From Candidatus Gottesmanbacteria bacterium (GTDB lineage: Bacteria; Patescibacteriota; Microgenomatia; UBA10105; UBA927): DNA of 64,000 bases. The translations under genes were made by a program, and so were the position numbers. The notes beneath the pieces were generated by a model that worked only from the letters and a program-made list of their open reading frames with translations, was not told where the DNA came from and ran no database searches. The stretch is taken from the NCBI GenBank assembly GCA_016218255.1, contig JACREN010000002.1, positions 4,029 through 68,028 on the forward strand, given 5' to 3'. Each line of letters opens with the position of its first letter. The first letter of the stretch is position 1. Positions 1 through 64,000 of this stretch are shown here, piece by piece.

Positions 1-54
1 GTTTGCAAAGTTTTTATTTTTCCGCCGCCATCTGCGGGATACGGATATGCTTGA

Positions 55-1185
55 CTAAGATAGAGTATTTTCCTTTTCATACTTTTTGATAATTTGTTCG
101 AATCGTCTGATAAACCGTTTCTCGGAAAACGTATCAGCCTGTTTCCGACATATTTTTGCATCAAATGAAATTAATTCAAAATCTCGAAAAGCCTTTTTTA
201 ACGACCCAACGGTATAGTCATAAAATAAAATTCCGGTCTTTTCGAAAACAACCGTTTCTCGGATACCGCCGCTTGCGTACGCAATAACCGGCACGCCCTG
301 TGCCATCGCTTCCACCGGTGCCATACCAAAATCTTCATCGATTGCGCACGATAACAGTGCCTTGGCACCAGCATACATGTCAGCCATTCTATTGTCCGGG
401 ACGAAACCACAAAAATGAACCGTCGGACCTGCAATAGATCTTAAACGTCTTTCTTCTGGCCCGGTACCGACAACATACAGGGGAAGCTTCAGGTCATTAC
501 ATGCACGGATTGCCAAATCAATTCCTTTTTGTTTTACCAACCTGGAAACACAAAGGAAATACAAACTCCTTGGCTTATTTAATACCTTAATGGATGGTAT
601 ATGCACCGAAGGATATATGACGATGCTTTTTCGTTTATAATAATTCCATATTCTTTTTTGCACCGTCTTGGAATTCGCAATCAAAATATCAGGACGCTGA
701 GCTCCTTCGAAATCCTTCTTTTTCAACCAGCCAAATAGCGGCGACAGCGCAAACTGAATAAACGGATGCTTCATCCATCGCATTTCATTATATTCGTTAT
801 ATAAATACCTCGGAGGCGTATGAATATATGAAACATGAAGAGTTCTCGAAGAAACCCGGATGGATTTAGAGGAAAACGAATGGGAAGAAGAAATCACCAA
901 ATCATAACCGGACAAATCAAGATGTTCCCAGTACCAAAATAGTATGGGTTTTAGAAAACTCGCGTATGTACTCAAGCGGGGGAAGCTACTCAAAATCGTG
1001 GTCCGGACATCACCGTTCGTTCTTTTTCTGATATCCCACCTATAAGCACGTTGGAGAATGGGAATATACATGTCCGCATCAGGAAACAATCGAAGCAACT
1101 GATACAGAACCCGCTCGGCGCCACCCAGACAAAGCACCGCGTCATGGACAATCGCGATTTTTCTAAATTTTCCATATTGTTTCAT
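55..1185 (-). CDS. glycosyltransferase family 4 (GT-B fold, GT1 superfamily)
   Basis: 376-aa ORF; C-terminal half has GT4 hallmarks (VVGTGPEERRLR; E-x7-E motif EDFGMAPVEAM; QGVPVIA). Confidence 0.8.
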   Translation of the reverse strand: MKQYGKFRKIAIVHDAVLCLGGAERVLYQLLRLFPDADMYIPILQRAYRWDIRKRTNGDVRTTILSSFPRLSTYASFLKPILFWYWEHLDLSGYDLVISSSHSFSSKSIRVSSRTLHVSYIHTPPRYLYNEYNEMRWMKHPFIQFALSPLFGWLKKKDFEGAQRPDILIANSKTVQKRIWNYYKRKSIVIYPSVHIPSIKVLNKPRSLYFLCVSRLVKQKGIDLAIRACNDLKLPLYVVGTGPEERRLRSIAGPTVHFCGFVPDNRMADMYAGAKALLSCAIDEDFGMAPVEAMAQGVPVIAYASGGIRETVVFEKTGILFYDYTVGSLKKAFRDFELISFDAKICRKQADTFSEKRFIRRFEQIIKKYEKENTLS

Positions 1186-1209
1186 ATACTCTTTCCGATC
1201 ATTCCGAAT

Positions 1210-2385
1210 TTATGGAATAATATCCTTTAAAGAATCATATACTGCTTCAGCAAAATATCTGTTCCCTAATGCATTGAGGTGCTTCCATCCAAAAGGAAAT
1301 TGCATTTCTTCAACCCGAAATAACGAATATGCTAAATTATCCGAGTTTATTCCAAGAGCATTCTGACCGATGTAAACCGGATGGCCTTCAGATCGTGTTC
1401 GAAGCGAAAGCAGTGCCGGATCATGAGATTGTGCAATTTTATCATTAACATCAATAAATATCTCACCCACGTTTTTCAATGTGTCGCGAAGTTGAGAATA
1501 TAAACCCACCGACCAGTGACGATAATCTTGAGCTTCATCAAAATACCATTGAAACGGTGCGAGGGTGACCACGAGCTGAATATTCCTCTTCTTCGTTTGT
1601 CGCTGCATTTCACGAATCAGATACTGGATTTTCTGAAACATAGCTTTCCGAACTTCTGTCAATGTTCCTTTTTCCGTACATCCCAACGTTATCCTTCCTA
1701 ATCCGGAAATTCTATTTGGCGCATACACAACAAAATTGGTTACGGCATACTGGAATAACCATTCAGGCATATGACGGATTAAAAGGCCTTGGACATACAG
1801 CGAATTTAGCCATCCCGGAAATTCTAAATAATTATTTCCGATCTTACGAATAAGACATGACTCATTTGCATCATTAATATCATTCATATTGAAATTCCAA
1901 ATAATCATATCTGGACTTTCATGAGAAAGAATTTCTTTTATATAAACATACTCCTGATCCGGACTGTACCCAGATATACCTGCATTATGTACAATAACTT
2001 TTGGTTTTTTCTGATGAAATAATTGCTCAAGTACCGCTGGATACGCTTGATCGTGAATTACTCCCTGACCATAGGTAAAAGAATCCCCAATCATAACTAT
2101 TTCATAAAAACTTTCTTTACCAGTAAGTCTCGGACGGTAAACAAATCGATAACCGTATTGGTCTGTGCCGTCATATTCACTTATGTAAATATTTTTCTGT
2201 ATAGAATAAATTTTGTTCCTGTCAAGTGAAAATAATAGCGATTTCGTTTTACCTACCTCTGTCACAAACGACCACGGCGAAGGATATGGTTCATAATGTT
2301 GTGCTCGAAGTATCAATTCCAGGCACACAAAGCCAACGAGCAAAGAAAGTGCTGTTGATATGGTGAACAACTCCAATCGCTTCAT
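1210..2385 (-). CDS. SGNH/GDSL-family hydrolase (putative glycan O-acetyl esterase/acyltransferase), N-terminal membrane anchor
   Basis: GDS(L) block MIGDSFTYGQGV near N-terminus after a single TM helix; start placed at internal Met (MMKRLELF...) to avoid 95-bp overlap with upstream gene. Confidence 0.6.
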   Translation of the reverse strand: MKRLELFTISTALSLLVGFVCLELILRAQHYEPYPSPWSFVTEVGKTKSLLFSLDRNKIYSIQKNIYISEYDGTDQYGYRFVYRPRLTGKESFYEIVMIGDSFTYGQGVIHDQAYPAVLEQLFHQKKPKVIVHNAGISGYSPDQEYVYIKEILSHESPDMIIWNFNMNDINDANESCLIRKIGNNYLEFPGWLNSLYVQGLLIRHMPEWLFQYAVTNFVVYAPNRISGLGRITLGCTEKGTLTEVRKAMFQKIQYLIREMQRQTKKRNIQLVVTLAPFQWYFDEAQDYRHWSVGLYSQLRDTLKNVGEIFIDVNDKIAQSHDPALLSLRTRSEGHPVYIGQNALGINSDNLAYSLFRVEEMQFPFGWKHLNALGNRYFAEAVYDSLKDIIP

Positions 2386-2395
2386 CATAACTGCA

Positions 2396-4372
2396 TTATC
2401 GCGCGTGTATCCGCCGAATAGCCTTCTGGAAAATTCCTGGGGTTGAGAACGCACCTCCCGATAACACAATTTGACAGTGATTTTTTGCATAGCGATCAGA
2501 TAAACATGATGCTATCACGTCATTTGCAGCCTGGCTATCAAAAAATCTATAGCGATACAATGCTGCAAGCTCTATAGAAAAATAGCTCCAATCAGGAGCG
2601 AAATCCCGCGCAAGGAGCCATAATTTTTTGGTTTCCATTAAGTCTTTATCTATCAAGGAAAGACCAATTAAATACATAAGTTTTGCATATGCTGTTGGAG
2701 TCTTTGCTGCAAAAATATCTGCATTATTCCGCGTATAGAAAGAAGCATACTCCGGAGCACCAAAATCTATACGCGCAATCTTGGTCCGCAACTCTTGTGG
2801 AAGCGCCACCTGACTTAGTCTGTTTATCGCCAAACCAATAACCGAAGGTGATATTGGACGCTTTTCGAATAGGTATTGTATATATTTTATATGATAATCA
2901 ACGTTTATCGGATCCCAACGAATGGCATTCTCATAAAAAGACTGAGTCTCATCTTGTTTGTTGATGCCCATATCGGTTTTAGCAGTTGCATACATCACCT
3001 CCGGGTCGCGGCGGTTTAACCACAATATACCCTTTTGAACCGCGTATGAGGATGCCAGCAATGCATCCAGGGCATTCTGCTTGTAATACGGAGCCGCATA
3101 CCATGCCCACTGCTTTTTTCCCGGCAGAACGCCGAACAAAACACCGGCCATGGAGGAAAGATAAAAGAGCAGCAGCACAAATAGAAACAGTTTTGTCCGC
3201 ATATATTGTGTGCGAGAGTCTAACGAAAATTGCAGAGATACACTGCCGGATGCAAGCCCAAGGCTCGCCCAAAACAATAACCAAATTGAGGAATAATTTA
3301 GATTGAATTCAAATACGCTATACAAAAGAATGAGAACAATCGGAACAAATAGGGGAGACCAAAAACTGCGGCGCAGTGATATACCCAAAATAAATATCAA
3401 AAGCACGGCGCCTACAAAACCCAACTCCACCACTGTCTCCAGCGGAAAACTGTGGGCATACCAGGAATACGTCTGCGGTGCCTCCTGAAGACGCTTAGAC
3501 TGAAGGAAGAACGTCCCGGGCCCGCTGCCAAATAACGGCCGTTCAGCTATCGCCATAGCCGCCTGCCTCCAATAGCCCCACCGGCTGTCCTGAGTGATCG
3601 GCCGCTTTACAATCTGGCGAATAAGCGCATTGGTTGATTTCTCAAAACGAAAAACGTCGTACCGAAGAGAAATGAATGACACAGCCCCAAACAGAACCAG
3701 AAACAAGCAGGCGAAACTAAAAATAACCCGGCGTTCGATTCGGTCGCGGCGCCATAAAAATTGCCCAAGCAAATATACAACAAGAAGCATCCATGCCGCG
3801 CGGGCAAACGTCAGAATCATACCCAATATAAATACTGAAACTATTACCCATCTCAATTTTTTGAAATCGTTCGTAAAAAAAATCAAAGGGAAAATAGGAA
3901 GCAGAAGATCCGCCAAATGATTATGTCCATAGTTGGCATACAAAAGATTCATGAGGGGTAAAAATTCAGCAAACGATGGGAACAGCATAAATACCCACGA
4001 CAACCCAATCGCGATAAACCCGATGGTAATAAGACTTTTCCGGTACCACATCACTGCGCCATCGGAAGCCACCGAATAAAACAGGATAAAAAGGAGGTAT
4101 CCTTCGATATAACGGATAGACGCGCTGACAGAATAGGCAATACTGTCCGAAAATAATGTCCGGCCTGCCATATAGAGAAGCAATACGATCCAACCCCGAG
4201 ATAGGGAGCGGGGAAGCGGACGAATTGTGAAAGACCCTAACGAAGCATACCGAATCGCATAGAGGATCAAGATGCCGAGCGCCCAAAATATGTCGACGAA
4301 CGGCTGTTTCCCGTCACCCACAAGGAGCGATACGGCAAACAAAAGGCAAAAGGCTACGGTCAGTCGTTTCAT
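2396..4372 (-). CDS. O-antigen ligase (Wzy_C) family polytopic membrane protein with C-terminal TPR-like region; candidate O-oligosaccharyltransferase (PglL/TfpO-like)
   Basis: 658 aa, about 10 predicted TM helices; Wzy_C signature RWGYWR...RPLFGSGPGTF...YAHSFPLETVVELGFVGA; C-terminal soluble repeat region. Confidence 0.65.
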   Translation of the reverse strand: MKRLTVAFCLLFAVSLLVGDGKQPFVDIFWALGILILYAIRYASLGSFTIRPLPRSLSRGWIVLLLYMAGRTLFSDSIAYSVSASIRYIEGYLLFILFYSVASDGAVMWYRKSLITIGFIAIGLSWVFMLFPSFAEFLPLMNLLYANYGHNHLADLLLPIFPLIFFTNDFKKLRWVIVSVFILGMILTFARAAWMLLVVYLLGQFLWRRDRIERRVIFSFACLFLVLFGAVSFISLRYDVFRFEKSTNALIRQIVKRPITQDSRWGYWRQAAMAIAERPLFGSGPGTFFLQSKRLQEAPQTYSWYAHSFPLETVVELGFVGAVLLIFILGISLRRSFWSPLFVPIVLILLYSVFEFNLNYSSIWLLFWASLGLASGSVSLQFSLDSRTQYMRTKLFLFVLLLFYLSSMAGVLFGVLPGKKQWAWYAAPYYKQNALDALLASSYAVQKGILWLNRRDPEVMYATAKTDMGINKQDETQSFYENAIRWDPINVDYHIKYIQYLFEKRPISPSVIGLAINRLSQVALPQELRTKIARIDFGAPEYASFYTRNNADIFAAKTPTAYAKLMYLIGLSLIDKDLMETKKLWLLARDFAPDWSYFSIELAALYRYRFFDSQAANDVIASCLSDRYAKNHCQIVLSGGAFSTPGIFQKAIRRIHAR

Positions 4373-4935
4373 TGCTTGGCATTCCGAATGGCAGCAGTCG
4401 TCTGAAATGAAGCGCTCGCGCGGTCGAATTGGTCCGGCGGCGTGCCCTTTTGCGCCAGACTAAAAATAATCGCCACCGTCGCCGGCTGACCTGCCGGCAT
4501 CGTACAGACAAACGTCAGACTGGAAGCATTGCAATCCGCTCCACCGAGCGTCAATGCACTGTCCGTCAGATACTCTGTCGTAGAAGCACTTACGGATGCA
4601 ATACGAGTCACGGTACCGTCCAGGAGACATCCCAAAGAGGTAGATTCGCCATCAGGATTTGTCAACGTGATACTGGACGATGAAGTCCCGCCCTCCGCAC
4701 ACGTCGAGGTCACTTCCGTTGCATTCCGAACAAGCTGATATATTCGCTCGAGAGAAAAATCACCGTTCTGTTTTACATTCTTTAATACTTCTGATTTTGC
4801 ATTGCTTCGGGTCGTGGTAAAAAATACCTGAGAAATCAAAACACCCACGACAGCCACAATGCCGATCGACACCATGATCTCCAGCAGAGTAAATCCCTGT
4901 TTTTTCCATGAATCATGAACATTTTTTATCGCCAT
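4369..4935 (-). CDS. type IV pilin-like (pseudopilin) with prepilin N-terminal cleavage/methylation motif
   Basis: N-terminus KKQGFTLLEIMVSIGIVAVVG (G-1, F+1, E+5) followed by hydrophobic helix; 4-bp overlap with neighbours. Confidence 0.75.
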   Translation of the reverse strand: MAIKNVHDSWKKQGFTLLEIMVSIGIVAVVGVLISQVFFTTTRSNAKSEVLKNVKQNGDFSLERIYQLVRNATEVTSTCAEGGTSSSSITLTNPDGESTSLGCLLDGTVTRIASVSASTTEYLTDSALTLGGADCNASSLTFVCTMPAGQPATVAIIFSLAQKGTPPDQFDRASASFQTTAAIRNAKQ

Positions 4936-5366
4936 CTTGTAAAGTTGGTTGTGAGCTCGCTTTTATGTTCACCCCGGCCGTCATCCCATGCCACTTTCGA
5001 TGCAACATTCATAACCGGATCAACCCATGTAAAAGTAAGGCTTCTTATGTAGATGCTGTCGACATTCACTGGACATACACTATTAGCAGATGCAGTCAGG
5101 ACATTTGTTTTATCCAGACAATAGACACCGCTTTTTTCTGCAAAACCGGTCCACCCGATATTGCGGAGGTTTCTGGCATACTCTATGCCTTCCTGAGAAT
5201 ATTTTAAGGCCAAACTCCTTGTTTTCCCCTCGTTGATATTCCGAAGCGATGCGGTCGTACCGACAATAATACCCGTTACTAACACTGTAACCACGCCAAT
5301 CACGACTACCGCCTCAACAAGCGATTGGCCAGACTGACCGGATGTTTTATAGAAATCCCAGATCAT
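4926..5366 (-). CDS. type IV pilin-like minor pilin
   Basis: N-terminus SGQSLVEAVVVIGVVTVLV (G-1, E+5) class III signal; 146 aa. Confidence 0.6.
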   Translation of the reverse strand: MIWDFYKTSGQSGQSLVEAVVVIGVVTVLVTGIIVGTTASLRNINEGKTRSLALKYSQEGIEYARNLRNIGWTGFAEKSGVYCLDKTNVLTASANSVCPVNVDSIYIRSLTFTWVDPVMNVASKVAWDDGRGEHKSELTTNFTRWR

Positions 5367-5829
5367 TTATGTCTCCTCCGGTTGAAACCTGTATGCGGTA
5401 TGATTTTACAATTCCGACCATTGTAATCGTTACCGCATCGCTTGAAAGCAGTCCCCGGGTTAACACGCCATAAACAAACGAGGCGGGCACAGGCGAAAAC
5501 GTAATTCCTGAGGGCAACGCGGTAGAAAGCGCATCTCCTACGGCGCCTTCTGTGCACTCTGCAACAACCGTATATGTCGAATCCGTAAATTGTACGGTAT
5601 ATCCCACAAGCTCAGTGCACCCGCTGGTTGGTTTTTTCGATGAAGCGGCAAGCGTCTGGGCATAACGAAGATTATTTTTCATCGTCAGGGCTGCCTGCTT
5701 CAAGCGCTGATTATCATTGTAATTATTATAATTAACGATAAGCCCGCCAACCGCAAGAAGTGAAATACCGATCGTCACGATAAGCTCTATGAGAGTAAAC
5801 CCAGAACGAGATGCAAAAAGCCGCTTCAT
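5347..5829 (-). CDS. type IV pilin-like minor pilin
   Basis: N-terminus RSGFTLIELIVTIGISLLAVGG; 160 aa. Confidence 0.75.
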   Translation of the reverse strand: MKRLFASRSGFTLIELIVTIGISLLAVGGLIVNYNNYNDNQRLKQAALTMKNNLRYAQTLAASSKKPTSGCTELVGYTVQFTDSTYTVVAECTEGAVGDALSTALPSGITFSPVPASFVYGVLTRGLLSSDAVTITMVGIVKSYRIQVSTGGDINDLGFL

Positions 5830-6266
5830 GGACTCTTGACCCCGAAATTATGGGCTGGGGTCTGCGATGCATCAGGGGTGCAGCTGTTACTTGCGGGCGT
5901 TTCTGCTTCAAGGTACGCGCTTACACAGTAGCCGTAATAACTGCCTCCCGAAACATCAGTTGCTTTATACCGGTATACATAATCGGGATCTTTTGGGTCT
6001 GCTGGGATAGACGGCATGTAGGTAGCCACTAAATCAGCACTTAAATTAGACATATCCGTCCAGCTACCGGCCCCGGTACTGGGATAATACCCATTGTCGG
6101 TTCGGTACATCTCGATAGCCGACCGGATCTGCTCGACGTCGCTTTTCCGCTTTGTATCACGGGATCTACGGTTTACCGATCCATACGATACGATACCTAT
6201 AGCAGTCAATATTGCGATAATAGATATCGCAACCAATATCTCCATGAGGGTAAATCCTTTTTTCAT
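5826..6266 (-). CDS. GspG/PulG-like pseudopilin
   Basis: MKKGFTLMEILVAISIIAIL...RDTKRKSDVEQIRSAIEMY (T2SS-G-like N-domain). Confidence 0.75.
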   Translation of the reverse strand: MKKGFTLMEILVAISIIAILTAIGIVSYGSVNRRSRDTKRKSDVEQIRSAIEMYRTDNGYYPSTGAGSWTDMSNLSADLVATYMPSIPADPKDPDYVYRYKATDVSGGSYYGYCVSAYLEAETPASNSCTPDASQTPAHNFGVKSP

Positions 6267-6268
6267 AA

Positions 6269-6712
6269 TTACTGAGCGCTTTTGACGCAGTACAACCCCG
6301 TGTATTCACTTGGTGCTGCGGCAGCTGCACAGTCCGTCACCTCATTGGCTTCTCCCTCAAGACCAGCACAAACACAAAAACTTGCAGCACTACAACTGCT
6401 CCATCCCGTGACCGTTGTGTAATCTGTTCCGCTCTTGGGATCAGTCGGCATACCGTTTGGCAAATATGTCACCGCCAGAGTGCAGGTAGCCGGATATGAT
6501 CCTTTATTGTCTGCATAATACTGCTCAAAACCATTCTGCACTTCCTTCAGATCGTTTTTTCGTCTGTTATCACGCGCCTTCTTTTGCCCTGTGGTATACG
6601 CCGAAACTGCGATCGAAACTAAAATCGCAATGACCGATACCGCCACCAATAATTCCATAAGACTAAAACCTATAGAATGTTTCCCCACCATGCGAGTATT
6701 TGAGTTTTCCAT
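6269..6712 (-). CDS. GspG/PulG-like pseudopilin
   Basis: GFSLMELLVAVSVIAIL...ARDNRRKNDLKEVQNGFEQYY; start moved to internal Met so it does not run into pilD. Confidence 0.7.
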   Translation of the reverse strand: MENSNTRMVGKHSIGFSLMELLVAVSVIAILVSIAVSAYTTGQKKARDNRRKNDLKEVQNGFEQYYADNKGSYPATCTLAVTYLPNGMPTDPKSGTDYTTVTGWSSCSAASFCVCAGLEGEANEVTDCAAAAAPSEYTGLYCVKSAQ

Positions 6713-7413
6713 AATATGGTGATAACGGTTCCTAAAATCAAAAAAGGACCGAATGCAACCCGGCTTTTCCACGTTTTATGTCTAGCTTTCATCAGTATGA
6801 CACCCACTCCAGCGCCCGTCAAGAACGCTGCATACAGCGCCACAACGATGCCTGGATACCCCAAAAGCAGCCCGAGCAGAAACACAAGTTTTACGTCTCC
6901 CAGTCCCATTCCTCGTCCGCCAGTCAATAACCAAAGAAGCAGAAAGAACACGGACGCTCCAAACGCGGAAATCCAAAAAACCTGCGCATGACGGACGTCA
7001 AAAACCGACCCAAGAAGACCTACTCCGATAATCCCCACCACCACCATACTGTCCGGAATTATTTGATATTTAAGATCTGCAAAAAAAATAACAATCAATG
7101 AGCAAAAAATAAGAACATATGCTGATAATTTGGTAATCGAATCAGCAAAATAAAAAAACAGCAATGCGAAACCAACACCAGTCAAAAGTTCAATGGCGGG
7201 ATACTGTAGCGAAAGCTTTTTGTGACACCGACGGCACCGGGCGAGCTGGATCACAAACGATACGATTGGAATAAGTTCGTACCACCGGAGCGTTTTTTTA
7301 CAATGATCGCAATGTGACCGACCATATACCACAGATTGCCCCTTTGGTAGCCGGTCGATAAGGACATTAAGAAATGATCCTATACATAACCCAAATAATC
7401 CTGCCAACCACAT
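6670..7413 (-). CDS. pilD: prepilin peptidase (A24 family) PilD
   Basis: N-terminal Zn-binding CIGSFLNVLIDRLP...SHCDHCKKTLRWYELIPIVSF, multi-TM A24 core. Confidence 0.85.
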   Translation of the reverse strand: MWLAGLFGLCIGSFLNVLIDRLPKGQSVVYGRSHCDHCKKTLRWYELIPIVSFVIQLARCRRCHKKLSLQYPAIELLTGVGFALLFFYFADSITKLSAYVLIFCSLIVIFFADLKYQIIPDSMVVVGIIGVGLLGSVFDVRHAQVFWISAFGASVFFLLLWLLTGGRGMGLGDVKLVFLLGLLLGYPGIVVALYAAFLTGAGVGVILMKARHKTWKSRVAFGPFLILGTVITILWKTQILAWWGNIL

Positions 7414-7443
7414 ACATATATCATACCATGATATACTTCAGCC

Positions 7444-9633
7444 ATGAAACGCGATGCATGGGCGCTTCTTGTCATATCTACGTGTGCAGCCGCATTTTTT
7501 TTCCGGCTGTTCTGGCCTACACCTCTTCTTCTCGTCACACCTGATTTCGGCAGAAGTGATGCATGGCATTTTACCTTTGTCACTAAATTCCTCTTGGGAA
7601 AAAATCTGACTGGGGGAGCACTCCCTATCTGGATACCGGAGCTTGGACGCGGATTTCCGCTTATGGCTGAAGGGCAAACAGGGACATTTTATATTCCTAA
7701 CGTGCTTCTTTACCGATTTTTGGACAGCGTGACCGCATACAATGCATCAATTCTTCTGACAATTCTGTTTTTGGGGTGGGGTATGTATATGTGGGTTCGC
7801 AGAATGAACTGGAGCCGGATCGCCGGATTATTTGCTGCTCTCTCGCTTATGTTTTCCGGCATGACACTGTCGCAACTCCCACATGGCGCGCTTCTTCAAG
7901 GCATAAGCCTTCTTCCGTGGGTACTCTACCTAACACTTCGCCTTTTTCAAACTAAATCCCGTTCTGCAATAGCTATTTGGGCTTTTATCTACTCCCAGCA
8001 GTTGCTTACCGGGTTTCCCCAAGCAGCATTTATCACTATCCTTTTTTCGTTTGCTTACGGCGCATGGCTTCTTCAGGAAAGCTCAACCAAAACAATGGAC
8101 AGCATACGGTTTCTACTCGCATGTGCTGCATCGCTGGGTCTCTCCGCGGTTCAGATTCTGCCGTCATGGGAATTTTTGAATCAGACCACGGTCGCCGGAG
8201 GCATGACTTCGGACGTATCCACATATTTTTCCTACCCGATCAAGCATCTGGCGACGCTCTTGGAACCATTTTTTTTGGGCAATCCAAAATTCGGTACCTA
8301 TCCACCTTTTTTTGCATTTGACGGAAGCATTTTCTGGGAAAACGTCGGCGGCATTGGATGGATTCCTGTTAGTCTCGCCATTATCACCATGATGAAATTC
8401 AGATCCAAAAATATTGCTTTTTTTGCTCTGTCTGTACCGATATCGCTTCTTCTTATGCTTGGTAAATATTCTCCGCTATACCTGGTCTATTCATTTTGGC
8501 CGTTTCATTTATTCCGTGTCCCTTCACGGTTTATTTGGATATTTGTTCTCTCAATCATCATGATTGCATCCTATGCCATCCACCGGATTTGGCGAAACGG
8601 GCGGATCCAAAAAATCGGCGTTCTGGCTGCTATTACTCTACATACCGCAATCTTAACAAACACCTGGTTCTCCTACCAAGCATTTGAACCCGCACACCTC
8701 TGGCTCACACCTCCTGAGGCAATTTCAAGACTACCGAATGATCCAAATATATTTACAGTCGGCTCGGAACCAATACACAACCAATCCTTTCTGACAAACG
8801 GATGGAAATCTATGAAACCCTATACATCACTTCGTAACAGCCTTGCCCCAAACAGCAGCAGCATATGGGGCATCACTTCTGCCAATGTCTACGCGGGTAG
8901 ATTTCTACGGCGACCGAGTATTCTGGCAGAATTCATTGACCATGAGTTTCCCGTCGATAGCCGGGAGGCCACACTCTCAGCGGTGGGGAAGAAGCTTCTA
9001 ACAATATCAGGCATTACTTCAGTTATCGCGGCGGTTCCGCTCACGCAATCTGAACCACCATATCTGGAAAAAATCACAACCCATGACACACTGACCCTCT
9101 GGAATAATCCTGAAGCTGTCCCCAGAGCCTATTTAGCCGACCGAGTCCATGTGGCAACGACCAAAGAGAAGGCATTCGGGATCTTACGCCACGAGGATTT
9201 TATTCCCGGCAAAAGCGTTCTTTTAGAAGACCCCATACATGTGGGCCAAACTACGGATAAGCCAACCGGAACAGCTCAAATAACCGACCGGTCAAACACA
9301 ACACTCACCATATCCGTGAAGGATAACAATCGAGATACAGTTCTCATCGTAACCGATACGTACTATCCCGGCTGGAAGGCGATACTCGACGGATTTGAAG
9401 TGCCTATATTTCCTGCAAATATCCGCCAACGGGGAGTCATCGTACCACCGGGAAACCACACGATACAAATGCGCTATGAACCAAAGAGCCTATTTTTGGG
9501 ATTTGCTATCAGTGTGGTGACGCTCTTACTTCTTGTTATCTTAATGGTGTTTCTTCCTTCTTCTTCAGATCCTCATACTCTTGCAACAGATGCTTCGCCC
9601 GGCCCGCATCGCCCACACAGTCGCGCATCGTGA
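7444..9633 (+). CDS. YfhO-family polytopic membrane protein (GT-C-like glycosyltransferase)
   Basis: 729 aa, about 13 TM helices followed by C-terminal extracytoplasmic domain; YfhO-like architecture. Confidence 0.55.
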   Translation: MKRDAWALLVISTCAAAFFFRLFWPTPLLLVTPDFGRSDAWHFTFVTKFLLGKNLTGGALPIWIPELGRGFPLMAEGQTGTFYIPNVLLYRFLDSVTAYNASILLTILFLGWGMYMWVRRMNWSRIAGLFAALSLMFSGMTLSQLPHGALLQGISLLPWVLYLTLRLFQTKSRSAIAIWAFIYSQQLLTGFPQAAFITILFSFAYGAWLLQESSTKTMDSIRFLLACAASLGLSAVQILPSWEFLNQTTVAGGMTSDVSTYFSYPIKHLATLLEPFFLGNPKFGTYPPFFAFDGSIFWENVGGIGWIPVSLAIITMMKFRSKNIAFFALSVPISLLLMLGKYSPLYLVYSFWPFHLFRVPSRFIWIFVLSIIMIASYAIHRIWRNGRIQKIGVLAAITLHTAILTNTWFSYQAFEPAHLWLTPPEAISRLPNDPNIFTVGSEPIHNQSFLTNGWKSMKPYTSLRNSLAPNSSSIWGITSANVYAGRFLRRPSILAEFIDHEFPVDSREATLSAVGKKLLTISGITSVIAAVPLTQSEPPYLEKITTHDTLTLWNNPEAVPRAYLADRVHVATTKEKAFGILRHEDFIPGKSVLLEDPIHVGQTTDKPTGTAQITDRSNTTLTISVKDNNRDTVLIVTDTYYPGWKAILDGFEVPIFPANIRQRGVIVPPGNHTIQMRYEPKSLFLGFAISVVTLLLLVILMVFLPSSSDPHTLATDASPGPHRPHSRAS

Positions 9634-11500
9634 TGCCTTCGTACAAATAAAGGGTTGGCTGTACCCGCGCAAGATCAGTTTCCCTAGCAGACCGAAAATG
9701 ATCCAATGCAGATGAGCAGTCTTTTAAAAACAGATCCGTAAGACCTGCATACGCATGCGCGTCACTTAGCTGGGTATCACCATCAGTATATATCGCCTTG
9801 GCAAAATACCGTTTGGCATCATCAAGCTTACCGATCCGAAGGAGCGTTTTGCCAAATTCCACCCCTGCACCCGCGTAGACATCCAGTACATCTGCAAGCA
9901 TAAGATGGCGGTAGCGTGCAAGAATACCTTTTTGAGGATCATGATACTGTTCCCACCGCACATTATTAACCGCAAGTACTGAATCCGTAGACGGCGCATC
10001 AGTGAGTCGCACCAGACGGTAAATTAATCCTTCCTGCACCCATGCTTCACCGGCTGAAACCGCCAGGGGATATACTGAAAATATCGGAAACCGGCTCCTG
10101 TTCATCGCGATAAAATCAGTCAAAAACGACTCGCCGGTTTTGGACGGAACGGATAATTTTGGAAAGACACGCGAAAGAACTACTGGATAATCTGCAGTCG
10201 CAAGTCTAGATGCGTGTATGACCATCACATCCGGACGCCGGCCCAATGCATACCGGACATATTGTACCGTAAAAAGCGGTGTATCCCGAGATACAAGCAG
10301 GATGCTGTCGGCATCCACACCCGCAAGAATATCATATGCCAAGGCATCAGCCGTTCTGTCATTTGTGACACCCTGGAACTTCCACATTGTCGCACCCATA
10401 ACCTTCATGGGATAAATAAGCATCAAAATCGCAAACACCCAAAATAACAATGTATTTCGCCGCACTAATTGTAAAGACTGCCAGTATCCCAATCCGATGA
10501 GCACGGAAAAAAGAACATACGAAGGAAGTAAAAACCGCTCATATGTACCCAAGGTAAACCTGTTCGCGAGCGGAAAACTCGCATAAAAGAAAAATACAGG
10601 CCCCAAGGAAATAAGGCCAATCACCAAAAACCAAAACAAGCCTCGCTTGTGGATCCAACACCATACAAAGCCCAATAAAAGAAGCAGTACCCCGACTGTG
10701 GTAAGGTCCAGGACGAGGAATTGCCCATAGGCTTTTAACTGTGTCATTCGCTGGGACAACAATGTGCCGAATGCATTACCGGATACAAACGTACCGTAAT
10801 CTGCGCGGGTGACCAACCGGACAAAGGAGGAGATATCCACAGGCCGATTCCAATTTATAATGGATGGCCCGTGGCCGGCTATCGGAAGATATACATATGG
10901 CAATAATCCGATCAACACATAAAAAGGCAAACGGAAAAACGTGTGCCGATCCAACAATTGCTTGTGAATATATATCCAATACAGCAATGCAGGAACAAAA
11001 AATAGTATGACGTGATGATGACTTAGTGATAATCCAAACACAAACAAAGCCCAATGAAAATATACGGGCTTTTTTGTTTCAGACCAATAAATAAACAGGG
11101 AAAAGAGCAACACAAGGAACAAATCAAAAAGTCCGAACACTTCGGGCGTGATGCTATAGAGAAAAAAAAGATAATTACCGGCGAGTACCAGCGCGGCAAA
11201 AAAACCGACAAAGGATTTTCCTGTAAACCGCGCCGCAAGCGCATACACGATAGTCACAGTTGCAGCGTGGGTGAGAGACGAAAGCAAGCCAACTCGCCAT
11301 GCCGGGGTAAACCAAGGCAACCAATTCAAAAACCAGCCCAACAACGTGTACAACGGATACCCAGGCGGGTGGGGTACGCCAAAGGTCGCAGCCGCCGTAA
11401 CCAAATCTCCGCTGTCGCCGCCAAAAATACCCTTTGTCTGAAACAAGAGAAACAAAAGAAAACTCGCGGCAAAAACAAAGAAGGAAAATCCGCGACCCAT
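9536..11500 (-). CDS. DUF2723 (TMEM260/PMT-like GT-C fold) membrane glycosyltransferase with C-terminal TPR
   Basis: N-terminal motif FGGDSGDLVTAAATFGVPHPPGYPLYTLLGW typical of DUF2723; multi-TM; C-terminal TPR-like repeats; start chosen at Met overlapping pilin stop (ATGA). Confidence 0.65.
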   Translation of the reverse strand: MGRGFSFFVFAASFLLFLLFQTKGIFGGDSGDLVTAAATFGVPHPPGYPLYTLLGWFLNWLPWFTPAWRVGLLSSLTHAATVTIVYALAARFTGKSFVGFFAALVLAGNYLFFLYSITPEVFGLFDLFLVLLFSLFIYWSETKKPVYFHWALFVFGLSLSHHHVILFFVPALLYWIYIHKQLLDRHTFFRLPFYVLIGLLPYVYLPIAGHGPSIINWNRPVDISSFVRLVTRADYGTFVSGNAFGTLLSQRMTQLKAYGQFLVLDLTTVGVLLLLLGFVWCWIHKRGLFWFLVIGLISLGPVFFFYASFPLANRFTLGTYERFLLPSYVLFSVLIGLGYWQSLQLVRRNTLLFWVFAILMLIYPMKVMGATMWKFQGVTNDRTADALAYDILAGVDADSILLVSRDTPLFTVQYVRYALGRRPDVMVIHASRLATADYPVVLSRVFPKLSVPSKTGESFLTDFIAMNRSRFPIFSVYPLAVSAGEAWVQEGLIYRLVRLTDAPSTDSVLAVNNVRWEQYHDPQKGILARYRHLMLADVLDVYAGAGVEFGKTLLRIGKLDDAKRYFAKAIYTDGDTQLSDAHAYAGLTDLFLKDCSSALDHFRSARETDLARVQPTLYLYEGITMRDCVGDAGRAKHLLQEYEDLKKKEETPLR

Positions 11501-12009
11501 TACTGGACGCAGAAGTAGCAGTCGGTGCCGCCGGTAGAAGTCTGCGACTTGCACCCGCTGGAGACTACTGCTCCATCTGTGCTATACGTCGTGTTGGTAT
11601 CGATCTGAAAAGATTTGGACTCCGGCTTGAAACAGACTGCCATATGCTCGGGAGCAGTCGAGGTGACCAGGACTTTCGCCAAATTCCCTGTTCCTGCCAG
11701 ATCCATAAACCGATTTTTGAGTTCTCCGGCGTTGATAAGATCAGTAACGTAGCTGCCCATCGTATCGACCCCTGATGCCGTAAACGATGAGCTTGTTCCC
11801 CAAGGAAAATTTCCCTTGGTGGCATAATAGCGGAGATTCGCGTTATAAAATTCTGCCGTGGTATTTCTCAGTGATGTATCACGACCTTTTTTCAATTGCT
11901 CAAATGGATCAATCGTTGCCAATAGTCCTACTGCCAAGGCACCCAGTAACGCAATAACGATAAGAAGTTCAATGAGGGTGAATCCTTTTTTGAGGTGGGC
12001 AGTATTCAT
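11500..12009 (-). CDS. pilA: type IV major pilin (PilA-like)
   Basis: MNTAHLKKGFTLIELLIVIALLGALAVGLLA; C-terminal Cys-rich segment (GCKSQTSTGGTDCYFC). Confidence 0.8.
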   Translation of the reverse strand: MNTAHLKKGFTLIELLIVIALLGALAVGLLATIDPFEQLKKGRDTSLRNTTAEFYNANLRYYATKGNFPWGTSSSFTASGVDTMGSYVTDLINAGELKNRFMDLAGTGNLAKVLVTSTAPEHMAVCFKPESKSFQIDTNTTYSTDGAVVSSGCKSQTSTGGTDCYFCVQ

Positions 12010-12054
12010 AGGTCTTCTTTAGGTGTAACACACACCAAAAACAATTGTCAAGCA

Positions 12055-13266
12055 CTACTTAAACTGACTGGTGAGATTGTAAATGGGCGTAATAACGGAT
12101 ATCACGATAAATCCTACACCGACGCCCAATACGACCATAATAAGCGGCTCAATGGCAGTGGTCAGACCCCTGACAAGGTGCTCAGATTCCGATTCAAAGT
12201 AACGGGATAGCTTGGTAAGCGTATCGTCCAGCTTCCCGGTTTCCTCTCCCACTTTCATCATCTGCGACACAATCGGAGGAAACACCTCATACTGGCCGAA
12301 CGTTTCACCAAGGGGAAATCCTTTTTCCACTTTCTTGGCAATTTCACTGATTGCCTCGCGGAATAAGACATTACCAAGCGAATCCCGTAAGATATTGAGT
12401 CCTTCCAGGATATGTATACCTGCGGTAATAAGCATTGCGAGCGTTCTGGTAAATTCCACCAGAATAATTTTTTTCTGGAGCTCCCCAAAAAGAGGAATGC
12501 GGAGAATGAGGCTGTCCACCAGGTGTTCGCCGACAGACGTTTTTTTCCACCTCATAAATCCGATAGTCCCGCCGACAGACACCAGGATAATAAGCCACCA
12601 AAAATTCACAAAAAATCCGGACAGGGTAATGAGTACCTGAGTAGATGCAGGGAGCGACATCCCGAAATCCTTATACAATTCCGTCAATTTCGGGACAACT
12701 ACGGTCATCATGACCATAACAACCGCCATCATACCGATGACAATGATAACCGGGTAGATCATAGCGCCGGATACTTTGCTCCGGAATTCCCGCTGCGCTT
12801 CCAGTGTCTCGGCAAGCCGCAAAAGCACCTTATCGAGGGTACCCGATGATTCACCCGCATGCACGAGCGCGATATAAATATTGGAAAAATTTGCCGGATA
12901 CTTTGCCAATGAGTCTGCCAAATTACCGCCGCCCACGATCTGGTGTTCCACGTCCAAAAGAATCCGCGCGAATGCCGGATTGGTCGTCTGCGTACGCAAA
13001 ATCGTCAGGGCATCCGGAAGCGAAAGCCCTGCCACAATCATTGTCGATAATTGACGGGTAAAATTGACGATATCACCGAATCCGACCTTTTTGAATTTTG
13101 CCAATAACGCAGACAGCGATAAGTGTTCCTTGGATTCCGTCAATTTAATAACAAAAAGCTGTTTGTCGCGCAATAATTTCGTCGCAACATCACTACCAGG
13201 AGCTTCAACAAGACCGGAAATCGTTTTCCCTGATGTGTCCCGCGCTTTATAGGAAAAAAATGCCAT
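12055..13266 (-). CDS. pilC: type IV pilus assembly platform protein PilC (GspF family)
   Basis: 403 aa, two GspF repeats, 3 TM; N-term MAFFSYKARDTSGKTISGLVEAPGSDVATKLLRDKQLFVIKL. Confidence 0.85.
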   Translation of the reverse strand: MAFFSYKARDTSGKTISGLVEAPGSDVATKLLRDKQLFVIKLTESKEHLSLSALLAKFKKVGFGDIVNFTRQLSTMIVAGLSLPDALTILRTQTTNPAFARILLDVEHQIVGGGNLADSLAKYPANFSNIYIALVHAGESSGTLDKVLLRLAETLEAQREFRSKVSGAMIYPVIIVIGMMAVVMVMMTVVVPKLTELYKDFGMSLPASTQVLITLSGFFVNFWWLIILVSVGGTIGFMRWKKTSVGEHLVDSLILRIPLFGELQKKIILVEFTRTLAMLITAGIHILEGLNILRDSLGNVLFREAISEIAKKVEKGFPLGETFGQYEVFPPIVSQMMKVGEETGKLDDTLTKLSRYFESESEHLVRGLTTAIEPLIMVVLGVGVGFIVISVITPIYNLTSQFK

Positions 13267-13271
13267 ACCGG

Positions 13272-14324
13272 TTAATATTTAAGTAATCTTCCCAGCTCTT
13301 CCGGCCGCACCGCATAGGCTGTCGCTGTTTCTGCACTGATTTTGCCTTCCTTTACCGCGCGGGCAAGCGATGTCTCAAGGGTCATCATGCCCAGCTCTGC
13401 CGATGTCTGGATGACGTTGTCTAAAAGATGTGTCTTGCCTTCCCGAATCGTGTTTCGTACTGCAGGAGTTCCAGTAAGGACTTCTGCCACTGCCACACGG
13501 CCTCCTGCCACTGCAGGAACCAGTCGCTGGGAAAAGACTCCTTCCAGAGCAAAAGAGAGCTGCAGCCGCACCTGGCCCTGCTGGTTCTCCGGAAATACGT
13601 CCACAATACGGTCAATCGTCTGCGCCGCAGAATTTGTGTGCAGCGTGGCAAAGACTAAGTGTCCGGTTTCTGCTACAGTGAGCGCCGCCTGAATCGTTTC
13701 AAAATCACGCATTTCTCCCACCAGCACCACATCCGGATCCTCCCGCAGGACGCTGCGAAGCGCTACCGTCCAGGAATGCGTATCCTGATGCATTTCGCGC
13801 TGGGAAATGATGGAGAATCCCGGCGGATACACATATTCAATCGGGTCTTCAATCGTGACAATATGCGTCGCCTTTGTCTGATTAATGCTTTGAATCATCG
13901 CAGCCAGTGTCGTGGATTTTCCGTGCCCGGTCGGTCCGGTAACTAACACCAGCCCCTGACGCAATCCGACGAACTGTTTGCAAATAGTAGGGAGCCCCAA
14001 CTCATCAATCGATCTGATTTTTGATGGGATGAGCCGAAAATCCGCAGCTACTGTGCCTTTTTGATAGTAAACATTCGCACGAAACCTGCCCACCTGGGTG
14101 GCCACGGAGTAGTCGATTTCTCTATTGGTCAAAAACAATTCCTTTTGCTGGGGAGTAAATGTGGCAAAAACAAGCTGCTCCACGTCGGAAGGGGTCAGTG
14201 CTCCCGTTCCACCGATCGGCCCAAGTTTTCCTGAGACCCGAAGCATGGGTGCAAACCCAACGAGCAAATGGAGGTCTGCCGCTTCCAACCTGGCTGTTTC
14301 CGTAAATAATTGTTGTATATCCAT
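13272..14324 (-). CDS. pilT: twitching motility ATPase PilT
   Basis: Walker A VLVTGPTGHGKSTTLAAMI; PilT-type ...IVTIEDPIEY...; 350 aa. Confidence 0.85.
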   Translation of the reverse strand: MDIQQLFTETARLEAADLHLLVGFAPMLRVSGKLGPIGGTGALTPSDVEQLVFATFTPQQKELFLTNREIDYSVATQVGRFRANVYYQKGTVAADFRLIPSKIRSIDELGLPTICKQFVGLRQGLVLVTGPTGHGKSTTLAAMIQSINQTKATHIVTIEDPIEYVYPPGFSIISQREMHQDTHSWTVALRSVLREDPDVVLVGEMRDFETIQAALTVAETGHLVFATLHTNSAAQTIDRIVDVFPENQQGQVRLQLSFALEGVFSQRLVPAVAGGRVAVAEVLTGTPAVRNTIREGKTHLLDNVIQTSAELGMMTLETSLARAVKEGKISAETATAYAVRPEELGRLLKY

Positions 14325-14325
14325 A

Positions 14326-16068
14326 CTAGTCCTGTGCTACCCTTAGCACTTCTTCAAGCGTTGTCACGCCTTCGATCGCCTTCATGTAGCCGTCCTGCTT
14401 CATCGTTATCATACCGTCATTGATCGCCTGATCTTCTATAGTTTTCATCGGCGTGCGGGCCAATATCAGTTTACTGATTGCCTCAGTCACTGGGAATACC
14501 TCAAACACACCCAACCGCCCGAGATATCCAGATCCGCCGCAGGTACCGCATGGCTGGCCGTCCACCGTTCCTTTGCCCCGGTATAGCTTGATCGGTTTAT
14601 CTTTTTGAAGCAGATTTCCAAGAACCGACGCGATATCTGTTTTCACTGATTCCTCAGGATCATATTCTTCCCGGCACGTCCCGCACACGCGACGGGCGAT
14701 ACGTTGACCAATCACTGCATTGAGGGCAGATGCCACCAAAAACGGCTCAGCGCCCAAATCAAGCAACCGTGGCACCGCACCTGCCGCATTATTTGTGTGG
14801 AGCGTAGAGAAGACCAAGTGTCCAGTCAGAGCAGCCTGTATAGCTAAATCTGTCGTTTCATTATCGCGGATTTCTCCCACAAGAATGATATTCGGATCCT
14901 GCCGCAGAAATGAACGTAATCCCGTCGCAAACGTCAATCCTGCTGTCGGATTTATCTGCACCTGATTGACACCGGCGATTTCGTACTCGACCGGGTCTTC
15001 AAGCGTCATGATATTCACCCGCGATGTATTGAGCTTGGCAAGCACAGCATAGAGCGTCGTGGTTTTGCCGGACCCGGTAGGTCCGGTGACCAGAATAATG
15101 CCATGCGGCCGGAGTACATTTATTTCAAGATTCTTAAGCGCCGTCCCGCGGAGTCCCAACTCCGGAAGCGTCGGAATTCCACCGGATTTCTTCAGCAAAC
15201 GCATGACTATCTTTTCCCCATGGACTGTCGGCAGTGTGGATACACGGAGGTCCACCTCAGAATCACCCATTTTGAAATTAAACCGTCCGTCCTGAGGAAT
15301 ACGTTTCTCGTCAATTTTCATATCCGCCAAAATCTTTATGCGCGATACCACTGCTTCCCGTAATCCCCGGGGAAGCGCAAGTCTCTCCTGCAAAATACCG
15401 TCAACACGATACCGCACGCGGGTATCTCCAATCTGCGGCTCTATATGTACGTCTGATGCACGAAGCCTCATGGCTTGCTCTAAAATCGCGGAAACAATCT
15501 GAGCGATCGGCGCCTCCCGTATGACCTCGCCGAGTTTCCCTGCCTCGTATGTCTTGACCGAAAGCGGAGCAGTCTCAGCCAGCGCCGCAGACACATCCTC
15601 ACCCAAATTTTGGGTATAGACATCTTCAATCGCTGATACAATGTCTTCCTTTGTACCCATAAACGGCAAAACGTGCTTGGCTGACTTTTTTTCCAAAAAC
15701 TCAATCACCTGAAAATCCAATGGATCGAGCATCGCAACAGATAACTCGCCCTTCTTTTCATCAAATGAAAAGGGGACAAGCGTATAGCGCCTCGCGACTG
15801 CTTCGGGGATAAAATTAACAGCATTTGGAGCTATGGCTTTGCCGGCAAGTATCACGAAGGCAATACCCATGGCTTTCGCCCTGGCCGCAACCAGATCGTC
15901 TTCTGTCACCATGTGTTTACGAATTAGTAATTTATCGAGGGCCTCTCCGGAGCTTAAAGACTCCGAGTTAATGGCGTCCGCCTGTTCGCGGGTAAGATGT
16001 TTTTGTTCAACGAGAACACTTAATAAATCAGCACTTGAGGCAGGCATACAAACAAAATCAAAAGGCAA
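14326..16068 (-). CDS. pilB: type IV pilus assembly ATPase PilB (GspE family)
   Basis: N-terminal GSPII_E_N-like domain, Walker A VTGPTGSGKTTTLYAVL, tetracysteine CGTC...CGTCGGSG. Confidence 0.85.
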   Translation of the reverse strand: MPFDFVCMPASSADLLSVLVEQKHLTREQADAINSESLSSGEALDKLLIRKHMVTEDDLVAARAKAMGIAFVILAGKAIAPNAVNFIPEAVARRYTLVPFSFDEKKGELSVAMLDPLDFQVIEFLEKKSAKHVLPFMGTKEDIVSAIEDVYTQNLGEDVSAALAETAPLSVKTYEAGKLGEVIREAPIAQIVSAILEQAMRLRASDVHIEPQIGDTRVRYRVDGILQERLALPRGLREAVVSRIKILADMKIDEKRIPQDGRFNFKMGDSEVDLRVSTLPTVHGEKIVMRLLKKSGGIPTLPELGLRGTALKNLEINVLRPHGIILVTGPTGSGKTTTLYAVLAKLNTSRVNIMTLEDPVEYEIAGVNQVQINPTAGLTFATGLRSFLRQDPNIILVGEIRDNETTDLAIQAALTGHLVFSTLHTNNAAGAVPRLLDLGAEPFLVASALNAVIGQRIARRVCGTCREEYDPEESVKTDIASVLGNLLQKDKPIKLYRGKGTVDGQPCGTCGGSGYLGRLGVFEVFPVTEAISKLILARTPMKTIEDQAINDGMITMKQDGYMKAIEGVTTLEEVLRVAQD

Positions 16069-16172
16069 AAATCAAAATGCAAAACGACATATGTATTATT
16101 GCCGCTTTTCTACTATAATGCAAGGGATTTACTTTTGCATTTTACCTTTTAAATTTTTATTTTCTTTTTTGT

Positions 16173-16817
16173 ATGCATGCATATATTATCATCGGGGGGA
16201 CAAAGGATATACGCATGACGGAAATTCAGGAAAGGCTTAAAAAGGATCATATTTCTCCATTTGATATCATCGCCCTCAATTCTCCTGACGGAACGATTGG
16301 GATAGACCGAGTACGCGAATTTCAACACAATCTCATGTTTATTCCATATCACTCTAAACAAAAAATGGGGGTGATCTCAGACGCCGAAACATTAACCATT
16401 GAAGCACAAAATGCACTTCTGAAAACCCTGGAGGAGCCGCCTGCCCACACGATACTACTACTGGAAACAGCTAATCCCGACTTCCTCCTGCTCACCATTC
16501 TTTCCCGCTGCCAGATAATCCGTCTCAAGGGAAATCCGGATGTACCAACAATCGATGTTTGGTCGGCATTCGCAGGACCCATTGGTAAACGCATCCAGCT
16601 CGTGGACGAAATAGCAAAAACGCGGGACGAGGCAAAACAATGGGTCGAAAAGGCAATTTTTTCCGTCCGCCACGCCATGCTCCTTGAGCATTCCATACGT
16701 TATGCTGGGGTACTCCGCCGCCTTCTGGCTGCACGAAGCCATCTGGCAGCAAACGTCAACCCAAAACTGGTCATGGATGCCGTCGTTCTTTCCGAAGAAC
16801 ATGCCCCTGCGGACTGA
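16173..16817 (+). CDS. holB: DNA polymerase III delta-prime-like clamp-loader subunit
   Basis: AAA+ clamp-loader box AQNALLKTLEEPP, sensor-1 SRC; short 214-aa form. Confidence 0.6.
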   Translation: MHAYIIIGGTKDIRMTEIQERLKKDHISPFDIIALNSPDGTIGIDRVREFQHNLMFIPYHSKQKMGVISDAETLTIEAQNALLKTLEEPPAHTILLLETANPDFLLLTILSRCQIIRLKGNPDVPTIDVWSAFAGPIGKRIQLVDEIAKTRDEAKQWVEKAIFSVRHAMLLEHSIRYAGVLRRLLAARSHLAANVNPKLVMDAVVLSEEHAPAD

Positions 16818-17385
16818 TTTGGTAAATCAAAATTTCCCCGGTTGCTATCTCAACGTCGGCAATTTTTTCATCGGATACGTTCTCTAAATGCTTCACGAGC
16901 GCACGCAGAGAATTACCATGCGCCACGATTAACACGTTTTTTTCGGATCTGATGTGCGCTTGAATCGTCGATTGATAATAAGGGATCACTCGATCGTGTA
17001 CGTCTTTGAGACTTTCTCCGCCGGCAATAGGGTAATCCCAACTTCTTCTGATTTTCAAAAACTCCGCTTCACCCACAGCTTTTTTCACTTCCCATTTGTT
17101 TTGCCCGGTGTATATACCATAATGCCGTTCATCCAATGAGCGGTGGCGAACTACCGGCATATCTTTCACCTTAAGCCTTTCCGCAATCACATCGAGCGTC
17201 TCGCGTGTCCGCACTAATGTGGAAGTAAAATAAATATGAAAGGAAATGTCCAGCAAGAGTCCAGCAGCAAGTTCGGCCTCCTGCCTGCCTTTTTGGGTTA
17301 AATGGACATCAGTCATTCCGGTCCAGAGCCCTCGTGCATTCCACTCAGACTCACCATGCCGGACAAGCACAAGATAACTATGCAT
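16771..17385 (-). CDS. gpm: histidine phosphatase family phosphoglycerate mutase (dPGM-like)
   Basis: LVRHGESEWN catalytic His motif; HGNSLRAL second His; adjacent to pgk/gap. Confidence 0.75.
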   Translation of the reverse strand: MHSYLVLVRHGESEWNARGLWTGMTDVHLTQKGRQEAELAAGLLLDISFHIYFTSTLVRTRETLDVIAERLKVKDMPVVRHRSLDERHYGIYTGQNKWEVKKAVGEAEFLKIRRSWDYPIAGGESLKDVHDRVIPYYQSTIQAHIRSEKNVLIVAHGNSLRALVKHLENVSDEKIADVEIATGEILIYQISPQGHVLRKERRHP

Positions 17386-18562
17386 GATTTTTGAGCGCTT
17401 CTATCGCAGGCAGAGTACCTTTTTCCATAAACTCGAGCATCGCACTCCCACCGGTGGATACGTGGTGAATTTTCCCAAGAAGAGTCTGATCATGAATAGT
17501 AGAAATCGTATCGCCGCCTCCGATGATAGTCGTAGCCCCGCTTTCGGCCAGCGACCGGAAGACTGACTGGGTGCCTGCCATAAACCGGTCGTCTTCGTAC
17601 ATGCCCATCGGCCCATTCCAAATTATGGTCTTTGCCTCTTTTGCATACCCGTCCAACTCACGGCACGCCACAGGCCCTATATCAAAAATTCCAAGTGCCT
17701 TCGGGACCGAGTGAAACGGCCTCACTGATGGCTTTGCCGTCCTTCCACTATTACTGACGACGACATCGTTGGGGAGAATAAGCCGAGCATGCACGCGTGT
17801 GGCTTTCCAGAGTACTGCCCTGGCCATCTCGATCATCTCATGATCGACTTTTGATACGCCTACGCTTATGCCCCAGGTGGCAAAAAAAGTATTCGCAACC
17901 GCGCCTCCCAGATAGATGGTATTGGCTACATCCAGAAGCCTGTCGATCACGCGGATCTTCTCCGGGGTCTTTCCTCCTCCAATGATCAATAGAAGCGGCC
18001 TCCCGGGAGCAGCAAGGGCACACCCGATCATTGCGACTTCCCGGCTAAATAAAAAACCGGCATACGAAGGCAAAAATCTGGTAATCCCGACGGTCGAAGC
18101 ATGTGTCCGATGCGCAGTACCAAATGCATCATTGACAAAGACATCTGCAAAGCCCGACAGATGTCTCCCAAACCACACATCATTACTCTCTTCGCCCGGA
18201 TAAAACCGGATATTTTCACAAAGAGCCACTGTTCCCGCAGACATTTTTTTGATGCGTGGCAACGCATCACTCGCCCAAAAACGGTCAACCAACACCACCT
18301 GTTTGCCCAACAATTCTCCCAGCCGACCCGCCACACACGAAAGACTCAACGCCGCATCCGGCTTGCCGTCTGGACGCCCCATATGAGATATAAGAACCGG
18401 CGTAGCTTTGTGCTCCAAAAGAAATTCAATAGTCGGCAGGGCTTCCCGTATCCGCTGGTCATTGGCAATGCGCTGATCAGCCGCCAACGAAACATTAAAA
18501 TCCACACGCACCAGTACGCGTTTCCCTGCTATTGCCTGTGGGGTCACCGTAGGTATGTTCAT
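17378..18562 (-). CDS. pgk: phosphoglycerate kinase
   Basis: AGKRVLVRVDFNV N-terminal motif; full Pgk two-domain length; start at MNIPTV overlapping gap stop. Confidence 0.9.
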   Translation of the reverse strand: MNIPTVTPQAIAGKRVLVRVDFNVSLAADQRIANDQRIREALPTIEFLLEHKATPVLISHMGRPDGKPDAALSLSCVAGRLGELLGKQVVLVDRFWASDALPRIKKMSAGTVALCENIRFYPGEESNDVWFGRHLSGFADVFVNDAFGTAHRTHASTVGITRFLPSYAGFLFSREVAMIGCALAAPGRPLLLIIGGGKTPEKIRVIDRLLDVANTIYLGGAVANTFFATWGISVGVSKVDHEMIEMARAVLWKATRVHARLILPNDVVVSNSGRTAKPSVRPFHSVPKALGIFDIGPVACRELDGYAKEAKTIIWNGPMGMYEDDRFMAGTQSVFRSLAESGATTIIGGGDTISTIHDQTLLGKIHHVSTGGSAMLEFMEKGTLPAIEALKNHA

Positions 18563-19560
18563 GTCTTCTTCATTATGTGAGCAGCCATATCTACTAAACG
18601 GTTCGCATACCCCCACTCATTGTCATACCAGGCCGATACATGCACAAGCGTTCCGTCCGCGACATCAGTAAGAGATGAATCAATCACAGAAGAAAACGGC
18701 GAGCCTATATAATCAGTCGATACGAGTTCCTCTTCTGCCACCGCCAACGCGTTTTTCAATCCGGATTTTGCTGCAAGAATAAACAGCCGGTTTACGCTAT
18801 CAACTGATGTCTTTTTCTTTACTTCCACCACAAGATCAATCATTGATACCGCAGGCACCGGCACCCGGACGGAACGGCAGGGGAGTCTACCTGCTAAATG
18901 AGGAAAAATCTTCGAAACGTCTTTCCCTGATCCGGACGCCGTTGGGATAAGATTAACCAGCGCAGATCTACGGAGGCGCAAGTTTTTTTTGTGCGAATTA
19001 TCCAATAGATTCTGTGAATCCGTCACTGCATGAATCGTGGTCATATTGCCGCGTATCACTCCCAGCGCATCATCCAGCACTTTCAACACAGTTGCCACAC
19101 AGTTGGTAGTACAGGAAGAATTGGAAATAATGGGCTCTCCGCTATATGACAAATGATTCACGCCCATGATATAGGTAGGTGTCGCGTCTTTGGCTGGGGC
19201 GGATATCACGACACGTTGCACACTTTCTCGTATATGCTTCCCGGCCAATTCCGTTGTACGGGATTTACCCGTACACTCAAGGACGATATCCACACGCTCC
19301 GCGCCCCAAGGAACGTTAGAAGCATCCGCTGCCTGAAAACACCGGATGCGGTGATTGCCGGAAACGAGTATATCCTCCTCCGCAAAGACAGACTCATGCC
19401 ACAGTCCATATACTGAATCATGACGAAGAAGATAAGCATGAGAAGCGACGTCTGAATTGCTATTAATAGCTGCGAGTGTGAGGTCAGAGCGCGACAGAAT
19501 GATCCGCGCCGCGCATCTACCGATTCTGCCAAACCCGTTGATTCCAATGCATACCCCCAT
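18559..19560 (-). CDS. gap: glyceraldehyde-3-phosphate dehydrogenase
   Basis: IGINGFGRIGR Rossmann N-terminus; catalytic SNSSCTTNC. Confidence 0.9.
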   Translation of the reverse strand: MGVCIGINGFGRIGRCAARIILSRSDLTLAAINSNSDVASHAYLLRHDSVYGLWHESVFAEEDILVSGNHRIRCFQAADASNVPWGAERVDIVLECTGKSRTTELAGKHIRESVQRVVISAPAKDATPTYIMGVNHLSYSGEPIISNSSCTTNCVATVLKVLDDALGVIRGNMTTIHAVTDSQNLLDNSHKKNLRLRRSALVNLIPTASGSGKDVSKIFPHLAGRLPCRSVRVPVPAVSMIDLVVEVKKKTSVDSVNRLFILAAKSGLKNALAVAEEELVSTDYIGSPFSSVIDSSLTDVADGTLVHVSAWYDNEWGYANRLVDMAAHIMKKT

Positions 19561-19633
19561 AGTGTGTATGGTATATAAATATAGTATGCTTCGTCAAACT
19601 CCGCTTGACACGATTCTGACAACATGACCGCCC

Positions 19634-19662
19634 TAGACAACTATTTTTTTATCATCTATAAT
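19634..19662 (+). promoter_or_regulatory. sigma-70-like promoter upstream of gyrB (TAGACA-17bp-TATAAT)
   Basis: -35 TAGACA at 19634-19639, 17-bp spacer, -10 TATAAT at 19657-19662, about 75 bp before gyrB ATG. Confidence 0.4.
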
Positions 19663-19664
19663 GA

Positions 19665-21662
<1,998 letters not shown>

Positions 21663-21719
21663 TATTCTTCAAGCGATAGCGAGAAGTTCTCGCTTACGCT
21701 TGAATGATAAGGAGGTTCT

Positions 21720-22229
21720 ATGAAAAATATAACAGCCGGCAAAAATCCACCCGAACAAATTAATGTATTTGTCGAGATTCCCATGGGCGGAAGCATAAAA
21801 TATGAATTAGACAAAGAAAGCGGCGTGGTATTTGTCGACCGATTTCTCTACACCGCATTTACGTATCCTTTTAATTATGGCTTTGTGCCGGGTACCAAAG
21901 CAAAGGATGGCGATCCCGTCGATGTATTAGTGCTGTGTGATAAAATCGTACAGGCAGGTACAGTGCTTCCTGCAACTCCCATCGGCATGCTGGAGATGGA
22001 AGATGAAGAGGGGATCGATACGAAAATTATCGCAGTCCCTACTAAAAAAGTGGACCCGGACTGGGGAGCATATGGCGACATTTCTGAAATCAGCCAGGCT
22101 ATCAAGGACAAAATCAAGCACTTCTTCGAACACTATAAAGAACTCGAACCGGGTAAATGGGTAAAAATTAAAAACTGGAAAGATAAAGCTGCGGCTTTAG
22201 AAGACATAAGGAATGCGCTAACAGGATAA
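21720..22229 (+). CDS. ppa: inorganic pyrophosphatase (family I)
   Basis: ...NVFVEIPMGGSIKYELDKESG...DGDPVDVLV active-site Asp cluster. Confidence 0.9.
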   Translation: MKNITAGKNPPEQINVFVEIPMGGSIKYELDKESGVVFVDRFLYTAFTYPFNYGFVPGTKAKDGDPVDVLVLCDKIVQAGTVLPATPIGMLEMEDEEGIDTKIIAVPTKKVDPDWGAYGDISEISQAIKDKIKHFFEHYKELEPGKWVKIKNWKDKAAALEDIRNALTG

Positions 22230-22238
22230 TTAGGAAGT

Positions 22239-24719
22239 ATGAATATCGGTAAAATCGTACCATCTGAAATAGTGACGGAAATGCAAAAGTCGTATCTGGA
22301 CTATGCCATGAGCGTCATCGTGGCACGCGCCCTTCCGGACGTCCGGGACGGTCTGAAACCCGTCCACAGAAGAATCCTGTATGCCATGCATCAGATGGGT
22401 CTGCACCACACCAGCCGCTACACCAAAAGCGCAAAAGTCGTGGGAGAAGTGCTCGGGAAATATCATCCACACGGCGACGCGCCGGTATATGAAGCCATGG
22501 TGCGGCTTGCCCAAAATTTTTCCATGCGCTACATGCTTATCGACGGCCAGGGAAACTATGGATCCGTAGACGGCGATCCGCCGGCCGCCATGCGGTATAC
22601 GGAATGCCGGTTGGCGGCAATTGCTGACGAGATGCTTCTGGATATCGAAAAGGAGACGGTTGACTTTACTCCGAATTTTGACGGCACCATCGATGAACCG
22701 CTGTATGTCCCGGCCAAACTGCCCAATCTGCTTCTTATGGGAAGCGAAGGCATTGCGGTCGGCATGGCGACCAAAATTCCGCCGCACAACCTAACTGAAG
22801 TCGTGGACGCCATCGTAGCGATGATAGCAAAGACGAAAATAGAGAAGCAATCAGTTTTTCACTTTGACATCACCATTGACGAACTCATGGAGCATATCCA
22901 GGGTCCGGATTTTCCAACCGGAGGCGCTATTTATGACATAAACGAGATTAAGACCGCCTACGCCACCGGACGGGGTAAAATTGTCATGCGCGGGAAAGCA
23001 GAAATCGAAGAAATCGGCCAGGGCAAAAGCGCCATCATCATATCCGAACTTCCGTATCAGGTAAATAAGGCACAGCTCGTTGCTAAAATTGCCGATCTCG
23101 TACACGAAAAAAAACTGGAAGGCATTTCGGATCTTCGCGATGAATCCGACCGCCGCGGTATCCGCGTGTATGTCGAGCTTAAACGGGATGCCCGGCCCAA
23201 ACAGGTACTGAATAATCTGTACAAGCACACCGCGCTCCAAACGACGTTCCCGGTCAACACCGTAGCACTCGTCGATAACACGCCGCAGACCTGTTCACTC
23301 AAACTAATCTTGGAAGAATATATTAAACACCGCCACAACGTGATACGGAAACGCAGCGAATTTGAGCTAAGGGAGGCCCGCGCCCGTGAACACATTCTGG
23401 AAGGGCTAAAAATCGCCGTCGACCACATCGACGAAGTCATCGCTATCATCAAAAAAAGCAAAGATGCCGATGAGGCAAAATCCAAACTCATGACAAAATT
23501 CGGCTTATCCGATCTTCAGGCTACCGCCATCCTTGATATGCAGCTGCGTCGATTAGCAGCTCTCGAGCGCCAAAAAATCGAGGATGAACTGGCCATGGTG
23601 CGCGAAACGATCGCGTATCTCGAAGATTTATTGGCTCACCCGGATAAAATCCTAAAAGTGGTAAAAGACGAACTTGTGAAGCTCAAGGAAAAATATGGCG
23701 ATGAACGGCGAACCCGGGTATATAAAAGCAAAGTCGGGGAATTCAGCGAAGAACAGCTTATCGCCAACGAAGAAGTTATCATCACCATGACCCAAACCGG
23801 ATATATCAAACGATTGCCCAGGGCGACATTTAAAATGCAGGAGCGGGGAGGCAAAGGCGTCATCGGCATGGCCACAAAAGAAGAAGATACGATTGACCGG
23901 ATCGTATCGGCACAAACACATGACAACATGCTCTTTTTCACCGACCGCGGCCGCGTCTATCAGGTGCGCGTCTGGGATATACAGGAATCCAGCCGTCAAT
24001 CCAAAGGCCAGGCGGTAGTCAATCTCATCAATATCGAAGGCGGAGAACGGGTAACTTCTGTACTCACCTACAGCCTCAAGAAAGATGAACAAAAAGAGCT
24101 CGGCGTTAAATACATCCTTATGGCCACAAAAAACGGCACGATCAAAAAATCAAAACTTACGGAGTACGAAAACATACGGCGGAGCGGACTGGTTGCCATA
24201 AAGCTCGACAAAGGCGATGAGCTTGCGTGGGCCAAAATTACCAGCGGCAGTGATGACATCCTCCTGGTGACGCACGAAGGTAAGTCAATCCGATTTTCCG
24301 AGGCGGAAGTGCGCCCGACCGGCCGCGATACCATGGGCGTCCGGGGCATCCTCTTAAAAGACGTAGATTATGTCGTTAGCGTCGACGTGATAGACGATCA
24401 GACAAAAAAAGCGGATTTCCTGACCGTTATGGGTAAAGGCATGGGTAAAAAAACAGCCATTAAGGATTTTCCCAAACAAAAGCGCGGCGGTCAGGGCGTG
24501 AAAGTGGCAGAGATAAAGGATAAAACCGGCAAAGTGATCATATCTCAGATTGTACCTGCCGAGTGTGACAGTGTGATCTTAACGTCCACCAAGGGACAGG
24601 TTGTGAAGCTCCCGATCGCCTCTGTGCCGATCCTGGGTCGCGCCACCTCCGGCGTCATTCTCATGCGCTTCACCGACAAAAGTGATACCATCGCCGCCGC
24701 TACCTGCCTCACAAAATAA
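22239..24719 (+). CDS. gyrA: DNA gyrase subunit A
   Basis: [33 protein letters not shown]; 826 aa with C-terminal beta-pinwheel repeats. Confidence 0.95.
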
Positions 24720-24791
24720 AACAGGTACTCATAGGCATCCTTTCATCTGCTTACGACAACATACATAAACGAAAAATGTTTGATCCTATGA

Positions 24792-25847
24792 TTACTGCAT
24801 GAACGAGACTAAAAATATACCCGGAAGATAAGTCATCTGATACGCAACGCGAGCGGCATTAAGCGCCATTAATCCAAACGCCACCACATACACCAGACGC
24901 TTTTCCCAAAGAGCAAAGGTTCGACAGAAATAAAGCGCATACGCCATGCTAAAAAGCATGCTTAACGCGACGATCTGTAAACTACGGACATGAAGAATGG
25001 GAATCCAAGCCCATGAAACAATAGCTGCCACTATATACGACGCAACCGCACCATGCCATATCATCCCTCCTAGCGTACGATACCCATTCTCCATGAAGTG
25101 CAGGTAATACCCCGCAACCCAGATCACGACAACGGGAAAGGCAACGAACGGAATACCTGCAAAGCCGCTAAGATAGGGTAAGGTAAACGCCGGATGCATA
25201 TAACTCCGGACCCATGCGGTTCCTGCGATAAATCGAGGATAATCCCTCGGAATTCCCAGAATATAAAGACCAAAAAGCAATCCTGCGGAAATAACTACTG
25301 CAGTCACTCTGTTTTTGTGTCTCAAGACCATATAGTAAAACGTCATCGGTATATAGAAATAGAGGTATCCGAAATCCAACAATAGCCCGGACAACAAGGT
25401 GCCAAACAAAAACAAGAAATGAACCGATTTTCTCTGAAGTAAAAAAATCGTCAATAACATCGCCGTCAACAGGGCAGTGTAAGGCTTAACCCGCCAATCA
25501 AATATGACAAAATAGCCGGAAAGTGCATATACCGCCACAAGCATTTTCCCAAAAAATCTATCATGAAGAGCAGAACCGATTTTCCAAAGCACATAACAAT
25601 TGATGCCAAAAAAAATAAAACTGGAAAATCTAAGCCACGGCAACGCAAGAGAAACAGACGACCATGCCTTGAGAAAAATATAATACATCGGGGGCCGGGC
25701 CGCGTCCGTAGACCGAAGCATGATATCTATAAAAGGGCGGGACACGATGGTATACGCGATGTGCTCGTCTGCCCAAATTGGCAGCACCATGATCATAAAA
25801 AATCGAACCAACATTCCAAACAAAACCAATACAGCAAATAAACTCAT
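24792..25847 (-). CDS. polytopic membrane protein, probable GT-C fold glycosyltransferase
   Basis: 351 aa, about 10 TM helices; first periplasmic loop carries acidic DE pair (IWADEHIAYTI) typical of GT-C enzymes. Confidence 0.45.
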   Translation of the reverse strand: MSLFAVLVLFGMLVRFFMIMVLPIWADEHIAYTIVSRPFIDIMLRSTDAARPPMYYIFLKAWSSVSLALPWLRFSSFIFFGINCYVLWKIGSALHDRFFGKMLVAVYALSGYFVIFDWRVKPYTALLTAMLLTIFLLQRKSVHFLFLFGTLLSGLLLDFGYLYFYIPMTFYYMVLRHKNRVTAVVISAGLLFGLYILGIPRDYPRFIAGTAWVRSYMHPAFTLPYLSGFAGIPFVAFPVVVIWVAGYYLHFMENGYRTLGGMIWHGAVASYIVAAIVSWAWIPILHVRSLQIVALSMLFSMAYALYFCRTFALWEKRLVYVVAFGLMALNAARVAYQMTYLPGIFLVSFMQ

Positions 25848-25919
25848 ATCTCTATCTCATATAACCATACTCTGTATTTCGGAAAAAAAGCAATCAGCAC
25901 CATTCATCTTTTTTATTCT

Positions 25920-26441
25920 ATGAAGTACAATGATTATATGAAGAAAATCAGACTCAGAAACGCATCATATGTGCGGAATTTCGTCTTTGGTGTGGAAGAT
26001 AGCCTTGTCTCAACCGTCGGTCTCCTATCGGGAATCGCGGTCGGCGGGGTAGCACGAAATGACATCGTACTAACCGGCATCATTCTTTTATTGGTTGAAG
26101 CGTTTTCCATGGCAATCGGCAGTTTATTATCTGAACAATCAGCAGAAGAATATCTCCAGCGCCGCGAAGTGCCACCACTTGCACTCGTGGCCAATAGCCT
26201 CATCATGTTTTTCTCCTATTTTTGCTCCGGTCTCCTGACTTTATTTCCGTATTTTTTCTCCGAACCGCACGCAGCACTGCCTTTTTCTGTTGGCATCGCA
26301 CTGCTTGCGCTCTTTGGCTTAGGAGCAATCAATGCGCGCCTCTTCAAGATTCGACTGTTTAAAAATGGCATCCGAACTATGATGATCGGCGGATTTGCCA
26401 TACTCGTTGGCGTCACCGCAAGCGTGCTGCTCACGCGTTAA
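25920..26441 (+). CDS. VIT1/CCC1 family iron/manganese transporter
   Basis: NFVFGVEDSLVSTVGLLSGIAVG motif and 5-TM layout. Confidence 0.7.
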   Translation: MKYNDYMKKIRLRNASYVRNFVFGVEDSLVSTVGLLSGIAVGGVARNDIVLTGIILLLVEAFSMAIGSLLSEQSAEEYLQRREVPPLALVANSLIMFFSYFCSGLLTLFPYFFSEPHAALPFSVGIALLALFGLGAINARLFKIRLFKNGIRTMMIGGFAILVGVTASVLLTR

Positions 26442-26449
26442 CGCATATC

Positions 26450-27274
26450 ATGAAAATAGACGGCAAAGCAATTGCGGAACAGATACTGACAATGTGTTCC
26501 AAACGCGTACTGGATCTGAAGCATAAAGGCACGATACCAACTATGGCCGTCATCCAGGTTGGAGACGATCCGGCATCCACTGCCTACATCAACCAAAAGA
26601 AAAAGGCGGCAGAGCGCATCGGCGCTTTACTCATACATAAAAAATTACCCACTGGGGTAACGTATCAACATGTTAACATGTTAATATGTGAATACAATAC
26701 AAATCCAGCTATCCACGGCGTCATTATCCAACAGCCATTACCACACACACTCGGAGACAGCGCAACCCTCATAGGCCAAATAGACCCAAAAAAAGATATA
26801 GACGGTTTTTTGCCGAACTCACCATATCCGGTTCCCGTCGCGTCAGCGGTGGTCGAAATTCTGCGTTCCGTTTTTTCCCAATTTGACTCGTCACTAAATA
26901 CGAAAAATATTGTTGTCATCGGCAGGGGAGCAACCGCGGGAAAACCGATTGCGGATTTGTTAATTTCGCGCGGACTCAACCCAACAGTCATTCATTCACA
27001 AACAAATAATTCCAAAGAAATTATAAAAACCGCGGATATCGTAGTAAGTTGTGTAGGGAAACCAAATATTGTACGACGAGATAATATAAAAAGGGATGCC
27101 GTTCTGATCAGTGTCGGCATCTGGCGAGACAGCAGCGGCAAGCTCCACGGTGATTACGAAGAGGATGCAATCAAAGATATCGCCGGATCTTACACGCCTA
27201 CACCCGGAGGAGTAGGACCTGTCAACGTAGCCTGCCTCATGCAGAATCTTATTTCGGCTGCAATAAACAGTTGA
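26450..27274 (+). CDS. folD: bifunctional methylenetetrahydrofolate dehydrogenase/methenyl-THF cyclohydrolase
   Basis: MKIDGKAIAEQI...VIQVGDDPASTAYINQKKKA; C-terminal TPTPGGVGPVNVACLMQN. Confidence 0.9.
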   Translation: MKIDGKAIAEQILTMCSKRVLDLKHKGTIPTMAVIQVGDDPASTAYINQKKKAAERIGALLIHKKLPTGVTYQHVNMLICEYNTNPAIHGVIIQQPLPHTLGDSATLIGQIDPKKDIDGFLPNSPYPVPVASAVVEILRSVFSQFDSSLNTKNIVVIGRGATAGKPIADLLISRGLNPTVIHSQTNNSKEIIKTADIVVSCVGKPNIVRRDNIKRDAVLISVGIWRDSSGKLHGDYEEDAIKDIAGSYTPTPGGVGPVNVACLMQNLISAAINS

Positions 27275-27310
27275 CGAATTCTACAAAAGGCATCTATACT
27301 GGATTTATAT

Positions 27311-28039
27311 ATGAATCAACTCATTCCGGCAGTTCTTTTATTTTTTGTCGCGCTTTTTACCTACACCAAATTTGCTGGCCCCATCCCATTTTCCATAACG
27401 AGCACTACCACAACCAAAAGTGATACCTTTACGGTGTCAGGGGAAGGGAAAGTAGTTGTTGTACCCGATAGCGCAGTAGTTCACGCCGGTGTACAGACCA
27501 CAGCAGGAACCGCAAAACTTGCACAAGAACAATTAAACAAGGCAGCCAATGCCGTAACTCAAGCAGTCAAGAAGCTGGGCATCGACACCACGGATATAAA
27601 AACTACCAATTATTCTGTCTATCCGATTACCGATTACCAGGATAAGCAACAGCGGATCACGGGCTATCAGGCGTCCAGCAGCCTCACCATAAAAGTCCGC
27701 GATATGGACAAGACGAATAGCGTCATCGACGCAGCCACTGGGGCAGGAGCAAACCAGGTAGGCGGAGTAGTTTTTGAAGTAGCAGATAAATCAAAGGCAG
27801 AAAACGAAGCCAGGGAAAAGGCGGTCTCCGAGGCCAAAAAGAAAGCAAGCGATGCAGCCAGAATTGCCGGATTCCGGCTGGGCAGGATCGTCAATTATAG
27901 CGAAGGATATAATGGCGCACCGCGCCCTATGCCCATTATGGCCAAGGCTGAATCAGCAGATACCGGAGTACCGACTCAGATAGAGCCGGGATCATCCGAA
28001 ATTACCGTGAGCGTAACCCTCTTTTACGAGATACTATAG
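27311..28039 (+). CDS. SIMPL-domain (BP26/DUF541) secreted/anchored protein
   Basis: N-terminal signal anchor; FTVSGEGKVVVVPDSAVVHAGVQT...TTNYSVYPITDY SIMPL pattern. Confidence 0.7.
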   Translation: MNQLIPAVLLFFVALFTYTKFAGPIPFSITSTTTTKSDTFTVSGEGKVVVVPDSAVVHAGVQTTAGTAKLAQEQLNKAANAVTQAVKKLGIDTTDIKTTNYSVYPITDYQDKQQRITGYQASSSLTIKVRDMDKTNSVIDAATGAGANQVGGVVFEVADKSKAENEAREKAVSEAKKKASDAARIAGFRLGRIVNYSEGYNGAPRPMPIMAKAESADTGVPTQIEPGSSEITVSVTLFYEIL

Positions 28040-28082
28040 GTCTTGCTCGCTTCTCCCCAGGGCAGTACAATAATGCGACTCC

Positions 28083-28676
28083 ATGGGAAGAAGCCATATT
28101 ACACCAATTCATCAACCAGACGATACGACGTGTGGGCCATCGGCCCTGAAACTTGCGTTGGAAATTTTTGGCAAGCACAAATCACTAGACACGCTGATCG
28201 AGCTTTGCAAGACAAACAGCAGCGGCACCACCACTCCGAACCTCATTGCCGCAGCGAACAAACTTGGCTATTCTATTCTGGCTGTCGAATATGCGACGCT
28301 ACACCACCTGCAGGGCGCGCTCAAATACCCGCCCAACCGGCCGCGTGCAGCTCTCGTGACATACCTCTATGATCTGGATGAAAAGGAAAACCCCCATCCC
28401 GATTCCGGTCACTGGGCTGTCGTCTGTTCTTATTCAGCCAGAAGCAGCCGCATTGTACTTCTGGACAGCGCCAGCGGAAAGAAAAAATCATACAAATGGG
28501 AAGATTTTCGGGAGCGCTGGATGGATTATGATCTCAAACGGAAAAAAATCAAAAAACGCGGAAAAAAATATAAAATGATCCGCCATTGGCAACAGCAGCC
28601 ACTTATTATTCTCGCAAAAAAAGAAAGCGATTTGCCGAAATTTAAAATCTCGACAGCTAAACTATTTACGCCATAA
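28083..28676 (+). CDS. standalone papain-fold C39-like cysteine peptidase with Lys-rich C-terminal tail
   Basis: Q..TTCGPSALKLALEIFG (Gln oxyanion + catalytic Cys) and SGHWAVVCSY (catalytic His); tail KRKKIKKRGKKYK. Confidence 0.6.
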   Translation: MGRSHITPIHQPDDTTCGPSALKLALEIFGKHKSLDTLIELCKTNSSGTTTPNLIAAANKLGYSILAVEYATLHHLQGALKYPPNRPRAALVTYLYDLDEKENPHPDSGHWAVVCSYSARSSRIVLLDSASGKKKSYKWEDFRERWMDYDLKRKKIKKRGKKYKMIRHWQQQPLIILAKKESDLPKFKISTAKLFTP

Positions 28677-29658
28677 ACCGTCTCAGCGAAGACGCAACAA
28701 TTTCCCAGATAAAATCGGCAAATGACAGCCCCACTGCTTTATATGACACGGTCATGCCGTACTCGTCGCTGTCTCCCAGTCCCGGATTCGCGTTGGCTTC
28801 GAGAACAAAAATGTCCTCTCCGCGGCTCCGGATATCCAGCCGCGCATAGTCACAAAACTCAAACGTTCTCATGCAAGCCCAAGCGATACGATCAAGATTT
28901 ACAGAAAATGCCGGCGCCAATAATGCGAGTTTAACATGAGACAGAGAATACTCTGCATGCTCCTCATTCCAACGGCTGTTAAACGTCAGGAAAGCGTCCT
29001 CTTTGCCCTGATGATCAAACATTATTTCACTCGCAGGCAAGACCGCCCACCCATCTTTACGGGATAAAAGCGTGACCTGAAACTCACGCCCGCCTATGTA
29101 TTCCTCCACGATGACCGGCTGTCCGAATACACGAATCCGCTCCTGTACGACCGGTACCAACGCAAGGGAATCCCTAACCACTGCATCTTTTGTAAGTCCA
29201 ATACTACAATGCTCGAGAGCCAATTTCACAATGACCGGATAGTGAAAATCAGGGCGAACCGATTCTTTTCCCGTTTCAAAAACTTGCCAACGGGGGGTCG
29301 GGATACCCGCTTTATCCATCGCATGCTTCATTCCAACCTTATCGCTTGTTCGATCAAATACGCCAATACGTGACCCGGTAAATGGAATATGCGCTGCCTC
29401 AAGCCTTGTGTACACCATACGCGCCAGTGGCAAATCAAAACCGTCCCACTCAATAAGATTAAAGATGCAGTCCGCCTTTATGGAACTGATAGCGTCGATC
29501 CCATCTTCATGAACAGGCACCAAAAATGATTGTCCGCCTTTTCCTAAAATGGCCGCTGCAACTTCTTCGGCAGAATCTTTCGTATCCTCATCCGTGGATT
29601 TATACGGGCTGGCAATGGCCCGCTTGGTGGGGAGACTATAAAGGACGGCAATACGCAT
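28666..29658 (-). CDS. ATP-grasp ligase, D-alanine--D-alanine ligase family (divergent paralog)
   Basis: Ddl-like blocks IPFTGS, YPVIVK, QPVIVEEYIGGREFQVTLL, ARLDIRSRGEDIFVLEANANPGLG; N-terminal Gly-rich loop of canonical Ddl not recognisable. Confidence 0.6.
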   Translation of the reverse strand: MRIAVLYSLPTKRAIASPYKSTDEDTKDSAEEVAAAILGKGGQSFLVPVHEDGIDAISSIKADCIFNLIEWDGFDLPLARMVYTRLEAAHIPFTGSRIGVFDRTSDKVGMKHAMDKAGIPTPRWQVFETGKESVRPDFHYPVIVKLALEHCSIGLTKDAVVRDSLALVPVVQERIRVFGQPVIVEEYIGGREFQVTLLSRKDGWAVLPASEIMFDHQGKEDAFLTFNSRWNEEHAEYSLSHVKLALLAPAFSVNLDRIAWACMRTFEFCDYARLDIRSRGEDIFVLEANANPGLGDSDEYGMTVSYKAVGLSFADFIWEIVASSLRRFMA

Positions 29659-30941
29659 TATTTTTTTATCAATTTATACCCACGGGTCTTTACGGTCAAA
29701 ACTTCATAGCTGCTTTTTTGGTCCTTAAGCTTCGACCGAACCCGAGCGACCAGCCGGTCAATCGCCCAATCCGACACACCCATGTCTTTGGATTCCGGCC
29801 AGACTGCTTCTATGATCGCATCCCGCTCGCAAAGATCTCCTAGATGAGATTGAAGAAATGAAACGAGCGAATGTTCCTTTTTTGTAAATTCTCCATTACC
29901 TGATCCAGTTGCCAATGTCCCAAGATATTGCGCAAATAACGAGCTAAAAATATGTTGCTTCCCTTGTGTTTCTGAAACGATACCGGTGTTCCACAGATAC
30001 GACGCGGTCCGCCGCATAGTGATATCAATAGCATCACCCCGCGCAGCAGCAATCACGGTTTCTTTTTCTATCTTTGTCAGACTCTCAAATAATTCTTCAG
30101 ACAGCAATTGAATCTGTTCATCTCCCACAAGATACGTCAAAAGATCAGGCGGTGGATTTTTCTCTTCTTGCAGCCGAAGAATCGCAAGATGTAGGTACTG
30201 CACATGACCGCCGGAAAGAATGACAAGCGCATCTCTCACGTCTTCGGTAAAACTCGTGTGATATCGCTCAGCAAGCGTACCAAAAATAATCTTCATATCC
30301 CCGGGCTTTGCAGGAGTCAAAAACATATCGCGGGCAAATACAGAAAGCACGGATTTCGGGAATACGCGGGGAGACAAGTCGTAGAGCGGCCGGTAACTGG
30401 TGAACACATATGACAACTTCTGATGGGCCGCTTCTTTAAGTCCCTGCAGATTATTAAAAAATTCCTGGCTTGCAACATCACTCATCCGGTCAAAACGGAT
30501 CAGGAAAATAGTAGGATATAGCCCACCCGCAACTATCTCCGCTAATACTTTCTGCACACTATCCACCGTAAAGAATAAATCTTTCAGCTGAATGCTTTGC
30601 ACAAAGAGCCTCCGGCACTGTCGTTTGACCGCCTCCGGCAGGGGAGAGCCCTGAACACTGTCCACAAGACGAGTTAAAAGAAGCGTCCAGAAGGGCACGA
30701 TATTCCGTTCTACCAGATCATTTAAATCAACGGTAATAAAGAGGTGCGGCGTGCCATTTCTTATATAAATGGATCCGATATCCTCGTGATAGAGGAAAAA
30801 CCGGAGAAAATTACTGATACCTACTCGTTTGGCGCCGATGAGAACCACGGAATCATGATGTGCAAGGCTTTCTCCCAATTTCCGTGCATCAGCGGCACGA
30901 AATTCAATCGGATACGAGGCTTCGGTCACGCGTTTTGTCAT
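29658..30941 (-). CDS. putative transcriptional regulator: N-terminal degenerate P-loop NTPase-like domain + C-terminal OmpR/PhoB-type winged helix
   Basis: VVLIGAKRVGISNFLRFF (Walker-A-like, Lys replaced) near N-terminus; C-terminal SLVSFLQSHLGDLCERDAIIEAVWPE...DWAIDRLVARVRSKL...TVKTRGYKL matches trans_reg_C wHTH; 1-nt overlap with downstream ATP-grasp gene. Confidence 0.55.
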   Translation of the reverse strand: MTKRVTEASYPIEFRAADARKLGESLAHHDSVVLIGAKRVGISNFLRFFLYHEDIGSIYIRNGTPHLFITVDLNDLVERNIVPFWTLLLTRLVDSVQGSPLPEAVKRQCRRLFVQSIQLKDLFFTVDSVQKVLAEIVAGGLYPTIFLIRFDRMSDVASQEFFNNLQGLKEAAHQKLSYVFTSYRPLYDLSPRVFPKSVLSVFARDMFLTPAKPGDMKIIFGTLAERYHTSFTEDVRDALVILSGGHVQYLHLAILRLQEEKNPPPDLLTYLVGDEQIQLLSEELFESLTKIEKETVIAAARGDAIDITMRRTASYLWNTGIVSETQGKQHIFSSLFAQYLGTLATGSGNGEFTKKEHSLVSFLQSHLGDLCERDAIIEAVWPESKDMGVSDWAIDRLVARVRSKLKDQKSSYEVLTVKTRGYKLIKK

Positions 30942-30992
30942 GATCTCGATTGTAGCGGCTTAAGAGGGAAGATACAAGAAAATCAAATAACC

Positions 30993-31439
30993 TTATGAGC
31001 CGGGCAACGAATCGTATGCGTATATGACCTCATCTTCTTGGAGTTCATTCAATATTAAAATTGTTTGGCGTCTTGCTTCCGCTCCATGGCCTTTAACCGG
31101 CAAATCAAGAACAGACGACTCGCCTGAGACAAGTGCTATCCACCGAGCTTGATCTGAATCCCATGTGATGGTGAGATTTGCTGAATCGACCGCAGGAGGA
31201 TCAGACACCTTAAGACAGTTGATCGCTTGTCTATGCTCCGGATCAATATAAGTCAAATCTGCCCACGCCTCTTCGCTCCCCAAACCCGTAAATCGAACGT
31301 CCTCTCCGATACGCACTATATGCGTTCCTGCAATTTTACAGGTTCGAGCGAATCTTGCTCCCTCGGTCGGCAACTGTGCCTCATCTAATGCGTAAATCAA
31401 TCCAGAATATTGATAAAGCTCCGTCTTCACTTGGCTCAT
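30993..31439 (-). CDS. hypothetical protein (first gene of minus-strand operon)
   Basis: ORF with no recognisable motifs; start set at internal Met; co-directional and closely spaced with regulator gene. Confidence 0.4.
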   Translation of the reverse strand: MSQVKTELYQYSGLIYALDEAQLPTEGARFARTCKIAGTHIVRIGEDVRFTGLGSEEAWADLTYIDPEHRQAINCLKVSDPPAVDSANLTITWDSDQARWIALVSGESSVLDLPVKGHGAEARRQTILILNELQEDEVIYAYDSLPGS

Positions 31440-31618
31440 ATATGCAGTAGAGCATACCAGGAAATGGCCAAAAAGCAAGCCCCACGGCCCTTTGTCAGAA
31501 AGATGTCAGGAAAAGATATGAAGCCTGTCAAGGACAACGCAACGTACCATCATATAATTCATTTACGAACGTGTGTTGGCCACCACTGGACACGCTAACA
31601 GCTATCCTTTACCATAGA

Positions 31619-33289
31619 ATGCATCCTGAAACCTTAACTCAACGCATAGCAATTATGGGCGAATCCGCGGACTCCGACAGACCACCTGTTTCATCACACC
31701 TTCCGGACATCGTTGAGACACCGATCACAAATAGTAATCCGTATTACGACTTCAATGACATCCTTGAACCTGCCATAAAGAAATATGCCGCTGCTTTCGG
31801 AGGCGGCGGACCGGGAGAGCCTACTGATACAGAAAAAAGCGCAAGACACTTACATTTTATTCTCACCACCAAAAGACAACTCAGTACGGACTGGGATCAT
31901 ACCATCGTTGATAGCAAACCGATTTTTGATGATGATATAAAAATAACCGCAAGAGAAGGGTATCTGCCAATTGAATTAGAGAATATCGACCTCCTATGTC
32001 TATTGGCATTAACGGGAACAGCAGTGAATATAGAAACCGGAAAAGGAGCTAACGCATGGCGCTGGGCAATGTACATCCAAGAGCGATTGGATCTTATTGC
32101 CACAAAATTAGGAAACAAAAGGCACGACAAACTTGGCAGCCCATTTCACAACAGACTTCTAACGCTTCATGACAACCAACCAGTAGTCTTTACCTACACA
32201 TCCAGCAATGGAGCCAGATCTATTGATCTCTTATCGAATCAAATCATTATAGACAAGCCTATTCCGCTTACCGCCTGGGAGAGACTCCAGAAACATGGCG
32301 ATCTTCTTCGTGACTCAACGCTCCCACAGCAATTGGAAAGAATACAAAAACGCCGCAATCATTTTGGAAGCGTGACACTGGACTCTCCGGTTATGACCCC
32401 ACGCGTAAAATATGATGAAACTAAAGATCATTATGCGCTGGATCGGGTTAAGGGCATACAGGTACCAGTCACCAATCAGGTGTCACCAGACAATTATGAA
32501 CCTATTATTCGATATCAAGATCTAACCCGCGAGGTCGACCAGCAACTGTCAGAACCCGAGCTCAATCACCGCATGCAGCTCCAGGCAGATATCCGGGATT
32601 TTGCGGTCTTTATCGCAGGAGAAAGCACAAAAGCAAACCTGGTTCTAGATATTCAAAAAATCAAAAATGATCCAACGCTCAATTCCCGTTGGGAACAAAC
32701 AACCGGCATTCATATAACCGATAACGCGACGCTCTATCACGCAGTCCAAGCTTTGTTTAGAGATACCGGAGTCAAAATTTTTCAGGCACATGCACAGGGA
32801 ATCACCTATTTCGATATCGGTGCAATAGACAAACAAAATAGTTCTCGAAAGGTAAAAAATTATACCCAGGGCCTTCTGCGATGCTGGATGAGAGAGATAC
32901 ACGGAATAGAAGACGAATCCGTAGCGCCGGAAATCCCAAAGTTTTTCACAACAAGCCTGGGCGATGCACCTCCAACGACTGAGAATGAATTTACCAACGA
33001 TGCCCCAATGATAAGCCATACCGGAGGGGTAAACGTCGGACCGTTTGATGATACACAAATTAAAAAAAGAAACGGTTGGCCAATGAATCTCAACGCGCTG
33101 TGTCCACAAGCAAAAAATATACAACTCACACACTGGTATCTGATGCAACTTCTTGTGGGAAGTGTGCAGGAACAATACCTTTCAAAGACAGTCGATGCGT
33201 TTATTGCTATCCTTGCATCGCTCCGACAAGAAAGAAGAACGGCTTTGAAAGAAACATCTGTAATTGGAAAAACATCTAGTGTACAATAA
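31619..33289 (+). CDS. hypothetical protein, 556 aa, no recognisable domain
   Basis: Long intact ORF, soluble, no TM/signal; overlaps downstream hexokinase-family gene start; divergent from 30993-31439 operon. Confidence 0.55.
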   Translation: MHPETLTQRIAIMGESADSDRPPVSSHLPDIVETPITNSNPYYDFNDILEPAIKKYAAAFGGGGPGEPTDTEKSARHLHFILTTKRQLSTDWDHTIVDSKPIFDDDIKITAREGYLPIELENIDLLCLLALTGTAVNIETGKGANAWRWAMYIQERLDLIATKLGNKRHDKLGSPFHNRLLTLHDNQPVVFTYTSSNGARSIDLLSNQIIIDKPIPLTAWERLQKHGDLLRDSTLPQQLERIQKRRNHFGSVTLDSPVMTPRVKYDETKDHYALDRVKGIQVPVTNQVSPDNYEPIIRYQDLTREVDQQLSEPELNHRMQLQADIRDFAVFIAGESTKANLVLDIQKIKNDPTLNSRWEQTTGIHITDNATLYHAVQALFRDTGVKIFQAHAQGITYFDIGAIDKQNSSRKVKNYTQGLLRCWMREIHGIEDESVAPEIPKFFTTSLGDAPPTTENEFTNDAPMISHTGGVNVGPFDDTQIKKRNGWPMNLNALCPQAKNIQLTHWYLMQLLVGSVQEQYLSKTVDAFIAILASLRQERRTALKETSVIGKTSSVQ

Positions 33290-33296
33290 CCTCGAT

Positions 33297-34373
33297 ATGA
33301 TGAAATTTTCTACCCTCCAAACCATTACCGATAATTTTTATAAAGAGCTCCAATTGGCAAAAGCCGGAAAAAAAACGAGCCTGCCGTTTATCAAACACCA
33401 GCTTTCACTCACTCCCAAAGTAAAAAAAGGCGAGGTATTTCAGGTGCTCCGCATCGGCGGATCCATATACCAAAATGCACTGGTGAAACGGATCAACGGC
33501 AAAATCGCCATCGAGCGAAGTGCCCAGCGGCCATTGCCGGTATTTAGAACCCAGGAAATTTTTCTCTCCTTCATCGATCGGGTACTGGATAAATCCGTCA
33601 ATCATCTGGCACTCAACTTCGCCTATCCCATGAAGCCGCTATCCCGTGACGGGTATCTGGACGGTACGCTGGTATCAGGCAGCAAAGAACATGAATTTGC
33701 AGGCCTCGTGGGCAACGCAGTAGGAGAGACGATTGAACGATATATCAAAGACAAACAGAAGCGCACGATCCATACGGCTCTAGCCAATGACACAGTATGC
33801 CTGCTTCTGTCCGGGCTTACCCAATTTCCAAAAAACAATCTCGTCGCCGGCATCATCGGCACCGGACTCAATTTTGCGATATTCTTAGATGAACAAACCC
33901 TCGTCAATTTGGAGTCGGCAAATTTTGACAAATTTCCACAAAGCCAGGAAGGCAAACTCATAGACCAGGGATCCAATCACCCGGGGTCGTCACTGTTTGA
34001 AAAAGAAATTTCCGGCGGCTATTTATACAAAAACTTTAACATCCGCTTAGCCAAAGAAGGACTGGGGTACCCGAACGTTTCTTCAACCAAAGAAATGGAC
34101 AAGGTAGCCTTTAACGACATCCCCAAAGTGTCACTGCTTGCCCGTGAAGTATCTGAACATTCTTCATCGCTCGTGGCCTGCCAGATAGCTGGCATTACAA
34201 AATTGTATAACCGCGACTGCACGGTCGTTATTGAGGGCAGTTTATTCTGGAAAGGGTACCGGTACAAAGAAAACGTCGGCGTCGTATGCCGCCAGCTTGA
34301 ACCGGATCACCAGGTCTCCTTCGTCTTCGTCGAAGAAAGCGGGATTTTAGGAGCAGCGAAACTCATTTCGTGA
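33297..34373 (+). CDS. hexokinase-family sugar kinase
   Basis: Hexokinase signature blocks: VLRIGGSIYQNALV (phosphate-1), LALNFAYPMKP (LGFTFSFP-like), HTALANDTVCLLLSG (connect-1), AGIIGTGLNFAIF (phosphate-2), SGGYLYKN (adenosine). Confidence 0.7.
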   Translation: MMKFSTLQTITDNFYKELQLAKAGKKTSLPFIKHQLSLTPKVKKGEVFQVLRIGGSIYQNALVKRINGKIAIERSAQRPLPVFRTQEIFLSFIDRVLDKSVNHLALNFAYPMKPLSRDGYLDGTLVSGSKEHEFAGLVGNAVGETIERYIKDKQKRTIHTALANDTVCLLLSGLTQFPKNNLVAGIIGTGLNFAIFLDEQTLVNLESANFDKFPQSQEGKLIDQGSNHPGSSLFEKEISGGYLYKNFNIRLAKEGLGYPNVSSTKEMDKVAFNDIPKVSLLAREVSEHSSSLVACQIAGITKLYNRDCTVVIEGSLFWKGYRYKENVGVVCRQLEPDHQVSFVFVEESGILGAAKLIS

Positions 34374-34376
34374 CCG

Positions 34377-34779
34377 GTTTGTCATTGCGAGGAGTCTTCG
34401 ACGAAGCAATCTCTTGTTTATGAGTGTCCATCACTACTTTGTATATATAATGACAAATGTAGTTCATACAACCCTGTATACTGGCGTTACTAATCATTTA
34501 ACTCGAAGAGTATTTGAACATAAATTCCATCAAGGCCCGTCATTTACATCCAAATATAAAGTAAACAGACTTATATATTATGAAATATTTACTGATATTC
34601 GAGAGGCAATACAACGAGAAAAGCAAATCAAAGCGGGTTCAAGACAGAAAAAAATTGACCTTATTCGTTCTATGAATCCTGGATGGGAAGATTTATTTAA
34701 GAAAATAATTGCCTAAATCTACTATCGGAGTAATCAAACAAGAGATTGCCGCGTCACTTCGCTCCTCGCAATGACAAAC
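34377..34779 (+). mobile_element. about 400-bp element with terminal inverted repeats carrying a GIY-YIG nuclease ORF
   Basis: Perfect 18-bp TIR GTTTGTCATTGCGAGGAG (34377-34394) / CTCCTCGCAATGACAAAC (34762-34779) plus inner 14-bp IR GCAATCTCTTGTTT (34406-34419) / AAACAAGAGATTGC (34736-34749); fills the whole hexokinase-xerC intergenic gap. Confidence 0.6.
34420..34716 (+). CDS. GIY-YIG nuclease family protein (small, YhbQ/UPF0213-like)
   Basis: FVYIMTN...LYTGVTNHLTRRVFEH (GIY..YIG, Arg, Glu catalytic pattern); about 98 aa. Confidence 0.75.
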   Translation: MSVHHYFVYIMTNVVHTTLYTGVTNHLTRRVFEHKFHQGPSFTSKYKVNRLIYYEIFTDIREAIQREKQIKAGSRQKKIDLIRSMNPGWEDLFKKIIA

Positions 34780-35732
34780 TATTTCCGGTGAAATTTTGTG
34801 TGAATTTCGCGAAGTTGCGGATTCGTAATGTGTGTATACACTTGCGTTGTGGCAACATTTTTATGCCCCAGCATTTCCTGGATCGCGCGAAGATCCGCAC
34901 CGCCGTGCAGAAGATCTGTCGCAAAACTGTGGCGGAGCCCGTGCGGGGTAATTTTTATGGGCAGCCGGGCTTTTTTCACATATTTTTCCACTAACCGTTG
35001 GACGCTTCGGGCAGTCAGCCGCAACGACTCGCCGCTGGTCTCGCCTTCAACCGGTTTTTTTCCGGAATACCGGATGAATATGGGCTTTCCATCATCTTCG
35101 CGGCCGGACAGATATCGCCGCAACCACTCAGCCGCACTGTCTGATAAAAATACCACGCGCGGCCTGCGGCCTTTACCGATGACGCCGAATTCTTTGCGGT
35201 CCAGATTAATCTGGTCGCGATTGAGTGATACAAGCTCTGATACACGAAGTCCTGTGGAAAACAACACTTCCAAAATCGCTTTGTCCCGCAAACCCTCGGG
35301 CGTTGAAATTTCCGGCATATTGAGCAACCGATCCACCTGCTCACGTTCAAGAAATTTTATGGAACGGCTTTCTGCTTTCGGCAGTTCAATGGTTTCTGGA
35401 GCAAGCGTTTTGACGCCGTGCCGTGTGAGATATTTGAGAAACGACCGGAGGGCAATCAGATGATAATTTTGCGTCACGCGCTTGAGCGATATGCCATGAG
35501 GATCAACGAAACGGGAAAGAAATAAACGGTATTCATGAATCGTATCGGGGGTAATAGCAGAAAGCGGAATAGTTTTCACAGGAGTTTTCACGGATGGAGC
35601 AGAGGAGTCTCCTCTAAGAAATCTCAAAAACCGCTCTAAATAGTGCCGATAGTTGCGGATCGTGAGCCGGGAAACATTTTTCTCAATTTCGAGGTATTCT
35701 AGAAAGTCTTGGATATATTGCTCAAGATTCAT
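34779..35732 (-). CDS. tyrosine site-specific recombinase XerC/XerD family
   Basis: N-terminal SAM-like core-binding domain; catalytic box HGLRHSFATDLLHGGADLRAIQEMLGHKNVATTQVYTHI. Confidence 0.85.
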   Translation of the reverse strand: MNLEQYIQDFLEYLEIEKNVSRLTIRNYRHYLERFLRFLRGDSSAPSVKTPVKTIPLSAITPDTIHEYRLFLSRFVDPHGISLKRVTQNYHLIALRSFLKYLTRHGVKTLAPETIELPKAESRSIKFLEREQVDRLLNMPEISTPEGLRDKAILEVLFSTGLRVSELVSLNRDQINLDRKEFGVIGKGRRPRVVFLSDSAAEWLRRYLSGREDDGKPIFIRYSGKKPVEGETSGESLRLTARSVQRLVEKYVKKARLPIKITPHGLRHSFATDLLHGGADLRAIQEMLGHKNVATTQVYTHITNPQLREIHTKFHRK

Positions 35733-36426
35733 AAATGCCTCTACAATCCATATTGTACGACATAGAGCAAATTGTCAACATATCTTTACAACTGGACGCT
35801 TCAGGTCGGCATACCTTGATTCTCGCGACGGTCAAGGTCCAGACCTCTTCATGCTTTCCTAGTATTTTCCGCCAAGGCCGTGACCATCGCTGCGAAAAGA
35901 TATGCCTCCCAAGCGTCTATAAATGGTAATAAATCTAGCCTCAGTTTTGAGGCTGTAGGATGCCCTAGGAAGGCTTTTCCAGACACACGAGCACTAGATA
36001 GTCATCCAGGCTACAGATAAAAAGTTCATGGTTCATAGTTCATAGCAAAACGAGTTCAGATAAAACAAGGGAATACACAGTAGATAGACTGATGATTGTA
36101 TATTCAATAAAAGTCCATTTTGCGATGATTTTCTACGCGTCGCAACAACGGACGCATACATTTGGGTACGCACACGAGAGAGGTATACGTCGCAAAAGTA
36201 TTCTTGTGCGACATCATAGGTGATTATACTCTGCCAGAGCCAGATCCATAGAAATCCTGCTGTTTGACCCGGGGAATAACTCACAGGAATATACCAACAT
36301 GTATCTGCGCCCCCTGAAGAAGAGACTGTTCTTCTTGGAGTGTCAAATCGGCACAAAATACCACTTCTCCGGATACACCTAAAAACGCCCATTCGGCTTT
36401 TCTATGGACGTCGCAAATAGAGCGTT

Positions 36427-36462
36427 ATTATGCTCTAAACACTAACTTTTGAAGCTAATACT
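36427..36462 (+). repeat. direct repeat copy 1 (ATTATGCTCTAAAC...TTTTGAAGCT)
   Basis: About 29/36 identity with copy at 36607-36652; a third inverted partial copy (TTTAGAGCATA) at 36672-36682. Confidence 0.5.
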
Positions 36463-36606
36463 ACGCTGCTTCCGGTGGTTTATTGAGTGTATTTTGGAGC
36501 GTAAAGACAGCACAAACTGTATCATTTGAAGCTATTTCTGTTCCCCGCTGGCACTCATGTGAACCAAGCAACAAGCCGCTCATGTTTCGGTTTATTTTAG
36601 CCTATC

Positions 36607-36652
36607 ATTATGCTCTAAACTCTTATTTTTGAAGCTGATTTCACCAACATTG
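36607..36652 (+). repeat. direct repeat copy 2
   Basis: See copy 1; both lie in the 1.3-kb ORF-free island 35733-37017. Confidence 0.5.
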
Positions 36653-36956
36653 TGCGCTTCTATATCAATAATTTAGAGCATATCAACAATCTAAACCTCC
36701 ATAATTACGCACACATTGTGTACTCAATCCGAAGAAGAGTAGAACGGTGTTTAATACAGCGGAGGCGAGGCAGGCTTGCCCCCTATGGAGACAGACGTAC
36801 TTTACTTCCCGATACTGTTTGTGAAATGAACACTATTAATACCGTGAAAAGAATTATCTCTCCCGCACCACTTCGCGTGCGGGACAGGCACAAAATAAAT
36901 GTCCTATAGTTTTAAGTTATCCACAAATATATAATATAAATATATCAAACCATATC

Positions 36957-36986
36957 AACGTATCGATGCTTCGCATCGTACGTTGT
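36957..36986 (-). terminator. possible rho-independent terminator for membrane-protein gene 37018-37839
   Basis: Hairpin CGATGC-TTC-GCATCG (extended stem with one bulge) 35 bp past the stop, followed on the minus strand by U-rich tract. Confidence 0.3.
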
Positions 36987-37017
36987 GAACACTACCCTCT
37001 CCCCGACTTCCCTGTTC

Positions 37018-37839
37018 TTATAAATTTCCCCGCCAGCTGGTAGTGATTACTACCAACAAAAACACAACCATACAGACCACAAAAAATTCAATCACATTTT
37101 TCTTGTACAGCTTTTCCACGACATACTGCTGCGACATACCAGATAGGCTATAAAAACAGGTCGTGAAAAAAAGCGCCTGGAGCGTGGTCTTGACAGGTAA
37201 AAAAGAAAACACCCATGATAATTCTGCAAGAAGAAGCGTCAGAGCCAACGATAAATGCCACACTCGCCTGCTCACTCGGCTTCCTAATTCCATAGACCAA
37301 AGCGACTGCAAAAGAAGAGGAAAACTTATCAAAGCGGTGAGCACGGCCACAACACCGCTAGAAAATCTGAATGCCAGGACCGTCTGCATAAGCAAAAAAT
37401 ACGTGAGGATGGTCACCAAAAACCCGATGGATTGTGCCGCGCGCAACAGTGCAATCGTACGATCTGCTGCCACATTGTAAATATTTTCCGTCAGGAGTAA
37501 CGCGTACATGCCCACAGCGTACAACACTGCCACCGGCACCCGCGTGAGCCAACGCACCGGCAATAAAAAATAAAACAGCGCGATCGCAGCGGTAAAAAAA
37601 GTTGGAAGTGTCAGAAGCGTTACCCATTCTATCCCTGCCAAATCTTCACGAAGTCCGAACGCAGCAAACACATACGTCGCAAGCGATAACGCCAATACCA
37701 TCGGATACCGCCAATCAGGGGGAACCAGCTGCGTGAGCACCAAGCCAATGGTCAAAAGCAACGTAATTGCAACTAATTGTTGCCGTCTGGACAATGCCAG
37801 CTTTCTCCCCCACCGTTTCACGAGTAATTGAAGATTCAT
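37018..37839 (-). CDS. hypothetical polytopic membrane protein
   Basis: 273 aa, about 8 hydrophobic helices, no motif recognised. Confidence 0.5.
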   Translation of the reverse strand: MNLQLLVKRWGRKLALSRRQQLVAITLLLTIGLVLTQLVPPDWRYPMVLALSLATYVFAAFGLREDLAGIEWVTLLTLPTFFTAAIALFYFLLPVRWLTRVPVAVLYAVGMYALLLTENIYNVAADRTIALLRAAQSIGFLVTILTYFLLMQTVLAFRFSSGVVAVLTALISFPLLLQSLWSMELGSRVSRRVWHLSLALTLLLAELSWVFSFLPVKTTLQALFFTTCFYSLSGMSQQYVVEKLYKKNVIEFFVVCMVVFLLVVITTSWRGNL

Positions 37840-37874
37840 AATCTGAACATCATAGTGTCCGAGCCTCTTTGGGG

Positions 37875-38600
37875 CTATTTCCAGACAGCATTGGTATACA
37901 CTTTCTGAACATCGTCTAATAATTCTAATTGGTCAATGAAAGCGCCAAGTTGCGTTTGTTGATCTTGGGTAAGCGTAAGCGGGACTACTGGATTCATAAC
38001 AAGCTCAGCAGTTTCAATGGAAAAACCTAATGCAACCAATTTTTGTTTCACGTCGTAGAGTGCGGCCGGCTCTGTATAGACCTCAAATACGTCTTCCGCT
38101 TCCGTCACGTCCTCGGCTCCTGCTTCTATGCCAGCCGCTATCATTGCATCCAGCCCCGCTCCCCCTTTGTGCACGAACAGCACGCCATTTTTGACAAATT
38201 GAAACTGCACCGCCCCCGGTCCGGCCAGCGTTCCGCCGCCGCGTTCGAGTACATTTTTTACGATCGACGTCGTGCGATTCCGGTTGTCTGTTGCCCCCTC
38301 AATGAGTATCGCCGCTCCGCCAGGTCCATATCCTTCATACAAGACCTGCTCAAATACGGTTGCCCCTTCTCCCGCTGCTTTATCGATCGCCCGCTGAATG
38401 GTGTCCTTGGGCATATTCACCTCACGGGCCTTATCCATCGCCAAGCGGAGACGAAAATTACCGTTGGGATCCGTGACGCCGCCGCCTTCCTTTACTGCCA
38501 CCGTAATGGCACGGGAGGCCTTGGTAAAGGCTGCAGCTTTTGCTACATCGGTTGTCGCTTTCTGATGTTTTACTTTAGACCATTTCGAATGACCGGACAT
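37875..38600 (-). CDS. yebC: YebC/PmpR family DNA-binding regulatory protein
   Basis: MSGHSKWSKVKHQKATTD...KASRAITVAVKEGGG...NMPKDTIQRAIDKA. Confidence 0.9.
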   Translation of the reverse strand: MSGHSKWSKVKHQKATTDVAKAAAFTKASRAITVAVKEGGGVTDPNGNFRLRLAMDKAREVNMPKDTIQRAIDKAAGEGATVFEQVLYEGYGPGGAAILIEGATDNRNRTTSIVKNVLERGGGTLAGPGAVQFQFVKNGVLFVHKGGAGLDAMIAAGIEAGAEDVTEAEDVFEVYTEPAALYDVKQKLVALGFSIETAELVMNPVVPLTLTQDQQTQLGAFIDQLELLDDVQKVYTNAVWK

Positions 38601-38760
38601 AGAGAATGCTAAATATCCAATGCTAAATGCTAAACAGAAAAAGAGACGATATCTTTTTGAAATTTACCATTTGGCATTTATCATTTAGCATTACTGATTG
38701 TATCTTCTCCCTTGACATTTCTCAAGAAACCGATACACTCTCCTTCACATCTTATATTTT

Positions 38761-39486
38761 ATGAATGACCGCCCGACTGCCGATGACGCGATACAAGCTG
38801 CACTCCTTCAAAATTGGAAAAACGCCATCCGTATAAATTCCGCACTCATAGACCTGGATAAAACCGATATCGACGCCCTGTGTAGACTTGCCTTTGCCTA
38901 TATGAAAACCGGCCAGGTCAATACGTCCAAACAAACCTATCAAAAGGTGCTCCGTCTGGACGCCTATCACCAAATCGCGCTGAAAAACATGAAAAAATTG
39001 GGTTCTCTCTCAAAAAAAGACCTCATCAAAAGTACACCGCTCCACGCAACGAGTCCGCTTATGTTTCTGGAGGAACCTGGAAAAACAAAAATGGTGGAAT
39101 GCGTGCACATCGCTCCGATTCCAGTGCTTTCCCGGCTCGTCAGCGGGCAGGAGGTGTTTCTGAAAGCAAAAAACCACGTCGTAGAAGTCCGCGATGAGCA
39201 AAACCGGTATATCGCTGCCATACCTGATGATCTTTCGTTTAAGCTGATAAAATTTTTGGCCGGGGGCAATACCTATAAAGCGCTTATCAAGGGAACGGAT
39301 ACAAAATCCGTCAAAATTTTTCTTCGGGAAATGTCCCGGGGGAAAAAATTTGCACAGCAACCGTCTTTCACCTCCACGACCAGCTATATACCGTTTGCCA
39401 AAGGTGGAACAATATCAATAGACACCAACGAGTCCACCGCCATTGATTCAGAAGACAAAGAAGACGATGCCCCTGACGAAGACTAA
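38761..39486 (+). CDS. hypothetical protein with N-terminal TPR-like helix pair and acidic C-terminal tail
   Basis: 241 aa; LAFAYMKTGQVNTSKQTYQKVLRLDAYHQIALKNM TPR-like; tail DSEDKEDDAPDED. Confidence 0.45.
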   Translation: MNDRPTADDAIQAALLQNWKNAIRINSALIDLDKTDIDALCRLAFAYMKTGQVNTSKQTYQKVLRLDAYHQIALKNMKKLGSLSKKDLIKSTPLHATSPLMFLEEPGKTKMVECVHIAPIPVLSRLVSGQEVFLKAKNHVVEVRDEQNRYIAAIPDDLSFKLIKFLAGGNTYKALIKGTDTKSVKIFLREMSRGKKFAQQPSFTSTTSYIPFAKGGTISIDTNESTAIDSEDKEDDAPDED

Positions 39487-40367
39487 GGGGAAGACAGAAA
39501 CCGCTTCTCATACCGCAAGCCTACCCGTATCTCCAAATCACCTGCGTCTGACGGCTTCACAACCAACTGACAGTCAAGCGCGGCGGCAACAACCCGGGCG
39601 GTGACCGATTGCAATACCGATTGCTCACCACTCACAACACACTGGTCCACCCGCGGCGTATCATTGCCAACCCGAACCACAAAAATACCCATACGATTGA
39701 GTAGCCTCCCCACGCGTTTACCCAATGTCGGCATCTCTGTCGTGTTATAGACTGTGGCAGATAAATGTTCACGGCGGATCGCCTCATCTTCGAAAAGTGA
39801 ACCGAGTGCCGTATCAATACGATCGGGATCCAACACCTCGACACCTACTCCATCGGGCTGAGCGGTTTCCATCAGTCCGGTTTGGCGGTTCATAACGATC
39901 TCCTTCATCTGATCCGGCCGAATACTGCGCGTGTTCCATAGCCAAATCAACAACATGGTAATCGGCATATTCGTTCGGGGTAAGAAACGTTGCCCAGAGG
40001 TATCTAAATACCACGGAATAGGGACGCCAAACGCCTCTTCGAGGCTTTTCTGTACGAGTGCGGCACTTTTTTTATCCATCTCTCCCAACTTCCAAAGCGC
40101 ATCAAGTGAATACCTCCCATATCCTCCTACGGCATCGACCTGAACCGCGGCAGGAATGGTAATTTTTATAAATCCTCGTCCTGCCGGATCCCGCGACCAT
40201 ATCACCATGGGATCACCAACGGATAAGACGGTAAGTCGGGATACATCTGCTTTGGCCCCCATGGAAAACAGTACAATGCCGCCGGAAACGAGAACCAGCA
40301 GTACAAACACCAGCAAGACCATCCATCCATACCGGGCACCTAAGCGCTCGTACCGCTTTTTCTGCAT
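39483..40367 (-). CDS. membrane-anchored extracytoplasmic protein, possibly LCP (LytR-CpsA-Psr)-related
   Basis: Single N-terminal TM then about 260-aa external domain; weak LytR_C-like C-terminus; assignment tentative. Confidence 0.35.
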   Translation of the reverse strand: MQKKRYERLGARYGWMVLLVFVLLVLVSGGIVLFSMGAKADVSRLTVLSVGDPMVIWSRDPAGRGFIKITIPAAVQVDAVGGYGRYSLDALWKLGEMDKKSAALVQKSLEEAFGVPIPWYLDTSGQRFLPRTNMPITMLLIWLWNTRSIRPDQMKEIVMNRQTGLMETAQPDGVGVEVLDPDRIDTALGSLFEDEAIRREHLSATVYNTTEMPTLGKRVGRLLNRMGIFVVRVGNDTPRVDQCVVSGEQSVLQSVTARVVAAALDCQLVVKPSDAGDLEIRVGLRYEKRFLSSP

Positions 40368-40371
40368 GGGT

Positions 40372-40518
40372 TTACCACTCCTTTTTGCCTTTTTTGATGA
40401 TCTCTACCTGAGGCAACTGCCATGTGCTCCCGGAGAGCTGTTTTTGCGCCTTTTTTTCTAATTGGGATTTCTTGAGTTTTCGTTTATCCCCCTTATACAT
40501 ATCACCGAATCCGCCCAT
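40372..40518 (-). CDS. small highly basic protein (48 aa)
   Basis: Strong SD GGAGGTG 6 nt upstream of ATG; MGGFGDMYKGDKRKLKKSQLEKKAQKQL...; immediately downstream of tgt. Confidence 0.45.
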   Translation of the reverse strand: MGGFGDMYKGDKRKLKKSQLEKKAQKQLSGSTWQLPQVEIIKKGKKEW

Positions 40519-40577
40519 ATCACGCACCTCCTTCGCCTCGCCGCAGCTTTCGAGCATATAGGTGGGCTCTCTCTATT

Positions 40578-41861
40578 CTAGAGCCACTGCTTGGTGAGAT
40601 CAAGAAGCGATCCATCCTCAATGGCCCGCCGGATATCTTCCATCAGGGAATTAATGAAATGAATATTGTGAATCGTCGCCAATCGGTATGCCAACAACTC
40701 TTTTACCCGAAACAAATGATGGATATATGCCCTGGAAAAATGCTGGCAAGCATAGCATTCACAGCCTTCCTCAATTGGACGAATATCTTCTGCACATGCT
40801 TTTTTCGTAATATCCATTTCCCATTTTCTACTGGCAGCATTGATATATACGCATCCCACACGTGCGAGTCGGGTGGGCTGAACACAATCAAACGTATCCA
40901 TCCCGCGAGCGACAAGGGCAAAAATATCATCAATTTCCCCGACTCCCAATAGATGCCGCGGCTTTTCAACCGGAAGTAAGGGCACGACCCAATCCAAGAC
41001 ATCAACCATTTCTTTTTTCGTCTCGCCTACGGACACACCGCCGATCGCAATGCCGTCAAAATCTAGAGTACTGATGAACTTCGCTGATTCCTTCCGCAAA
41101 TCCTCATAGATACTCCCCTGAACCGATCCATACAGAGCCTGATACGGTTTTCCTAATTTTGCATTTTGCATTTTGATTTTTGCATTCGCGCTTAACGAGC
41201 GCGCCGCCCACCGATGCGTTCTGTCCATAGAAATCCGCGCTTTTTCGTGCGTCAGTCCATATGGGGTGCAATCATCGAATGCGATATGTATATCACTACC
41301 TAAAACCCATTGGTACTCCATGGCTTTTTCCGGTGTAAAAAAATGCTTCGTCCCGTCCCAGTGGGACCGGAACTCTGCGCCCTCATCAGAAATCTTGACA
41401 AGCGATGCGATGGCGCGGGGAGCTGACAAAATTTTGTCCGGCTTCATTTTCTTTTTAGTATCAAGCCCATGGAACCGACTGCCTGAAACTGAAGACGGAT
41501 CTAAATTTTCGTCAGCGACCTCAGCGCCTTTACCACGACGGCCCAAAGAGAACACCTGAAATCCGCCGCTGTCTGTGATAATTGGTCCATCCCACCCCAT
41601 GAATTGGTGTAGGCCGCCGAATTTTTTTATGACGTCTAATCCCGGCCGAAGATATGTGTGATAAGTGTTAACAAAAAATAATTGCGTCCCGCACTCCCGT
41701 ATTTCTTCGGGAGTTAGCGATTTGACCGCGCCTTGTGTCCCCACCGGCACGAACGCCGGGGTTTGAATAATGCCATGCGGCGTCATGATCTCCCCCACCC
41801 GCGCTTTCGTCTTTTTGTCCTTTGCCTGTACCCGGAACCCAAAATCAACCATAAACAACAT
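40578..41861 (-). CDS. tgt: tRNA-guanine transglycosylase (queuine tRNA-ribosyltransferase)
   Basis: PAFVPVGTQGAVKSLT, Zn site CECYACQHFSRAYIHHL; about 50-aa insertion relative to typical 375-aa Tgt. Confidence 0.9.
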   Translation of the reverse strand: MLFMVDFGFRVQAKDKKTKARVGEIMTPHGIIQTPAFVPVGTQGAVKSLTPEEIRECGTQLFFVNTYHTYLRPGLDVIKKFGGLHQFMGWDGPIITDSGGFQVFSLGRRGKGAEVADENLDPSSVSGSRFHGLDTKKKMKPDKILSAPRAIASLVKISDEGAEFRSHWDGTKHFFTPEKAMEYQWVLGSDIHIAFDDCTPYGLTHEKARISMDRTHRWAARSLSANAKIKMQNAKLGKPYQALYGSVQGSIYEDLRKESAKFISTLDFDGIAIGGVSVGETKKEMVDVLDWVVPLLPVEKPRHLLGVGEIDDIFALVARGMDTFDCVQPTRLARVGCVYINAASRKWEMDITKKACAEDIRPIEEGCECYACQHFSRAYIHHLFRVKELLAYRLATIHNIHFINSLMEDIRRAIEDGSLLDLTKQWL

Positions 41862-42430
41862 TGTATCATGACATTGACAATTATACGTTTACTTTGATAG
41901 AATCTGCCAAACAGTTTCTTATGCCTACCGTCGAAGCTCCTCATTGGGAAACACTTATCAAAGAATGTCACCAACATCCGCTGCAGGCGGATATGGAAAT
42001 CATTCAGACAATGATCGACACTCTCAATACCCAAACGCTTCAAACCGGATATGAATTTCATCTTCAGCAAATCGTTGACAACGTCGTTCCTCCCAACGTC
42101 GCCCCTCTTTACCATGACGGTCACGAATGGACCAAACCAATAAAAGCAGAAAAGACCGGAGATGTCATATTGGGCGTACTCAGCAAGCTTCCGGCATCGG
42201 TACGGAACGGATCTGACGAATTATACGAGGCCTACCAAGTGCGACTGGACGATTTCAATTCATTCGAACATGTGATGGGCACGACCACCCTCCTTATCGT
42301 ATTTCTCAGCGTCCGAAATGAAGCAGACGCGTGCTATTTTTTTCCGGATGATACGGATTCCGTAACCAACTGGGAAGTATTGAAAGACATGCATGCAAAA
42401 CAGTTTCCTCAGATCGGCGACATCTCATAA
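41861..42430 (+). CDS. hypothetical protein
   Basis: 189-aa ORF, no motif; true start may be downstream (MPTVEAP...) since the annotated start overlaps tgt start. Confidence 0.4.
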   Translation: MYHDIDNYTFTLIESAKQFLMPTVEAPHWETLIKECHQHPLQADMEIIQTMIDTLNTQTLQTGYEFHLQQIVDNVVPPNVAPLYHDGHEWTKPIKAEKTGDVILGVLSKLPASVRNGSDELYEAYQVRLDDFNSFEHVMGTTTLLIVFLSVRNEADACYFFPDDTDSVTNWEVLKDMHAKQFPQIGDIS

Positions 42431-42495
42431 GCAATGCCATCGTCCTCTATAAAGCACCAGAAGCGGAGCAAGGGTCTGGGAGAAGAAGATATAAG

Positions 42496-44229
42496 CTAAC
42501 CAACCCCATGCTCGATCTTGAGTCGTGAGATTTTCCCGGAAAGGTCATCAGCTGGGACGCCGAAATCCGAAAGTACGCGGGAGACGATCGAGATGGCCGC
42601 TTCAAATTCCGGCTGGACTATCGTGTGCACACCCAATGATTTGAGATGCCGCTGATCTTCTTCATGGTGGCAGCGGCAGAGAATTTTTATGCGCCGGTTG
42701 AGCGTCTGGGCATGAGCGATAATCATTTCTTGCGTATGCTTGTCCGGTATGGCAATAATGATGGCTCGTGCGCGATCCACCTGGGCATAATCAAGCACTT
42801 CTGTATCAGCCGGATCGCCAAAGATAACCGCGATACTTTTTGCTTTCAGTGCAGCCACAGTCGTCTGATCGTAATCCACAACCAAAAATGGAATATTGGC
42901 CATTTGCAGTGCACGTCCGATGTACTTCCCCACCCGGCCGTAGCCACAGATAACTATATGATCCGATAAAGGCAGCTCTTCTCTGTTCACCATAAACTGC
43001 TCATCGCCCTGCCGGAATATCCGCGGCCATCGACTACCCAACGTGTGATACACCCAATAGTATAATCGGTGACCGTGTGCGATAACCGGCGCATTGAGGA
43101 GTATCGTCATAAAAACCAGGGAAACAATCAGATTGGCATCCGATGAAGTAAGTACACCCAGAGAAGCACCGACTGCAGCGATAATAAATCCAAACTCAGA
43201 CAACTGCCCCAAATACAAACCTACCAGAAAGGCAGTTTTTCTGTGATACCCTACATATCGGGAAAGGCCGTACACAACCACGCTTTTTACCACAATCATA
43301 CTCACTGCAAGCGACAGAATAACCGGCCACATCCCTGCAAGCGAACTGACTGATATCGTCATGCCCAAACTAACAAAAAAGACAACGGCAAATATGTCCC
43401 GCAACGGCCGAATTTCTGAAAAAATCGCATGATTCTGGCTCGTTTCCGCAACCAGCAGTCCTGCGATAAACGCTCCGAGGGCCGCGGACATCCCCAACGA
43501 ATACGTAGTAATACCGGCCAAAAAAACCAAACCAACCGTAAAAAGCACAAATATTTCCCTGCTACCGACAGAAGCAACTTTTCCCAATAATCTGGGTATC
43601 AGCGTTTTCCCCAAAAATACAATGACTGCCAAAGCAGTAATGGAAAATACGAGCGTTTTGCCGATGGCCCACATGGCGCCGGGAATAGTAACGGAATTCC
43701 CTATTACAACAGAAGCCACAGCCGGCAAAAGCAACATAATGGGTACCACCGCAAGATCCTGTATGACGAGCCAACCAGTGGCTATTTGACCAGGTACAGT
43801 GTCCAGTTCCCCCCTCTCGCTTAACAACTTAATAACAACTGCAGTAGATGAAAGCGATCCTGCAATAGCCACAAAAAAACTCGGAAGAAACGGTAACTTT
43901 AATGCAAATCCCGCAAACAGAAAAAGCAATGAACAGACAACAATCTGTGCTACAGCCGCCCAAAAAACGCTGCGCAGCACCGGACGGAGGCGGACAAACG
44001 AAAATTCCACTCCAAGAGTAAAAAGAAGGAGAGTGACCCCACTGTCTGCGATAGCTCTGAGAAATGACTGCTCCAGGATACCGGGGGCCACCGTACCCGC
44101 AACTAATCCTGCACTGATATATCCAATTATCATGGGCAAACGCAATGAATGGGCTATGATGCCACCAACTATTGCGGCAGTAAAAACAAGAAGTAATGTC
44201 GTAATCAGTGAAATGCTATGGGGCTCCAT
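42496..44229 (-). CDS. CPA2-family cation/proton antiporter with C-terminal RCK/TrkA-N domain (Kef-like)
   Basis: 12-13 TM helices then Rossmann DHIVICGYGRVGKYIGRAL. Confidence 0.8.
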   Translation of the reverse strand: MEPHSISLITTLLLVFTAAIVGGIIAHSLRLPMIIGYISAGLVAGTVAPGILEQSFLRAIADSGVTLLLFTLGVEFSFVRLRPVLRSVFWAAVAQIVVCSLLFLFAGFALKLPFLPSFFVAIAGSLSSTAVVIKLLSERGELDTVPGQIATGWLVIQDLAVVPIMLLLPAVASVVIGNSVTIPGAMWAIGKTLVFSITALAVIVFLGKTLIPRLLGKVASVGSREIFVLFTVGLVFLAGITTYSLGMSAALGAFIAGLLVAETSQNHAIFSEIRPLRDIFAVVFFVSLGMTISVSSLAGMWPVILSLAVSMIVVKSVVVYGLSRYVGYHRKTAFLVGLYLGQLSEFGFIIAAVGASLGVLTSSDANLIVSLVFMTILLNAPVIAHGHRLYYWVYHTLGSRWPRIFRQGDEQFMVNREELPLSDHIVICGYGRVGKYIGRALQMANIPFLVVDYDQTTVAALKAKSIAVIFGDPADTEVLDYAQVDRARAIIIAIPDKHTQEMIIAHAQTLNRRIKILCRCHHEEDQRHLKSLGVHTIVQPEFEAAISIVSRVLSDFGVPADDLSGKISRLKIEHGVG

Positions 44230-44992
44230 GGATAATTGTATTCATATCATCGGGTATCGGTGCTTCTATTGCAAGAGTCTCCCCGCTGTTTGGGTGAGAA
44301 AATGACATTTTCCAAGCGTGAAGCATTACTCTAGGTGCCCACCGTCGATCATCCCTCGCCGTCTTCCTACCTGCATACAGATAATCGCCCACAATCGCAT
44401 GGTTGATATACTTAAGATGCACTCGTATCTGATGAGTCCTGCCTGTCTCGGGGTAAAGCTCCACTAGAGAAAGCAAGGCGCTACGCAAATCCTTTGGATT
44501 TCCGCTATGATGAGGAGCGGGAAACGATGATCGGACAGTATATCTCGTCACGGCTTCCTTTCCGCCCGGCACGATGCCGAAGTGCTCCCGGTTCCACGGC
44601 AACCTCCCCACCGGTGCACGGATTTCTCCGCGTTCCGGCGTGACAGCGCCGTGTGCAATAGCAAGATAGGTTTTTTTCACAATACGTTCCTTAAACTGGC
44701 GCTGCAGCTCGATAAATGCCTCAGGTGTTTTTGCGATGAGGAGGCACCCTGAGGTTTCTTTATCAATACGATGCACAATCCCCGCCCGATCGCAAAAATC
44801 ACTATTCTGATCTGACGGCTGACAGTTGACGGCTGACAACTTCTTCTCCATCCACTCCTGAACCGTCTCAACCTTTACGCTCTCTGCGCGGTTTACCACG
44901 ATGCCGGGAGGCTTATTGATAACCGTAAGTGTATCGTCTTCAAAGAGTATGGGGATATTCACGCTACTTTTTTTTCTTTGTCTCACAGGCAA
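44216..44992 (-). CDS. RluA-family pseudouridine synthase
   Basis: Catalytic motif HRIDKETSGCLLIAK; 258 aa, no S4 domain. Confidence 0.8.
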   Translation of the reverse strand: MPVRQRKKSSVNIPILFEDDTLTVINKPPGIVVNRAESVKVETVQEWMEKKLSAVNCQPSDQNSDFCDRAGIVHRIDKETSGCLLIAKTPEAFIELQRQFKERIVKKTYLAIAHGAVTPERGEIRAPVGRLPWNREHFGIVPGGKEAVTRYTVRSSFPAPHHSGNPKDLRSALLSLVELYPETGRTHQIRVHLKYINHAIVGDYLYAGRKTARDDRRWAPRVMLHAWKMSFSHPNSGETLAIEAPIPDDMNTIIHGAP

Positions 44993-45326
44993 GGCATAAT
45001 GTTGCCGTAGGCAATATAGCCAGCCGGTCCGTATCGATCATGTCTTTGCACTCTTCACAATATCCGTACGTCCCCTGTGAAATGCGTACGAGCGCGCTGT
45101 TGATCCGAACAAGTTCTTCTTTCATCTCTTCAATCATGGCCGTAAAACGGTCATGACTGGATTCCTCACTCGCCTCTGCATCTGACGCCGCATTGTCATT
45201 CAGCCTGTCCGGGTCGGAAAACGGATCCTGAGCCGTCAACTGTGCGATGCGCGCGATAACCCTCTGCTTTTCTTCTGCAAGATGTTGCTGCAGCTTCAAT
45301 AGAACATCACTTGGAAAACTTTGCAT
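44964..45326 (-). CDS. DksA/TraR-family C4 zinc-finger protein
   Basis: Coiled-coil N-terminus, C-terminal CEECKDMIDTDRLAILPTATLCLAC. Confidence 0.7.
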   Translation of the reverse strand: MQSFPSDVLLKLQQHLAEEKQRVIARIAQLTAQDPFSDPDRLNDNAASDAEASEESSHDRFTAMIEEMKEELVRINSALVRISQGTYGYCEECKDMIDTDRLAILPTATLCLACETKKKK

Positions 45327-46131
45327 AGATACTCCTTTTTATATTCGCAATCACGGGACGGATTTTTTCCCTTCCGCCGCCGCGCACATAAAACGCGCCC
45401 AGGCTTTCAGCAAATAGTGCCACCAAAACCCACTGATTGGCGCGTAGCCCCAAGTATACAGGATTCTCCTTAAAAAATTCAAGAGCGAACTCACCGATAC
45501 TAAATAACAGAACAAACCATATACCAACCAAACCATACGGCCATTTATCCCGTTCTCCCCGCTTGCCCAATAACCAGATCAATACCAACACCACAATGAG
45601 CCAAAGAAGTTCATAGACCTGCACCGGATGACGGCGGCCCACATGTCCCGCATACGACACAGCCCACGGTAACGCCGCACTCAGCCCAACCTCTGCACCG
45701 TCCAGCAGCGATCCGATTTTCCCCAATATAAGAGCTGCCGGAAATGCATATGCCACACTATCGAGCACATGACCCAAACGCACACGATAAGACCTGGCCA
45801 GCGCAACGAGCATCGCAAGGCCTGCAATAAGCGCACCATATAATGACAATCCCGGCACAACCCACAGCGCTGCAGTCGCTAACCAGTCATTAGCAAATAG
45901 ATCGCGATGAAGAAACACATATCCCAACCGTCCGCCCACGATCGCCGCAATAGTAGCATAAAATGTCAGATCAAATATGCGATCCTCAGGCACAGCGACT
46001 GCACGCAATAATTTCCAAAAGACAAATGAAAAAACAAGCCACCCTGCGATTAGAAAGATACTGAAATTAAAAATCTGCAGAGGACCAATGGAAAAAAGTA
46101 TAGGAAACATGGTAAAAAATTTAAAACTCAA
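45307..46131 (-). CDS. lgt: prolipoprotein diacylglyceryl transferase
   Basis: Lgt motifs GGRLGYV and HPVQVYEL, 7 TM. Confidence 0.8.
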   Translation of the reverse strand: MSFKFFTMFPILFSIGPLQIFNFSIFLIAGWLVFSFVFWKLLRAVAVPEDRIFDLTFYATIAAIVGGRLGYVFLHRDLFANDWLATAALWVVPGLSLYGALIAGLAMLVALARSYRVRLGHVLDSVAYAFPAALILGKIGSLLDGAEVGLSAALPWAVSYAGHVGRRHPVQVYELLWLIVVLVLIWLLGKRGERDKWPYGLVGIWFVLLFSIGEFALEFFKENPVYLGLRANQWVLVALFAESLGAFYVRGGGREKIRPVIANIKRSIYAKFSK

Positions 46132-46170
46132 AGTTCAAAATTTTTGACTTTTTGAATTTTATATTTTGAT

Positions 46171-47445
46171 TTATGTCTTATTATACCTCACCCGCCACAC
46201 ACCATAACAGAGCACTACGACTCCCAGAAAAAAAATAACTTTTGCCACTCCGAACGTATCTGCCAATACACCGCCCAATACCACGGGAATCATGCCGACC
46301 CCACCTACGGCGGTCGTCAGCATGCCATAAACGCGTCCCCGCATAGAGCCGGTTGCTTTTTCCTGTAGCGTACTGTTGGCAGGGACATCGAGAAAACTGT
46401 TTGCCACCCCCAAAAGGAAAAAAAGCGTCACTTCGACAGGTACAATGATATGTTTGGAGTATAACCAGCTCCACCACGGTATCTGCGTCAACGGCACCGT
46501 CGCCGCGATCAGAAGAAGAAGAACTCCAACAGAGACAATACCAATTTTTATAAGACGGATCTGACCGATCCGGTATCCCTGACTACCGACCCACAACGCA
46601 CCAAGAATAATGCCTATGACCGCAGGGCCAACGATAACCACCGAAGCGTCCCGTAAATCTATTTCCAGAACCCGATCCGCGAAACCCGGTGCCAATGATC
46701 CCAAAACCGCAATGATAATTTGCGTACCGGTAAGAAGTACAATTGCATCAGAAAGCATAGGCACGGAAAAAATATAGTCTAATCCATTGGTGACTTCCTG
46801 CCACATTTTCCCTACCAGCGTCCAAAGGTTATAACCACGAATCTTCAACAGGCTGGAAAAACCCTCACCCTGACGGGGTATATTTCGGACCATGAGACTG
46901 GCAACCAAAAACAGACCAGCCAAAAAAAGCACGGTATTCTGTGCGCCCAGAAGTTTGAGAAACGGGCCTGCCAAAATAAATCCGATCGCCATACTGCTGT
47001 AATATGTGAATGAAAATAAGCTATTGGCACGCACAAGTTGATCCCGCGGCACTAGCTTGGGTATCGTCGGGGCTTCTGCCGGAATATAGAACTGATTAAT
47101 AATGGCGTTTATACATACTAAAAAATATACGAGTGGCATATTCTTCAGGAAAAAGAAAAGAAAAAGCACCAATACGGCACGCAAAAAATCACAAAGGATA
47201 AGCACCATCCTGCGGTCCAGCCGGTCTACCACCGTGCCGGCTATCATACCAAAAATAAGAGCTGGGACTCCGTAAGCCAAAAACAACCCCGATACTGCAG
47301 TATTGCTGCCTGTTGCACGGTACACGACCAGCGCCAGTGTGAAGATCATCATGTTCATGGCGAGCTGGGAAAAAATCTGACCGAGCCACAGAAATCGGAA
47401 TGCGCGATTGGCAATCAGAAATTGCAACATACCCCATGATATCAT
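46171..47445 (-). CDS. MFS transporter
   Basis: 12 TM helices, MFS motif A-like GMIAGTVVDRLDRR. Confidence 0.75.
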   Translation of the reverse strand: MISWGMLQFLIANRAFRFLWLGQIFSQLAMNMMIFTLALVVYRATGSNTAVSGLFLAYGVPALIFGMIAGTVVDRLDRRMVLILCDFLRAVLVLFLFFFLKNMPLVYFLVCINAIINQFYIPAEAPTIPKLVPRDQLVRANSLFSFTYYSSMAIGFILAGPFLKLLGAQNTVLFLAGLFLVASLMVRNIPRQGEGFSSLLKIRGYNLWTLVGKMWQEVTNGLDYIFSVPMLSDAIVLLTGTQIIIAVLGSLAPGFADRVLEIDLRDASVVIVGPAVIGIILGALWVGSQGYRIGQIRLIKIGIVSVGVLLLLIAATVPLTQIPWWSWLYSKHIIVPVEVTLFFLLGVANSFLDVPANSTLQEKATGSMRGRVYGMLTTAVGGVGMIPVVLGGVLADTFGVAKVIFFLGVVVLCYGVWRVRYNKT

Positions 47446-47450
47446 ACAAT

Positions 47451-47930
47451 ATGCGTATGACTGCTACTGCACATGCACTGGTGGCCGGAGCGATAGCAAC
47501 AAAATTCTCTGATCCCGCCTCCGCCGCCATCCTCGCCCTCACGTCTCACTACATCATGGACAGCGTCCCTCATTGGGACTTTGGTACCAACTGGCGTTTA
47601 CGCAGCAAAACCGCAACCGGCACATTTGCGATCGCAGAAACGCTGTTCGGAATCGCCGCAAGCTGGTATTTTTTTGGCGGTAGTTCGCAGATCCTGCCGT
47701 TTCTGGCGGCGATTGCCGGCGCACTGCTGCCGGACTGGGCTGAAGCGCCATGGTATATATTTTTTGCTACCGCAAAAAAGAAGGAACCAACCAAAAATGC
47801 AGGAATGATCGAAAAGACGCTATTTCAGGCGTATAAAGTACAGAACAGATTTCATACCAAAGCCCAATTCCCCTTCGGATTCATCACTCAAGTCGCCACT
47901 GTAGTATTTTTCTTATTTCTCCTGAAGTAA
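47451..47930 (+). CDS. hypothetical membrane protein (possibly membrane-bound metal-dependent hydrolase-like)
   Basis: 4 hydrophobic helices, conserved-looking His (SHYIMDSVPHWDFG); start uncertain. Confidence 0.4.
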   Translation: MRMTATAHALVAGAIATKFSDPASAAILALTSHYIMDSVPHWDFGTNWRLRSKTATGTFAIAETLFGIAASWYFFGGSSQILPFLAAIAGALLPDWAEAPWYIFFATAKKKEPTKNAGMIEKTLFQAYKVQNRFHTKAQFPFGFITQVATVVFFLFLLK

Positions 47931-49439
47931 CCAGTTGATAAGCATCCGTACACCAAATCCGGTGCCTCCTTTTGGCGTCAACGGAGCCTCCTTTTCGGCA
48001 AACGCAGGACCTGCGATATCCAGATGTGCCCATGGAACGGTGTCCGGAACGAATTCCTGCAAAAATAACGCACCGTTAATGGCGCCACCATATCGCTTTC
48101 CTGAAATATTTTTGATATCCGCGACCGTACTTTTGAGAATTTCTTTGTATTCGCAGGCAAGAGGCAATTCCCACACTCGCTCGCCCGCTTGTCCGGCAGA
48201 TTTTTTGAGCGCATCACAAAGCGCGGGCGTATTTGCGAATAATCCTGCAATATCTTCCCCAAGCGCTACCATGCATGCGCCGGTGAGAGTCGCCAGATCC
48301 ACCAGGGCATCAGGTTTTACTTTTTCCACAGCATACGACAATGCATCGGCGAGCACAACGCGGCCTTCGGCATCGGTATTGAGAATTTCTATTGTCTTGC
48401 CATTCATCGCACTGACCACATCTCCGGGCTTAATGGCACTGCTTCCCGGCATATTTTCTGTGGCAGAAATAAGACCCACAATCGTAGCTTTTGGCTTTAG
48501 CAAGGGCAGAACACTGAATATTCCTAAAATAACCGCCGCCCCTGCCATATCGAGCTTCATCGTTTCCATGCTGTCCGAGGGTTTGAGTGAAAGTCCGCCG
48601 GTATCAAAGGTAATGCCTTTTCCGACAAGACAAAGCGTTTTGCGTCCACTTCCCCGATACGATAGCTTGATAAATTTTGGCTCCTCATCACTGCCCCGGG
48701 CAATTCCCAATATACCGCCCATGCCCAATGTCTCCATATCGCTTTTTCCCAGCACATCGCAGGTCATTTCTGACCGGCCTTTGGCAAGTGATTTCGCAAC
48801 ATTTCCCAAATGCGTCGGTGTTGTATATGATGGAGGCTCATTCACGAGATCTCGGGCAAAAACAACTGCCCGGGAAACAATCTCTCCCATATCCTTGCCA
48901 TACGCGGCTGCGTCCAACTTCCCTGCTGGCACCAGCAGCACAACATCATCTATGTGATGTTCCTTTTCCTGCGTTTCTTTGCTTTTGTGGCGGTTAAACT
49001 CATACGTTCCGAGGGACAGTCCCTCAACCATTCCCTGTGCTAATACCTGAATACTAAATGTGTTCAATAAGTCAAAAGGCATAGCAATCGCAATCCGTTT
49101 GGCATGGATCTTTTTTGCCTTCCGCCCTATCACAGCCGCCTGCTCCAGGAGATGCACCATCGTACATTCATTGGCCTTTCCCAAGCCCACCAACAACACC
49201 CGAGGCGCAGCAATACCACCATGTGTGTAAACAAGCTGAGTACTGCCGCGGTTTCCGTCAAACCCTTCAGCGCGGGATACGTCTGCAAGATCGCCATGCA
49301 ATACCTGATCAATGACCGATGCCTCATGAGAAAAAACCGCACTATCCCCGGCAAACACCACGATCATATCCGTGGCTATTTTTGTACTGTCCGTTGGTTT
49401 AACCGAGAATTTCATTCTACCTTTTGGGCGGCTGCCCAC
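47913..49439 (-). CDS. pepA: leucyl aminopeptidase (M17)
   Basis: M17 signature NTDAEGRVVLADAL, 508 aa. Confidence 0.9.
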   Translation of the reverse strand: MGSRPKGRMKFSVKPTDSTKIATDMIVVFAGDSAVFSHEASVIDQVLHGDLADVSRAEGFDGNRGSTQLVYTHGGIAAPRVLLVGLGKANECTMVHLLEQAAVIGRKAKKIHAKRIAIAMPFDLLNTFSIQVLAQGMVEGLSLGTYEFNRHKSKETQEKEHHIDDVVLLVPAGKLDAAAYGKDMGEIVSRAVVFARDLVNEPPSYTTPTHLGNVAKSLAKGRSEMTCDVLGKSDMETLGMGGILGIARGSDEEPKFIKLSYRGSGRKTLCLVGKGITFDTGGLSLKPSDSMETMKLDMAGAAVILGIFSVLPLLKPKATIVGLISATENMPGSSAIKPGDVVSAMNGKTIEILNTDAEGRVVLADALSYAVEKVKPDALVDLATLTGACMVALGEDIAGLFANTPALCDALKKSAGQAGERVWELPLACEYKEILKSTVADIKNISGKRYGGAINGALFLQEFVPDTVPWAHLDIAGPAFAEKEAPLTPKGGTGFGVRMLINWLLQEK

Positions 49440-49651
49440 GCATCTTCTTCCGAAACTATAGAAATGGCTGAAGCCTGATCATGCAACAATATTGTCGGCG
49501 TCCGTTGCTGTTTGCCCGCATATAACCACAACGCATCTACTTTCGATTCTGAATCGATTAACCTCAATACCCCTGCCCGCGATTGCGAACCAATGAGAGT
49601 TCCTTCCCGAAGAAGGAAAAATATTTCACCATTTGGCTCTACTTCGCTCAT
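49412..49651 (-). CDS. small hypothetical ORF upstream of pepA (79 aa)
   Basis: Only ORF evidence; overlaps pepA start by 28 bp. Confidence 0.25.
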   Translation of the reverse strand: MSEVEPNGEIFFLLREGTLIGSQSRAGVLRLIDSESKVDALWLYAGKQQRTPTILLHDQASAISIVSEEDAWAAAQKVE

Positions 49652-49673
49652 AACAGCTCCTATTCTGGACAGG

Positions 49674-49759
49674 TGTGCCTAGGGAGAGACTCGAACTCTC
49701 ATGGAGTGTTAGCCCCACAGGTTTTTGAGACCTGCGCGTCTACCGGTTCCGCCACCCAG
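49674..49759 (-). tRNA. tRNA-Leu (anticodon CAA)
   Basis: Minus-strand read GCCTGGGTGGCGGAACCGGTAGACGCGCAGGTCTCAAAAACCTGTGGGGCTAACACTCCATGAGAGTTCGAGTCTCTCCCTAGGCA: 7-bp acceptor (one G-U), D-arm, anticodon stem CAGGT/ACCTG with loop CTCAAAA, long variable arm, T-arm GAGAG-TTCGAGT-CTCTC; CCA not encoded. Confidence 0.85.
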
Positions 49760-49784
49760 GCAATCAATACTGCTCCGTATTATA

Positions 49785-51128
49785 TCACGCTGGGTTTACC
49801 GCTTCGTTCTGATGCTTTTCCACCGAATAAAAACGGATCCGGTCGCCACGGAACATAAGGTCAACTTCTCCCAATGGTCCGTTTCTATGCTTGGCAATAC
49901 GCAATTTGGTAGGTATTTGCTCTCCCCACGTGGTCTGATCTCCTTCTTCTCGATAGATGAACATCACGACATCGGCATCCTGCTCAATACTGCCGGATTC
50001 GCGCAGATCAGACAATTCCGGCACACGGGTGCCGCGCGCCTCCACTGCCCGGGAAAGCTGGGAGCATGCCAGTACCGGCAAACGTAATTCGCGCGCCAAA
50101 TTTTTCATGCTTTGGGATATAACAGATACCTCTTGCACCCGGTTATCGTATCTGCGCCCGGAATCAGCGAGCTGCAGGTAGTCAACGATAATAAACTTTA
50201 TCCCGTGTTCTACCTGAAGCCTGCGGGCTTTCGTACGCATTTCCAGAATATTTATACCCGGCGTATCATCAATGAAAATTGGTGCTTCGGCGAGTTCACC
50301 CATTGCCTCAGAGAGACGGGTAAAATCATCATCGGTTAACCTGCCGGTTTTGAGCTTCCATGCATCTATATCTGCCTGCGAGACCAACAACCGGTCCACC
50401 AGCTCTTCTTTGCTCATTTCAAGCGAGAAGATCCCAACCGGCATCTTTTCCTTTACCGCAACATATTGCGCGATATTGAGAACCATCGCCGTTTTCCCGG
50501 TGCCCGGACGGGCGGCCAGAATAATAAGGTTTGCATCCTGAAGTCCCGCAAGTTTGTTATCCAGTTCGGTAAATCCGGTCGGCACCCCACGAAGTCCTCC
50601 GGCTCGTTTATGAAGTTCATCGAGCCGATCAAAAGAAGACGCAAGGGCGTCTTTTATAGGAATAAAATCGCGGCGCATGGACGCCTGCGAGATCGCAAAA
50701 ATTTCCTGCTCGGCACGGTCTACTATCTGCTGCGCTGACCCTTCTTCCCGAAATGCGAGTTCGGTAATCTGGGCTGCTGCTGCCACGAGCTGGCGCTTAG
50801 TGAAATGCTCCTGAATAATCCGCGCATACCGCTCGGCGTGTGCGCTGGTGGGAACAGCATTAAGAAGGTCACTCACCGCCGAAGCTCCACCTGCATCCTT
50901 GAGCGTCCCGTTTTTTTTAAGCTGCGCCGTGACGGTCACTACATCGATCGGCTCATGAGATTCGTACAGCTCCAAAATAGAGCTATAAATAAGGCCATGG
51001 GATTCTTTATAAAAGTGTTCCGGACGAAGAAACTCCGCGACGTCTATCATCGCGTCTTTATCTATAAGAATAGCGCCGAGTACCGACTGCTCGGCCGTAT
51101 CATCATGTGGAGGGACTTTGGGGTTCAT
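49785..51128 (-). CDS. dnaB: replicative DNA helicase DnaB
   Basis: N-terminal AEQSVLGAILID; Walker A ILAARPGTGKTAMVLN; 447 aa. Confidence 0.9.
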   Translation of the reverse strand: MNPKVPPHDDTAEQSVLGAILIDKDAMIDVAEFLRPEHFYKESHGLIYSSILELYESHEPIDVVTVTAQLKKNGTLKDAGGASAVSDLLNAVPTSAHAERYARIIQEHFTKRQLVAAAAQITELAFREEGSAQQIVDRAEQEIFAISQASMRRDFIPIKDALASSFDRLDELHKRAGGLRGVPTGFTELDNKLAGLQDANLIILAARPGTGKTAMVLNIAQYVAVKEKMPVGIFSLEMSKEELVDRLLVSQADIDAWKLKTGRLTDDDFTRLSEAMGELAEAPIFIDDTPGINILEMRTKARRLQVEHGIKFIIVDYLQLADSGRRYDNRVQEVSVISQSMKNLARELRLPVLACSQLSRAVEARGTRVPELSDLRESGSIEQDADVVMFIYREEGDQTTWGEQIPTKLRIAKHRNGPLGEVDLMFRGDRIRFYSVEKHQNEAVNPA

Positions 51129-51746
51129 TTATTCCAGTACGACAATCTGCATCTCTTCGGGAATTTTCTCTTTGGTGACCACAAGCTTTGGCTGGGGCAG
51201 CACTGATTCTTTCCCCATCTCCTTTAAAAAAGCTTCCACTTGAGCGAGGTCTCCCAATATTTTTTGATTTAATTCCGGTCGTCCATAATGCATGGGTATG
51301 ACGATGGACGGCTCTACTTCGTGAATGATCTGGGAAGCAGCTGCCGCGTCCACAGTAGAGACACCACCCACCGGAATCATAAGAATATCAACACCATTCA
51401 GGCTGTCCACCTGAGCCGAAGTCAATACGTGTCCGATATCACCCAAATGCACCACGCTGATTCCGTCTATCTCAATACGGTACATCGTGTTTTTGTCGAC
51501 GGAAAAACCGACAATACCAACCCCTTTGACCTCATATTCTCCAGGGCCGTCTACTATATAGAATTCACCCTCCAACTCTTGCGTGGCGCTATGATCTCGT
51601 TGATCATGGGAAATCGTCACGATATCCGCAGTTATATGCTTTGGAAATTTAAGTCCTACGGCCGAAGAATCAAAGGGGTCTGTCACCACCGTCGCCGCTT
51701 TTCCGCGTAGTCTGAAAGAAGAATGACCTAAATACGTAATATCCAT
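51129..51746 (-). CDS. MBL-fold metallo-hydrolase
   Basis: MDITYLGHSSFRL...ISHDQRDH (HxHxDH-like) beta-lactamase fold pattern. Confidence 0.7.
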   Translation of the reverse strand: MDITYLGHSSFRLRGKAATVVTDPFDSSAVGLKFPKHITADIVTISHDQRDHSATQELEGEFYIVDGPGEYEVKGVGIVGFSVDKNTMYRIEIDGISVVHLGDIGHVLTSAQVDSLNGVDILMIPVGGVSTVDAAAASQIIHEVEPSIVIPMHYGRPELNQKILGDLAQVEAFLKEMGKESVLPQPKLVVTKEKIPEEMQIVVLE

Positions 51747-51943
51747 ATATACTGTACTTGCCCCTCACCAGAACTCGTTCGATGCGGGACTGCGCCTACC
51801 TTCATACTATCATCGATCTGTACGTTTGCCAATTAAGCAATGCAGAAATTCGATCACTGTACGGGGCTTGCATTTTATAGCAGATTTCAGTATTCTAAGC
51901 AACACGGACTTTTCCTCTGCCTCAAGAATCTTCTACTAAAAAT

Positions 51944-52384
51944 ATGAATAGAGACGCACTACTTGCAACACTCATAGGATTAGGCGTCGGCCTGGTGATA
52001 ACTGGGTTGCTCTTGGTGGGCCCCACCCTCGTAAAATCCATCTCGCTCCCGAAGTTCTCCTTTTCTTTCCCATCTGCCAAACAAAATCCGTCGACGTCAC
52101 CCACTCCAGCACCCACAGAATTTTTTGTTTCCATTGACAGCCCGCTTGCTGAGGACATCGCGGCCAATGATGAACTCCTGGTTTCCGGTAAAACACTCGA
52201 AGGAACGATCGTGACAGTGCAAGGACCCAAAGACGAAGACGTCGTAACGGCAAAAACCGATGGAGCCTACGCGGGAAAAGTCATGCTCATAGAAGGGAAA
52301 AATGATATTACCGTCACAGCGTACAAAGACGGCAAACAGATGAGTCAGACGGTGACAGTCTACTTTACGCCGGAGGAAATATAA
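51944..52384 (+). CDS. hypothetical membrane-anchored extracytoplasmic protein
   Basis: N-terminal TM anchor then beta-rich 100 aa; no motif. Confidence 0.45.
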   Translation: MNRDALLATLIGLGVGLVITGLLLVGPTLVKSISLPKFSFSFPSAKQNPSTSPTPAPTEFFVSIDSPLAEDIAANDELLVSGKTLEGTIVTVQGPKDEDVVTAKTDGAYAGKVMLIEGKNDITVTAYKDGKQMSQTVTVYFTPEEI

Positions 52385-53109
52385 TGAAAAAATATATGCT
52401 TTTTTCCCTGTTTTCACTGTTCTTTCTTTTTCCCTTTGCCGTGGCCCAAGCATCCTCTGAAGCAACGCCATCGACAAATCAGAAACAATTAAATGACCTC
52501 AAAGACCGGCTTGCGACCAAAGTCGCTGAACTTCGACAACTACAGCGGAAAGCAATTTCTGGAACAGTCAAAACGGTATCCGCATCAACCGCGACCATCG
52601 AGACAGCCACCAAAGACATAAAAATCGAACTACTCGATGATATCGCAATCGCACAGGTGATAAAAGGAACACGGACGAAACTGACCATCGATAAACTGGA
52701 AAAAGGAGACCAAGTCGTTGTATTCGGGGAATTTGATGCAACCCTTGATCTGTTGCGCGCCAAAGCTATATTCATCGAGTCTGCTCTCCCCCAACGAATT
52801 GCGGGCACAGTCGTTGAGACAAAAAAAACAGACTACACCATAACCGTAAAAACGCCGGAAGGCAAACAGTATACCGTTGATATTGAAACCATAACAAAAA
52901 TATCGGCGTGGACTTCTGATAAAGGTATGACAAAAGCAGGTTTTTCTAAATTAACCTCTGGGGACAGCGTCCATGTCATAGGCACTCCTGTGGCAAAAAA
53001 AGAAGACCGCTTGAGTGCGCTTCGGATATTGGATCTTGGCAATCTAACAGGAAGACCAATACCGACCGAACAAGTCACCCAAAAATCCGCTACAACTCCT
53101 AGCCAATAA
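52384..53109 (+). CDS. hypothetical secreted protein
   Basis: Signal peptide MKKYMLFSLFSLFFLFPFAVAQA|SS; repeat-like beta-rich body; overlaps upstream gene (ATAATG). Confidence 0.5.
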   Translation: MKKYMLFSLFSLFFLFPFAVAQASSEATPSTNQKQLNDLKDRLATKVAELRQLQRKAISGTVKTVSASTATIETATKDIKIELLDDIAIAQVIKGTRTKLTIDKLEKGDQVVVFGEFDATLDLLRAKAIFIESALPQRIAGTVVETKKTDYTITVKTPEGKQYTVDIETITKISAWTSDKGMTKAGFSKLTSGDSVHVIGTPVAKKEDRLSALRILDLGNLTGRPIPTEQVTQKSATTPSQ

Positions 53110-53133
53110 CGTCTTTTCAGAAGATATGTCATC

Positions 53134-53526
53134 ATGTTACCATATGACTATATGAAACAATCGGTCAAACATATAAAAAAACTACGGCCCTACCCGTCTC
53201 CTGCAATGAAGGAATTATTTAATGCAGCCCTACTCCTTCGAACACCACGCGAGGCATCTGATTTTTTTCGGGATTTACTGACGATCGCAGAATTAACCGA
53301 ATTTGCGAGCCGGTGGCAGATAGTCAAACGACTCAACAAAGGAGAATCCTACCTGAAAATTGCCACGGAATTAAATGTCTCAACAACCACCGTCACCCGC
53401 GTTGCCCAGTGGCTTCATGAAGGAATGGGAGGCTACCGCACGATTGCTACCCGTGCATTCGGCAAAAATCCCGACTACCAGCCGGAAAAACCACTCATCC
53501 CCCGCGGGAAACGCTGGGTGCGATAA
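53134..53526 (+). CDS. TrpR-related YerC/YecD-family HTH protein
   Basis: DLLTIAELTEFASRWQIVKRLNKGESYLKIATELNVSTTTVTRVAQWL matches the YerC/YecD (Trp-repressor-like) helix-turn-helix core. Confidence 0.65.
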   Translation: MLPYDYMKQSVKHIKKLRPYPSPAMKELFNAALLLRTPREASDFFRDLLTIAELTEFASRWQIVKRLNKGESYLKIATELNVSTTTVTRVAQWLHEGMGGYRTIATRAFGKNPDYQPEKPLIPRGKRWVR

Positions 53527-53609
53527 CGCCTCGCTTATTGCTCAGGATTCCCAAATTAACTCTCCCAAAAAAACAAAAGAATAACTCTTTTTCATTACGC
53601 CTTTACCAC

Positions 53610-53638
53610 TTGACACCATTTTTATAATATTGTAATAT
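53610..53638 (+). promoter_or_regulatory. sigma-70-like promoter (TTGACA-17bp-TAATAT) for the 53890 operon
   Basis: Perfect -35 TTGACA 53610-53615, 17-bp spacer, -10 TAATAT 53633-53638. Confidence 0.45.
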
Positions 53639-53639
53639 A

Positions 53640-53667
53640 TTAACGTGTTAACATGGTAACACGTTAA
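53640..53667 (+). promoter_or_regulatory. near-perfect 28-bp palindrome (operator-like) immediately downstream of the -10
   Basis: TTAACGTGTTA-ACATGG-TAACACGTTAA: 11-bp inverted arms, 26/28 self-complementary; contains TGTTAACAT core. Confidence 0.45.
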
Positions 53668-53889
53668 TACACTGATATATGAGCCCCTTCATCACTGTTT
53701 TTGCTGTTATAAATAAATATCTTCGACCAGAAATAAATACTGGCGTTTCTTCGCGCGTTTCCCCAGTTTTCCATCACCACCTCACCCGCTAATCTGCGCG
53801 CGGTCGAGGCGAGATTTCATATTTTTTCCACCTTCTCTTCTTAACCGTACGTAGATACCGTTTCTACGCACAAAAGGGGGGTGAAAAAT

Positions 53890-54915
53890 ATGAAGCTCGA
53901 ATTTACTAGAATGAATAACATAGATGGAGATCCGCTTTTGATACGCGGCAGTGAAGCGGCGCTTGCATCAGGCGGTGCATATATCGTCACACAGGATACC
54001 GAACGCCTCCTCCTGCGACTGGGTGTTATCTTACCCGATCGCGACATCCAGACATTTAATACCGCAGTACTGCAGACGCTTTCGCCTGTATTTAATGTTG
54101 TTATGACGGACGAAAACCGCTTTTATAATCGGCTCGGCACTGCGTTTGTTTATGCCTGTATCAGGGCGAAATCCGAAAACGCTGAAGTCATACTTCTTGA
54201 CCGATTTATTAGCGCGCCGGGTCTACCGCCAGATGAATTTTCAACCCTTAGTATCGGACGCGTAACGACACCTATCGGAGAAATACTTGGGCCGCGCCCC
54301 GGCGATCCGGATATAGATGAGCAGCTTGCCATCATAGATGCAAAGATGAGACAAAAGGGAACAAATAAAATCATACTCGTAGACGACGGCCTTTCTACCG
54401 TTGATGCCCTTGAGCCATATGAGGAAATCGCCAACACCCAAGGGTGGCAAATCGTAGATATGACATTGGGAGTATTACCGTCTGCTGGCAACGGCGACGA
54501 GTGGAACACAAAAGCCGCTGCAATGATAATTACCGGCAGATCGCCTGTCTGCGTACTACCAGTAACGTCTCCTCTCGATTGGATTTGCCAACGTGATTTT
54601 ACTCTTTTTGGCGGAAAAACGGTTGCAATGGACGGCGTCGGGTACCCATTGACTGCTCCGTACTTTAGCCCCTTTACCGGAGGACAAAGTGCGAGCATAC
54701 CGACCGGACGACTGAATGAGGTAAGTCAAAAAATCCTGCTTGCCAATCAAGCCATGATTAGAGCAATCGATCGTCAAATCGGACAACCATTGACGTTTAC
54801 TGACGTGTTAAATGCCGGCTATGGGCTACCCGTAAGTTTATTAGGCAAACTTCCGATACCTTCGCCGGAAGATAGTGTAACTGAATATATAGGTACCGCG
54901 TTGGCATGCATATGA
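53890..54915 (+). CDS. hypothetical protein with PRTase-like nucleotide-binding motif
   Basis: 341 aa; KIILVDDGLSTVDAL resembles type I phosphoribosyltransferase PRPP-binding loop (hydrophobic4-DD-x3-T); SD AAGGGGGG upstream of ATG at 53890; stop overlaps next start. Confidence 0.45.
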   Translation: MKLEFTRMNNIDGDPLLIRGSEAALASGGAYIVTQDTERLLLRLGVILPDRDIQTFNTAVLQTLSPVFNVVMTDENRFYNRLGTAFVYACIRAKSENAEVILLDRFISAPGLPPDEFSTLSIGRVTTPIGEILGPRPGDPDIDEQLAIIDAKMRQKGTNKIILVDDGLSTVDALEPYEEIANTQGWQIVDMTLGVLPSAGNGDEWNTKAAAMIITGRSPVCVLPVTSPLDWICQRDFTLFGGKTVAMDGVGYPLTAPYFSPFTGGQSASIPTGRLNEVSQKILLANQAMIRAIDRQIGQPLTFTDVLNAGYGLPVSLLGKLPIPSPEDSVTEYIGTALACI

Positions 54916-55676
54916 AAGAAATGGAATCGATACCATCGCTGTGGTACCAATCAGATCCGCGGCGGCTCGACCAGACAAACATACCTCTTGGATGGGTACG
55001 TGAGGTCGTGCCGCTGCGGGCATACGCCCAAAACCTGTTCGCCATTGTCGGCACTTCAGGATGCGGCCGGGACACGCTCATTGACGCCATGATGGTTCTC
55101 TCTCCCACACTGGCCCGTGTGCGGCGGACGACGACCCGGCCCTCTCGATATCCCAACGAATCCGTCCGTATTCTCTCCCTGTCTGAGTCATCGTTTACCG
55201 CAATACAGCAAAATCAAAAAATATTGTGTCCGTACCGGTATCCTCCAAATGGAAAATGGTACGGCATTTCACAGGATGAATTGAAAATAATAAAACAGGG
55301 ACCGGCGATCCTCGAAGGAACCGCAGAAATTCTTCCGCTTAAAATGCTGCTTCCGGAAAGCACCGCAGTCATCATTGTCCCGCGGTCATTCAATCAATTA
55401 GAACAGCAGCTCATAGGCCGCGACGGCGAAACTGCGGAGACACTCAAGCGCGTCGAGCGATCAAAACGGGAGCTTACCATCCTATTGACACGCTTACCCC
55501 GACTGATTGAGACAAACGCAATCAATGGCATAGTGATAAACGATGATACACCCGCAAATGTTGGCTCGCGTACGCTTATGCAAATGCAAGGCAATATGTG
55601 GCCAACCGCGATACCACAAAAATTACAGACGGATATTACAGACTATTTATCACAATGGAATTGTACTAGCGTATGA
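54906..55676 (+). CDS. guanylate kinase/PhnN-fold P-loop kinase with atypical Walker A (GTSGCGRDT)
   Basis: Aligns along full length with Gmk: LFAIVGTSGCGRDTLIDAM ~ LYIVSAPSGAGKSSLIQAL; RRTTTRPSRYPNE ~ HTTRQPRPGE; NGIVINDD ~ YLIVNDD; Lys-to-Arg and Ser-to-Asp in P-loop (PhnN has GKDS). Confidence 0.6.
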   Translation: MHMKEMESIPSLWYQSDPRRLDQTNIPLGWVREVVPLRAYAQNLFAIVGTSGCGRDTLIDAMMVLSPTLARVRRTTTRPSRYPNESVRILSLSESSFTAIQQNQKILCPYRYPPNGKWYGISQDELKIIKQGPAILEGTAEILPLKMLLPESTAVIIVPRSFNQLEQQLIGRDGETAETLKRVERSKRELTILLTRLPRLIETNAINGIVINDDTPANVGSRTLMQMQGNMWPTAIPQKLQTDITDYLSQWNCTSV

Positions 55677-56611
55677 AACCTATCCTGTACATAGACACCG
55701 ATGCTGGAGTTGACGATATCGTTGCGATTTGTATGATCATCGCCGCTGATACATTTGATGTACGGGGTATAAGTATCGTAAACGGGGTGGCTTCGGTATC
55801 CCGCGGCATACGGAATCTTTCCCGCATTCTGCCGACCATAACACAATCAATAATTCCACTATATAGTGGGATAAATCAAACCAGCCAAAACTCAAGCGTT
55901 CAATTTCCCCCAATCGACCGAATTCGTGCTGAATCTTTTGCGCTATTCCCCGGCATATCCTTCCCTCCCTCATCTGGCAAATTCGGAAATATAAAAGACC
56001 TGCAAAAAAGCATCGCAGCACAAAATGAGTCGGTTACTTTTCTTTGTCTGGGGCCGCTGAGCAATATTGCGTATTTGCTACAAAACACCAGCATCCGTAC
56101 GGTTGTCCGAGAATTGGTTATCATGGGTGGCGCAGTCAATGTGCCCGGCATCGTGCCACCCCGTAATATCTCGGAGTATAATTTCAGGCTGGATGCTGTT
56201 GCTGCAAACATGATTCTCCGATCATCAATTCCCAAAAGACTTATTCCCATCGATGCAACGAAAAAAGTACCTGCAACTATGGCCTCTGCGTCTAAAACCA
56301 TGCAGTCTACCGTGCAAATGTTTTTCAACGATGTATCTGCCGCCCAACCGCTATCCAATGCTGGCAAAATTATCCGTTCCATAATACTGAATAACACGGG
56401 CGATTTTCAAAACTTCTACGACCCGCTTGCAGCAGCCACCCTGCTCAGTCGCACTATAACGTGCCAATGGCACCCGTATAATCTTTCTGTATCGACAAAA
56501 GGATATTGTAAAGGGAAAGTGCTCGTTGGAAAAAACAAAAATACAACACAGGTCCCTGAAACCATCAATGCAGGGGCGTTTTATTCACTCATGATACAAT
56601 CACTGCAATGA
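55673..56611 (+). CDS. inosine-uridine-preferring nucleoside hydrolase family protein
   Basis: N-terminal Ca-binding aspartate cluster ILYIDTDAGVDDIVAI (DTDPGxDD signature); 312 aa. Confidence 0.75.
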   Translation: MKPILYIDTDAGVDDIVAICMIIAADTFDVRGISIVNGVASVSRGIRNLSRILPTITQSIIPLYSGINQTSQNSSVQFPPIDRIRAESFALFPGISFPPSSGKFGNIKDLQKSIAAQNESVTFLCLGPLSNIAYLLQNTSIRTVVRELVIMGGAVNVPGIVPPRNISEYNFRLDAVAANMILRSSIPKRLIPIDATKKVPATMASASKTMQSTVQMFFNDVSAAQPLSNAGKIIRSIILNNTGDFQNFYDPLAAATLLSRTITCQWHPYNLSVSTKGYCKGKVLVGKNKNTTQVPETINAGAFYSLMIQSLQ

Positions 56612-57744
56612 TACGAAAAACAACAGCTGCAACCGCACTTTTGATCACCAACCCTACAAATATACGGTATCTCACCGGATTTACGGGCGCAGCTCCCGAG
56701 GAACGGGAGGCGTATGTCTTGTTGACTCAAAAAACGCCCTATTTGTTTACAAGCGCGCTATACCGTGAGTCAACAAAAAATCTCAAATCACAAATCCCAA
56801 TGACCAAACAGGATACGATAACGACTGTTGAAATTTCACGCGAAGATCCCTTTACGAAAAAACTTACTGAAATTCTCAAAAAAAATGCGTGCGTTCGCTT
56901 AGAATTTGAGGAGAACAACCTCACCGTAGCAGAACTTGGAAAGCTGAAAAAGGAACTTAAGGGAATCACTCTCATCCCAACACAAAACAAAATCGAAGAA
57001 CTGCGGGTGATCAAAAAAGATGATGAAATTACCAACATCCGTGCCGCAGCAACATGCACGGATCGATGCTTTGATTATATCCTCGGCAAACTCAAACCAG
57101 GAATTTCAGAAAGACAAATCGCGTGGGAAATCGAATCATACATCAGAAAAAACGGCGCGTCTCTCGCCTTCTCGCCTATCGTCGCGTTTGGAAGGAATCC
57201 TTCCATGCCTCATTATCAACCAAAAGACAGATGCAAGCTGACCGCTAACAACTTAATTCTTCTGGACTTTGGCGCGCGCGTCAACGGCTACTGCAGCGAT
57301 ATGACGCGGGTGGTATTTACGGGCAAACCAAAAAACGAATGGCTGCATGCTTACAATACAGTTTTTGAGGCCCAATCCGCTGCAATCAAATACCTGCAAG
57401 CTCAAGGGCGAACCTTAAATCCACAACTCTTAGGCACCAAAGCAGATCAAATCGCGAGGGATGTTATTGAGCGCGCTGGTTTCCCTACCTATCCCCACTC
57501 TCTCGGCCATGGCGTAGGACTGGACATACACGAAATTCCCCGCCTCATATCCCAGAAGGATCGCATCCTTCCAAAAACTCAACCACAGAAGGATGCGATC
57601 CTTCTATCTGGCATAGTGCTCACTGTCGAGCCAGGTATATATATGGAAGGCTCCTATGGCATCCGGATTGAAGATTTGGTACTCTTAAAACAAGATGGCA
57701 TTGAACTGCTTTCCAAAAGTCCAAAAAACATCATCATTCTATAA
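56608..57744 (+). CDS. M24B Xaa-Pro aminopeptidase
   Basis: HSLGHGVGLDIHEIP metal-ligand motif; creatinase-like N-domain. Confidence 0.85.
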   Translation: MIRKTTAATALLITNPTNIRYLTGFTGAAPEEREAYVLLTQKTPYLFTSALYRESTKNLKSQIPMTKQDTITTVEISREDPFTKKLTEILKKNACVRLEFEENNLTVAELGKLKKELKGITLIPTQNKIEELRVIKKDDEITNIRAAATCTDRCFDYILGKLKPGISERQIAWEIESYIRKNGASLAFSPIVAFGRNPSMPHYQPKDRCKLTANNLILLDFGARVNGYCSDMTRVVFTGKPKNEWLHAYNTVFEAQSAAIKYLQAQGRTLNPQLLGTKADQIARDVIERAGFPTYPHSLGHGVGLDIHEIPRLISQKDRILPKTQPQKDAILLSGIVLTVEPGIYMEGSYGIRIEDLVLLKQDGIELLSKSPKNIIIL

Positions 57745-57773
57745 AAATTGTTCTTTCGTAAGTAGCATATATA

Positions 57774-57793
57774 TTAATATGTTAACATATTAA
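57774..57793 (+). promoter_or_regulatory. perfect 20-bp palindrome TTAATATGTTAACATATTAA upstream of VOC-hisS operon
   Basis: Exact self-complement; shares TTAA..TGTTAACAT core with the 53640 operator-like site. Confidence 0.4.
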
Positions 57794-57815
57794 TATATTA
57801 CCATATACAACGAAT

Positions 57816-58208
57816 ATGAATACCTCTCTGGAGTGGGTCATCTTGATAACTGAACAGTACACTGCAATGAAAGCGTTTTATGAAAAAACGCTTGGCTTGC
57901 CTATCAAACGGGATGTTCCCGGAGAAGAATTTACGCAGTTTACATTACAAAATTGTAATATAGCGATATACGGAAAACGATACGCGGAAACGTTAGTTGG
58001 CAAAGACAAAATAGGAACTCCCGGCAGAGCCATATATAGCTTTGCCGCATCGGACGATATCGATCTTCTCTATCAACAATTAAAAGCGAAAGGTGTACAA
58101 TTTATAAAAGAGCCAGAAACCCAACCATGGGGACAGCGGACAGCATACTTTACCGACCCTGACGGAAATATCTGGGAAATACAGCAGTGGATATCTAAAC
58201 CAGCATGA
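57816..58208 (+). CDS. VOC (glyoxalase/bleomycin-resistance) family protein
   Basis: 130-aa beta-alpha-beta-beta-beta fold pattern; C-terminal YFTDPDGNIWEI. Confidence 0.7.
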   Translation: MNTSLEWVILITEQYTAMKAFYEKTLGLPIKRDVPGEEFTQFTLQNCNIAIYGKRYAETLVGKDKIGTPGRAIYSFAASDDIDLLYQQLKAKGVQFIKEPETQPWGQRTAYFTDPDGNIWEIQQWISKPA

Positions 58209-59416
58209 ACACTATTCAGACATTAAAAGGTTTTCGTGATTTTCTACCGAGGGATGCTGCACTTCGCAATTTCCTGAAAAATAAAATGGCGGAAATCACC
58301 TCCTCATGGGGATACGAACCGATTGAAACACCGACACTCGAACCGCTGGAACTTTTTGCCGGAGAAATCGGCGAAGACGAAAAATTATTTTTCTCTTTTG
58401 AAGATCAGGGCGGAAGAAAGGTCGCACTCCGATATGACCAAACCGTGCCAACATGCCGCGTGATCGGCGAATATGCCAATGAGCTGGTCTTTCCGTTTCG
58501 GAGATACCAAGTGCAGTCTGTATTCCGCGCTGAAAAACCGCAGCGGGGAAGATACCGCGAATTTACACAATTTGACATTGACATCTTCGGCATTGCCTCC
58601 CCTGATGCTGACGCAGAAGCCATAGCAGTAACACTGGATGTGTATACAAAACTTGGATTTCATGACGTTTGTGTGATCGTCAACAACCGGGATTTATTAA
58701 AAGCGCTCCCGTATGAAGCGCTCGTGGCGATTGATAAGGTAAAAAAAATTGGCGAGGATGGCGTCATCAACGATATGATAGCCAAAGGCATACCAGAAGA
58801 AAAAGCACAGGAATATTTGAAATACATCAAGACTGTAAAACCGGATCGAACCATACAAACCATTTTTGGATATTTAGCGAATGCCGGCTTCAAAGACAGC
58901 GCATACCGCTTTGAACCCACACTTGCCCGCTCATTCTCCTACTCTCAAGGGCCAATCTGGGAAGTCGTACTGCCGGGCTACAGCGCAGGATCTGTGGGTG
59001 GCGGCGAACGCTATGACGGAATGATGAAACGCATAACCGGCAAAGACATCCCCGCCACGGGCATCGCATTCGGATTTGATCGGACGATGGAAGCGCTTAT
59101 TGAATACAATCTGGCACCAGTAAATCGCCAAACCACGCAAGTGCTCGTCAGTGTATTTTCCGAAAATGTATGGGAACAAGCAATCAAAATAAGTTCCGAA
59201 ATCCGATCAGCCCAAATACCCACGGAACTGTTCCCGGATCCCAGGGCAAAGCTAGAGAGGCAGCTTAAATACGCCGACCGGAAAGGCATTCCCTACGTCA
59301 TTATCCAGGGGCCGGAAGAAACGAAAAAAGGAGTCGTCAAACTCAAAGATATGAAAAACCAGTCACAGGAGGAATTAACCGTCGAAGAAATTATTACCAA
59401 ACTGAAAGCAAACTGA
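58205..59416 (+). CDS. hisS: histidine--tRNA ligase
   Basis: N-terminal TLKGFRDFLP; class II motif 3 GGGERYDGMM; anticodon-binding C-domain. Confidence 0.9.
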   Translation: MNTIQTLKGFRDFLPRDAALRNFLKNKMAEITSSWGYEPIETPTLEPLELFAGEIGEDEKLFFSFEDQGGRKVALRYDQTVPTCRVIGEYANELVFPFRRYQVQSVFRAEKPQRGRYREFTQFDIDIFGIASPDADAEAIAVTLDVYTKLGFHDVCVIVNNRDLLKALPYEALVAIDKVKKIGEDGVINDMIAKGIPEEKAQEYLKYIKTVKPDRTIQTIFGYLANAGFKDSAYRFEPTLARSFSYSQGPIWEVVLPGYSAGSVGGGERYDGMMKRITGKDIPATGIAFGFDRTMEALIEYNLAPVNRQTTQVLVSVFSENVWEQAIKISSEIRSAQIPTELFPDPRAKLERQLKYADRKGIPYVIIQGPEETKKGVVKLKDMKNQSQEELTVEEIITKLKAN

Positions 59417-59423
59417 TCGCACT

Positions 59424-60392
59424 ATGTCCCCTCGTCTGTCTGCTTATCTCATGCTTCTCATTGTTTCCGTCATCTGGGGGGTCGCAGGACCGGTCATCAA
59501 ATTTACGCTTCACGATTTTCCGCCGCTTATCTTTCTCTCGTACCGGTTTGCCATAAGCGGGGTCATTGCCCTCGTCTATTTTGCCACGACCAAAACGCGC
59601 TTCCCGTCTAAACCAAAAGATATTGGTCTGGCAACGATATATAGTATATTTGCCGTCACATTGGCACTGGGACTTCTCTTTTTTGGTTTTGACAAAACAA
59701 CCTCACTCACCGGCACTCTACTCTCTGCCATGGCGCCCATAATCGTCGTCGCCGCCGGAGCTATTTTTCTCAAAGAACACGTCACGAAAATCGAACGTGC
59801 AGGCATAACTATAGCATTTGCCGGCACACTCATAACCGTCGCAGGGCCCCTCTTTAGCGGATCATCAGGATCCGTGCTGGGATCGCTCGAGGGAAACGGC
59901 CTTATCATTCTCTCCATTTTTGTCGATGCCGTGGCGACATTAGCTGCAAAAGTCATGGTCCGAGACCGATTTTCACCCACCACTCTGACGCATTTTTCTT
60001 TTATTATCGGGTTTGTCAGCATCTTTCCGTTTGCCCTTATGTCCCACTCTTGGCCAGCAATTCTTCAGACTATTCAAAAAGCGCCTATTACCGCCCATTC
60101 TGGAATCTGGTTTATGGCAATAGCATCCGGCACACTGGCATATTCGCTCAGAAACCGAGCACTCAAAACCATAGAGATGGGAGAAACTACGGTATTTTCC
60201 TATCTCTACCCCATCTGGGCCGCACCGCTTTCAATTTTTTGGCTTGGGGAAAAACTCACGGTTCCGTTTATCGTGGGTGCCTGCATAATCGCCGCAGGCG
60301 TATACATAGCCGAAAACAAACGACGCCATAAACACAGTCCGAAGCGCGCCGTCTTCCATGCACGGCGAAGATATGGTAAAATACACACATGA
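59424..60392 (+). CDS. DMT-superfamily (EamA-like) transporter
   Basis: 10 TM helices in two EamA-like halves. Confidence 0.7.
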
Positions 60393-60697
60393 AACAAGGC
60401 ATTCATCCCCAGTGGTATCCTGGTGCAACAGTTGTCTGCGCATGCGGCAACAGCTTCACAATCGGCGCAACCAAGCAGGAACTCCGCGTGGAAATCTGTT
60501 CCAAATGCCATCCTTTCTTTACCGGTGAAATGAAATTTGTCGATACACTGGGCCGCGTTGAACGCTTCCAGCAAAAGCAAAAAGCTGCAGTGTCCACCGC
60601 CTCCGCACTGGCTGCAAAGAAAAAGAAAAAAGCCGAACGGGAAGAACAACGCCGATCTCCGAAATCCCTCAAAGACATGTTAATGGGACTTAAATGA
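60389..60697 (+). CDS. rpmE: 50S ribosomal protein L31 with extended Lys-rich C-terminal tail
   Basis: [23 protein letters not shown]...[10 protein letters not shown]; 102 aa (typical about 70). Confidence 0.85.
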
Positions 60698-61392
60698 ACT
60701 CTGATGTCGCCATTCTCGAATTTCGACCCGGGCCGGGAGGCGAAGAAGCCCGCATATGGGCCAGTGACCTCATGCGCATGTATACACGCTATGCGAATGT
60801 CCTGGGCTGGAAGGTAGAGCAAATAAGCGACACCGCCATCCGCATCCGCGGAACGGATGCCTTCACCAAGCTCCAATATGAAGCAGGCACCCACCGCGTC
60901 CAACGGGTTCCGGTAACGGAACGGCAGGGCCGCATCCATACGTCCACAGCAACGGTGGCGGTACTGCCGGAAATACCCGAAACTGAAGTGCAAATCCGGA
61001 ATGATGATCTGGATTGGAGCTTTTTCCGTGCAGGGGGACATGGCGGTCAAAACGTAAACAAGGTCTCTTCTGCAGTACGATTGACACACAAGCCCACCGG
61101 TATCGTCGTAGCGTGTCAGACAGAAAGGGATCAAATACAAAACAGAAACGTCGCGCTCTCCATGCTTCGGGGGAAATTATGGGAACAGCAGGAGTTAATA
61201 AAAGCCAAAACGCTTAGCGACAACCGTAGTGTCATCGGACGGGGTATGCGCGCCGAAAAAATCAGAACCTACAACTTCCCTCAAAATAGAGTAACGGATC
61301 ACCGGATAAACAAAAGCTGGCATAATCTGGAAACAATTATCGAAGGCAAAATGCAAAAAATCACAGAAGCGATGATCGCGATGCGCGAGTAA
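60694..61392 (+). CDS. prfA: peptide chain release factor 1-like protein lacking N-terminal domain 1
   Basis: RF1-specific PVT tripeptide ([16 protein letters not shown]), GGQ motif ([12 protein letters not shown]), C-terminal [15 protein letters not shown]; only 232 aa; start overlaps rpmE stop so no room for domain 1. Confidence 0.75.
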
Positions 61393-61398
61393 GCCCCT

Positions 61399-62571
61399 TT
61401 ACTCCCCCTGGTTTCCCAGCGTCACCTTGACCAACCGGTCTTTACCGTCCCTCCATACAGAAATCGTCATAACATCTCCTGCTTTTTTCTTGGCGATCAC
61501 TTTCGCAAGTTCTGCATTATCTCCCGCAAGACGCACGTCATCTATTTTTGTAATGATATCCCCTTCCTCAATTCCGAATTGTTCCGCAGGGCTTCCGGCA
61601 ACGACCTCAATCACATACGCACCCTCCGGGATATCGTTAAGAATCCCCACATCGCGGGATACGGTTTTGTACCGTACACCCAGAAACGGCCGGTTAAACT
61701 GCCCGGTTGCGTTAAAATTCGCAAGCGACTCTTTAATCACATTGATGGGTATCGCAAACCCGATATTCTGCCCGTCGCCCGAAACCGCTGTATTCACCCC
61801 GATAACCTGCCCGGAAGAATTCAGAAGCGGCCCGCCGGAATTACCCGGATTGATAGCGGCATCGGTCTGAATGACATTGTCCAAACGCTCCACATATCCT
61901 TCAAAGGGGCTACCAGCCGTAATACCTCGCCCAACGCCTGAAATTACCCCGGTGGTCACCGTGTGCCGGAATTCCCCGAGCGCCGTACCGATAGCTATAG
62001 CCAACTGACCAACTTTGATGCTATTGGAATCACCCAGCTCAACCGGAGATAATCCCGACGCAGTGATCTTAAGAATTGCCAAATCATTGGCCGGATCCCG
62101 GTAGATTTTCACCACATCAAATGACTTGTCATCTTTGGTGATCACTCGGTATTTTGCCGTGGCATCTGCCACCACATGTTTATTTGTCACAATCAACCCA
62201 TCGGCCCCTACAATGAAACCGGAACCAATGTCCTGCTCCAACTTCTGCGTTTTTCCCGGTGTCCTCCGGAATGGGGAAAACGGGTCAAACGGATTGATCT
62301 CCAGCATATCGCCTAACTGCCGGGTTTTTGTAATGCCCACGGTCACCACCGAGGGAGACACACGTTCTACTGCATCAATAACGACTGACTCTTCCGTAAC
62401 CACCCGGATATTTTCGCTGCCAGGAAGCGTAACTGAAGATTTGGCAAAATCCGGCAAACGGACGTACTTTTCCAAAAATTTCCAGTTAAGACCGAAAATA
62501 CCGGAACTTACGATGCCGCCGACAATAAGAAAAGCTGCTGCAACCAGAAGGAGTGTTCGATGAATTTTCAT
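61399..62571 (-). CDS. HtrA/DegP-family S1C serine protease with PDZ domain
   Basis: Signal anchor, catalytic GNSGGPLLN, C-terminal PDZ. Confidence 0.9.
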   Translation of the reverse strand: MKIHRTLLLVAAAFLIVGGIVSSGIFGLNWKFLEKYVRLPDFAKSSVTLPGSENIRVVTEESVVIDAVERVSPSVVTVGITKTRQLGDMLEINPFDPFSPFRRTPGKTQKLEQDIGSGFIVGADGLIVTNKHVVADATAKYRVITKDDKSFDVVKIYRDPANDLAILKITASGLSPVELGDSNSIKVGQLAIAIGTALGEFRHTVTTGVISGVGRGITAGSPFEGYVERLDNVIQTDAAINPGNSGGPLLNSSGQVIGVNTAVSGDGQNIGFAIPINVIKESLANFNATGQFNRPFLGVRYKTVSRDVGILNDIPEGAYVIEVVAGSPAEQFGIEEGDIITKIDDVRLAGDNAELAKVIAKKKAGDVMTISVWRDGKDRLVKVTLGNQGE

Positions 62572-62578
62572 GCAGAAA

Positions 62579-63874
62579 TTATTTTAACAACAGCTCTACA
62601 GCTTTTGCAAGTTGAGCATCCCCTGTGGCGTTCGTCACGTCATCAATTTTTACTTCCACGTCCGGCTTTACACCGATTTTATGTATCCAGTCGCCCTTGG
62701 GCAATAACCATTTCGCAGTGGTAATATGCAGTCCTGCTCCACCACCCAGTTCCTGTGGTGTCTGAACCGACCCCTTGCCAAACGACGTCTCACCCACGAG
62801 AGTCGCGCGCTTATAATCACGGAGGGCTCCTGCCACGATTTCTGATGCCGATGCACTGCCCTTGTTTATTAAAACGATCAGCGGTATATCCAGCAAGCGA
62901 CCCTGACGAGCCACTGTATAGTCCTGTTTTGTATTGTCACTGTTGGCCTGTGATACGACAACTCCGCTTTTGATAAATTCACTGGCTATAAACACCGCGC
63001 CCTCAAGATATCCGCCAGGATTATTCCGTAGATCAAAAATCATGCCCTTGAGCTTCCCATTTGCGCGTTGAGCAACGAGCATATCTTCTACCGCCTTATT
63101 CCACTCATCATTAGTTCGGTCGCCGAAACGGGAAAGCCGCAGATAGGCAACCTTACCAGGCTTGGCGGAAAGTTCACGGATACCGGGAGTACCGGAAATT
63201 TCGACAATCTCCGAGGGCGTCTTTACCCAGGTCTCGACTGACGGCACAACAATGGTATCGCGAACAATGGCGATATCCACTGGTTTAGTACTTTTTTCAT
63301 GGAAAATATTTAATGTCACAGTGGTACCGCGTAAACCCCGAATTTTTGTGACCGCCTGCTGAACACTCCAACCTGCTGTCTCCTCACCATCTACCTTCAA
63401 AATCGTATCACCTGCCAATATGCCTGCTTTTTCTGCAGGATTTCCTTTGAGAGGAGCTACCACGATGACCCGATTTTCCCGCATACCCAATTGTGCACCG
63501 ATACCTTCAAATGCACCGCCTAAATCTTCTTTAAATTCCTTGTTCTCCTTTGGCGGCAAAAATGTAGTATAGGGATCACCCAAAGAATTCACCATGCCAG
63601 ATATGGCGCCCCAGGCCATTTTCTGGGGGTCCATGCTCGCCCGATCGATATAAAAACGGAACAATCTGCTCCATACGTCCCAAAACAAAGAAAAATCAAC
63701 GGCGGCGGTTGCAGGAGTTTCCTGATGCAGGATTAGGCGCTTTTCCGGGCTTACGGAAATCTGTGTTTTCCGAAGGCCCAACTGATAACCGGCGCCTCCA
63801 GCCACAAAAAGCAATGCTAAAATAAGAACACTATTTCTTATCCGGGAAAATGGAACTATACGCATAGTATCCAT
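62579..63874 (-). CDS. ctp: S41-family C-terminal processing peptidase
   Basis: PDZ then catalytic Ser block INKGSASASEIVAGAL; 431 aa with N-terminal anchor. Confidence 0.85.
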   Translation of the reverse strand: MDTMRIVPFSRIRNSVLILALLFVAGGAGYQLGLRKTQISVSPEKRLILHQETPATAAVDFSLFWDVWSRLFRFYIDRASMDPQKMAWGAISGMVNSLGDPYTTFLPPKENKEFKEDLGGAFEGIGAQLGMRENRVIVVAPLKGNPAEKAGILAGDTILKVDGEETAGWSVQQAVTKIRGLRGTTVTLNIFHEKSTKPVDIAIVRDTIVVPSVETWVKTPSEIVEISGTPGIRELSAKPGKVAYLRLSRFGDRTNDEWNKAVEDMLVAQRANGKLKGMIFDLRNNPGGYLEGAVFIASEFIKSGVVVSQANSDNTKQDYTVARQGRLLDIPLIVLINKGSASASEIVAGALRDYKRATLVGETSFGKGSVQTPQELGGGAGLHITTAKWLLPKGDWIHKIGVKPDVEVKIDDVTNATGDAQLAKAVELLLK

Positions 63875-64000
63875 ACTACCAACGATCGTGCCTCTCCGTA
63901 AATGGGGAATTTTTATGCGCGGACGACAAACGGCAACAGAGCGACATGGCGTGCGAGTTTAATCGCATGCGTGACCGCCCGTTGATGTTTACTACAGATG

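Follow-up and report, generated by a model that had tools for sequence, protein, structure and literature searches.

Which pathway is served by a short run of coupled genes for ribose-handling enzymes, and which signal controls it? We analyzed a 64-kb window (the whole stretch of DNA under study, 64,000 nucleotides) from Candidatus Gottesmanbacteria, an uncultivated CPR lineage. A small, conserved CPR operon in this window encodes three ribose-handling enzymes from new sub-families: a PRTase-fold enzyme, a Gmk/PhnN-fold protein, and a Tyr-type hydrolase. Histidine supply appears to switch this operon, a reading to which we assign a probability of about 0.6. All features located below are on the forward strand, apart from the operators, to which no strand is assigned.

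Gene arrangement and translational coupling

The open reading frames given in an earlier note on this DNA were present at the same coordinates in the ORF listing, as were the motifs IILVDDGLST, GTSGCGRDT, and DTDAGVDD in the sequence. Gene 1 (53890–54915, 341 aa) starts at the ATG at 53890, with GGGGGGTG upstream; the ORF listing reaches back to a GTG at 53881. The overlapping stop and start codons described in the note are real ATGA overlaps, but its start of gene 2 at 54906 should be revised. Gene 2 (54912–55676, 254 aa) probably starts at 54912, because MKE begins every homologue, and from this start gene 2 overlaps the stop codon of gene 1 (54913–54915) in an ATGA. Gene 2 and gene 3 (55673–56611) overlap in the same way at 55673–55676. 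A third ATGA overlap (56608–56611) couples gene 3 to a gene for an M24 Xaa-Pro peptidase (56608–57744), which was absent from the operon as first described and is probably the final gene of the transcript. This coupling was also seen in locus L004. In L017 the M24 gene sits elsewhere, and its membership in the pathway is therefore doubtful.

Conservation and gene fusions in related loci

The earlier note had allowed that the three genes might be adjacent by chance, with no conserved synteny. The trio was kept in order in 13 of 13 related loci, down to 28–33% identity, and the hydrolase gene lay downstream of the PRTase-like gene in every locus. Seven representative proteins from several lineages (P0024, P0027, and P0029–P0033) are fusions of genes 1 and 2. 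As the two genes form one polypeptide in these lineages, they function as a unit. The three enzymes constitute one pathway. In other lineages, the fusion partner of the PRTase is a 5'-nucleotidase-like HAD phosphatase in place of the kinase-like protein, and in some loci the phosphatase and the kinase-like protein are both present. Zn-amidohydrolase-like (AstE/AspA) partners also occur in relatives.

Regulator, promoter, and operators

The gene preceding the promoter (53134–53526, 130 aa) encodes a YerC/HisR-family (TrpR-like) transcription regulator. The YerC/YecD assignment made earlier was confirmed by PF01371 (E 1.4e-18) and by TIGR02531 yecD_yerC (57.5 bits, cutoff 42.2), and the top solved-structure match was 3G1C, the HisR of E. 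eligens (E 8e-13). YerC and HisR are one protein, a repressor that depends on histidine and has palindromic operators of 20 bp, and HisR paralogues of other specificities are known (PMC9413887). In 9 of 14 loci, an orthologue of the regulator gene adjoins the PRTase-like gene or lies close to it. The distant L018 is among them; its regulator gene is transcribed divergently.

Behind the regulator gene, the promoter and the palindromic operator that had been reported were both found. The sigma-70-like promoter TTGACA-17-TAATAT (53610–53638) has 10/12 consensus matches, and TTGACA occurs at the equivalent place in L001, L009, L010, L013, and L018. Abutting the -10 element is a presumed operator array (53632–53669) of three TTAAYRTGTTAACAYRTTAA-like sites that overlap at 8-bp offsets, inside which lies a 12+12 inverted repeat (53638–53669). 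The 20-bp operator consensus has 8 matches in the window, where chance predicts 0.03. The motif lies 5' of the PRTase-like gene in nine loci (L001–L003, L007, L009, L010, L013, L014, and L018), and a palindromic variant is found in L004 and L011.

A second presumed operator (57769–57798) is a perfect 20-bp palindrome, TTAATATGTTAACATATTAA, inside a 12+12 inverted repeat and with 0 mismatches to the consensus. It precedes a VOC/glyoxalase-fold gene (57816–58208) that is ATGA-coupled to hisS (histidyl-tRNA synthetase, 58205–59416). This pair (57816–59416) is presumed to be a second unit of the same regulon. HisRS is also encoded immediately downstream of the module in L001, L004, L008, L013, L015, and L017.

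The locus resembles a HisR regulon in its regulator and in its operators, which are 20-bp palindromes located at promoters, in one case before hisS. It differs in its operator consensus and tandem arrangement, which are unlike the published ones, and in that the genes controlled are not known histidine biosynthesis or transport genes. The exception in consensus is L017, in which two near-perfect published HisR boxes lie upstream of hisR-HAD/PRTase-IUNH-hisS.

Leader peptide and RNA hairpins

The leader upstream of gene 1 is about 250 nt long and contains an ORF of 37 codons (53679–53792). Its peptide, MSPFITVFAVINKYLRPEINTGVSSRVSPVFHHHLTR, ends in FHHHLTR, the three consecutive His codons being at 53772–53780. 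The earlier note overlooked this leader as well as the hisS operator. Homologous leader ORFs with 2–3 His codons close to the stop were found in L009, L010, L001, L011, L004, and L012, and independent His-codon leaders in L015 (HLHHHIA before the stop) and L016 (VHHPLA before the stop). For comparison, among 2118 short ORFs, 2.55% carry two or more His in their last 8 residues. The leaders of L013 and L018 have only one His codon each.

In the RNAfold minimum-free-energy structure, helix A (53744–53811; 53744–53758 with 53796–53811, 14 bp) encloses the His codons and the leader stop codon, and its GC-rich arms are conserved among relatives. Helix B (53816–53894; 53816–53842 with 53872–53894, 23 bp), supported by inverted repeats and RNAfold, sequesters the Shine-Dalgarno sequence and the AUG of gene 1, with an unpaired probability of 0.02 from Shine-Dalgarno to AUG. 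Distant relatives have intrinsic terminators at this place. When a ribosome was placed on the His codons of the L015 leader, folding switched the terminator to an antiterminator, as in a classic attenuator. Simple ribosome-masking folds left the Shine-Dalgarno hairpin of the window closed and did not open the terminators of L013, L016, and L018.

In his-operon attenuators, too, regulatory hairpins come after a short leader ORF with a run of His codons. The module leaders differ in having only 1–4 His codons, in giving no Rfam His-leader match, and, in the clade of the window, in ending in a hairpin that sequesters the Shine-Dalgarno sequence rather than in a terminator. A further difference from both the HisR and the attenuator systems is that repressor and leader peptide are joined here on one operon.

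We propose two layers of control, in part observed and in part inferred. In the first, the HisR/YerC-type repressor would act at the tandem palindromic array next to the -10 element. In the second, scarcity of His-tRNA would stall ribosomes at the leader His codons, and the stalled ribosome would remodel the leader and so permit expression of gene 1. Given a HisR-family regulator, a His-codon leader, and an operator before hisS, the inducing signal is likely to be histidine limitation, not nucleosides.

Properties of the three enzymes

Gene 1 gave no match in Pfam, PF00156 included, or in NCBIfam profile searches. Its product nevertheless has a type-I phosphoribosyltransferase fold, which bears out the earlier description of it as PRTase-like. 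This type-I PRTase-fold enzyme represents a new family; its 5-phosphate loop for PRPP has no GxT part, and its C-terminal ~110 aa are unmatched. The enzyme would couple PRPP and a nitrogen base to give an N-ribosyl-5'-phosphate.

The gene 2 product is a P-loop protein of the Gmk/PhnN fold, and its Walker motif reads G[ST]SGxGRDT. It scored 19.9 bits against PF00625 (cutoff 25.2), and 42.1 bits against TIGR03263 (Gmk) and 40.2 bits against TIGR02322 (PhnN), both far under their cutoffs; the best profile match to solved Gmk structures had an E of 4.7e-7. The earlier suggestion that the P-loop is nearer to PhnN than to Gmk did not survive, as the two matches are equally weak and the Asp following the Arg is not kept in fused orthologues. 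That the protein is no ordinary Gmk was borne out by the low Gmk score and by the Arg in place of the Walker Lys, which is invariant in 10 gene 2 orthologues and is carried by 6 of 7 fused forms. Replacement of the Walker Lys by Arg usually cripples phosphoryl transfer, and the gene 2 protein may therefore bind its ligand rather than phosphorylate it.

Gene 2 shares with PhnN and guanylate kinase the TTR..R phosphate-binding motif, the YG motif, and the lid arginines. It differs in a conserved RxRR cluster, a conserved 40-aa N-terminal extension, and its fusion to the PRTase in relatives, and, as regards PhnN, no phn genes lie nearby. The positions that we take to bind guanine in Gmk are not conserved in the alignment, and the substrate site is unusually Arg-rich. 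The ligand would be a multiply phosphorylated ribosyl compound. If the protein is a kinase, we slightly favor conversion of ribose-1,5-bisphosphate to PRPP, as by PhnN, over NMP to NDP, because the HAD phosphatase of relatives is compatible with a PRPP-forming kinase, whereas an NMP kinase would compete with it.

Gene 3 encodes the IU-type nucleoside N-ribohydrolase that had been proposed (PF01156, E 1.9e-42), with the DTDAGVDD motif. Tyr-Asp replaces the usual His-Asp, and this pair (Y249-D250) is invariant across 9/9 module-linked hydrolases. The presence of Tyr for the catalytic His in all of them suggests an unusual leaving group. The enzyme would split an N-riboside into base and ribose. 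Acting in line, a PRTase, then a phosphatase, then a hydrolase would achieve nothing unless the base were modified en route.

Alternative readings of the module

The earlier note viewed the trio as self-contained, general nucleoside salvage, in which the hydrolase splits a nucleoside, the PRTase recondenses the base, and the kinase forms NDP or PRPP, under a nucleoside-responsive TrpR-like regulator. Conservation and linkage of the trio stand, but the closed route from nucleoside to NMP to NDP found no support, and we consider this reading doubtful. Its appeal lies in the three folds, which are those of the hydrolase-plus-PRTase route used by purine-auxotrophic protozoa, in the coupling and conservation of the genes, and in the Pfam lists for the window, of up to 25 families each, which contained no genes for nucleotide synthesis de novo. 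The module shares with trypanosomatid salvage, and with RihA/B/C acting with Apt/Hpt/Upp, an IU-family Ca2+-type N-ribohydrolase motif, a type-I PRTase fold, and the formal logic of riboside to base, then base and PRPP to nucleotide. However, its genes are tightly coupled and partly fused, its PRTase, from a new family, has an additional C-terminal domain and a changed 5-phosphate loop, and its hydrolase carries the Tyr substitution. Its partner protein is an Arg-P-loop kinase-like protein or a HAD phosphatase, and the lack of conservation at the Gmk guanine-binding positions also argues against salvage. The phosphatase fused to the PRTase in relatives, replacing or supplementing the kinase-like protein, would undo salvage, so the HAD-PRTase fusions fit that direction poorly. 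L008 and L017 encode ordinary small PRTases apart from the module, and the regulatory signals are of the histidine type.

An unlikely alternative is that the module belongs to histidine metabolism but has not been recognised as such. One form of this would be a non-orthologous front end replacing HisG, in which the PRTase uses an adenine nucleotide carried by the Gmk-like domain. Another would be a branch dealing with the AICAR by-product, by recycling or disposal, and regenerating PRPP and purine. The dual histidine-type control and the inclusion of hisS in the regulon would agree with this, as would a HisA-like isomerase gene that follows the hydrolase gene in L016, in an operon under a His-codon attenuator. 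The HisA-like gene counts for histidine control in general as well. The HAD phosphatase and AstE/AspA-like partners of relatives have formal counterparts in histidine pathway chemistry, and an operator-like array lies within folD, whose product supplies formyl-THF. All this support is by association. The known pathway offers no role for an N-ribohydrolase. The Pfam lists for the remainder of the window, of up to 25 families each, contained no histidine biosynthesis genes, and none lay in the flanks of the CPR loci. CPR bacteria are generally regarded as amino-acid auxotrophs, without amino-acid biosynthesis. The missing histidine genes and the auxotrophy count against our preferred reading too.

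Salvage of queuosine, in which a QueK-like hydrolase would feed TGT and the leader His codons would report decoding by Q-modified tRNA-His, is very improbable. IU-family queuosine hydrolases are known, Q34 occurs on tRNA-His, the window contains a TGT gene (PF01702, E 2.4e-138), and the first His codon is CAU in every leader. However, CAU is the commoner His codon in the genome anyway (60 CAT vs 52 CAC), no requirement for a PRTase or kinase is known in queuine salvage, and the regulator family and hisS operator indicate histidine itself.

Least probable of all is that the genes are neighbors only through colinearity of the CPR lineage, or that they make up a mobile cassette for defence or secondary metabolites. 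Most CPR loci do share colinear flanks (DnaB ... HisRS-EamA-L31-RF1). Against chance adjacency stand the ATGA coupling, the fusions, and the persistence of the trio in L016 and L018, whose unrelated contexts colinearity alone cannot explain; the fusions and these contexts largely refute it. A PADLOC search gave no matches, and the locus has a fixed chromosomal position and no flanking mobility genes.

Pairs of PRTase and HAD phosphatase also occur in nucleoside natural-product pathways, such as those of the toyocamycin/tubercidin type. The PRTase of relatives is likewise fused or adjacent to a 5'-nucleotidase-like HAD, and such a pair would yield a free riboside from base and PRPP. In contrast to those pathways, the module is core chromosomal in reduced CPR genomes and has no tailoring enzymes, its hydrolase follows and would cleave the riboside, and it is co-regulated with hisS.

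Results

The putative operon lies behind a promoter-like TTGACA-17-TAATAT element at 53610-53638 and an inverted repeat at 53638-53669, the palindromic operator of an earlier note that had proposed nucleoside salvage under nucleoside control. All open reading frames listed in that note were present in the window. Gene 1, which encodes the phosphoribosyltransferase (PRTase)-like protein, starts at ATG 53890, with the Shine-Dalgarno sequence GGGGGGTG just before it. The orthologues of gene 2, the Gmk/PhnN-fold gene, all begin with MKE, so its start was placed, most likely correctly, at 54912; it therefore overlaps the gene 1 stop codon as ATGA. The same overlap joins genes 2 and 3 at 55673-55676, gene 3 (55673-56611) being the nucleoside hydrolase gene. 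A third ATGA connects gene 3 to an M24 Xaa-Pro peptidase gene (56608-57744), which had been overlooked; the three-gene operon was thus seen correctly but its extent was not. Inside the peptidase gene, Rfam gave a weak match to RT-3 RNA (56866-56979; E 0.03, 22.7 bits where the gathering score is 40.5), most likely due to chance.

The order PRTase-like, Gmk-like, hydrolase was conserved in all related loci from other genomes (numbered with L here) down to approximately 30% identity, the Gmk-like gene being absent from L017 and L018. Seven representative proteins join genes 1 and 2 in a single polypeptide, an arrangement of L008, L013, L015, and L016. A different fusion, of the PRTase with a HAD phosphatase of the pyrimidine-5'-nucleotidase type, occurs in L017 and in many distant relatives, L018 among them; these lack a Gmk-like partner. 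Genes for a HAD phosphatase and an AstE/AspA-like zinc hydrolase lie upstream of the trio in L004 (4471-5972) and L012 (166-1700), and an AstE/AspA-like gene lies downstream of it in L006 (2879-3667), L008 (8701-9378), and L013 (9705-10379). The top NCBIfam match of the zinc hydrolase was aspartoacylase (71.8 bits, below cutoff), and tblastn found neither partner in the window. Most CPR loci share a common chromosomal neighbourhood, and colinearity alone could mislead; L016 and L018 stand in unrelated genomic contexts, with the PRTase and the hydrolase still together. From this comparison of gene neighbourhoods, we take it as established that the PRTase-fold protein and the N-ribohydrolase make up one functional unit together with a P-loop or HAD partner. 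Scans of GTDB genomes and JGI metagenomes yielded a single locus each.

A HisA-like isomerase gene follows the hydrolase gene in L016, within the leader-controlled operon; the 347-aa protein encoded after it was considered as a relative of gene 1 and proved to be an unrelated low-complexity membrane protein. Small proteins beside the hydrolase were rejected as a shared component, since they are not homologous across lineages, save for a Cys-rich 79-aa protein (MSKNLEVCCDPDCEWFQV...) of L011 (7226-7465) and L012 (4467-4706), where its gene and the hydrolase gene are coupled by an overlap. This protein matched no family and is absent from the window; a possible relative is encoded in L003 (6128-6412, ..CNAECIWFQ..).

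The sequence of the 341-aa gene 1 product is identical to that of a hypothetical protein from Candidatus Gottesmanbacteria, which belong to the Candidate Phyla Radiation (CPR). It matched no Pfam or NCBIfam family, PF00156 included, even at E 0.1, and only 12 proteins among 5.8 billion were close matches. Among 1.84 billion cluster representatives, a profile search recovered 267 relatives; when 100 family members were scanned, 41 matched PF00156 (best E 1.1e-8), 28 carried a HAD domain, and six carried a guanylate-kinase domain. The gene 1 protein itself has an alpha/beta core with the topology of type-I phosphoribosyltransferases. The acidic pair of its PRPP loop, D165-D166, is invariant among close relatives, and at least 90% of members of the wider family have it. 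In the window clade the loop reads DDGLST[IV]DA and lacks the G-x-T turn that binds the 5-phosphate in a PRPP loop; distant HAD-fused members retain DDGxF[ST]G.T. We infer that gene 1 would condense PRPP with a nitrogenous base.

Gene 2 adopts the guanylate-kinase fold, as judged from profile matches to solved Gmk structures (E 4.7e-7). Its scores were below the cutoffs for guanylate kinase (TIGR03263, 42.1 bits, cutoff 160.45; PF00625, 19.9 bits, cutoff 25.2) and for PhnN (TIGR02322, 40.2 bits, cutoff 156). The Gmk and PhnN models thus score equally and poorly, and for this reason the claim that gene 2 is closer to PhnN is not borne out. The Walker A pattern GxxGxGK[ST] is replaced by G[ST]SGxGRDT, with Arg for Lys in 10/10 orthologues; this Arg is kept in six of the seven fused forms, Lys being found only in representative P0030. 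In yeast Gmk, guanine is contacted by Ser34, Glu69, and Asp100. These positions are not conserved in gene 2, which has Arg, Cys-Pro-Tyr-Arg, and Gly/Thr instead (aligned to 3tr0). Alignment to solved Gmk indicated that gene 2 keeps the YG motif, the lid Arg residues, and the phosphate-binding TTR..R motif and carries an additional RxRR cluster. The scores, the Arg P-loop, and the lost guanine positions bear out the view that gene 2 is not an ordinary Gmk. It would be mis-annotated as guanylate kinase, and one source already gives this name to a fused form.

Gene 2 would bind or phosphorylate a multiply phosphorylated ribosyl compound. PhnN-like formation of PRPP is slightly preferred to NMP kinase activity, because it fits the loci that also carry a nucleotidase-like HAD, with which an NMP kinase would compete. 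No phn C-P lyase genes were found near the module in any locus examined. The Arg P-loop weighs against this preference, as it makes any kinase activity uncertain. The AF2 model (pLDDT only 52.6) was too poor for use. The N-terminal 40 residues (54912-55031; SIPSLWYQSDPxRLxQTxIPLGWV), for which AF2 confidence was very low, lie outside the kinase fold and are almost invariant in unfused forms; docking to the PRTase is a possible role for them.

Gene 3 encodes a clear IU-nucleoside hydrolase (PF01156, 146.4 bits against a gathering threshold of 34.2, E 1.9e-42) with an N-terminal DTDAGVDD (the DxDxxxDD motif) and conserved GPLSN and E-Y-N..D. In group I enzymes of this family, a catalytic His precedes a Ca-binding Asp. 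This His-Asp is replaced by Tyr-Asp in 9/9 module-linked hydrolases, so that the catalytic His of the group is missing. The protein would be expected to cleave N-ribosides.

The regulator gene upstream (53134-53526) scored 57.5 bits against the YerC/YecD model TIGR02531 (cutoff 42.2), and the top PDB match of its product was the HisR structure 3G1C. In B. subtilis, yerC encodes HisR, a histidine-dependent repressor of the TrpR family with 20-bp palindromic operators, and L-histidine as co-repressor has been shown for R. gnavus HisR only (PMC9413887). The operator in front of gene 1 consists of TTAAYRTGTTAACAYRTTAA-like sites repeated in tandem and offset by 8 bp, and eight such sites in three arrays were detected in the window, compared to 0.03 expected. 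Predicted palindromes of the 20-bp HisR type occupy 53632-53669 and 57769-57798. The latter contains a perfect 20-bp copy (57774-57793) and precedes a VOC/glyoxalase-fold gene (57816-58208) that is ATGA-coupled to hisS (58205-59416). The motif recurs between TTGACA and the PRTase-like gene of L001-3, L007, L009, L010, L013, L014, and the very distant L018, in which the regulator gene is divergently transcribed. The window consensus differs from the published HisR operators, whereas L017 alone agrees with them, having two near-perfect copies of the published consensus upstream of hisR-HAD/PRTase-hydrolase-hisS. We take it as established, on comparative evidence, that the module carries histidine-control signatures in common with hisS.

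Additional elements were observed. The third array (26657-26692) is within the folD coding sequence (ORF 26450-27274) and consists of three overlapping sites with 8-bp offsets, the best having one mismatch to TTAAYRTGTTAACAYRTTAA (0.03 expected window-wide); it may act as an internal regulatory site, or the encoded peptide YQHVNMLI may produce it by coincidence. A VOC homologue in L004 (33% identity) adjoins the regulator gene rather than hisS. In the L001/L004 clade, the operator and the leader ORF are separated by an inverted repeat of 12+12 (ATTCTACACTTCTA..TAGAAGTGTAGAAT; L001 5719-5748, L004 4219-4248), perfect or nearly so, with no counterpart in the window.

The leader of approximately 250 nt between the promoter and gene 1 encodes a 37-codon peptide (53679-53792) ending in FHHHLTR*. 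Related leaders end in ..HHHLTR*, ..HRHLTR*, ..RHQNHI*, ..RHQPHA*, ..CHHSSV*, or ..RHHTYS*, and independent lineages have MVNLSITHLHHHIA* (L015) and MLRTRTAVHHPLA* (L016); a single His is present in L013 and L018. At least two His in the last eight residues occurred in only 2.55% of 2118 short ORFs from the same sequences. Nucleotide conservation in the leader falls into blocks that correspond to the His codons and the stop codon of this ORF. A riboswitch was considered for the leader and dropped, because the conserved CCATCA...CTAAT block proved to be these codons; the leader also gave no credible Rfam match.

The window leader is predicted to fold into two helices: one of 14 bp encloses the His codons, and one of 23 bp sequesters the Shine-Dalgarno sequence and AUG of gene 1. 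This layout, in which a cluster of His codons in a short ORF closely precedes putative regulatory hairpins, resembles that of an attenuator. A hairpin with a T-run, terminator-like by eye, lies directly upstream of the PRTase-like gene in L013, L015, L016, L017, and L018, and a similar element lies further upstream in the L008 leader. For L015, a fold that masked the region covered by a ribosome at the His codons changed the terminator to an antiterminator, as in textbook attenuation. Such crude masking folds did not open the structures of the window, L013, L016, and L018, and for these leaders we therefore go no further than to infer a switch. The Rfam model of the His-leader type, RF00514, had no match in the window (E<=1) and none in five loci (E<=0.5). 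RNAalifold of six leaders gave a weak consensus (-6.55 kcal/mol) from a poor alignment, and comparison with shuffled sequences gave z-scores of -1.46 (window) and -2.76 (L001). The leader-peptide control element is apparently new and outside the phyla with known examples.

Discussion

Known folds and known regulatory devices come together at this locus in an arrangement not described in the literature found. The searches retrieved nothing relevant on the gene combination, on HisR with a nucleoside hydrolase, on ribosylhistidine, or on imidazoleacetate phosphoribosyl transfer. The enzymology of the salvage interpretation in the earlier note is partly supported; the purpose it gave is incomplete, and nucleosides are probably the wrong signal, as the regulatory signatures point to histidine. 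A straight PRTase-phosphatase-hydrolase pathway would be futile without some modification of the base en route.

We give a chance of about one in five to the reading in which the PRTase-fold/P-loop pair and the Tyr-type N-ribohydrolase would constitute an unrecognised histidine-pathway module, either as a non-orthologous substitute for the ATP-phosphoribosyltransferase front end or as a dedicated branch for recycling the purine and PRPP consumed by histidine synthesis, under a HisR repressor and a His-codon leader. The bacteria carrying the module are thought to be histidine auxotrophs, and the families listed for other parts of the 64-kb window, a small sample, included no his, pur, or pyr biosynthesis genes. 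Several roles under histidine limitation are options: the operon might scavenge nucleosides and ribose with histidine as the starvation signal, replenish the purine and PRPP spent in histidine synthesis, or belong to a histidine-linked pathway not yet described. A defence system was dismissed, as PADLOC gave no matches of note.

CPR bacteria account for much of bacterial diversity; what is said of their metabolism comes almost wholly from annotation. Here, a tightly conserved CPR operon begins with a gene that has no family assignment, and its second gene adds a P-loop family in which a conserved Arg replaces the Walker Lys. If the HisR-type repressor and the His-codon leader control these enzymes, CPR bacteria would either have an undescribed histidine-linked ribosyl chemistry or scavenge nucleosides and ribose in response to histidine as a general signal of starvation. 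The regulatory evidence provides a concrete handle on the operon, and the natural fusions of genes 1 and 2 are convenient for biochemistry.

Separately, the window encodes a queuine tRNA-ribosyltransferase (TGT; PF01702, E 2.4e-138) in one ORF within 28666-49439 or 59424-63874; the organism therefore uses 7-deazaguanine tRNA modification, tRNA-His included.

What the first reader, a model, noticed from the sequence alone, without database searches (positions are those of the whole stretch)
54906..55676. Guanylate-kinase-fold protein with Walker-A Lys-to-Arg and Ser-to-Asp substitution (GCGRDT)
Full-length collinearity with Gmk is visible in three blocks: P-loop block, TTRP-R block and the IVNDD block. 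In canonical Gmk the catalytic P-loop lysine is invariant. Here it is Arg, followed by Asp-Thr. The only Gmk-family branch I know with an Asp in this position is PhnN (GPSGSGKDS). The protein is therefore either inactive and MAGUK-like, or has a different phospho-acceptor.
Basis: partly seen in the sequence, partly recalled or inferred. Interest (0 to 1): 0.6.

Follow-up and report, generated by a model that had tools for sequence, protein, structure and literature searches.

The report
Guanylate-kinase offshoot with arginine P-loop
A gene in a tiny, nutrient-scavenging bacterium (Patescibacteria) encodes a guanylate-kinase relative whose normally invariant ATP-binding lysine is an arginine across nearly its whole small family; it has lost the guanine-binding residues and, in this subgroup, always sits next to (or is fused to) an undescribed phosphoribosyltransferase-like protein and a nucleoside hydrolase, which points to an undescribed nucleoside-salvage enzyme.

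Summary
ORF 54906..55676 (true start probably 54912) is a guanylate-kinase (Gmk)/PhnN-fold protein, and its Walker A reads GTSGCGRDT where Gmk has GxxGxGK[STDG]T.

- **Arg is a family trait.** It is encoded by five different Arg codons across loci and is present in 20 of 22 diverse relatives.
- **Separate clade.** The relatives form their own clade (67% bootstrap), distinct from Gmk and PhnN. One nested member has reverted to Lys within the same gene module.
- **The Asp is not diagnostic.** Asp is the commonest residue after the Walker Lys in canonical Gmk.
- **Active site.** The phosphoryl-transfer residues are kept: P-loop glycines, LID arginines, and the acceptor-phosphate arginines and tyrosine. 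The guanine-recognition residues are lost, and extra arginines line the acceptor pocket.
- **Context.** In ten lineages the gene follows, with a 4-nt overlap, or is fused to an uncharacterised protein with a phosphoribosyltransferase-like predicted fold. A nucleoside hydrolase gene follows it.

Best reading: an active, non-guanylate phosphotransferase forming the kinase half of a nucleoside/base salvage module. The acceptor is unresolved: an NMP, or a ribose-1,5-bisphosphate-type compound. A non-catalytic nucleotide-binding role is not excluded.

Verdict: new variant of a known fold, moderately interesting.

The parts
54912..55676 (+).
   Evidence: ORF. Gmk and PhnN HMM hits are far below cut-offs. 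hhalign against Gmk gives 99.8%. Homologues start at MKE.
55050..55076 (+). Walker A / P-loop GTSGCGRDT; the R55 codon CGG lies at 55068..55070
   Evidence: Aligned to the GxxGxGK[ST]T of solved Gmk structures. Arg in 20 of 22 family representatives. Five synonymous Arg codons across loci.
55116..55148 (+). Acceptor-site block R71-V-R73-R74-T-T-T-R78-P-S-R81. R78 and R81 correspond to Gmk R38 and R41. R74 replaces the guanine-binding Ser/Thr34.
   Evidence: Key-residue table. Family conservation: R74 in 21 of 22, R78 and R81 in 22 of 22. The same 'RR-x-(T/I)-T-R-P' pattern occurs in PhnN-like proteins.
55419..55451 (+). LID segment R172...R182, corresponding to Gmk R135 and R146
   Evidence: R172 in 22 of 22 and R182 in 21 of 22. 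Alignment to Gmk.
53890..54915 (+). Upstream partner gene (341 aa from the ATG at 53890; the ORF is listed from the GTG at 53881). Uncharacterised family with a PRTase-like predicted fold. Its stop overlaps the kinase-like start by 4 nt.
   Evidence: No Pfam or NCBIfam hit. AF2 pLDDT 89.4. Foldseek finds type I PRTases at probability 0.97-0.99 but E of only 2e-3 to 1e-2. Fused to the kinase-like domain in proteins of about 580-625 aa.
55673..56611 (+). Inosine-uridine-type nucleoside hydrolase gene; its start overlaps the kinase-like stop by 4 nt
   Evidence: PF01156 at E 1.9e-42. DTDAGVDD motif present. Follows the kinase-like gene or fusion in every locus long enough to show it.
53134..53526 (+). 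TrpR-family regulator gene, 355 bp upstream of the module; possible regulator (inference only)
   Evidence: PF01371 at E 1.4e-18. Directly upstream of the module in L023/L024 and nearby in L001-L004. A promoter-like site at 53610..53638 lies in the gap, but the scan as a whole is not above chance.
56608..57744 (+). M24 Xaa-Pro-type peptidase gene, overlapping the hydrolase stop by 4 nt. Probably co-transcribed here, but not a conserved module member.
   Evidence: PF00557 and PF01321. Separated by about 270 bp in L001. Absent after the module in L005, L008, L009, L011 and L023.

Best explanation
The ORF encodes a member of a small, previously undescribed offshoot of the guanylate-kinase fold. 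Every member whose source carries a taxon name is from Patescibacteria. The Walker-A lysine became arginine once, at the base of this family.

The protein is most likely still an ATP-dependent phosphotransferase. Arg55 would take over the Lys role of holding the beta and gamma phosphates. It has given up GMP as acceptor. Its acceptor would instead be the phosphomonoester of another phosphoribosyl compound, held in a pocket made more basic by R71, R73, R74 and, in this subgroup, R88 and R111.

It works as the kinase half of a two-part enzyme with the upstream PRTase-fold protein. The two are translationally coupled here and are one polypeptide in other lineages. They form an operon with a nucleoside hydrolase.

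The concrete scheme I favour, by inference:
1. The hydrolase splits a scavenged nucleoside into base and ribose.
2. The PRTase-fold partner joins the base to PRPP to give an NMP.
3. This kinase converts the NMP to an NDP.

**Shown:** homology, the family-wide Arg, the retained and lost residues, the fusion, and the conserved gene order. **Inferred:** catalytic competence, the identity of the acceptor, and the activity of the partner.
For: **Homology and separateness.** hhalign to Gmk gives 99.8%, E 1e-27. The protein scores far below the Gmk and PhnN cut-offs. The Arg set plus P0029 forms a clade in 67 of 100 bootstraps.

**Arg is selected.** It is present in 20 of 22 representatives and uses five different codons.

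**Lys and Arg are interchangeable in the same module.** The fusion P0029 has GKTT and is nested inside the Arg clade. It keeps the order TrpR-like, fusion, IUNH.

**Catalytic kit is kept** in 19-22 of 22 members: G52, G54, T57, R78, R81, Y119, E137, R172 and R182.

**Guanine contacts are lost.** S/T34 becomes R. E69 becomes C/F/S/A. D/E100 becomes G/T. Y50 becomes I/L.

**Partner link.** The N-terminal halves of seven fusion proteins of about 580-606 aa are 31-39% identical to the upstream ORF. The eighth fusion, P0171 (625 aa), is 34% identical. The partner-kinase-IUNH order, or fusion plus IUNH, holds in ten lineages, three of which have different flanking genes.

**Partner fold.** pLDDT is 89.4. 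The non-spurious Foldseek hits are OPRT, APRT, HGPRT and XPRT. A strand ending in 'IILVDDG' is followed by a helix, as in a PRPP loop.

**Salvage precedent.** Nucleoside hydrolase plus PRTase is the classic salvage pair of purine/pyrimidine auxotrophs (abstracts listed, e.g. PMC10474468, PMC2187136). A cytidine/dCMP deaminase gene lies nearby in L003/L004.
Against: - From established mutational work, e.g. RecA K72R, Walker-A Lys-to-Arg usually keeps nucleotide binding but slows phosphoryl transfer 100- to 1000-fold. I found no described natural Arg-Walker-A kinase, so activity is unproven.
- The partner lacks the T-G-x-T 5-phosphate part of the PRPP loop. It has only weak fold E-values and no sequence-level PRTase hit.
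- The acceptor segments of the window protein score better against PhnN-like proteins (25.5 bits) than against Gmk (13.1 bits). This favours the PRPP-forming rival.
- Another branch of the same Arg-type family lies in glycan clusters with radical-SAM, glycosyltransferase, sulfotransferase and Wzt genes. Those clusters have no partner or hydrolase gene. An NMP-kinase role explains that poorly.
- The AF2 model of the kinase-like protein itself was poor, pLDDT 51.6, so no pocket geometry is available.
Confidence: 0.4

Rival explanations
1. PhnN-like reading. The protein phosphorylates the 1-phosphate of ribose 1,5-bisphosphate, or a similar doubly anionic sugar phosphate, to make PRPP. It hands the PRPP directly to the fused or adjacent PRTase-fold partner, which joins it to a base released by the nucleoside hydrolase.
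For: - It shares with PhnN-like proteins an Arg at Gmk position 34, the 'RR-x-(T/I)-T-R-P' block, an aromatic-x-x-(N/H)-G-x-x-Y-G-I block and an 'x-G-(S/T)-x-x-x-L-P' block. Where Gmk has E69 it has a non-acidic residue.
- The window protein's acceptor domain scores 25.5 bits against PhnN-like proteins and 13.1 bits against Gmk.
- TIGR02322 PhnN is nearly as good a hit as Gmk: 40.2 against 42.1 bits.
- A PRPP maker fused to a PRPP-user fold is chemically sensible. By inference, PRPP supply could also suit the glycan-cluster branch.
Against: - Overall the family is closer to Gmk: mean 37-44 bits against 23-26, and hhalign E 1e-27 against 3e-18.
- Family-wide, the acceptor domain scores 15.8 bits against Gmk and 11.3 against PhnN-like proteins.
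- R41 is kept as in Gmk, whereas PhnN-like proteins have Asp there.
- The family never groups with the PhnN-like clade (0 of 100 bootstraps).
- There is no phn operon nearby, and no source of ribose 1,5-bisphosphate is evident in the module.
Confidence: 0.22
2. Non-catalytic nucleotide- or phosphate-binding subunit. The Arg P-loop binds ATP, or another phosphate ligand, without transferring phosphate. The domain would regulate or scaffold the PRTase-fold partner. This resembles a MAGUK GK domain in being a pseudo-enzyme, although the P-loop is intact.
For: - Established knowledge: Lys-to-Arg in Walker A generally preserves binding and cripples transfer.
- Strongly conserved N- and C-terminal extensions suggest a protein-protein interface. 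Examples are SIPSLWYQSDP and DYLSxWN. The N-terminal extension corresponds in position to the inter-domain linker of the fusions.
- MAGUK GK domains show that the Gmk acceptor-phosphate site can be re-used for ligand binding (established knowledge; PDB 4f4j title).
Against: - Both LID arginines, the acceptor arginines, Y119 and the P-loop glycines are conserved in 19-22 of 22 members. That is more than binding alone would need.
- A Lys revertant works in the same module.
- Some family members occur without the partner.
Confidence: 0.2
3. It is simply the organism's guanylate kinase, with a tolerated conservative Lys-to-Arg change. It would complete a guanosine, guanine, GMP, GDP salvage operon.
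For: - Gmk is the best overall hit.
- JGI names the fusion P0029 'guanylate kinase'.
- The operon logic would work for guanine.
- No other gmk lies in the 64-kb window.
Against: - It scores 42 bits against the 160-bit equivalog cut-off, and it is below the Pfam gathering score.
- All three guanine-contact positions (34, 69, 100) and Y50 are changed family-wide, whereas the Lys-type Gmk hits keep them almost without exception.
- The family is rare: 22 representatives at E<=1e-10 among 1.84 billion, and one locus in a pattern-limited scan of 185,579 species genomes. Gmk is universal.
Confidence: 0.06
4. Artefact: a sequencing or assembly error, or a decaying pseudogene.
For: None beyond the oddity of the motif.
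Against: - The reading frame is intact.
- Arg recurs in independent assemblies with five different codons.
- The close set has 82% mean column identity.
- Overlapping start and stop codons are conserved.
Confidence: 0.01

Closest known systems
Guanylate kinase (Gmk; TIGR03263, Pfam PF00625)
   Same: Same fold and collinear over the core, NMP-binding and LID parts. The P-loop glycines, R38/R41/Y78 equivalents (R78, R81, Y119) and LID R135/R146 equivalents (R172, R182) are kept.
   Different: Walker-A Lys is Arg. Guanine contacts S/T34, E69 and D/E100, and also Y50, are replaced. There are about 40-aa N-terminal and 30-aa C-terminal extensions. Scores lie far below the family cut-offs. The protein is coupled or fused to a PRTase-fold protein.
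PhnN, ribose 1,5-bisphosphokinase (TIGR02322)
   Same: Same fold. Arg at Gmk position 34, the 'RR-x-x-T-R-P' block, a non-acidic residue at position 69 and an 'x-G-S/T-x-x-x-L-P' block are shared. For the window protein, the acceptor domain scores higher against PhnN-like proteins than against Gmk.
   Different: PhnN has the Walker Lys and has Asp at position 41. It forms its own 100%-supported clade that never includes this family. The core plus LID of the window protein is Gmk-like: 26.7 against 2.8 bits. There is no phosphonate operon.
MAGUK guanylate-kinase-like (GK) domains
   Same: Gmk-derived domains that no longer use GMP (established knowledge). They are a possible model if this protein proves non-catalytic.
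   Different: MAGUK GK domains have lost the P-loop and sit in eukaryotic PDZ-SH3-GK scaffolds (established knowledge; not tested against MAGUK sequences here). This protein keeps an intact G-x-x-G-x-G-R-x-T loop and the LID arginines, and it is bacterial.
Uridine kinase-uracil phosphoribosyltransferase fusion proteins (UCK/UPRT type) and the nucleoside hydrolase + PRTase salvage pair of auxotrophic protozoa
   Same: They pair a P-loop kinase with a PRTase in one polypeptide for salvage (own knowledge). Hydrolase-then-PRTase is the route from nucleoside to NMP in organisms without de novo synthesis (abstracts).
   Different: The kinase fold there is the PRK/uridine kinase type acting on a nucleoside hydroxyl, not a Gmk fold acting on a phosphate. 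The PRTase there is canonical, with a full PRPP loop. Here the partner is a new family with only fold-level resemblance.

Membership tests
Guanylate kinase (TIGR03263 / PF00625) | Whole-protein HMM score above the curated cut-off | tested here: not met
   TIGR03263: 42.1 bits against a cut-off of 160.45. PF00625: 19.9 bits against a gathering score of 25.2.
Guanylate kinase (TIGR03263 / PF00625) | Walker-A lysine (yeast K14) | tested here: not met
   R55 aligns to the Lys. Every Lys-type hit outside the family has K.
Guanylate kinase (TIGR03263 / PF00625) | Guanine-recognition residues (yeast S34, E69, D100) and Y50 | tested here: not met
   These positions are R74, C108 (or P/Y depending on gap placement), T139/G138 and I89. 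Gmk hits keep S/T, E, D/E and Y. The residue roles come from the 1GKY literature (own knowledge).
Guanylate kinase (TIGR03263 / PF00625) | Acceptor-phosphate residues (R38, R41, Y78) and LID arginines (R135, R146) | tested here: met
   R78, R81, Y119, R172 and R182 are conserved in 21-22 of 22 members.
PhnN ribose 1,5-bisphosphokinase (TIGR02322) | HMM score above the curated cut-off | tested here: not met
   40.2 bits against a cut-off of 156. NF007485 gives 16.8 against 153.
PhnN ribose 1,5-bisphosphokinase (TIGR02322) | Clade membership and signature residues (K14, R34, D41) | tested here: not met
   R34 is shared, but the protein has R at position 14 and R at position 41. The PhnN-like clade has 100/100 support and joins the family in 0 of 100 replicates.
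PhnN ribose 1,5-bisphosphokinase (TIGR02322) | PRPP-forming activity on ribose 1,5-bisphosphate | not testable with these tools
   Needs an enzyme assay.
MAGUK GK pseudo-kinase domain | Degenerate P-loop; PDZ-SH3-GK eukaryotic architecture | tested here: not met
   The P-loop scaffold G49/S51/G52/G54/T57 is intact. This is a stand-alone or PRTase-like-fused bacterial protein. MAGUK features are taken from established knowledge, with no direct alignment to MAGUK sequences.
Type I phosphoribosyltransferase (for the upstream partner) | PRTase core fold | tested here: inconclusive
Type I phosphoribosyltransferase (for the upstream partner) | PRPP-binding motif: four hydrophobic residues, two acidic residues, x-x, then T-G-x-T | tested here: not met
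   'IILVDDGLSTVD': the hydrophobic run and D168-D169-G170 are invariant, but the T-G-x-T part is absent and variable (F-D, W-D, S-N) in the fusions. No Pfam or PDB sequence hit.
Inosine-uridine nucleoside hydrolase (PF01156) (for the downstream gene) | HMM above cut-off and the N-terminal DxDxxxDD Ca-binding motif | tested here: met
   146.4 bits against 34.2. DTDAGVDD in the window gene, and the motif is present in all nine module hydrolases checked.
Inosine-uridine nucleoside hydrolase (PF01156) (for the downstream gene) | Leaving-group His of the 'HDP' motif | tested here: not met
   The window gene has 'FYDPLA' aligned to 'LHDPLA' of 6ba1. Tyr is also found in L001, L003 and L005. The role of the His is from own knowledge.

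The most novel reading that the evidence does not exclude
This would be the first natural family of P-loop kinases that is catalytically active with arginine in place of the Walker-A lysine. It would form the kinase half of a new bifunctional enzyme: a PRPP-forming or NMP-phosphorylating kinase joined to a new PRTase-fold transferase. That enzyme would let Patescibacteria rebuild nucleotides from scavenged nucleosides or ribose bisphosphate. A sister branch would be recruited to cell-surface glycan modification.
Probability: 0.15. Interest if true: 0.8.

Novelty: new variant of a known kind. Interest (0 to 1): 0.55.

Why it matters
- **P-loop enzymology.** The Walker-A lysine is among the most conserved catalytic residues known. 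This family has replaced it with arginine while keeping the rest of the phosphoryl-transfer apparatus, and it contains one natural Lys revertant. That offers a ready-made system to ask whether and how arginine can do the job.
- **Patescibacteria metabolism.** By general knowledge, Patescibacteria have reduced genomes and depend on scavenged nucleotide precursors. A conserved three-gene module, with two of its three proteins unannotated, is a candidate for a missing salvage step in these organisms.
- **Annotation.** Members are currently labelled 'hypothetical protein' or, wrongly by the residue evidence here, 'guanylate kinase'.

Tried and rejected
- **AF2 of the kinase-like protein.** With the 10-sequence alignment the model was poor (pLDDT 51.6). 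I used it only to confirm that Foldseek returns nothing but Gmk.
- **Sequence searches for the partner.** Single-sequence and profile searches against PDB sequences gave nothing significant.
- **Locus searches with broad alignments.** Narrower ones found only 1 locus in species genomes and 6 in metagenomes.
- **Third homologue search.** Run with the partner profile, it added only two fusion proteins.
- **Defence-system reading.** No PADLOC hit for any of the three proteins.
- **Literature.** Searches for a natural Walker-A Arg kinase found only BcsQ. There a different, trans-acting Walker lysine is Arg and plays a structural role.
- **AstE/AspA-like, HAD and HisA-like neighbours.** These occur in other lineages but have no homologue in the window, so I did not count them as core parts.
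- **Canonical gmk.** None is in the window. I could not examine the rest of the genome.
- **PhnN membership.** I considered it because of the local motif similarity and rejected it on the tree and on overall scores.
Full report
**1. The observation**

The window has an ORF at 54906..55676 (+, 256 aa). Close homologues begin at MKE..., so the real start is probably the ATG at 54912. That ATG overlaps the TGA of the upstream ORF in an ATGA. The stop at 55674..55676 overlaps the ATG of the next gene in the same way.

Homology to guanylate kinase (Gmk) is weak by family thresholds but statistically secure.
- NCBIfam TIGR03263: E 6.7e-11, 42.1 bits against a cut-off of 160.45. PhnN TIGR02322: E 2.8e-10, 40.2 bits against 156.
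- Pfam Guanylate_kin: 19.9 bits, below the gathering score of 25.2.
- Solved guanylate kinases by sequence: E down to 3.3e-5, with gtsgcgrdt aligned to APSGAGKTS.
- Profile-profile comparison with nine proteins, of which the seven tested all pass the Gmk equivalog cut-off: probability 99.8%, E 1e-27.

R55 (CGG, 55068..55070) therefore sits at the Walker-A lysine position.

**2. Arg is a family trait, not an error**

The word-indexed search of 5.8 billion proteins found nine homologues at 64-92% identity. Those with taxon names are from Patescibacteria or Gottesmanbacteria. All carry G-x-G-R-D-T.

A full HMMER scan of 1.84 billion cluster representatives with that profile gave 810 hits at E<=1e-3 but only 22 at E<=1e-10. 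The nearest twenty or so form a distinct group. It contains stand-alone proteins of about 250 aa and proteins of about 580-625 aa with the Gmk-like domain at the C-terminus. Their Walker A is G-x-S-G-x-G-R-[DST]-[TS]. All more distant hits have Lys.

- In a 22-member alignment, R55 is present in 20 members.
- In the loci I fetched, the Arg is encoded by CGG, AGA, CGA, CGT and CGC.
- A neighbour-joining tree of 116 sequences over 185 columns recovers the Arg set plus P0029 as a clade in 67 of 100 bootstraps.
- P0029, a fusion with GKTT, is nested inside that clade, so its Lys is a reversion.
- P0039, a Lys-type protein named by its source as from a Woesearchaeota archaeon, falls outside the clade.
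- Four PhnN-like proteins form a 100%-supported clade that never joins the family.

**3. The Asp is a red herring**

Among Lys-type hits, the residue after the Walker Lys is Asp in 50 of 113, ahead of Thr (23), Ser (19) and Gly (11). Seven GKD[ST] proteins score above the guanylate kinase equivalog cut-off. The claim that Asp at this position marks PhnN is therefore wrong.

**4. What is kept and what is lost**

I used yeast Gmk as a numbering ruler. The residue roles are from the 1GKY literature, which is my own knowledge. The table and the family alignment show the following.

| Gmk position (yeast) | Role in Gmk | This family |
|---|---|---|
| P-loop glycines, T16 | ATP binding | G52, G54 in 22/22; T57 in 19/22 |
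| R38, R41 | acceptor phosphate | R78, R81 in 22/22 |
| Y78 | acceptor phosphate | Y119 in 21/22 |
| R135, R146 | LID | R172 in 22/22; R182 in 21/22 |
| D98 | acid after strand 3 | E137 in 19/22, by the HMMER alignment and via PhnN; hhalign against Gmk puts a gap here, so this equivalence is less certain |
| S/T34 | guanine contact | R74 in 21/22 |
| E69 | guanine contact | C/F/S/A, never acidic, whichever of three gap placements is used |
| D/E100 | guanine contact | G/T |
| Y50 | acceptor phosphate | I/L |

New conserved residues are R71, R/K73, Y112, N115 and K146.

PhnN-like proteins also have Arg at position 34, an 'RR-x-(T/I)-T-R-P' block, a non-acidic residue at 69 and an 'x-G-S-x-x-x-L-P' block. 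They differ in having Asp at position 41.

Scored by region, the window protein's acceptor domain gives 25.5 bits against the PhnN-like profile and 13.1 against Gmk. Its core plus LID gives 26.7 against Gmk and 2.8 against PhnN-like. Family-wide the acceptor domain is slightly more Gmk-like, 15.8 against 11.3 bits. Overall similarity favours Gmk.

The protein is thus a Gmk-derived enzyme whose acceptor pocket has been rebuilt and made more basic.

**5. Context**

The upstream ORF (53881/53890..54915) has no Pfam, NCBIfam or PDB sequence match. It has 12 homologues, all unannotated. One is a 100% match named 'hypothetical protein HY948_00380 [Candidatus Gottesmanbacteria bacterium]'.

The N-terminal halves of seven fusion proteins align to it at 31-39% identity. 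Shared motifs are DRF, S-x-G-R, RPGD, VDDG, DW-x-C-x-RD, GGK, Y-x-x-PF...G-x-SAS and GYGLP-x-S. A further fusion, P0171, is 34% identical. This is a Rosetta-stone link between the two window genes.

With that 16-row alignment, AlphaFold2 gave pLDDT 89.4 and pTM 0.85. Foldseek against the PDB returned type I phosphoribosyltransferases (OPRT, APRT, HGPRT, XPRT).
- Probability was 0.97-0.99 and target TM-score 0.45-0.53.
- E-values were only 2e-3 to 1e-2.
- These hits were interleaved with low-probability MTHFR hits.

Strand 163-170 ends in the invariant D168-D169-G170 and is followed by a helix, as in a PRPP loop. The T-G-x-T phosphate-binding part is missing. I treat 'PRTase-like fold' as probable and 'PRTase activity' as inference.

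The downstream gene (55673..56611) is an inosine-uridine-type nucleoside hydrolase (PF01156, E 1.9e-42) with DTDAGVDD.

The order partner, kinase-like, hydrolase (or fusion, hydrolase) is found in every locus long enough to show it. Including the window, that makes ten lineages.

| Locus or loci |
|---|
| L001/2/7/13/14 |
| L003/4 |
| L005 |
| L008 |
| L009/10 |
| L011 |
| L012 |
| L016/17 |
| L023/24 |

- L005, L008 and L009 show different flanking genes; the contigs of L012 and L016/17 are too short or were not examined.
- Most gene junctions overlap by 4 nt; the exceptions are 16- and 19-nt overlaps in L005 and L008 and a 5-nt gap in L009.
- L006 and L015 are truncated contigs that still show the partner-kinase pair.
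- Accessory neighbours vary. An AstE/AspA-type hydrolase occurs in three lineages, a HisA/HisF-family barrel in L008/L009, and a HAD hydrolase plus a cytidine/dCMP deaminase in L003/4. None has a homologue in the window.
- A TrpR-family gene lies just upstream in the window and in L023/24. A promoter-like site at 53610..53638 lies in the gap, but the scan overall is not above chance.
- No PADLOC defence model matches any of the three proteins.

**6. A second context for the family**

Four Arg-type members lie in glycan-type clusters: P0027, P0028, P0025 and L018:4869..5633. The clusters contain B12/radical-SAM and SPASM enzymes, glycosyltransferases, a Wzt-type ABC exporter, a polysaccharide flippase, sulfotransferases and a NUDIX gene. 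No partner-like or hydrolase gene is present on the contig stretches available, which extend between about 0.5 and 6 kb on either side. The family's chemistry is therefore not tied exclusively to the salvage-like module. Any final assignment must accommodate both settings.

**7. Mechanism**

Shown:
- Gmk-fold homology.
- A family-wide Arg under selection.
- Retention of the phosphoryl-transfer and acceptor-phosphate residues.
- Loss of the guanine contacts.
- Fusion or translational coupling to a PRTase-like-fold protein.
- Constant adjacency to a nucleoside hydrolase in this subgroup.
- Interchangeability of Lys and Arg within the same module.

Inferred: the protein is an active ATP-dependent phosphotransferase for a phosphomonoester acceptor other than GMP, and that acceptor is a substrate or product of the partner.

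| Reading | Estimate | Main support |
|---|---|---|
| Hydrolase, then PRTase-like, then NMP kinase (nucleoside to base to NMP to NDP) | about 0.4 | It parallels the hydrolase-plus-PRTase salvage of auxotrophic protozoa (abstracts). It matches the overall Gmk affinity and the retained R41. |
| PhnN-like, PRPP-forming | about 0.22 | The window protein's acceptor-segment similarity to PhnN. |
| Non-catalytic nucleotide-binding subunit | about 0.2 | The usual effect of Lys-to-Arg in Walker A (established knowledge). |
| Ordinary Gmk | about 0.06 | Gmk is the best overall hit. |
| Artefact | about 0.01 | Effectively excluded. |

**8. Comparison and novelty**

The fold is known. The following appear to be undescribed:
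- the family;
- the Arg-type Walker A as a conserved trait alongside an otherwise intact catalytic kit;
- the partner domain;
- the three-gene module.

The basis is that sources call members 'hypothetical protein' or 'guanylate kinase', Pfam has no model for the partner, and my literature searches found no natural Arg-Walker-A kinase. I rate it a new variant of a known kind, with interest 0.55.

**9. Limits**
- No enzyme data.
- No reliable model of the kinase-like protein.
- The PRTase assignment of the partner rests on weak fold scores.
- The tree is a simple distance tree on very divergent sequences.
- I could not check whether the same genomes also carry a canonical gmk or prs.

Noticed in passing
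L018:4869-5633; L019:6001-6765; L021:2597-3349; JGI contig carrying P0025: A branch of the same Arg-Walker-A family lies in glycan-type clusters. These contain B12/radical-SAM and SPASM enzymes, GT2/GT4 glycosyltransferases, a Wzt ABC exporter, a Polysacc_synt flippase, Sulfotransfer_1 and NUDIX genes. No PRTase-like partner or nucleoside hydrolase gene is present on the stretches available. This suggests a broader acceptor chemistry for the family.
   Followed up: partly
window 55673..56611 (residues about 247-253, 'FYDPLAA'): The module's nucleoside hydrolase keeps the DxDxGxDD motif. It has Tyr where the solved IU-nucleoside hydrolase 6ba1 has the His of 'LHDPLA'. The same Tyr is seen in L001, L003 and L005. 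It may be a distinct specificity subgroup.
   Followed up: partly
window 53134..53526: A TrpR-family (PF01371) regulator gene lies 355 bp upstream of the module. The same family is directly upstream in L023/L024 and close by in L001-L004. It is a possible dedicated regulator in organisms not expected to make tryptophan.
   Followed up: no
L003:6141-6947, L005:2879-3667, L023:9705-10379: An AstE/AspA-type (PF24827) zinc hydrolase gene flanks the module in three lineages, either upstream or downstream. It has no homologue in the window.
   Followed up: partly
L008:7091-7792, L009:4030-4719: A lone HisA/HisF-family (PF00977) barrel gene follows the nucleoside hydrolase directly in the lineage that carries the most divergent fusions. 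This enzyme class acts on phosphoribosyl compounds. The link was not pursued.
   Followed up: no
window 53881..57744: Four consecutive genes are chained by 4-nt ATGA start/stop overlaps: the partner, the kinase-like gene, the hydrolase and an M24 peptidase. The peptidase is not a conserved member of the module elsewhere.
   Followed up: yes
window 54912..55040 and 55590..55670 (N- and C-terminal extensions of the kinase-like protein): The extensions are almost invariant among close homologues (SIPSLWYQSDP...IPLGWV and DYLSxWN). A tail motif of the form F-[ED]-[DN]-x-S-x-L-x-x-S-L recurs in fusions and in glycan-cluster members. It is probably an interaction surface. The N-terminal extension corresponds in position to the inter-domain linker of the fusions.
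   Followed up: partly

Follow-up and report, generated by a model that had tools for sequence, protein, structure and literature searches.

Domain 1 of the bacterial release factor RF1 is understood chiefly through its contacts at the ribosomal stalk, and the case for the roles assigned to it (docking on uL11 and bL12, and coupling to RF3) rests largely on work with E. coli constructs and on cryo-EM. [quoted passage not shown] Helices α2 and α3 of domain 1 touch the uL11 N-terminal domain, and α2 faces RF3 (PMC3677378). The initial annotation of the locus described here, which was made from the DNA alone, stated that domain 1 contacts the L7/L12 stalk and RF3. This is roughly right: the stalk partners are bL12 and uL11, while a direct contact with RF3 was reported in one study (PMC3677378) and not seen in the other (PMC6076264).

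Removal of domain 1 has been achieved in the laboratory. As cited in PMC1586002 and PMC6076264, Mora, Zavialov, Ehrenberg and Buckingham (2003, Mol Microbiol 50:1467) found that E. coli RF1 without domain 1 keeps its codon specificity, catalyses release in vitro and functions in vivo. According to a reviewer comment (PMC1586002), E. coli reportedly grows slowly with the truncated factors. RF3 can still recycle RF1 variants that have no domain 1 (PMC6076264).

Here, we describe a naturally short RF1 gene in a 64 kb stretch of DNA (hereafter the window) from a metagenome-assembled genome of Candidatus Gottesmanbacteria, a member of the Microgenomates within the CPR/Patescibacteria. We consider it probable that this gene is the orthologous, working prfA of Gottesmanbacteria, from which domain 1 has been wholly lost by evolutionary deletion.

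Reading frame and domain anatomy of the short RF1

The prfA gene lies at 60694–61392 on the forward strand (as do all features given below), starts with ATG and encodes a 232-residue RF1 that comprises domains 2, 3 and 4 only, as judged from the open reading frame and from family models. Directly upstream is rpmE (60389–60697; Pfam Ribosomal_L31, 2.1e-27), encoding a bL31 of 102 residues with a Lys-rich C-terminal tail. The two genes share an ATGA overlap at 60694–60697, where the ATG of prfA runs into the TGA of rpmE (60695–60697), just as the initial annotation had read it. This overlap suggests translational coupling. No terminator-like site was found between rpmE and prfA in our scan, and the promoter and terminator counts around prfA were at chance level. 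A TAA in the RF1 frame stands directly upstream of the ATG, at 60691–60693, and closes the frame, which precludes any in-frame extension of the N-terminus. The same TAA, together with a gap between rpmE and prfA that ranges from −8 to +503 nt among relatives, led us to reject a fusion of the two genes via frameshifting.

The domain composition is clear from family models and from alignment to known structures. Pfam PCRF (PF03462, 6e-33) matches through the C-terminal half of its model only (positions 101–194 of 194) and covers residues 5–88 (60706–60957), which form part of domain 2. Pfam RF-1 (PF00472, 9e-38) is matched over the whole model (positions 2–116 of 116) by residues 96–204 (60979–61305), corresponding to domain 3, the peptidyl-tRNA hydrolase domain. 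Residues 6–228 align with residues 111–345 of E. coli RF1 and 106–339 of T. thermophilus RF1, and residues 3–228 align with residues 85–321 of T. maritima RF1; E-values against these three solved structures range from 1e-61 to 6e-78. Pfam, NCBIfam and the structure alignments all bear out the earlier view that a 232-residue protein starts directly in domain 2, and the proposed starting point, near residue 108 of E. coli RF1, proved right to within a few residues (residue 6 corresponds to E. coli residue 111). The sole further difference from canonical RF1, which the initial annotation did not mention, is that a domain-2 β-hairpin has lost 10 residues, with the deletion junction at S45/D46 in the alignment (60826–60831). 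An AlphaFold2 model of the protein, calculated from a shallow alignment, was of poor quality, with a mean pLDDT of 63 and a pTM of 0.37.

The residues that read the stop codon and release the peptide are retained. The tripeptide ‘anticodon’ is PVT (residues 73–75, 60910–60918), which is specific to RF1, and the catalytic GGQ motif is at residues 117–119 (61042–61050); both had been noticed before and are supported here by sequence and alignment. Residues G15-G16-E17-E18 (60736–60747) align with the U1-reading G116–E119 of T. thermophilus RF1, and Q70, H82 and T83 align with its Q181, H193 and T194. T. thermophilus G116, E119, Q181, P184-V185-T186, H193 and T194, positions established structurally as contacts of the stop codon, are all identical in the window protein, and so is the GGQ motif. 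The PxT pattern is present in all 390 related proteins that we collected.

With regard to family membership, the best NCBIfam matches are to prfA, with 322.1 bits to NF001859 (model positions 105–341 of 347) and 317.6 bits to TIGR00019 (positions 113–348 of 361), compared with 211 bits to prfB, 66.9 bits to prfH and 51 bits to ArfB. Both prfA scores are below the respective equivalog cut-offs of 400 and 423.25 bits because about 105 model positions are missing, and annotation pipelines consequently do not name the protein RF1; the identical protein record at NCBI, from a 71,085-bp contig, reads ‘PCRF domain-containing protein [Candidatus Gottesmanbacteria bacterium]’. The protein has the class-I core (PCRF plus RF-1), the PxT tripeptide with the codon-contact residues, the GGQ motif and the genomic position of an RF1, and lacks domain 1 (about 100 residues) and an equivalog-level score. 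It does not qualify as an RF2, having PVT rather than SPF and a prfB score (211 bits) below that for prfA (322 bits).

Recurrence and graded truncation of RF1 in CPR

We examined the relatives of the window protein as clusters at 90% identity drawn from NCBI, ENA, JGI and Logan assemblies, of which at least 120, with proteins of 230–237 residues, are of Gottesmanbacteria type. The best 120 clusters have 230–256 residues (exactly 232 in 85 of them), and 115 share the same start, 12 residues ahead of the GxGGxE motif. More than 100 independent assemblies drawn from several sources share the architecture without domain 1, and the alignment of related genomes proposed in the initial annotation found the short form throughout the clade. 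M1 and N2 are conserved among the relatives, and GGQ is invariant in 24 of them. Across five Gottesmanbacteria-type genes, pN is 0.13–0.20 against a saturated pS of 0.80–0.87; purifying selection on the short RF1 is strong.

To look for remnants of the missing domain, we used an HMM of 49 CPR domain-1 sequences, which recognises domain 1 in every long-form gene. There was no match in the six frames of the 64 kb window (best E = 7.5), and nothing with E < 0.3 was found within 5 kb on either side of 28 short-form genes. An upstream frameshift, which the initial annotation had put forward for checking, is ruled out, since a TAA closes the frame and no domain-1 signal appears in any of the six frames. 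The Lys-rich tail of bL31 was considered separately as a frame-shifted remnant of domain 1 and was rejected. The HMM finds nothing there, and bL31 has 93–115 residues whatever the length of RF1, so the tail is not recycled domain-1 sequence.

An alignment of 81 RF1 sequences revealed a series of length classes. Domain 1 is complete in sequences of 340–364 residues, which come from non-CPR outgroups and a few Woesebacteria-type genomes. In sequences of 288–322 residues, found in many Levy-, Curtiss-, Woese- and Saccharibacteria-type genomes, the first ∼55 residues (helices α1–α2) are gone, and in the Amesbacteria-type sequences of 254–256 residues a stub of ∼20 domain-1 residues is left. The 28 sequences of 228–241 residues have no domain 1 and derive from Gottesman-, Woese-, Roizman-, Shapiro- and Blackburnbacteria-type genomes. 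Given that α2 faces RF3 and that α2 and α3 touch uL11, most of the CPR RF1 proteins sampled are without the RF3-facing helix, and those of the short class are also without the uL11 contact.

The 10-residue hairpin deletion has a different distribution. It occurs in the 230-residue, 300-residue and some 340-residue Microgenomates forms, that is, in most Microgenomates RF1 proteins and in all length classes, and is not found in Curtiss- and Saccharibacteria-type sequences; by this alignment the hairpin deletion predates the loss of domain 1. NJ gene trees were calculated from domains 2–4 (227 columns, 100 bootstrap replicates), and in these the fully truncated proteins form several clusters interleaved with longer forms. 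A single all-short clade was recovered in only one of the 100 bootstrap trees, and three or more all-short clades in 89. Re-gain of the domain is implausible, and the interleaving suggests repeated independent loss. The trees point to complete loss of domain 1 on several occasions, with a count that is uncertain in short single-gene NJ trees.

A similar family exists in Parcubacteria. We searched with a 232-residue cluster representative (P0127) that is 53% identical to the window protein, and all 120 of the matches listed have 230–255 residues, carry PxT and start 7–22 residues before GxGGxE. The named sources are Zambryskibacteria, Liptonbacteria, Colwellbacteria, Minisyncoccia and Paceibacterota (Parcubacteria), with several of the genes on contigs of 0.3–0.9 Mb. 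These proteins resemble the window RF1 in length (230–255 residues), in having PxT and GGQ, and in that many are named ‘PCRF domain-containing protein’. They differ in sequence (∼53% identity) and in that rpmE is not adjacent, and in the examples inspected the hairpin is mostly intact, whereas that of the window RF1 is 10 residues shorter. Most simply, on these sequence features, the Parcubacteria proteins would represent a further, independent loss of domain 1. RF1 without domain 1 is widespread in CPR and not peculiar to the window.

Genomic context and interpretation of the loss

The window RF1 occupies the usual place of prfA. In most of the best 80 GTDB loci (for which the taxon labels of many records are unreliable), rpmE lies directly upstream of prfA, and this holds for every RF1 length. 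The 232-residue gene is therefore the positional ortholog of prfA and not an added paralog. The window and two contigs of 1.22 and 1.07 Mb, of which 20 kb was examined (loci L081 and L082), share the arrangement hisS-eamA-rpmE-prfA (232 aa), convergent with htrA-ctpA. The 232-residue gene also occurs in GCA_040960095.1 (contig JBFOMS010000003.1) and in ERZ25039480 (contig_74641). The gene content of the window is otherwise ordinary for CPR, with a type IV pilus cluster, glycolysis genes, gyrase, dnaB and hisS.

The window makes use of TAA, TGA and TAG alike. The 45 Pfam-supported genes end in TAA (19), TGA (14) and TAG (12, or 27%), and with TAG closing more than a quarter of genes, RF1 activity is needed. 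UGA is read by RF2 only, and the use of TGA therefore implies that an RF2 must exist somewhere in the genome. Within the 64 kb window itself we found no second release factor and no prfB, prfC, prmC, rplK or rplL.

We infer that the window RF1 is active and is the only RF1 of its genome, that RF3 is absent, and that recycling proceeds without it. In this mechanism, the short RF1 would be co-expressed with bL31 through the ATGA overlap and would enter the ribosomal A site, where UAA and UAG would be read by the unchanged domain 2/4 head and the peptide released by the unchanged GGQ domain. Having no domain 1, the factor would not dock on the N-terminal domain of uL11 or the C-terminal domain of bL12, nor would it present the helix proposed to touch RF3. 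Recruitment and recycling would thus be independent of both the stalk and RF3, with dissociation being either spontaneous or driven by subunit rotation, and the graded erosion of domain 1 could be explained by relaxed selection after loss of RF3. Domain 1 appears to be dispensable in nature, given its natural loss in hundreds of related uncultured bacteria.

A comparison with RF2 was possible in one Parcubacteria contig (L204; ERZ25039512 contig_54891, 898,885 bp). This contig encodes an RF1 of 248 residues at 10001–10747 and, ∼5 kb away and adjoining ftsE-ftsX, a second gene of the PCRF/RF-1 type. The second gene begins with a short upstream ORF, MKEDIRQELQELATDARRLGGRL, which terminates at a classical CTT TGA C frameshift site with a G-rich stretch ahead of it. 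A +1 shift leads from there into a protein containing HRLVRISPF, and the joined product of 349 residues scores 363 bits against TIGR00020 (prfB; positions 2–352 of 353), for which the curated cut-off is 370. In L204, then, RF1 has no domain 1, RF2 has a complete domain 1 and an autoregulatory frameshift, and the loss is specific to RF1. This asymmetry may extend from the Parcubacteria contig to the window organism. Since RF2 has kept its domain 1 in L204, an account in which RF3 was lost and domain 1 became useless is not the whole story, and a factor specific to RF1 is also needed. Possible candidates are a differing dependence of RF1 and RF2 on L11 (PMC1586002) or a constraint from the RF2 frameshift site. 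We also scanned metagenomes with the pattern H-R-x-x-R-x-S-P-F-D-x3-R-R-H-T-S-F, and each of the 120 RF2 loci so obtained has domain 1 in full and an ordinary hairpin; none of these 120 is recognisably from CPR, and the pattern cannot match the RF2 of L204 (SPFSPKKLRH).

The RF2 of L204 also bears on a reading in which the short gene is the sole RF1 and its shortening was adaptive, the stalk base or GTPase-associated centre having changed in CPR such that RF1, and not RF2, stopped using it. The pairing in L204 of an RF1 without domain 1 and an RF2 with all of it plus the autoregulatory +1 frameshift site speaks for such remodelling, CPR ribosomes are reduced (PMC9297842), and RF1 and RF2 respond oppositely to loss of L11 in E. 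coli, according to a reviewer comment that cites Tate 1984 (PMC1586002). Nevertheless, the single contig with both factors comes from Parcubacteria and not from Gottesmanbacteria, and the abundance of intermediate lengths is more suggestive of drift than of one adaptive step, so we regard adaptive remodelling as unlikely.

The initial annotation had offered two explanations, that a minimal RF1 is enough for this lineage or that the gene is a second, specialised paralog. The genomic slot, the clade-wide occurrence of the short form, the selection on it and its codon-reading residues favour the first and count against the second. In the second case, a full-length RF1 would be encoded elsewhere and the short copy would serve in rescue or regulated termination. 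The search for such a copy covered 64 kb of this genome, and other RF-family proteins without domain 1, PrfH and ArfB, are accessory factors to which the window protein has weak matches. However, the conserved position next to rpmE that the short gene takes up is filled by longer prfA genes in sister lineages, and the codon-reading residues of the window protein are those of a canonical RF1. No assembly among the best 80 GTDB loci has two RF1 loci, a single copy was present in the 20 kb examined of the 1.07–1.22 Mb contigs, and the graded series of truncations across CPR points to the erosion of one gene. A specialised extra paralog is, on this evidence, quite improbable.

Nor does it seem at all probable that the gene has been split, with domain 1 encoded elsewhere as a small protein of its own that acts in trans by joining the ribosome or the factor. 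The domain is helical, flexible and to a large extent independent (PMC1586002), and small helical ORFs are hard to detect, which would allow for such a protein. The domain-1 HMM nevertheless returned nothing with E < 7 in the six frames of the window and nothing below 0.3 around the 28 short-form genes, and a search of 5.8 billion proteins found no stand-alone domain-1 protein (there was one uninformative match, and sensitivity is poor for a short helical query). Finally, the metagenomic origin of the window and the bare NCBI product name might suggest a wrongly placed start, a frameshift introduced in sequencing or a gene in decay, but this is effectively refuted by the same architecture in over 100 independent assemblies, the TAA directly upstream in frame, the absence of hidden domain-1 coding in the rpmE-prfA gaps of relatives and the strong purifying selection; the short RF1 is neither a fragment nor an artefact.

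Implications and comparison with known release factors

Beyond the orthologous prfA of the window, a broader reading is that, across large parts of CPR, RF1 has lost all of domain 1 again and again and is still the sole reader of UAG, a codon in heavy use, and that RF2 has kept the domain; we see the case for this as evenly balanced. The groups concerned would include Gottesman-, Woese-, Roizman-, Shapiro- and Blackburnbacteria within Microgenomates and, through an independent loss, much of Parcubacteria. If true, natural termination at UAA and UAG runs without a uL11/bL12 stalk contact or an RF3-facing helix, and RF1 and RF2 differ fundamentally in their dependence on the stalk region of the ribosome. 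The clades without domain 1, beside relatives with RF1 proteins of ∼255, 300 and 345 residues, constitute a natural experiment and a source of proteins for kinetic and structural comparison. The RF1/RF2 asymmetry, seen so far in one Parcubacteria contig, offers a handle on the differing stalk response of the two factors. The biochemistry of a short RF1 was foreseeable; the scale and recurrence of the loss and the apparent asymmetry with RF2 were not.

There is also a practical consequence for annotation. With scores below the cut-offs and the label ‘PCRF domain-containing protein’, pipelines can report RF1 as missing from genomes of this kind. A missed RF1 could bias estimates of completeness from marker genes and could wrongly suggest reassignment of UAG in CPR.

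Compared with the release factor family as a whole, the window protein is closest to canonical RF1. Its domains 2, 3 and 4 can be aligned over their full length with those of the E. coli, T. thermophilus and T. maritima proteins (PDB IDs: 2B3T, 4V63 and 1RQ0), and it differs in having no ∼105-residue domain 1 and a hairpin that is 10 residues shorter. PrfH is also without domain 1 and keeps the GGQ motif (PMC1586002). The decoding region of PrfH differs from that of the window RF1, however, and the match between them is confined to the GGQ domain (66.9 bits, cut-off 166.65). To our knowledge, PrfH always follows an RtcB-like gene, its ligase partner, whereas the gene upstream of the window RF1 is rpmE. 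The rescue factors ArfB, ICT1 and C12orf65 have no codon-reading domains 2 and 4, and probe the mRNA channel with a basic C-terminal tail. They have the GGQ domain in common with the window RF1, which matches ArfB over 36 residues only (residues 97–132; 51 bits, cut-off 100) and, unlike ArfB, has complete domains 2 and 4 with the PVT tripeptide.

In the freely accessible full-text literature, we came across no account of a naturally domain-1-less RF1 from CPR, and none is mentioned in papers on CPR ribosome reduction (PMC9297842), on release factor evolution (PMC6514570) or in Patescibacteria reviews. Judged by its sequence, the window protein is probably an RF1 in both function and ancestry, in a naturally domain-1-less form that is apparently undescribed. 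The closest precedent, the truncated RF1 engineered from the E. coli protein, has the same architecture with no domain 1. That factor is a laboratory construct, in a host with RF3 and a normal RF1, whereas the truncation in the window is natural, is fixed across large clades and apparently affects the only RF1.

The RF1 domain-2 hairpin and divergent relatives

By sequence comparison, the window RF1 (prfA, 60694–61392, forward strand) carries a 10-residue deletion in the β-hairpin of domain 2, at S45/D46 (60826–60831). This deletion is common to Microgenomates RF1 proteins of 230, 300 and some of 340 aa, and is not present in the Curtiss- and Saccharibacteria-type RF1 or in most of the inspected Parcubacteria short RF1. 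The hairpin deletion is therefore older than the loss of domain 1 and independent of it.

Two related RF1 sequences are atypical. The 232-aa RF1 of Candidatus Microgenomates BS150m (locus L014) has P-Q-S in place of the codon-reading PxT tripeptide at residues ∼74–76 (…HRVQRVPQSEKRG…), with Thr changed to Ser at the residue responsible for reading the second stop-codon base. The RF1 of L078, which also has a short N-terminus, ends in a basic, low-complexity C-terminal extension of 79 residues (…RATERKIRRRKTKNVPCRF…), probably because the stop codon was lost or the assembly introduced a frameshift. The CPR-type short RF1 with upstream rpmE also occurs in many GTDB records titled ‘uncultured Gammaproteobacteria’, ‘Pseudomonadales’ or ‘Weeksellaceae bacterium’ (loci L001, L005, L010, L011, L017 and others; also L046); this naming seems to stem from placeholder or mis-binned taxonomy, not from true occurrence outside the CPR.

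Surroundings of prfA and other window genes

Directly upstream of prfA, rpmE (60389–60697, forward strand) encodes a bL31 of 102 aa with a lysine-rich C-terminal tail of ∼35 residues. In most Microgenomates-type loci the bL31 upstream of prfA is 93–115 aa long, with that of the Parcubacteria-type loci L204–L207 being shorter, at only 81–88 aa. Downstream, prfA converges with an htrA-like protease gene (61399–62571, reverse strand), the two stop codons (within 61390–61401) being separated by only 6 nt, and no terminator-like hairpin was found in this gap. An antisense open frame of 245 aa (60403–61140, reverse strand) overlaps both rpmE and prfA and exceeds the real prfA frame in length, so that a naive longest-ORF gene caller chooses it over prfA.

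Elsewhere in the window, a type IV pilus gene cluster (4369–16068, reverse strand) encodes a prepilin peptidase (A24), a PilC-like T2SSF protein, two T2SSE ATPases and several pilin-like proteins bearing the N-terminal methylation motif, and is flanked by genes for an O-antigen-ligase-like protein and a YfhO-like membrane protein. A hexokinase-family protein (33264–34373, forward strand; Pfam Hexokinase_1/2) is also encoded, giving an example in a CPR genome of a family that is mostly eukaryotic.

Parcubacteria-type neighbourhoods, RF2 and stop-codon usage

In the Parcubacteria-type contigs L206 and L207, a 16S rRNA gene (2943–4454 and 1616–3145, respectively, both reverse strand) lies upstream of rpmE on the opposite strand, at a distance of 0.3–0.7 kb. 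Its place is held in the related contig L204 by prfB-ftsE-ftsX, with a tRNA gene just upstream of the RF2 gene and ftsE-ftsX after it. In both L204 and L206, RNase P RNA is encoded 7–8 kb downstream of prfA.

In the L204 RF2 gene (3857–4904, reverse strand), a 23-codon ORF leads into CTT TGA C, a +1 frameshift site of the classical kind. The domain-2 hairpin of this RF2 is six residues shorter than in all 112 metagenome RF2 sequences, from 120 sampled, in which the hairpin was measurable, and its decoding loop reads SPFSPKKLRH rather than the usual SPFDxxxRRH.

The 45 Pfam-supported genes of the window terminate in TAA (19), TGA (14) and TAG (12). Despite an RF1 without domain 1, TAG accounts for 27% of stops, whereas TAG stops are far rarer in E. 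coli.
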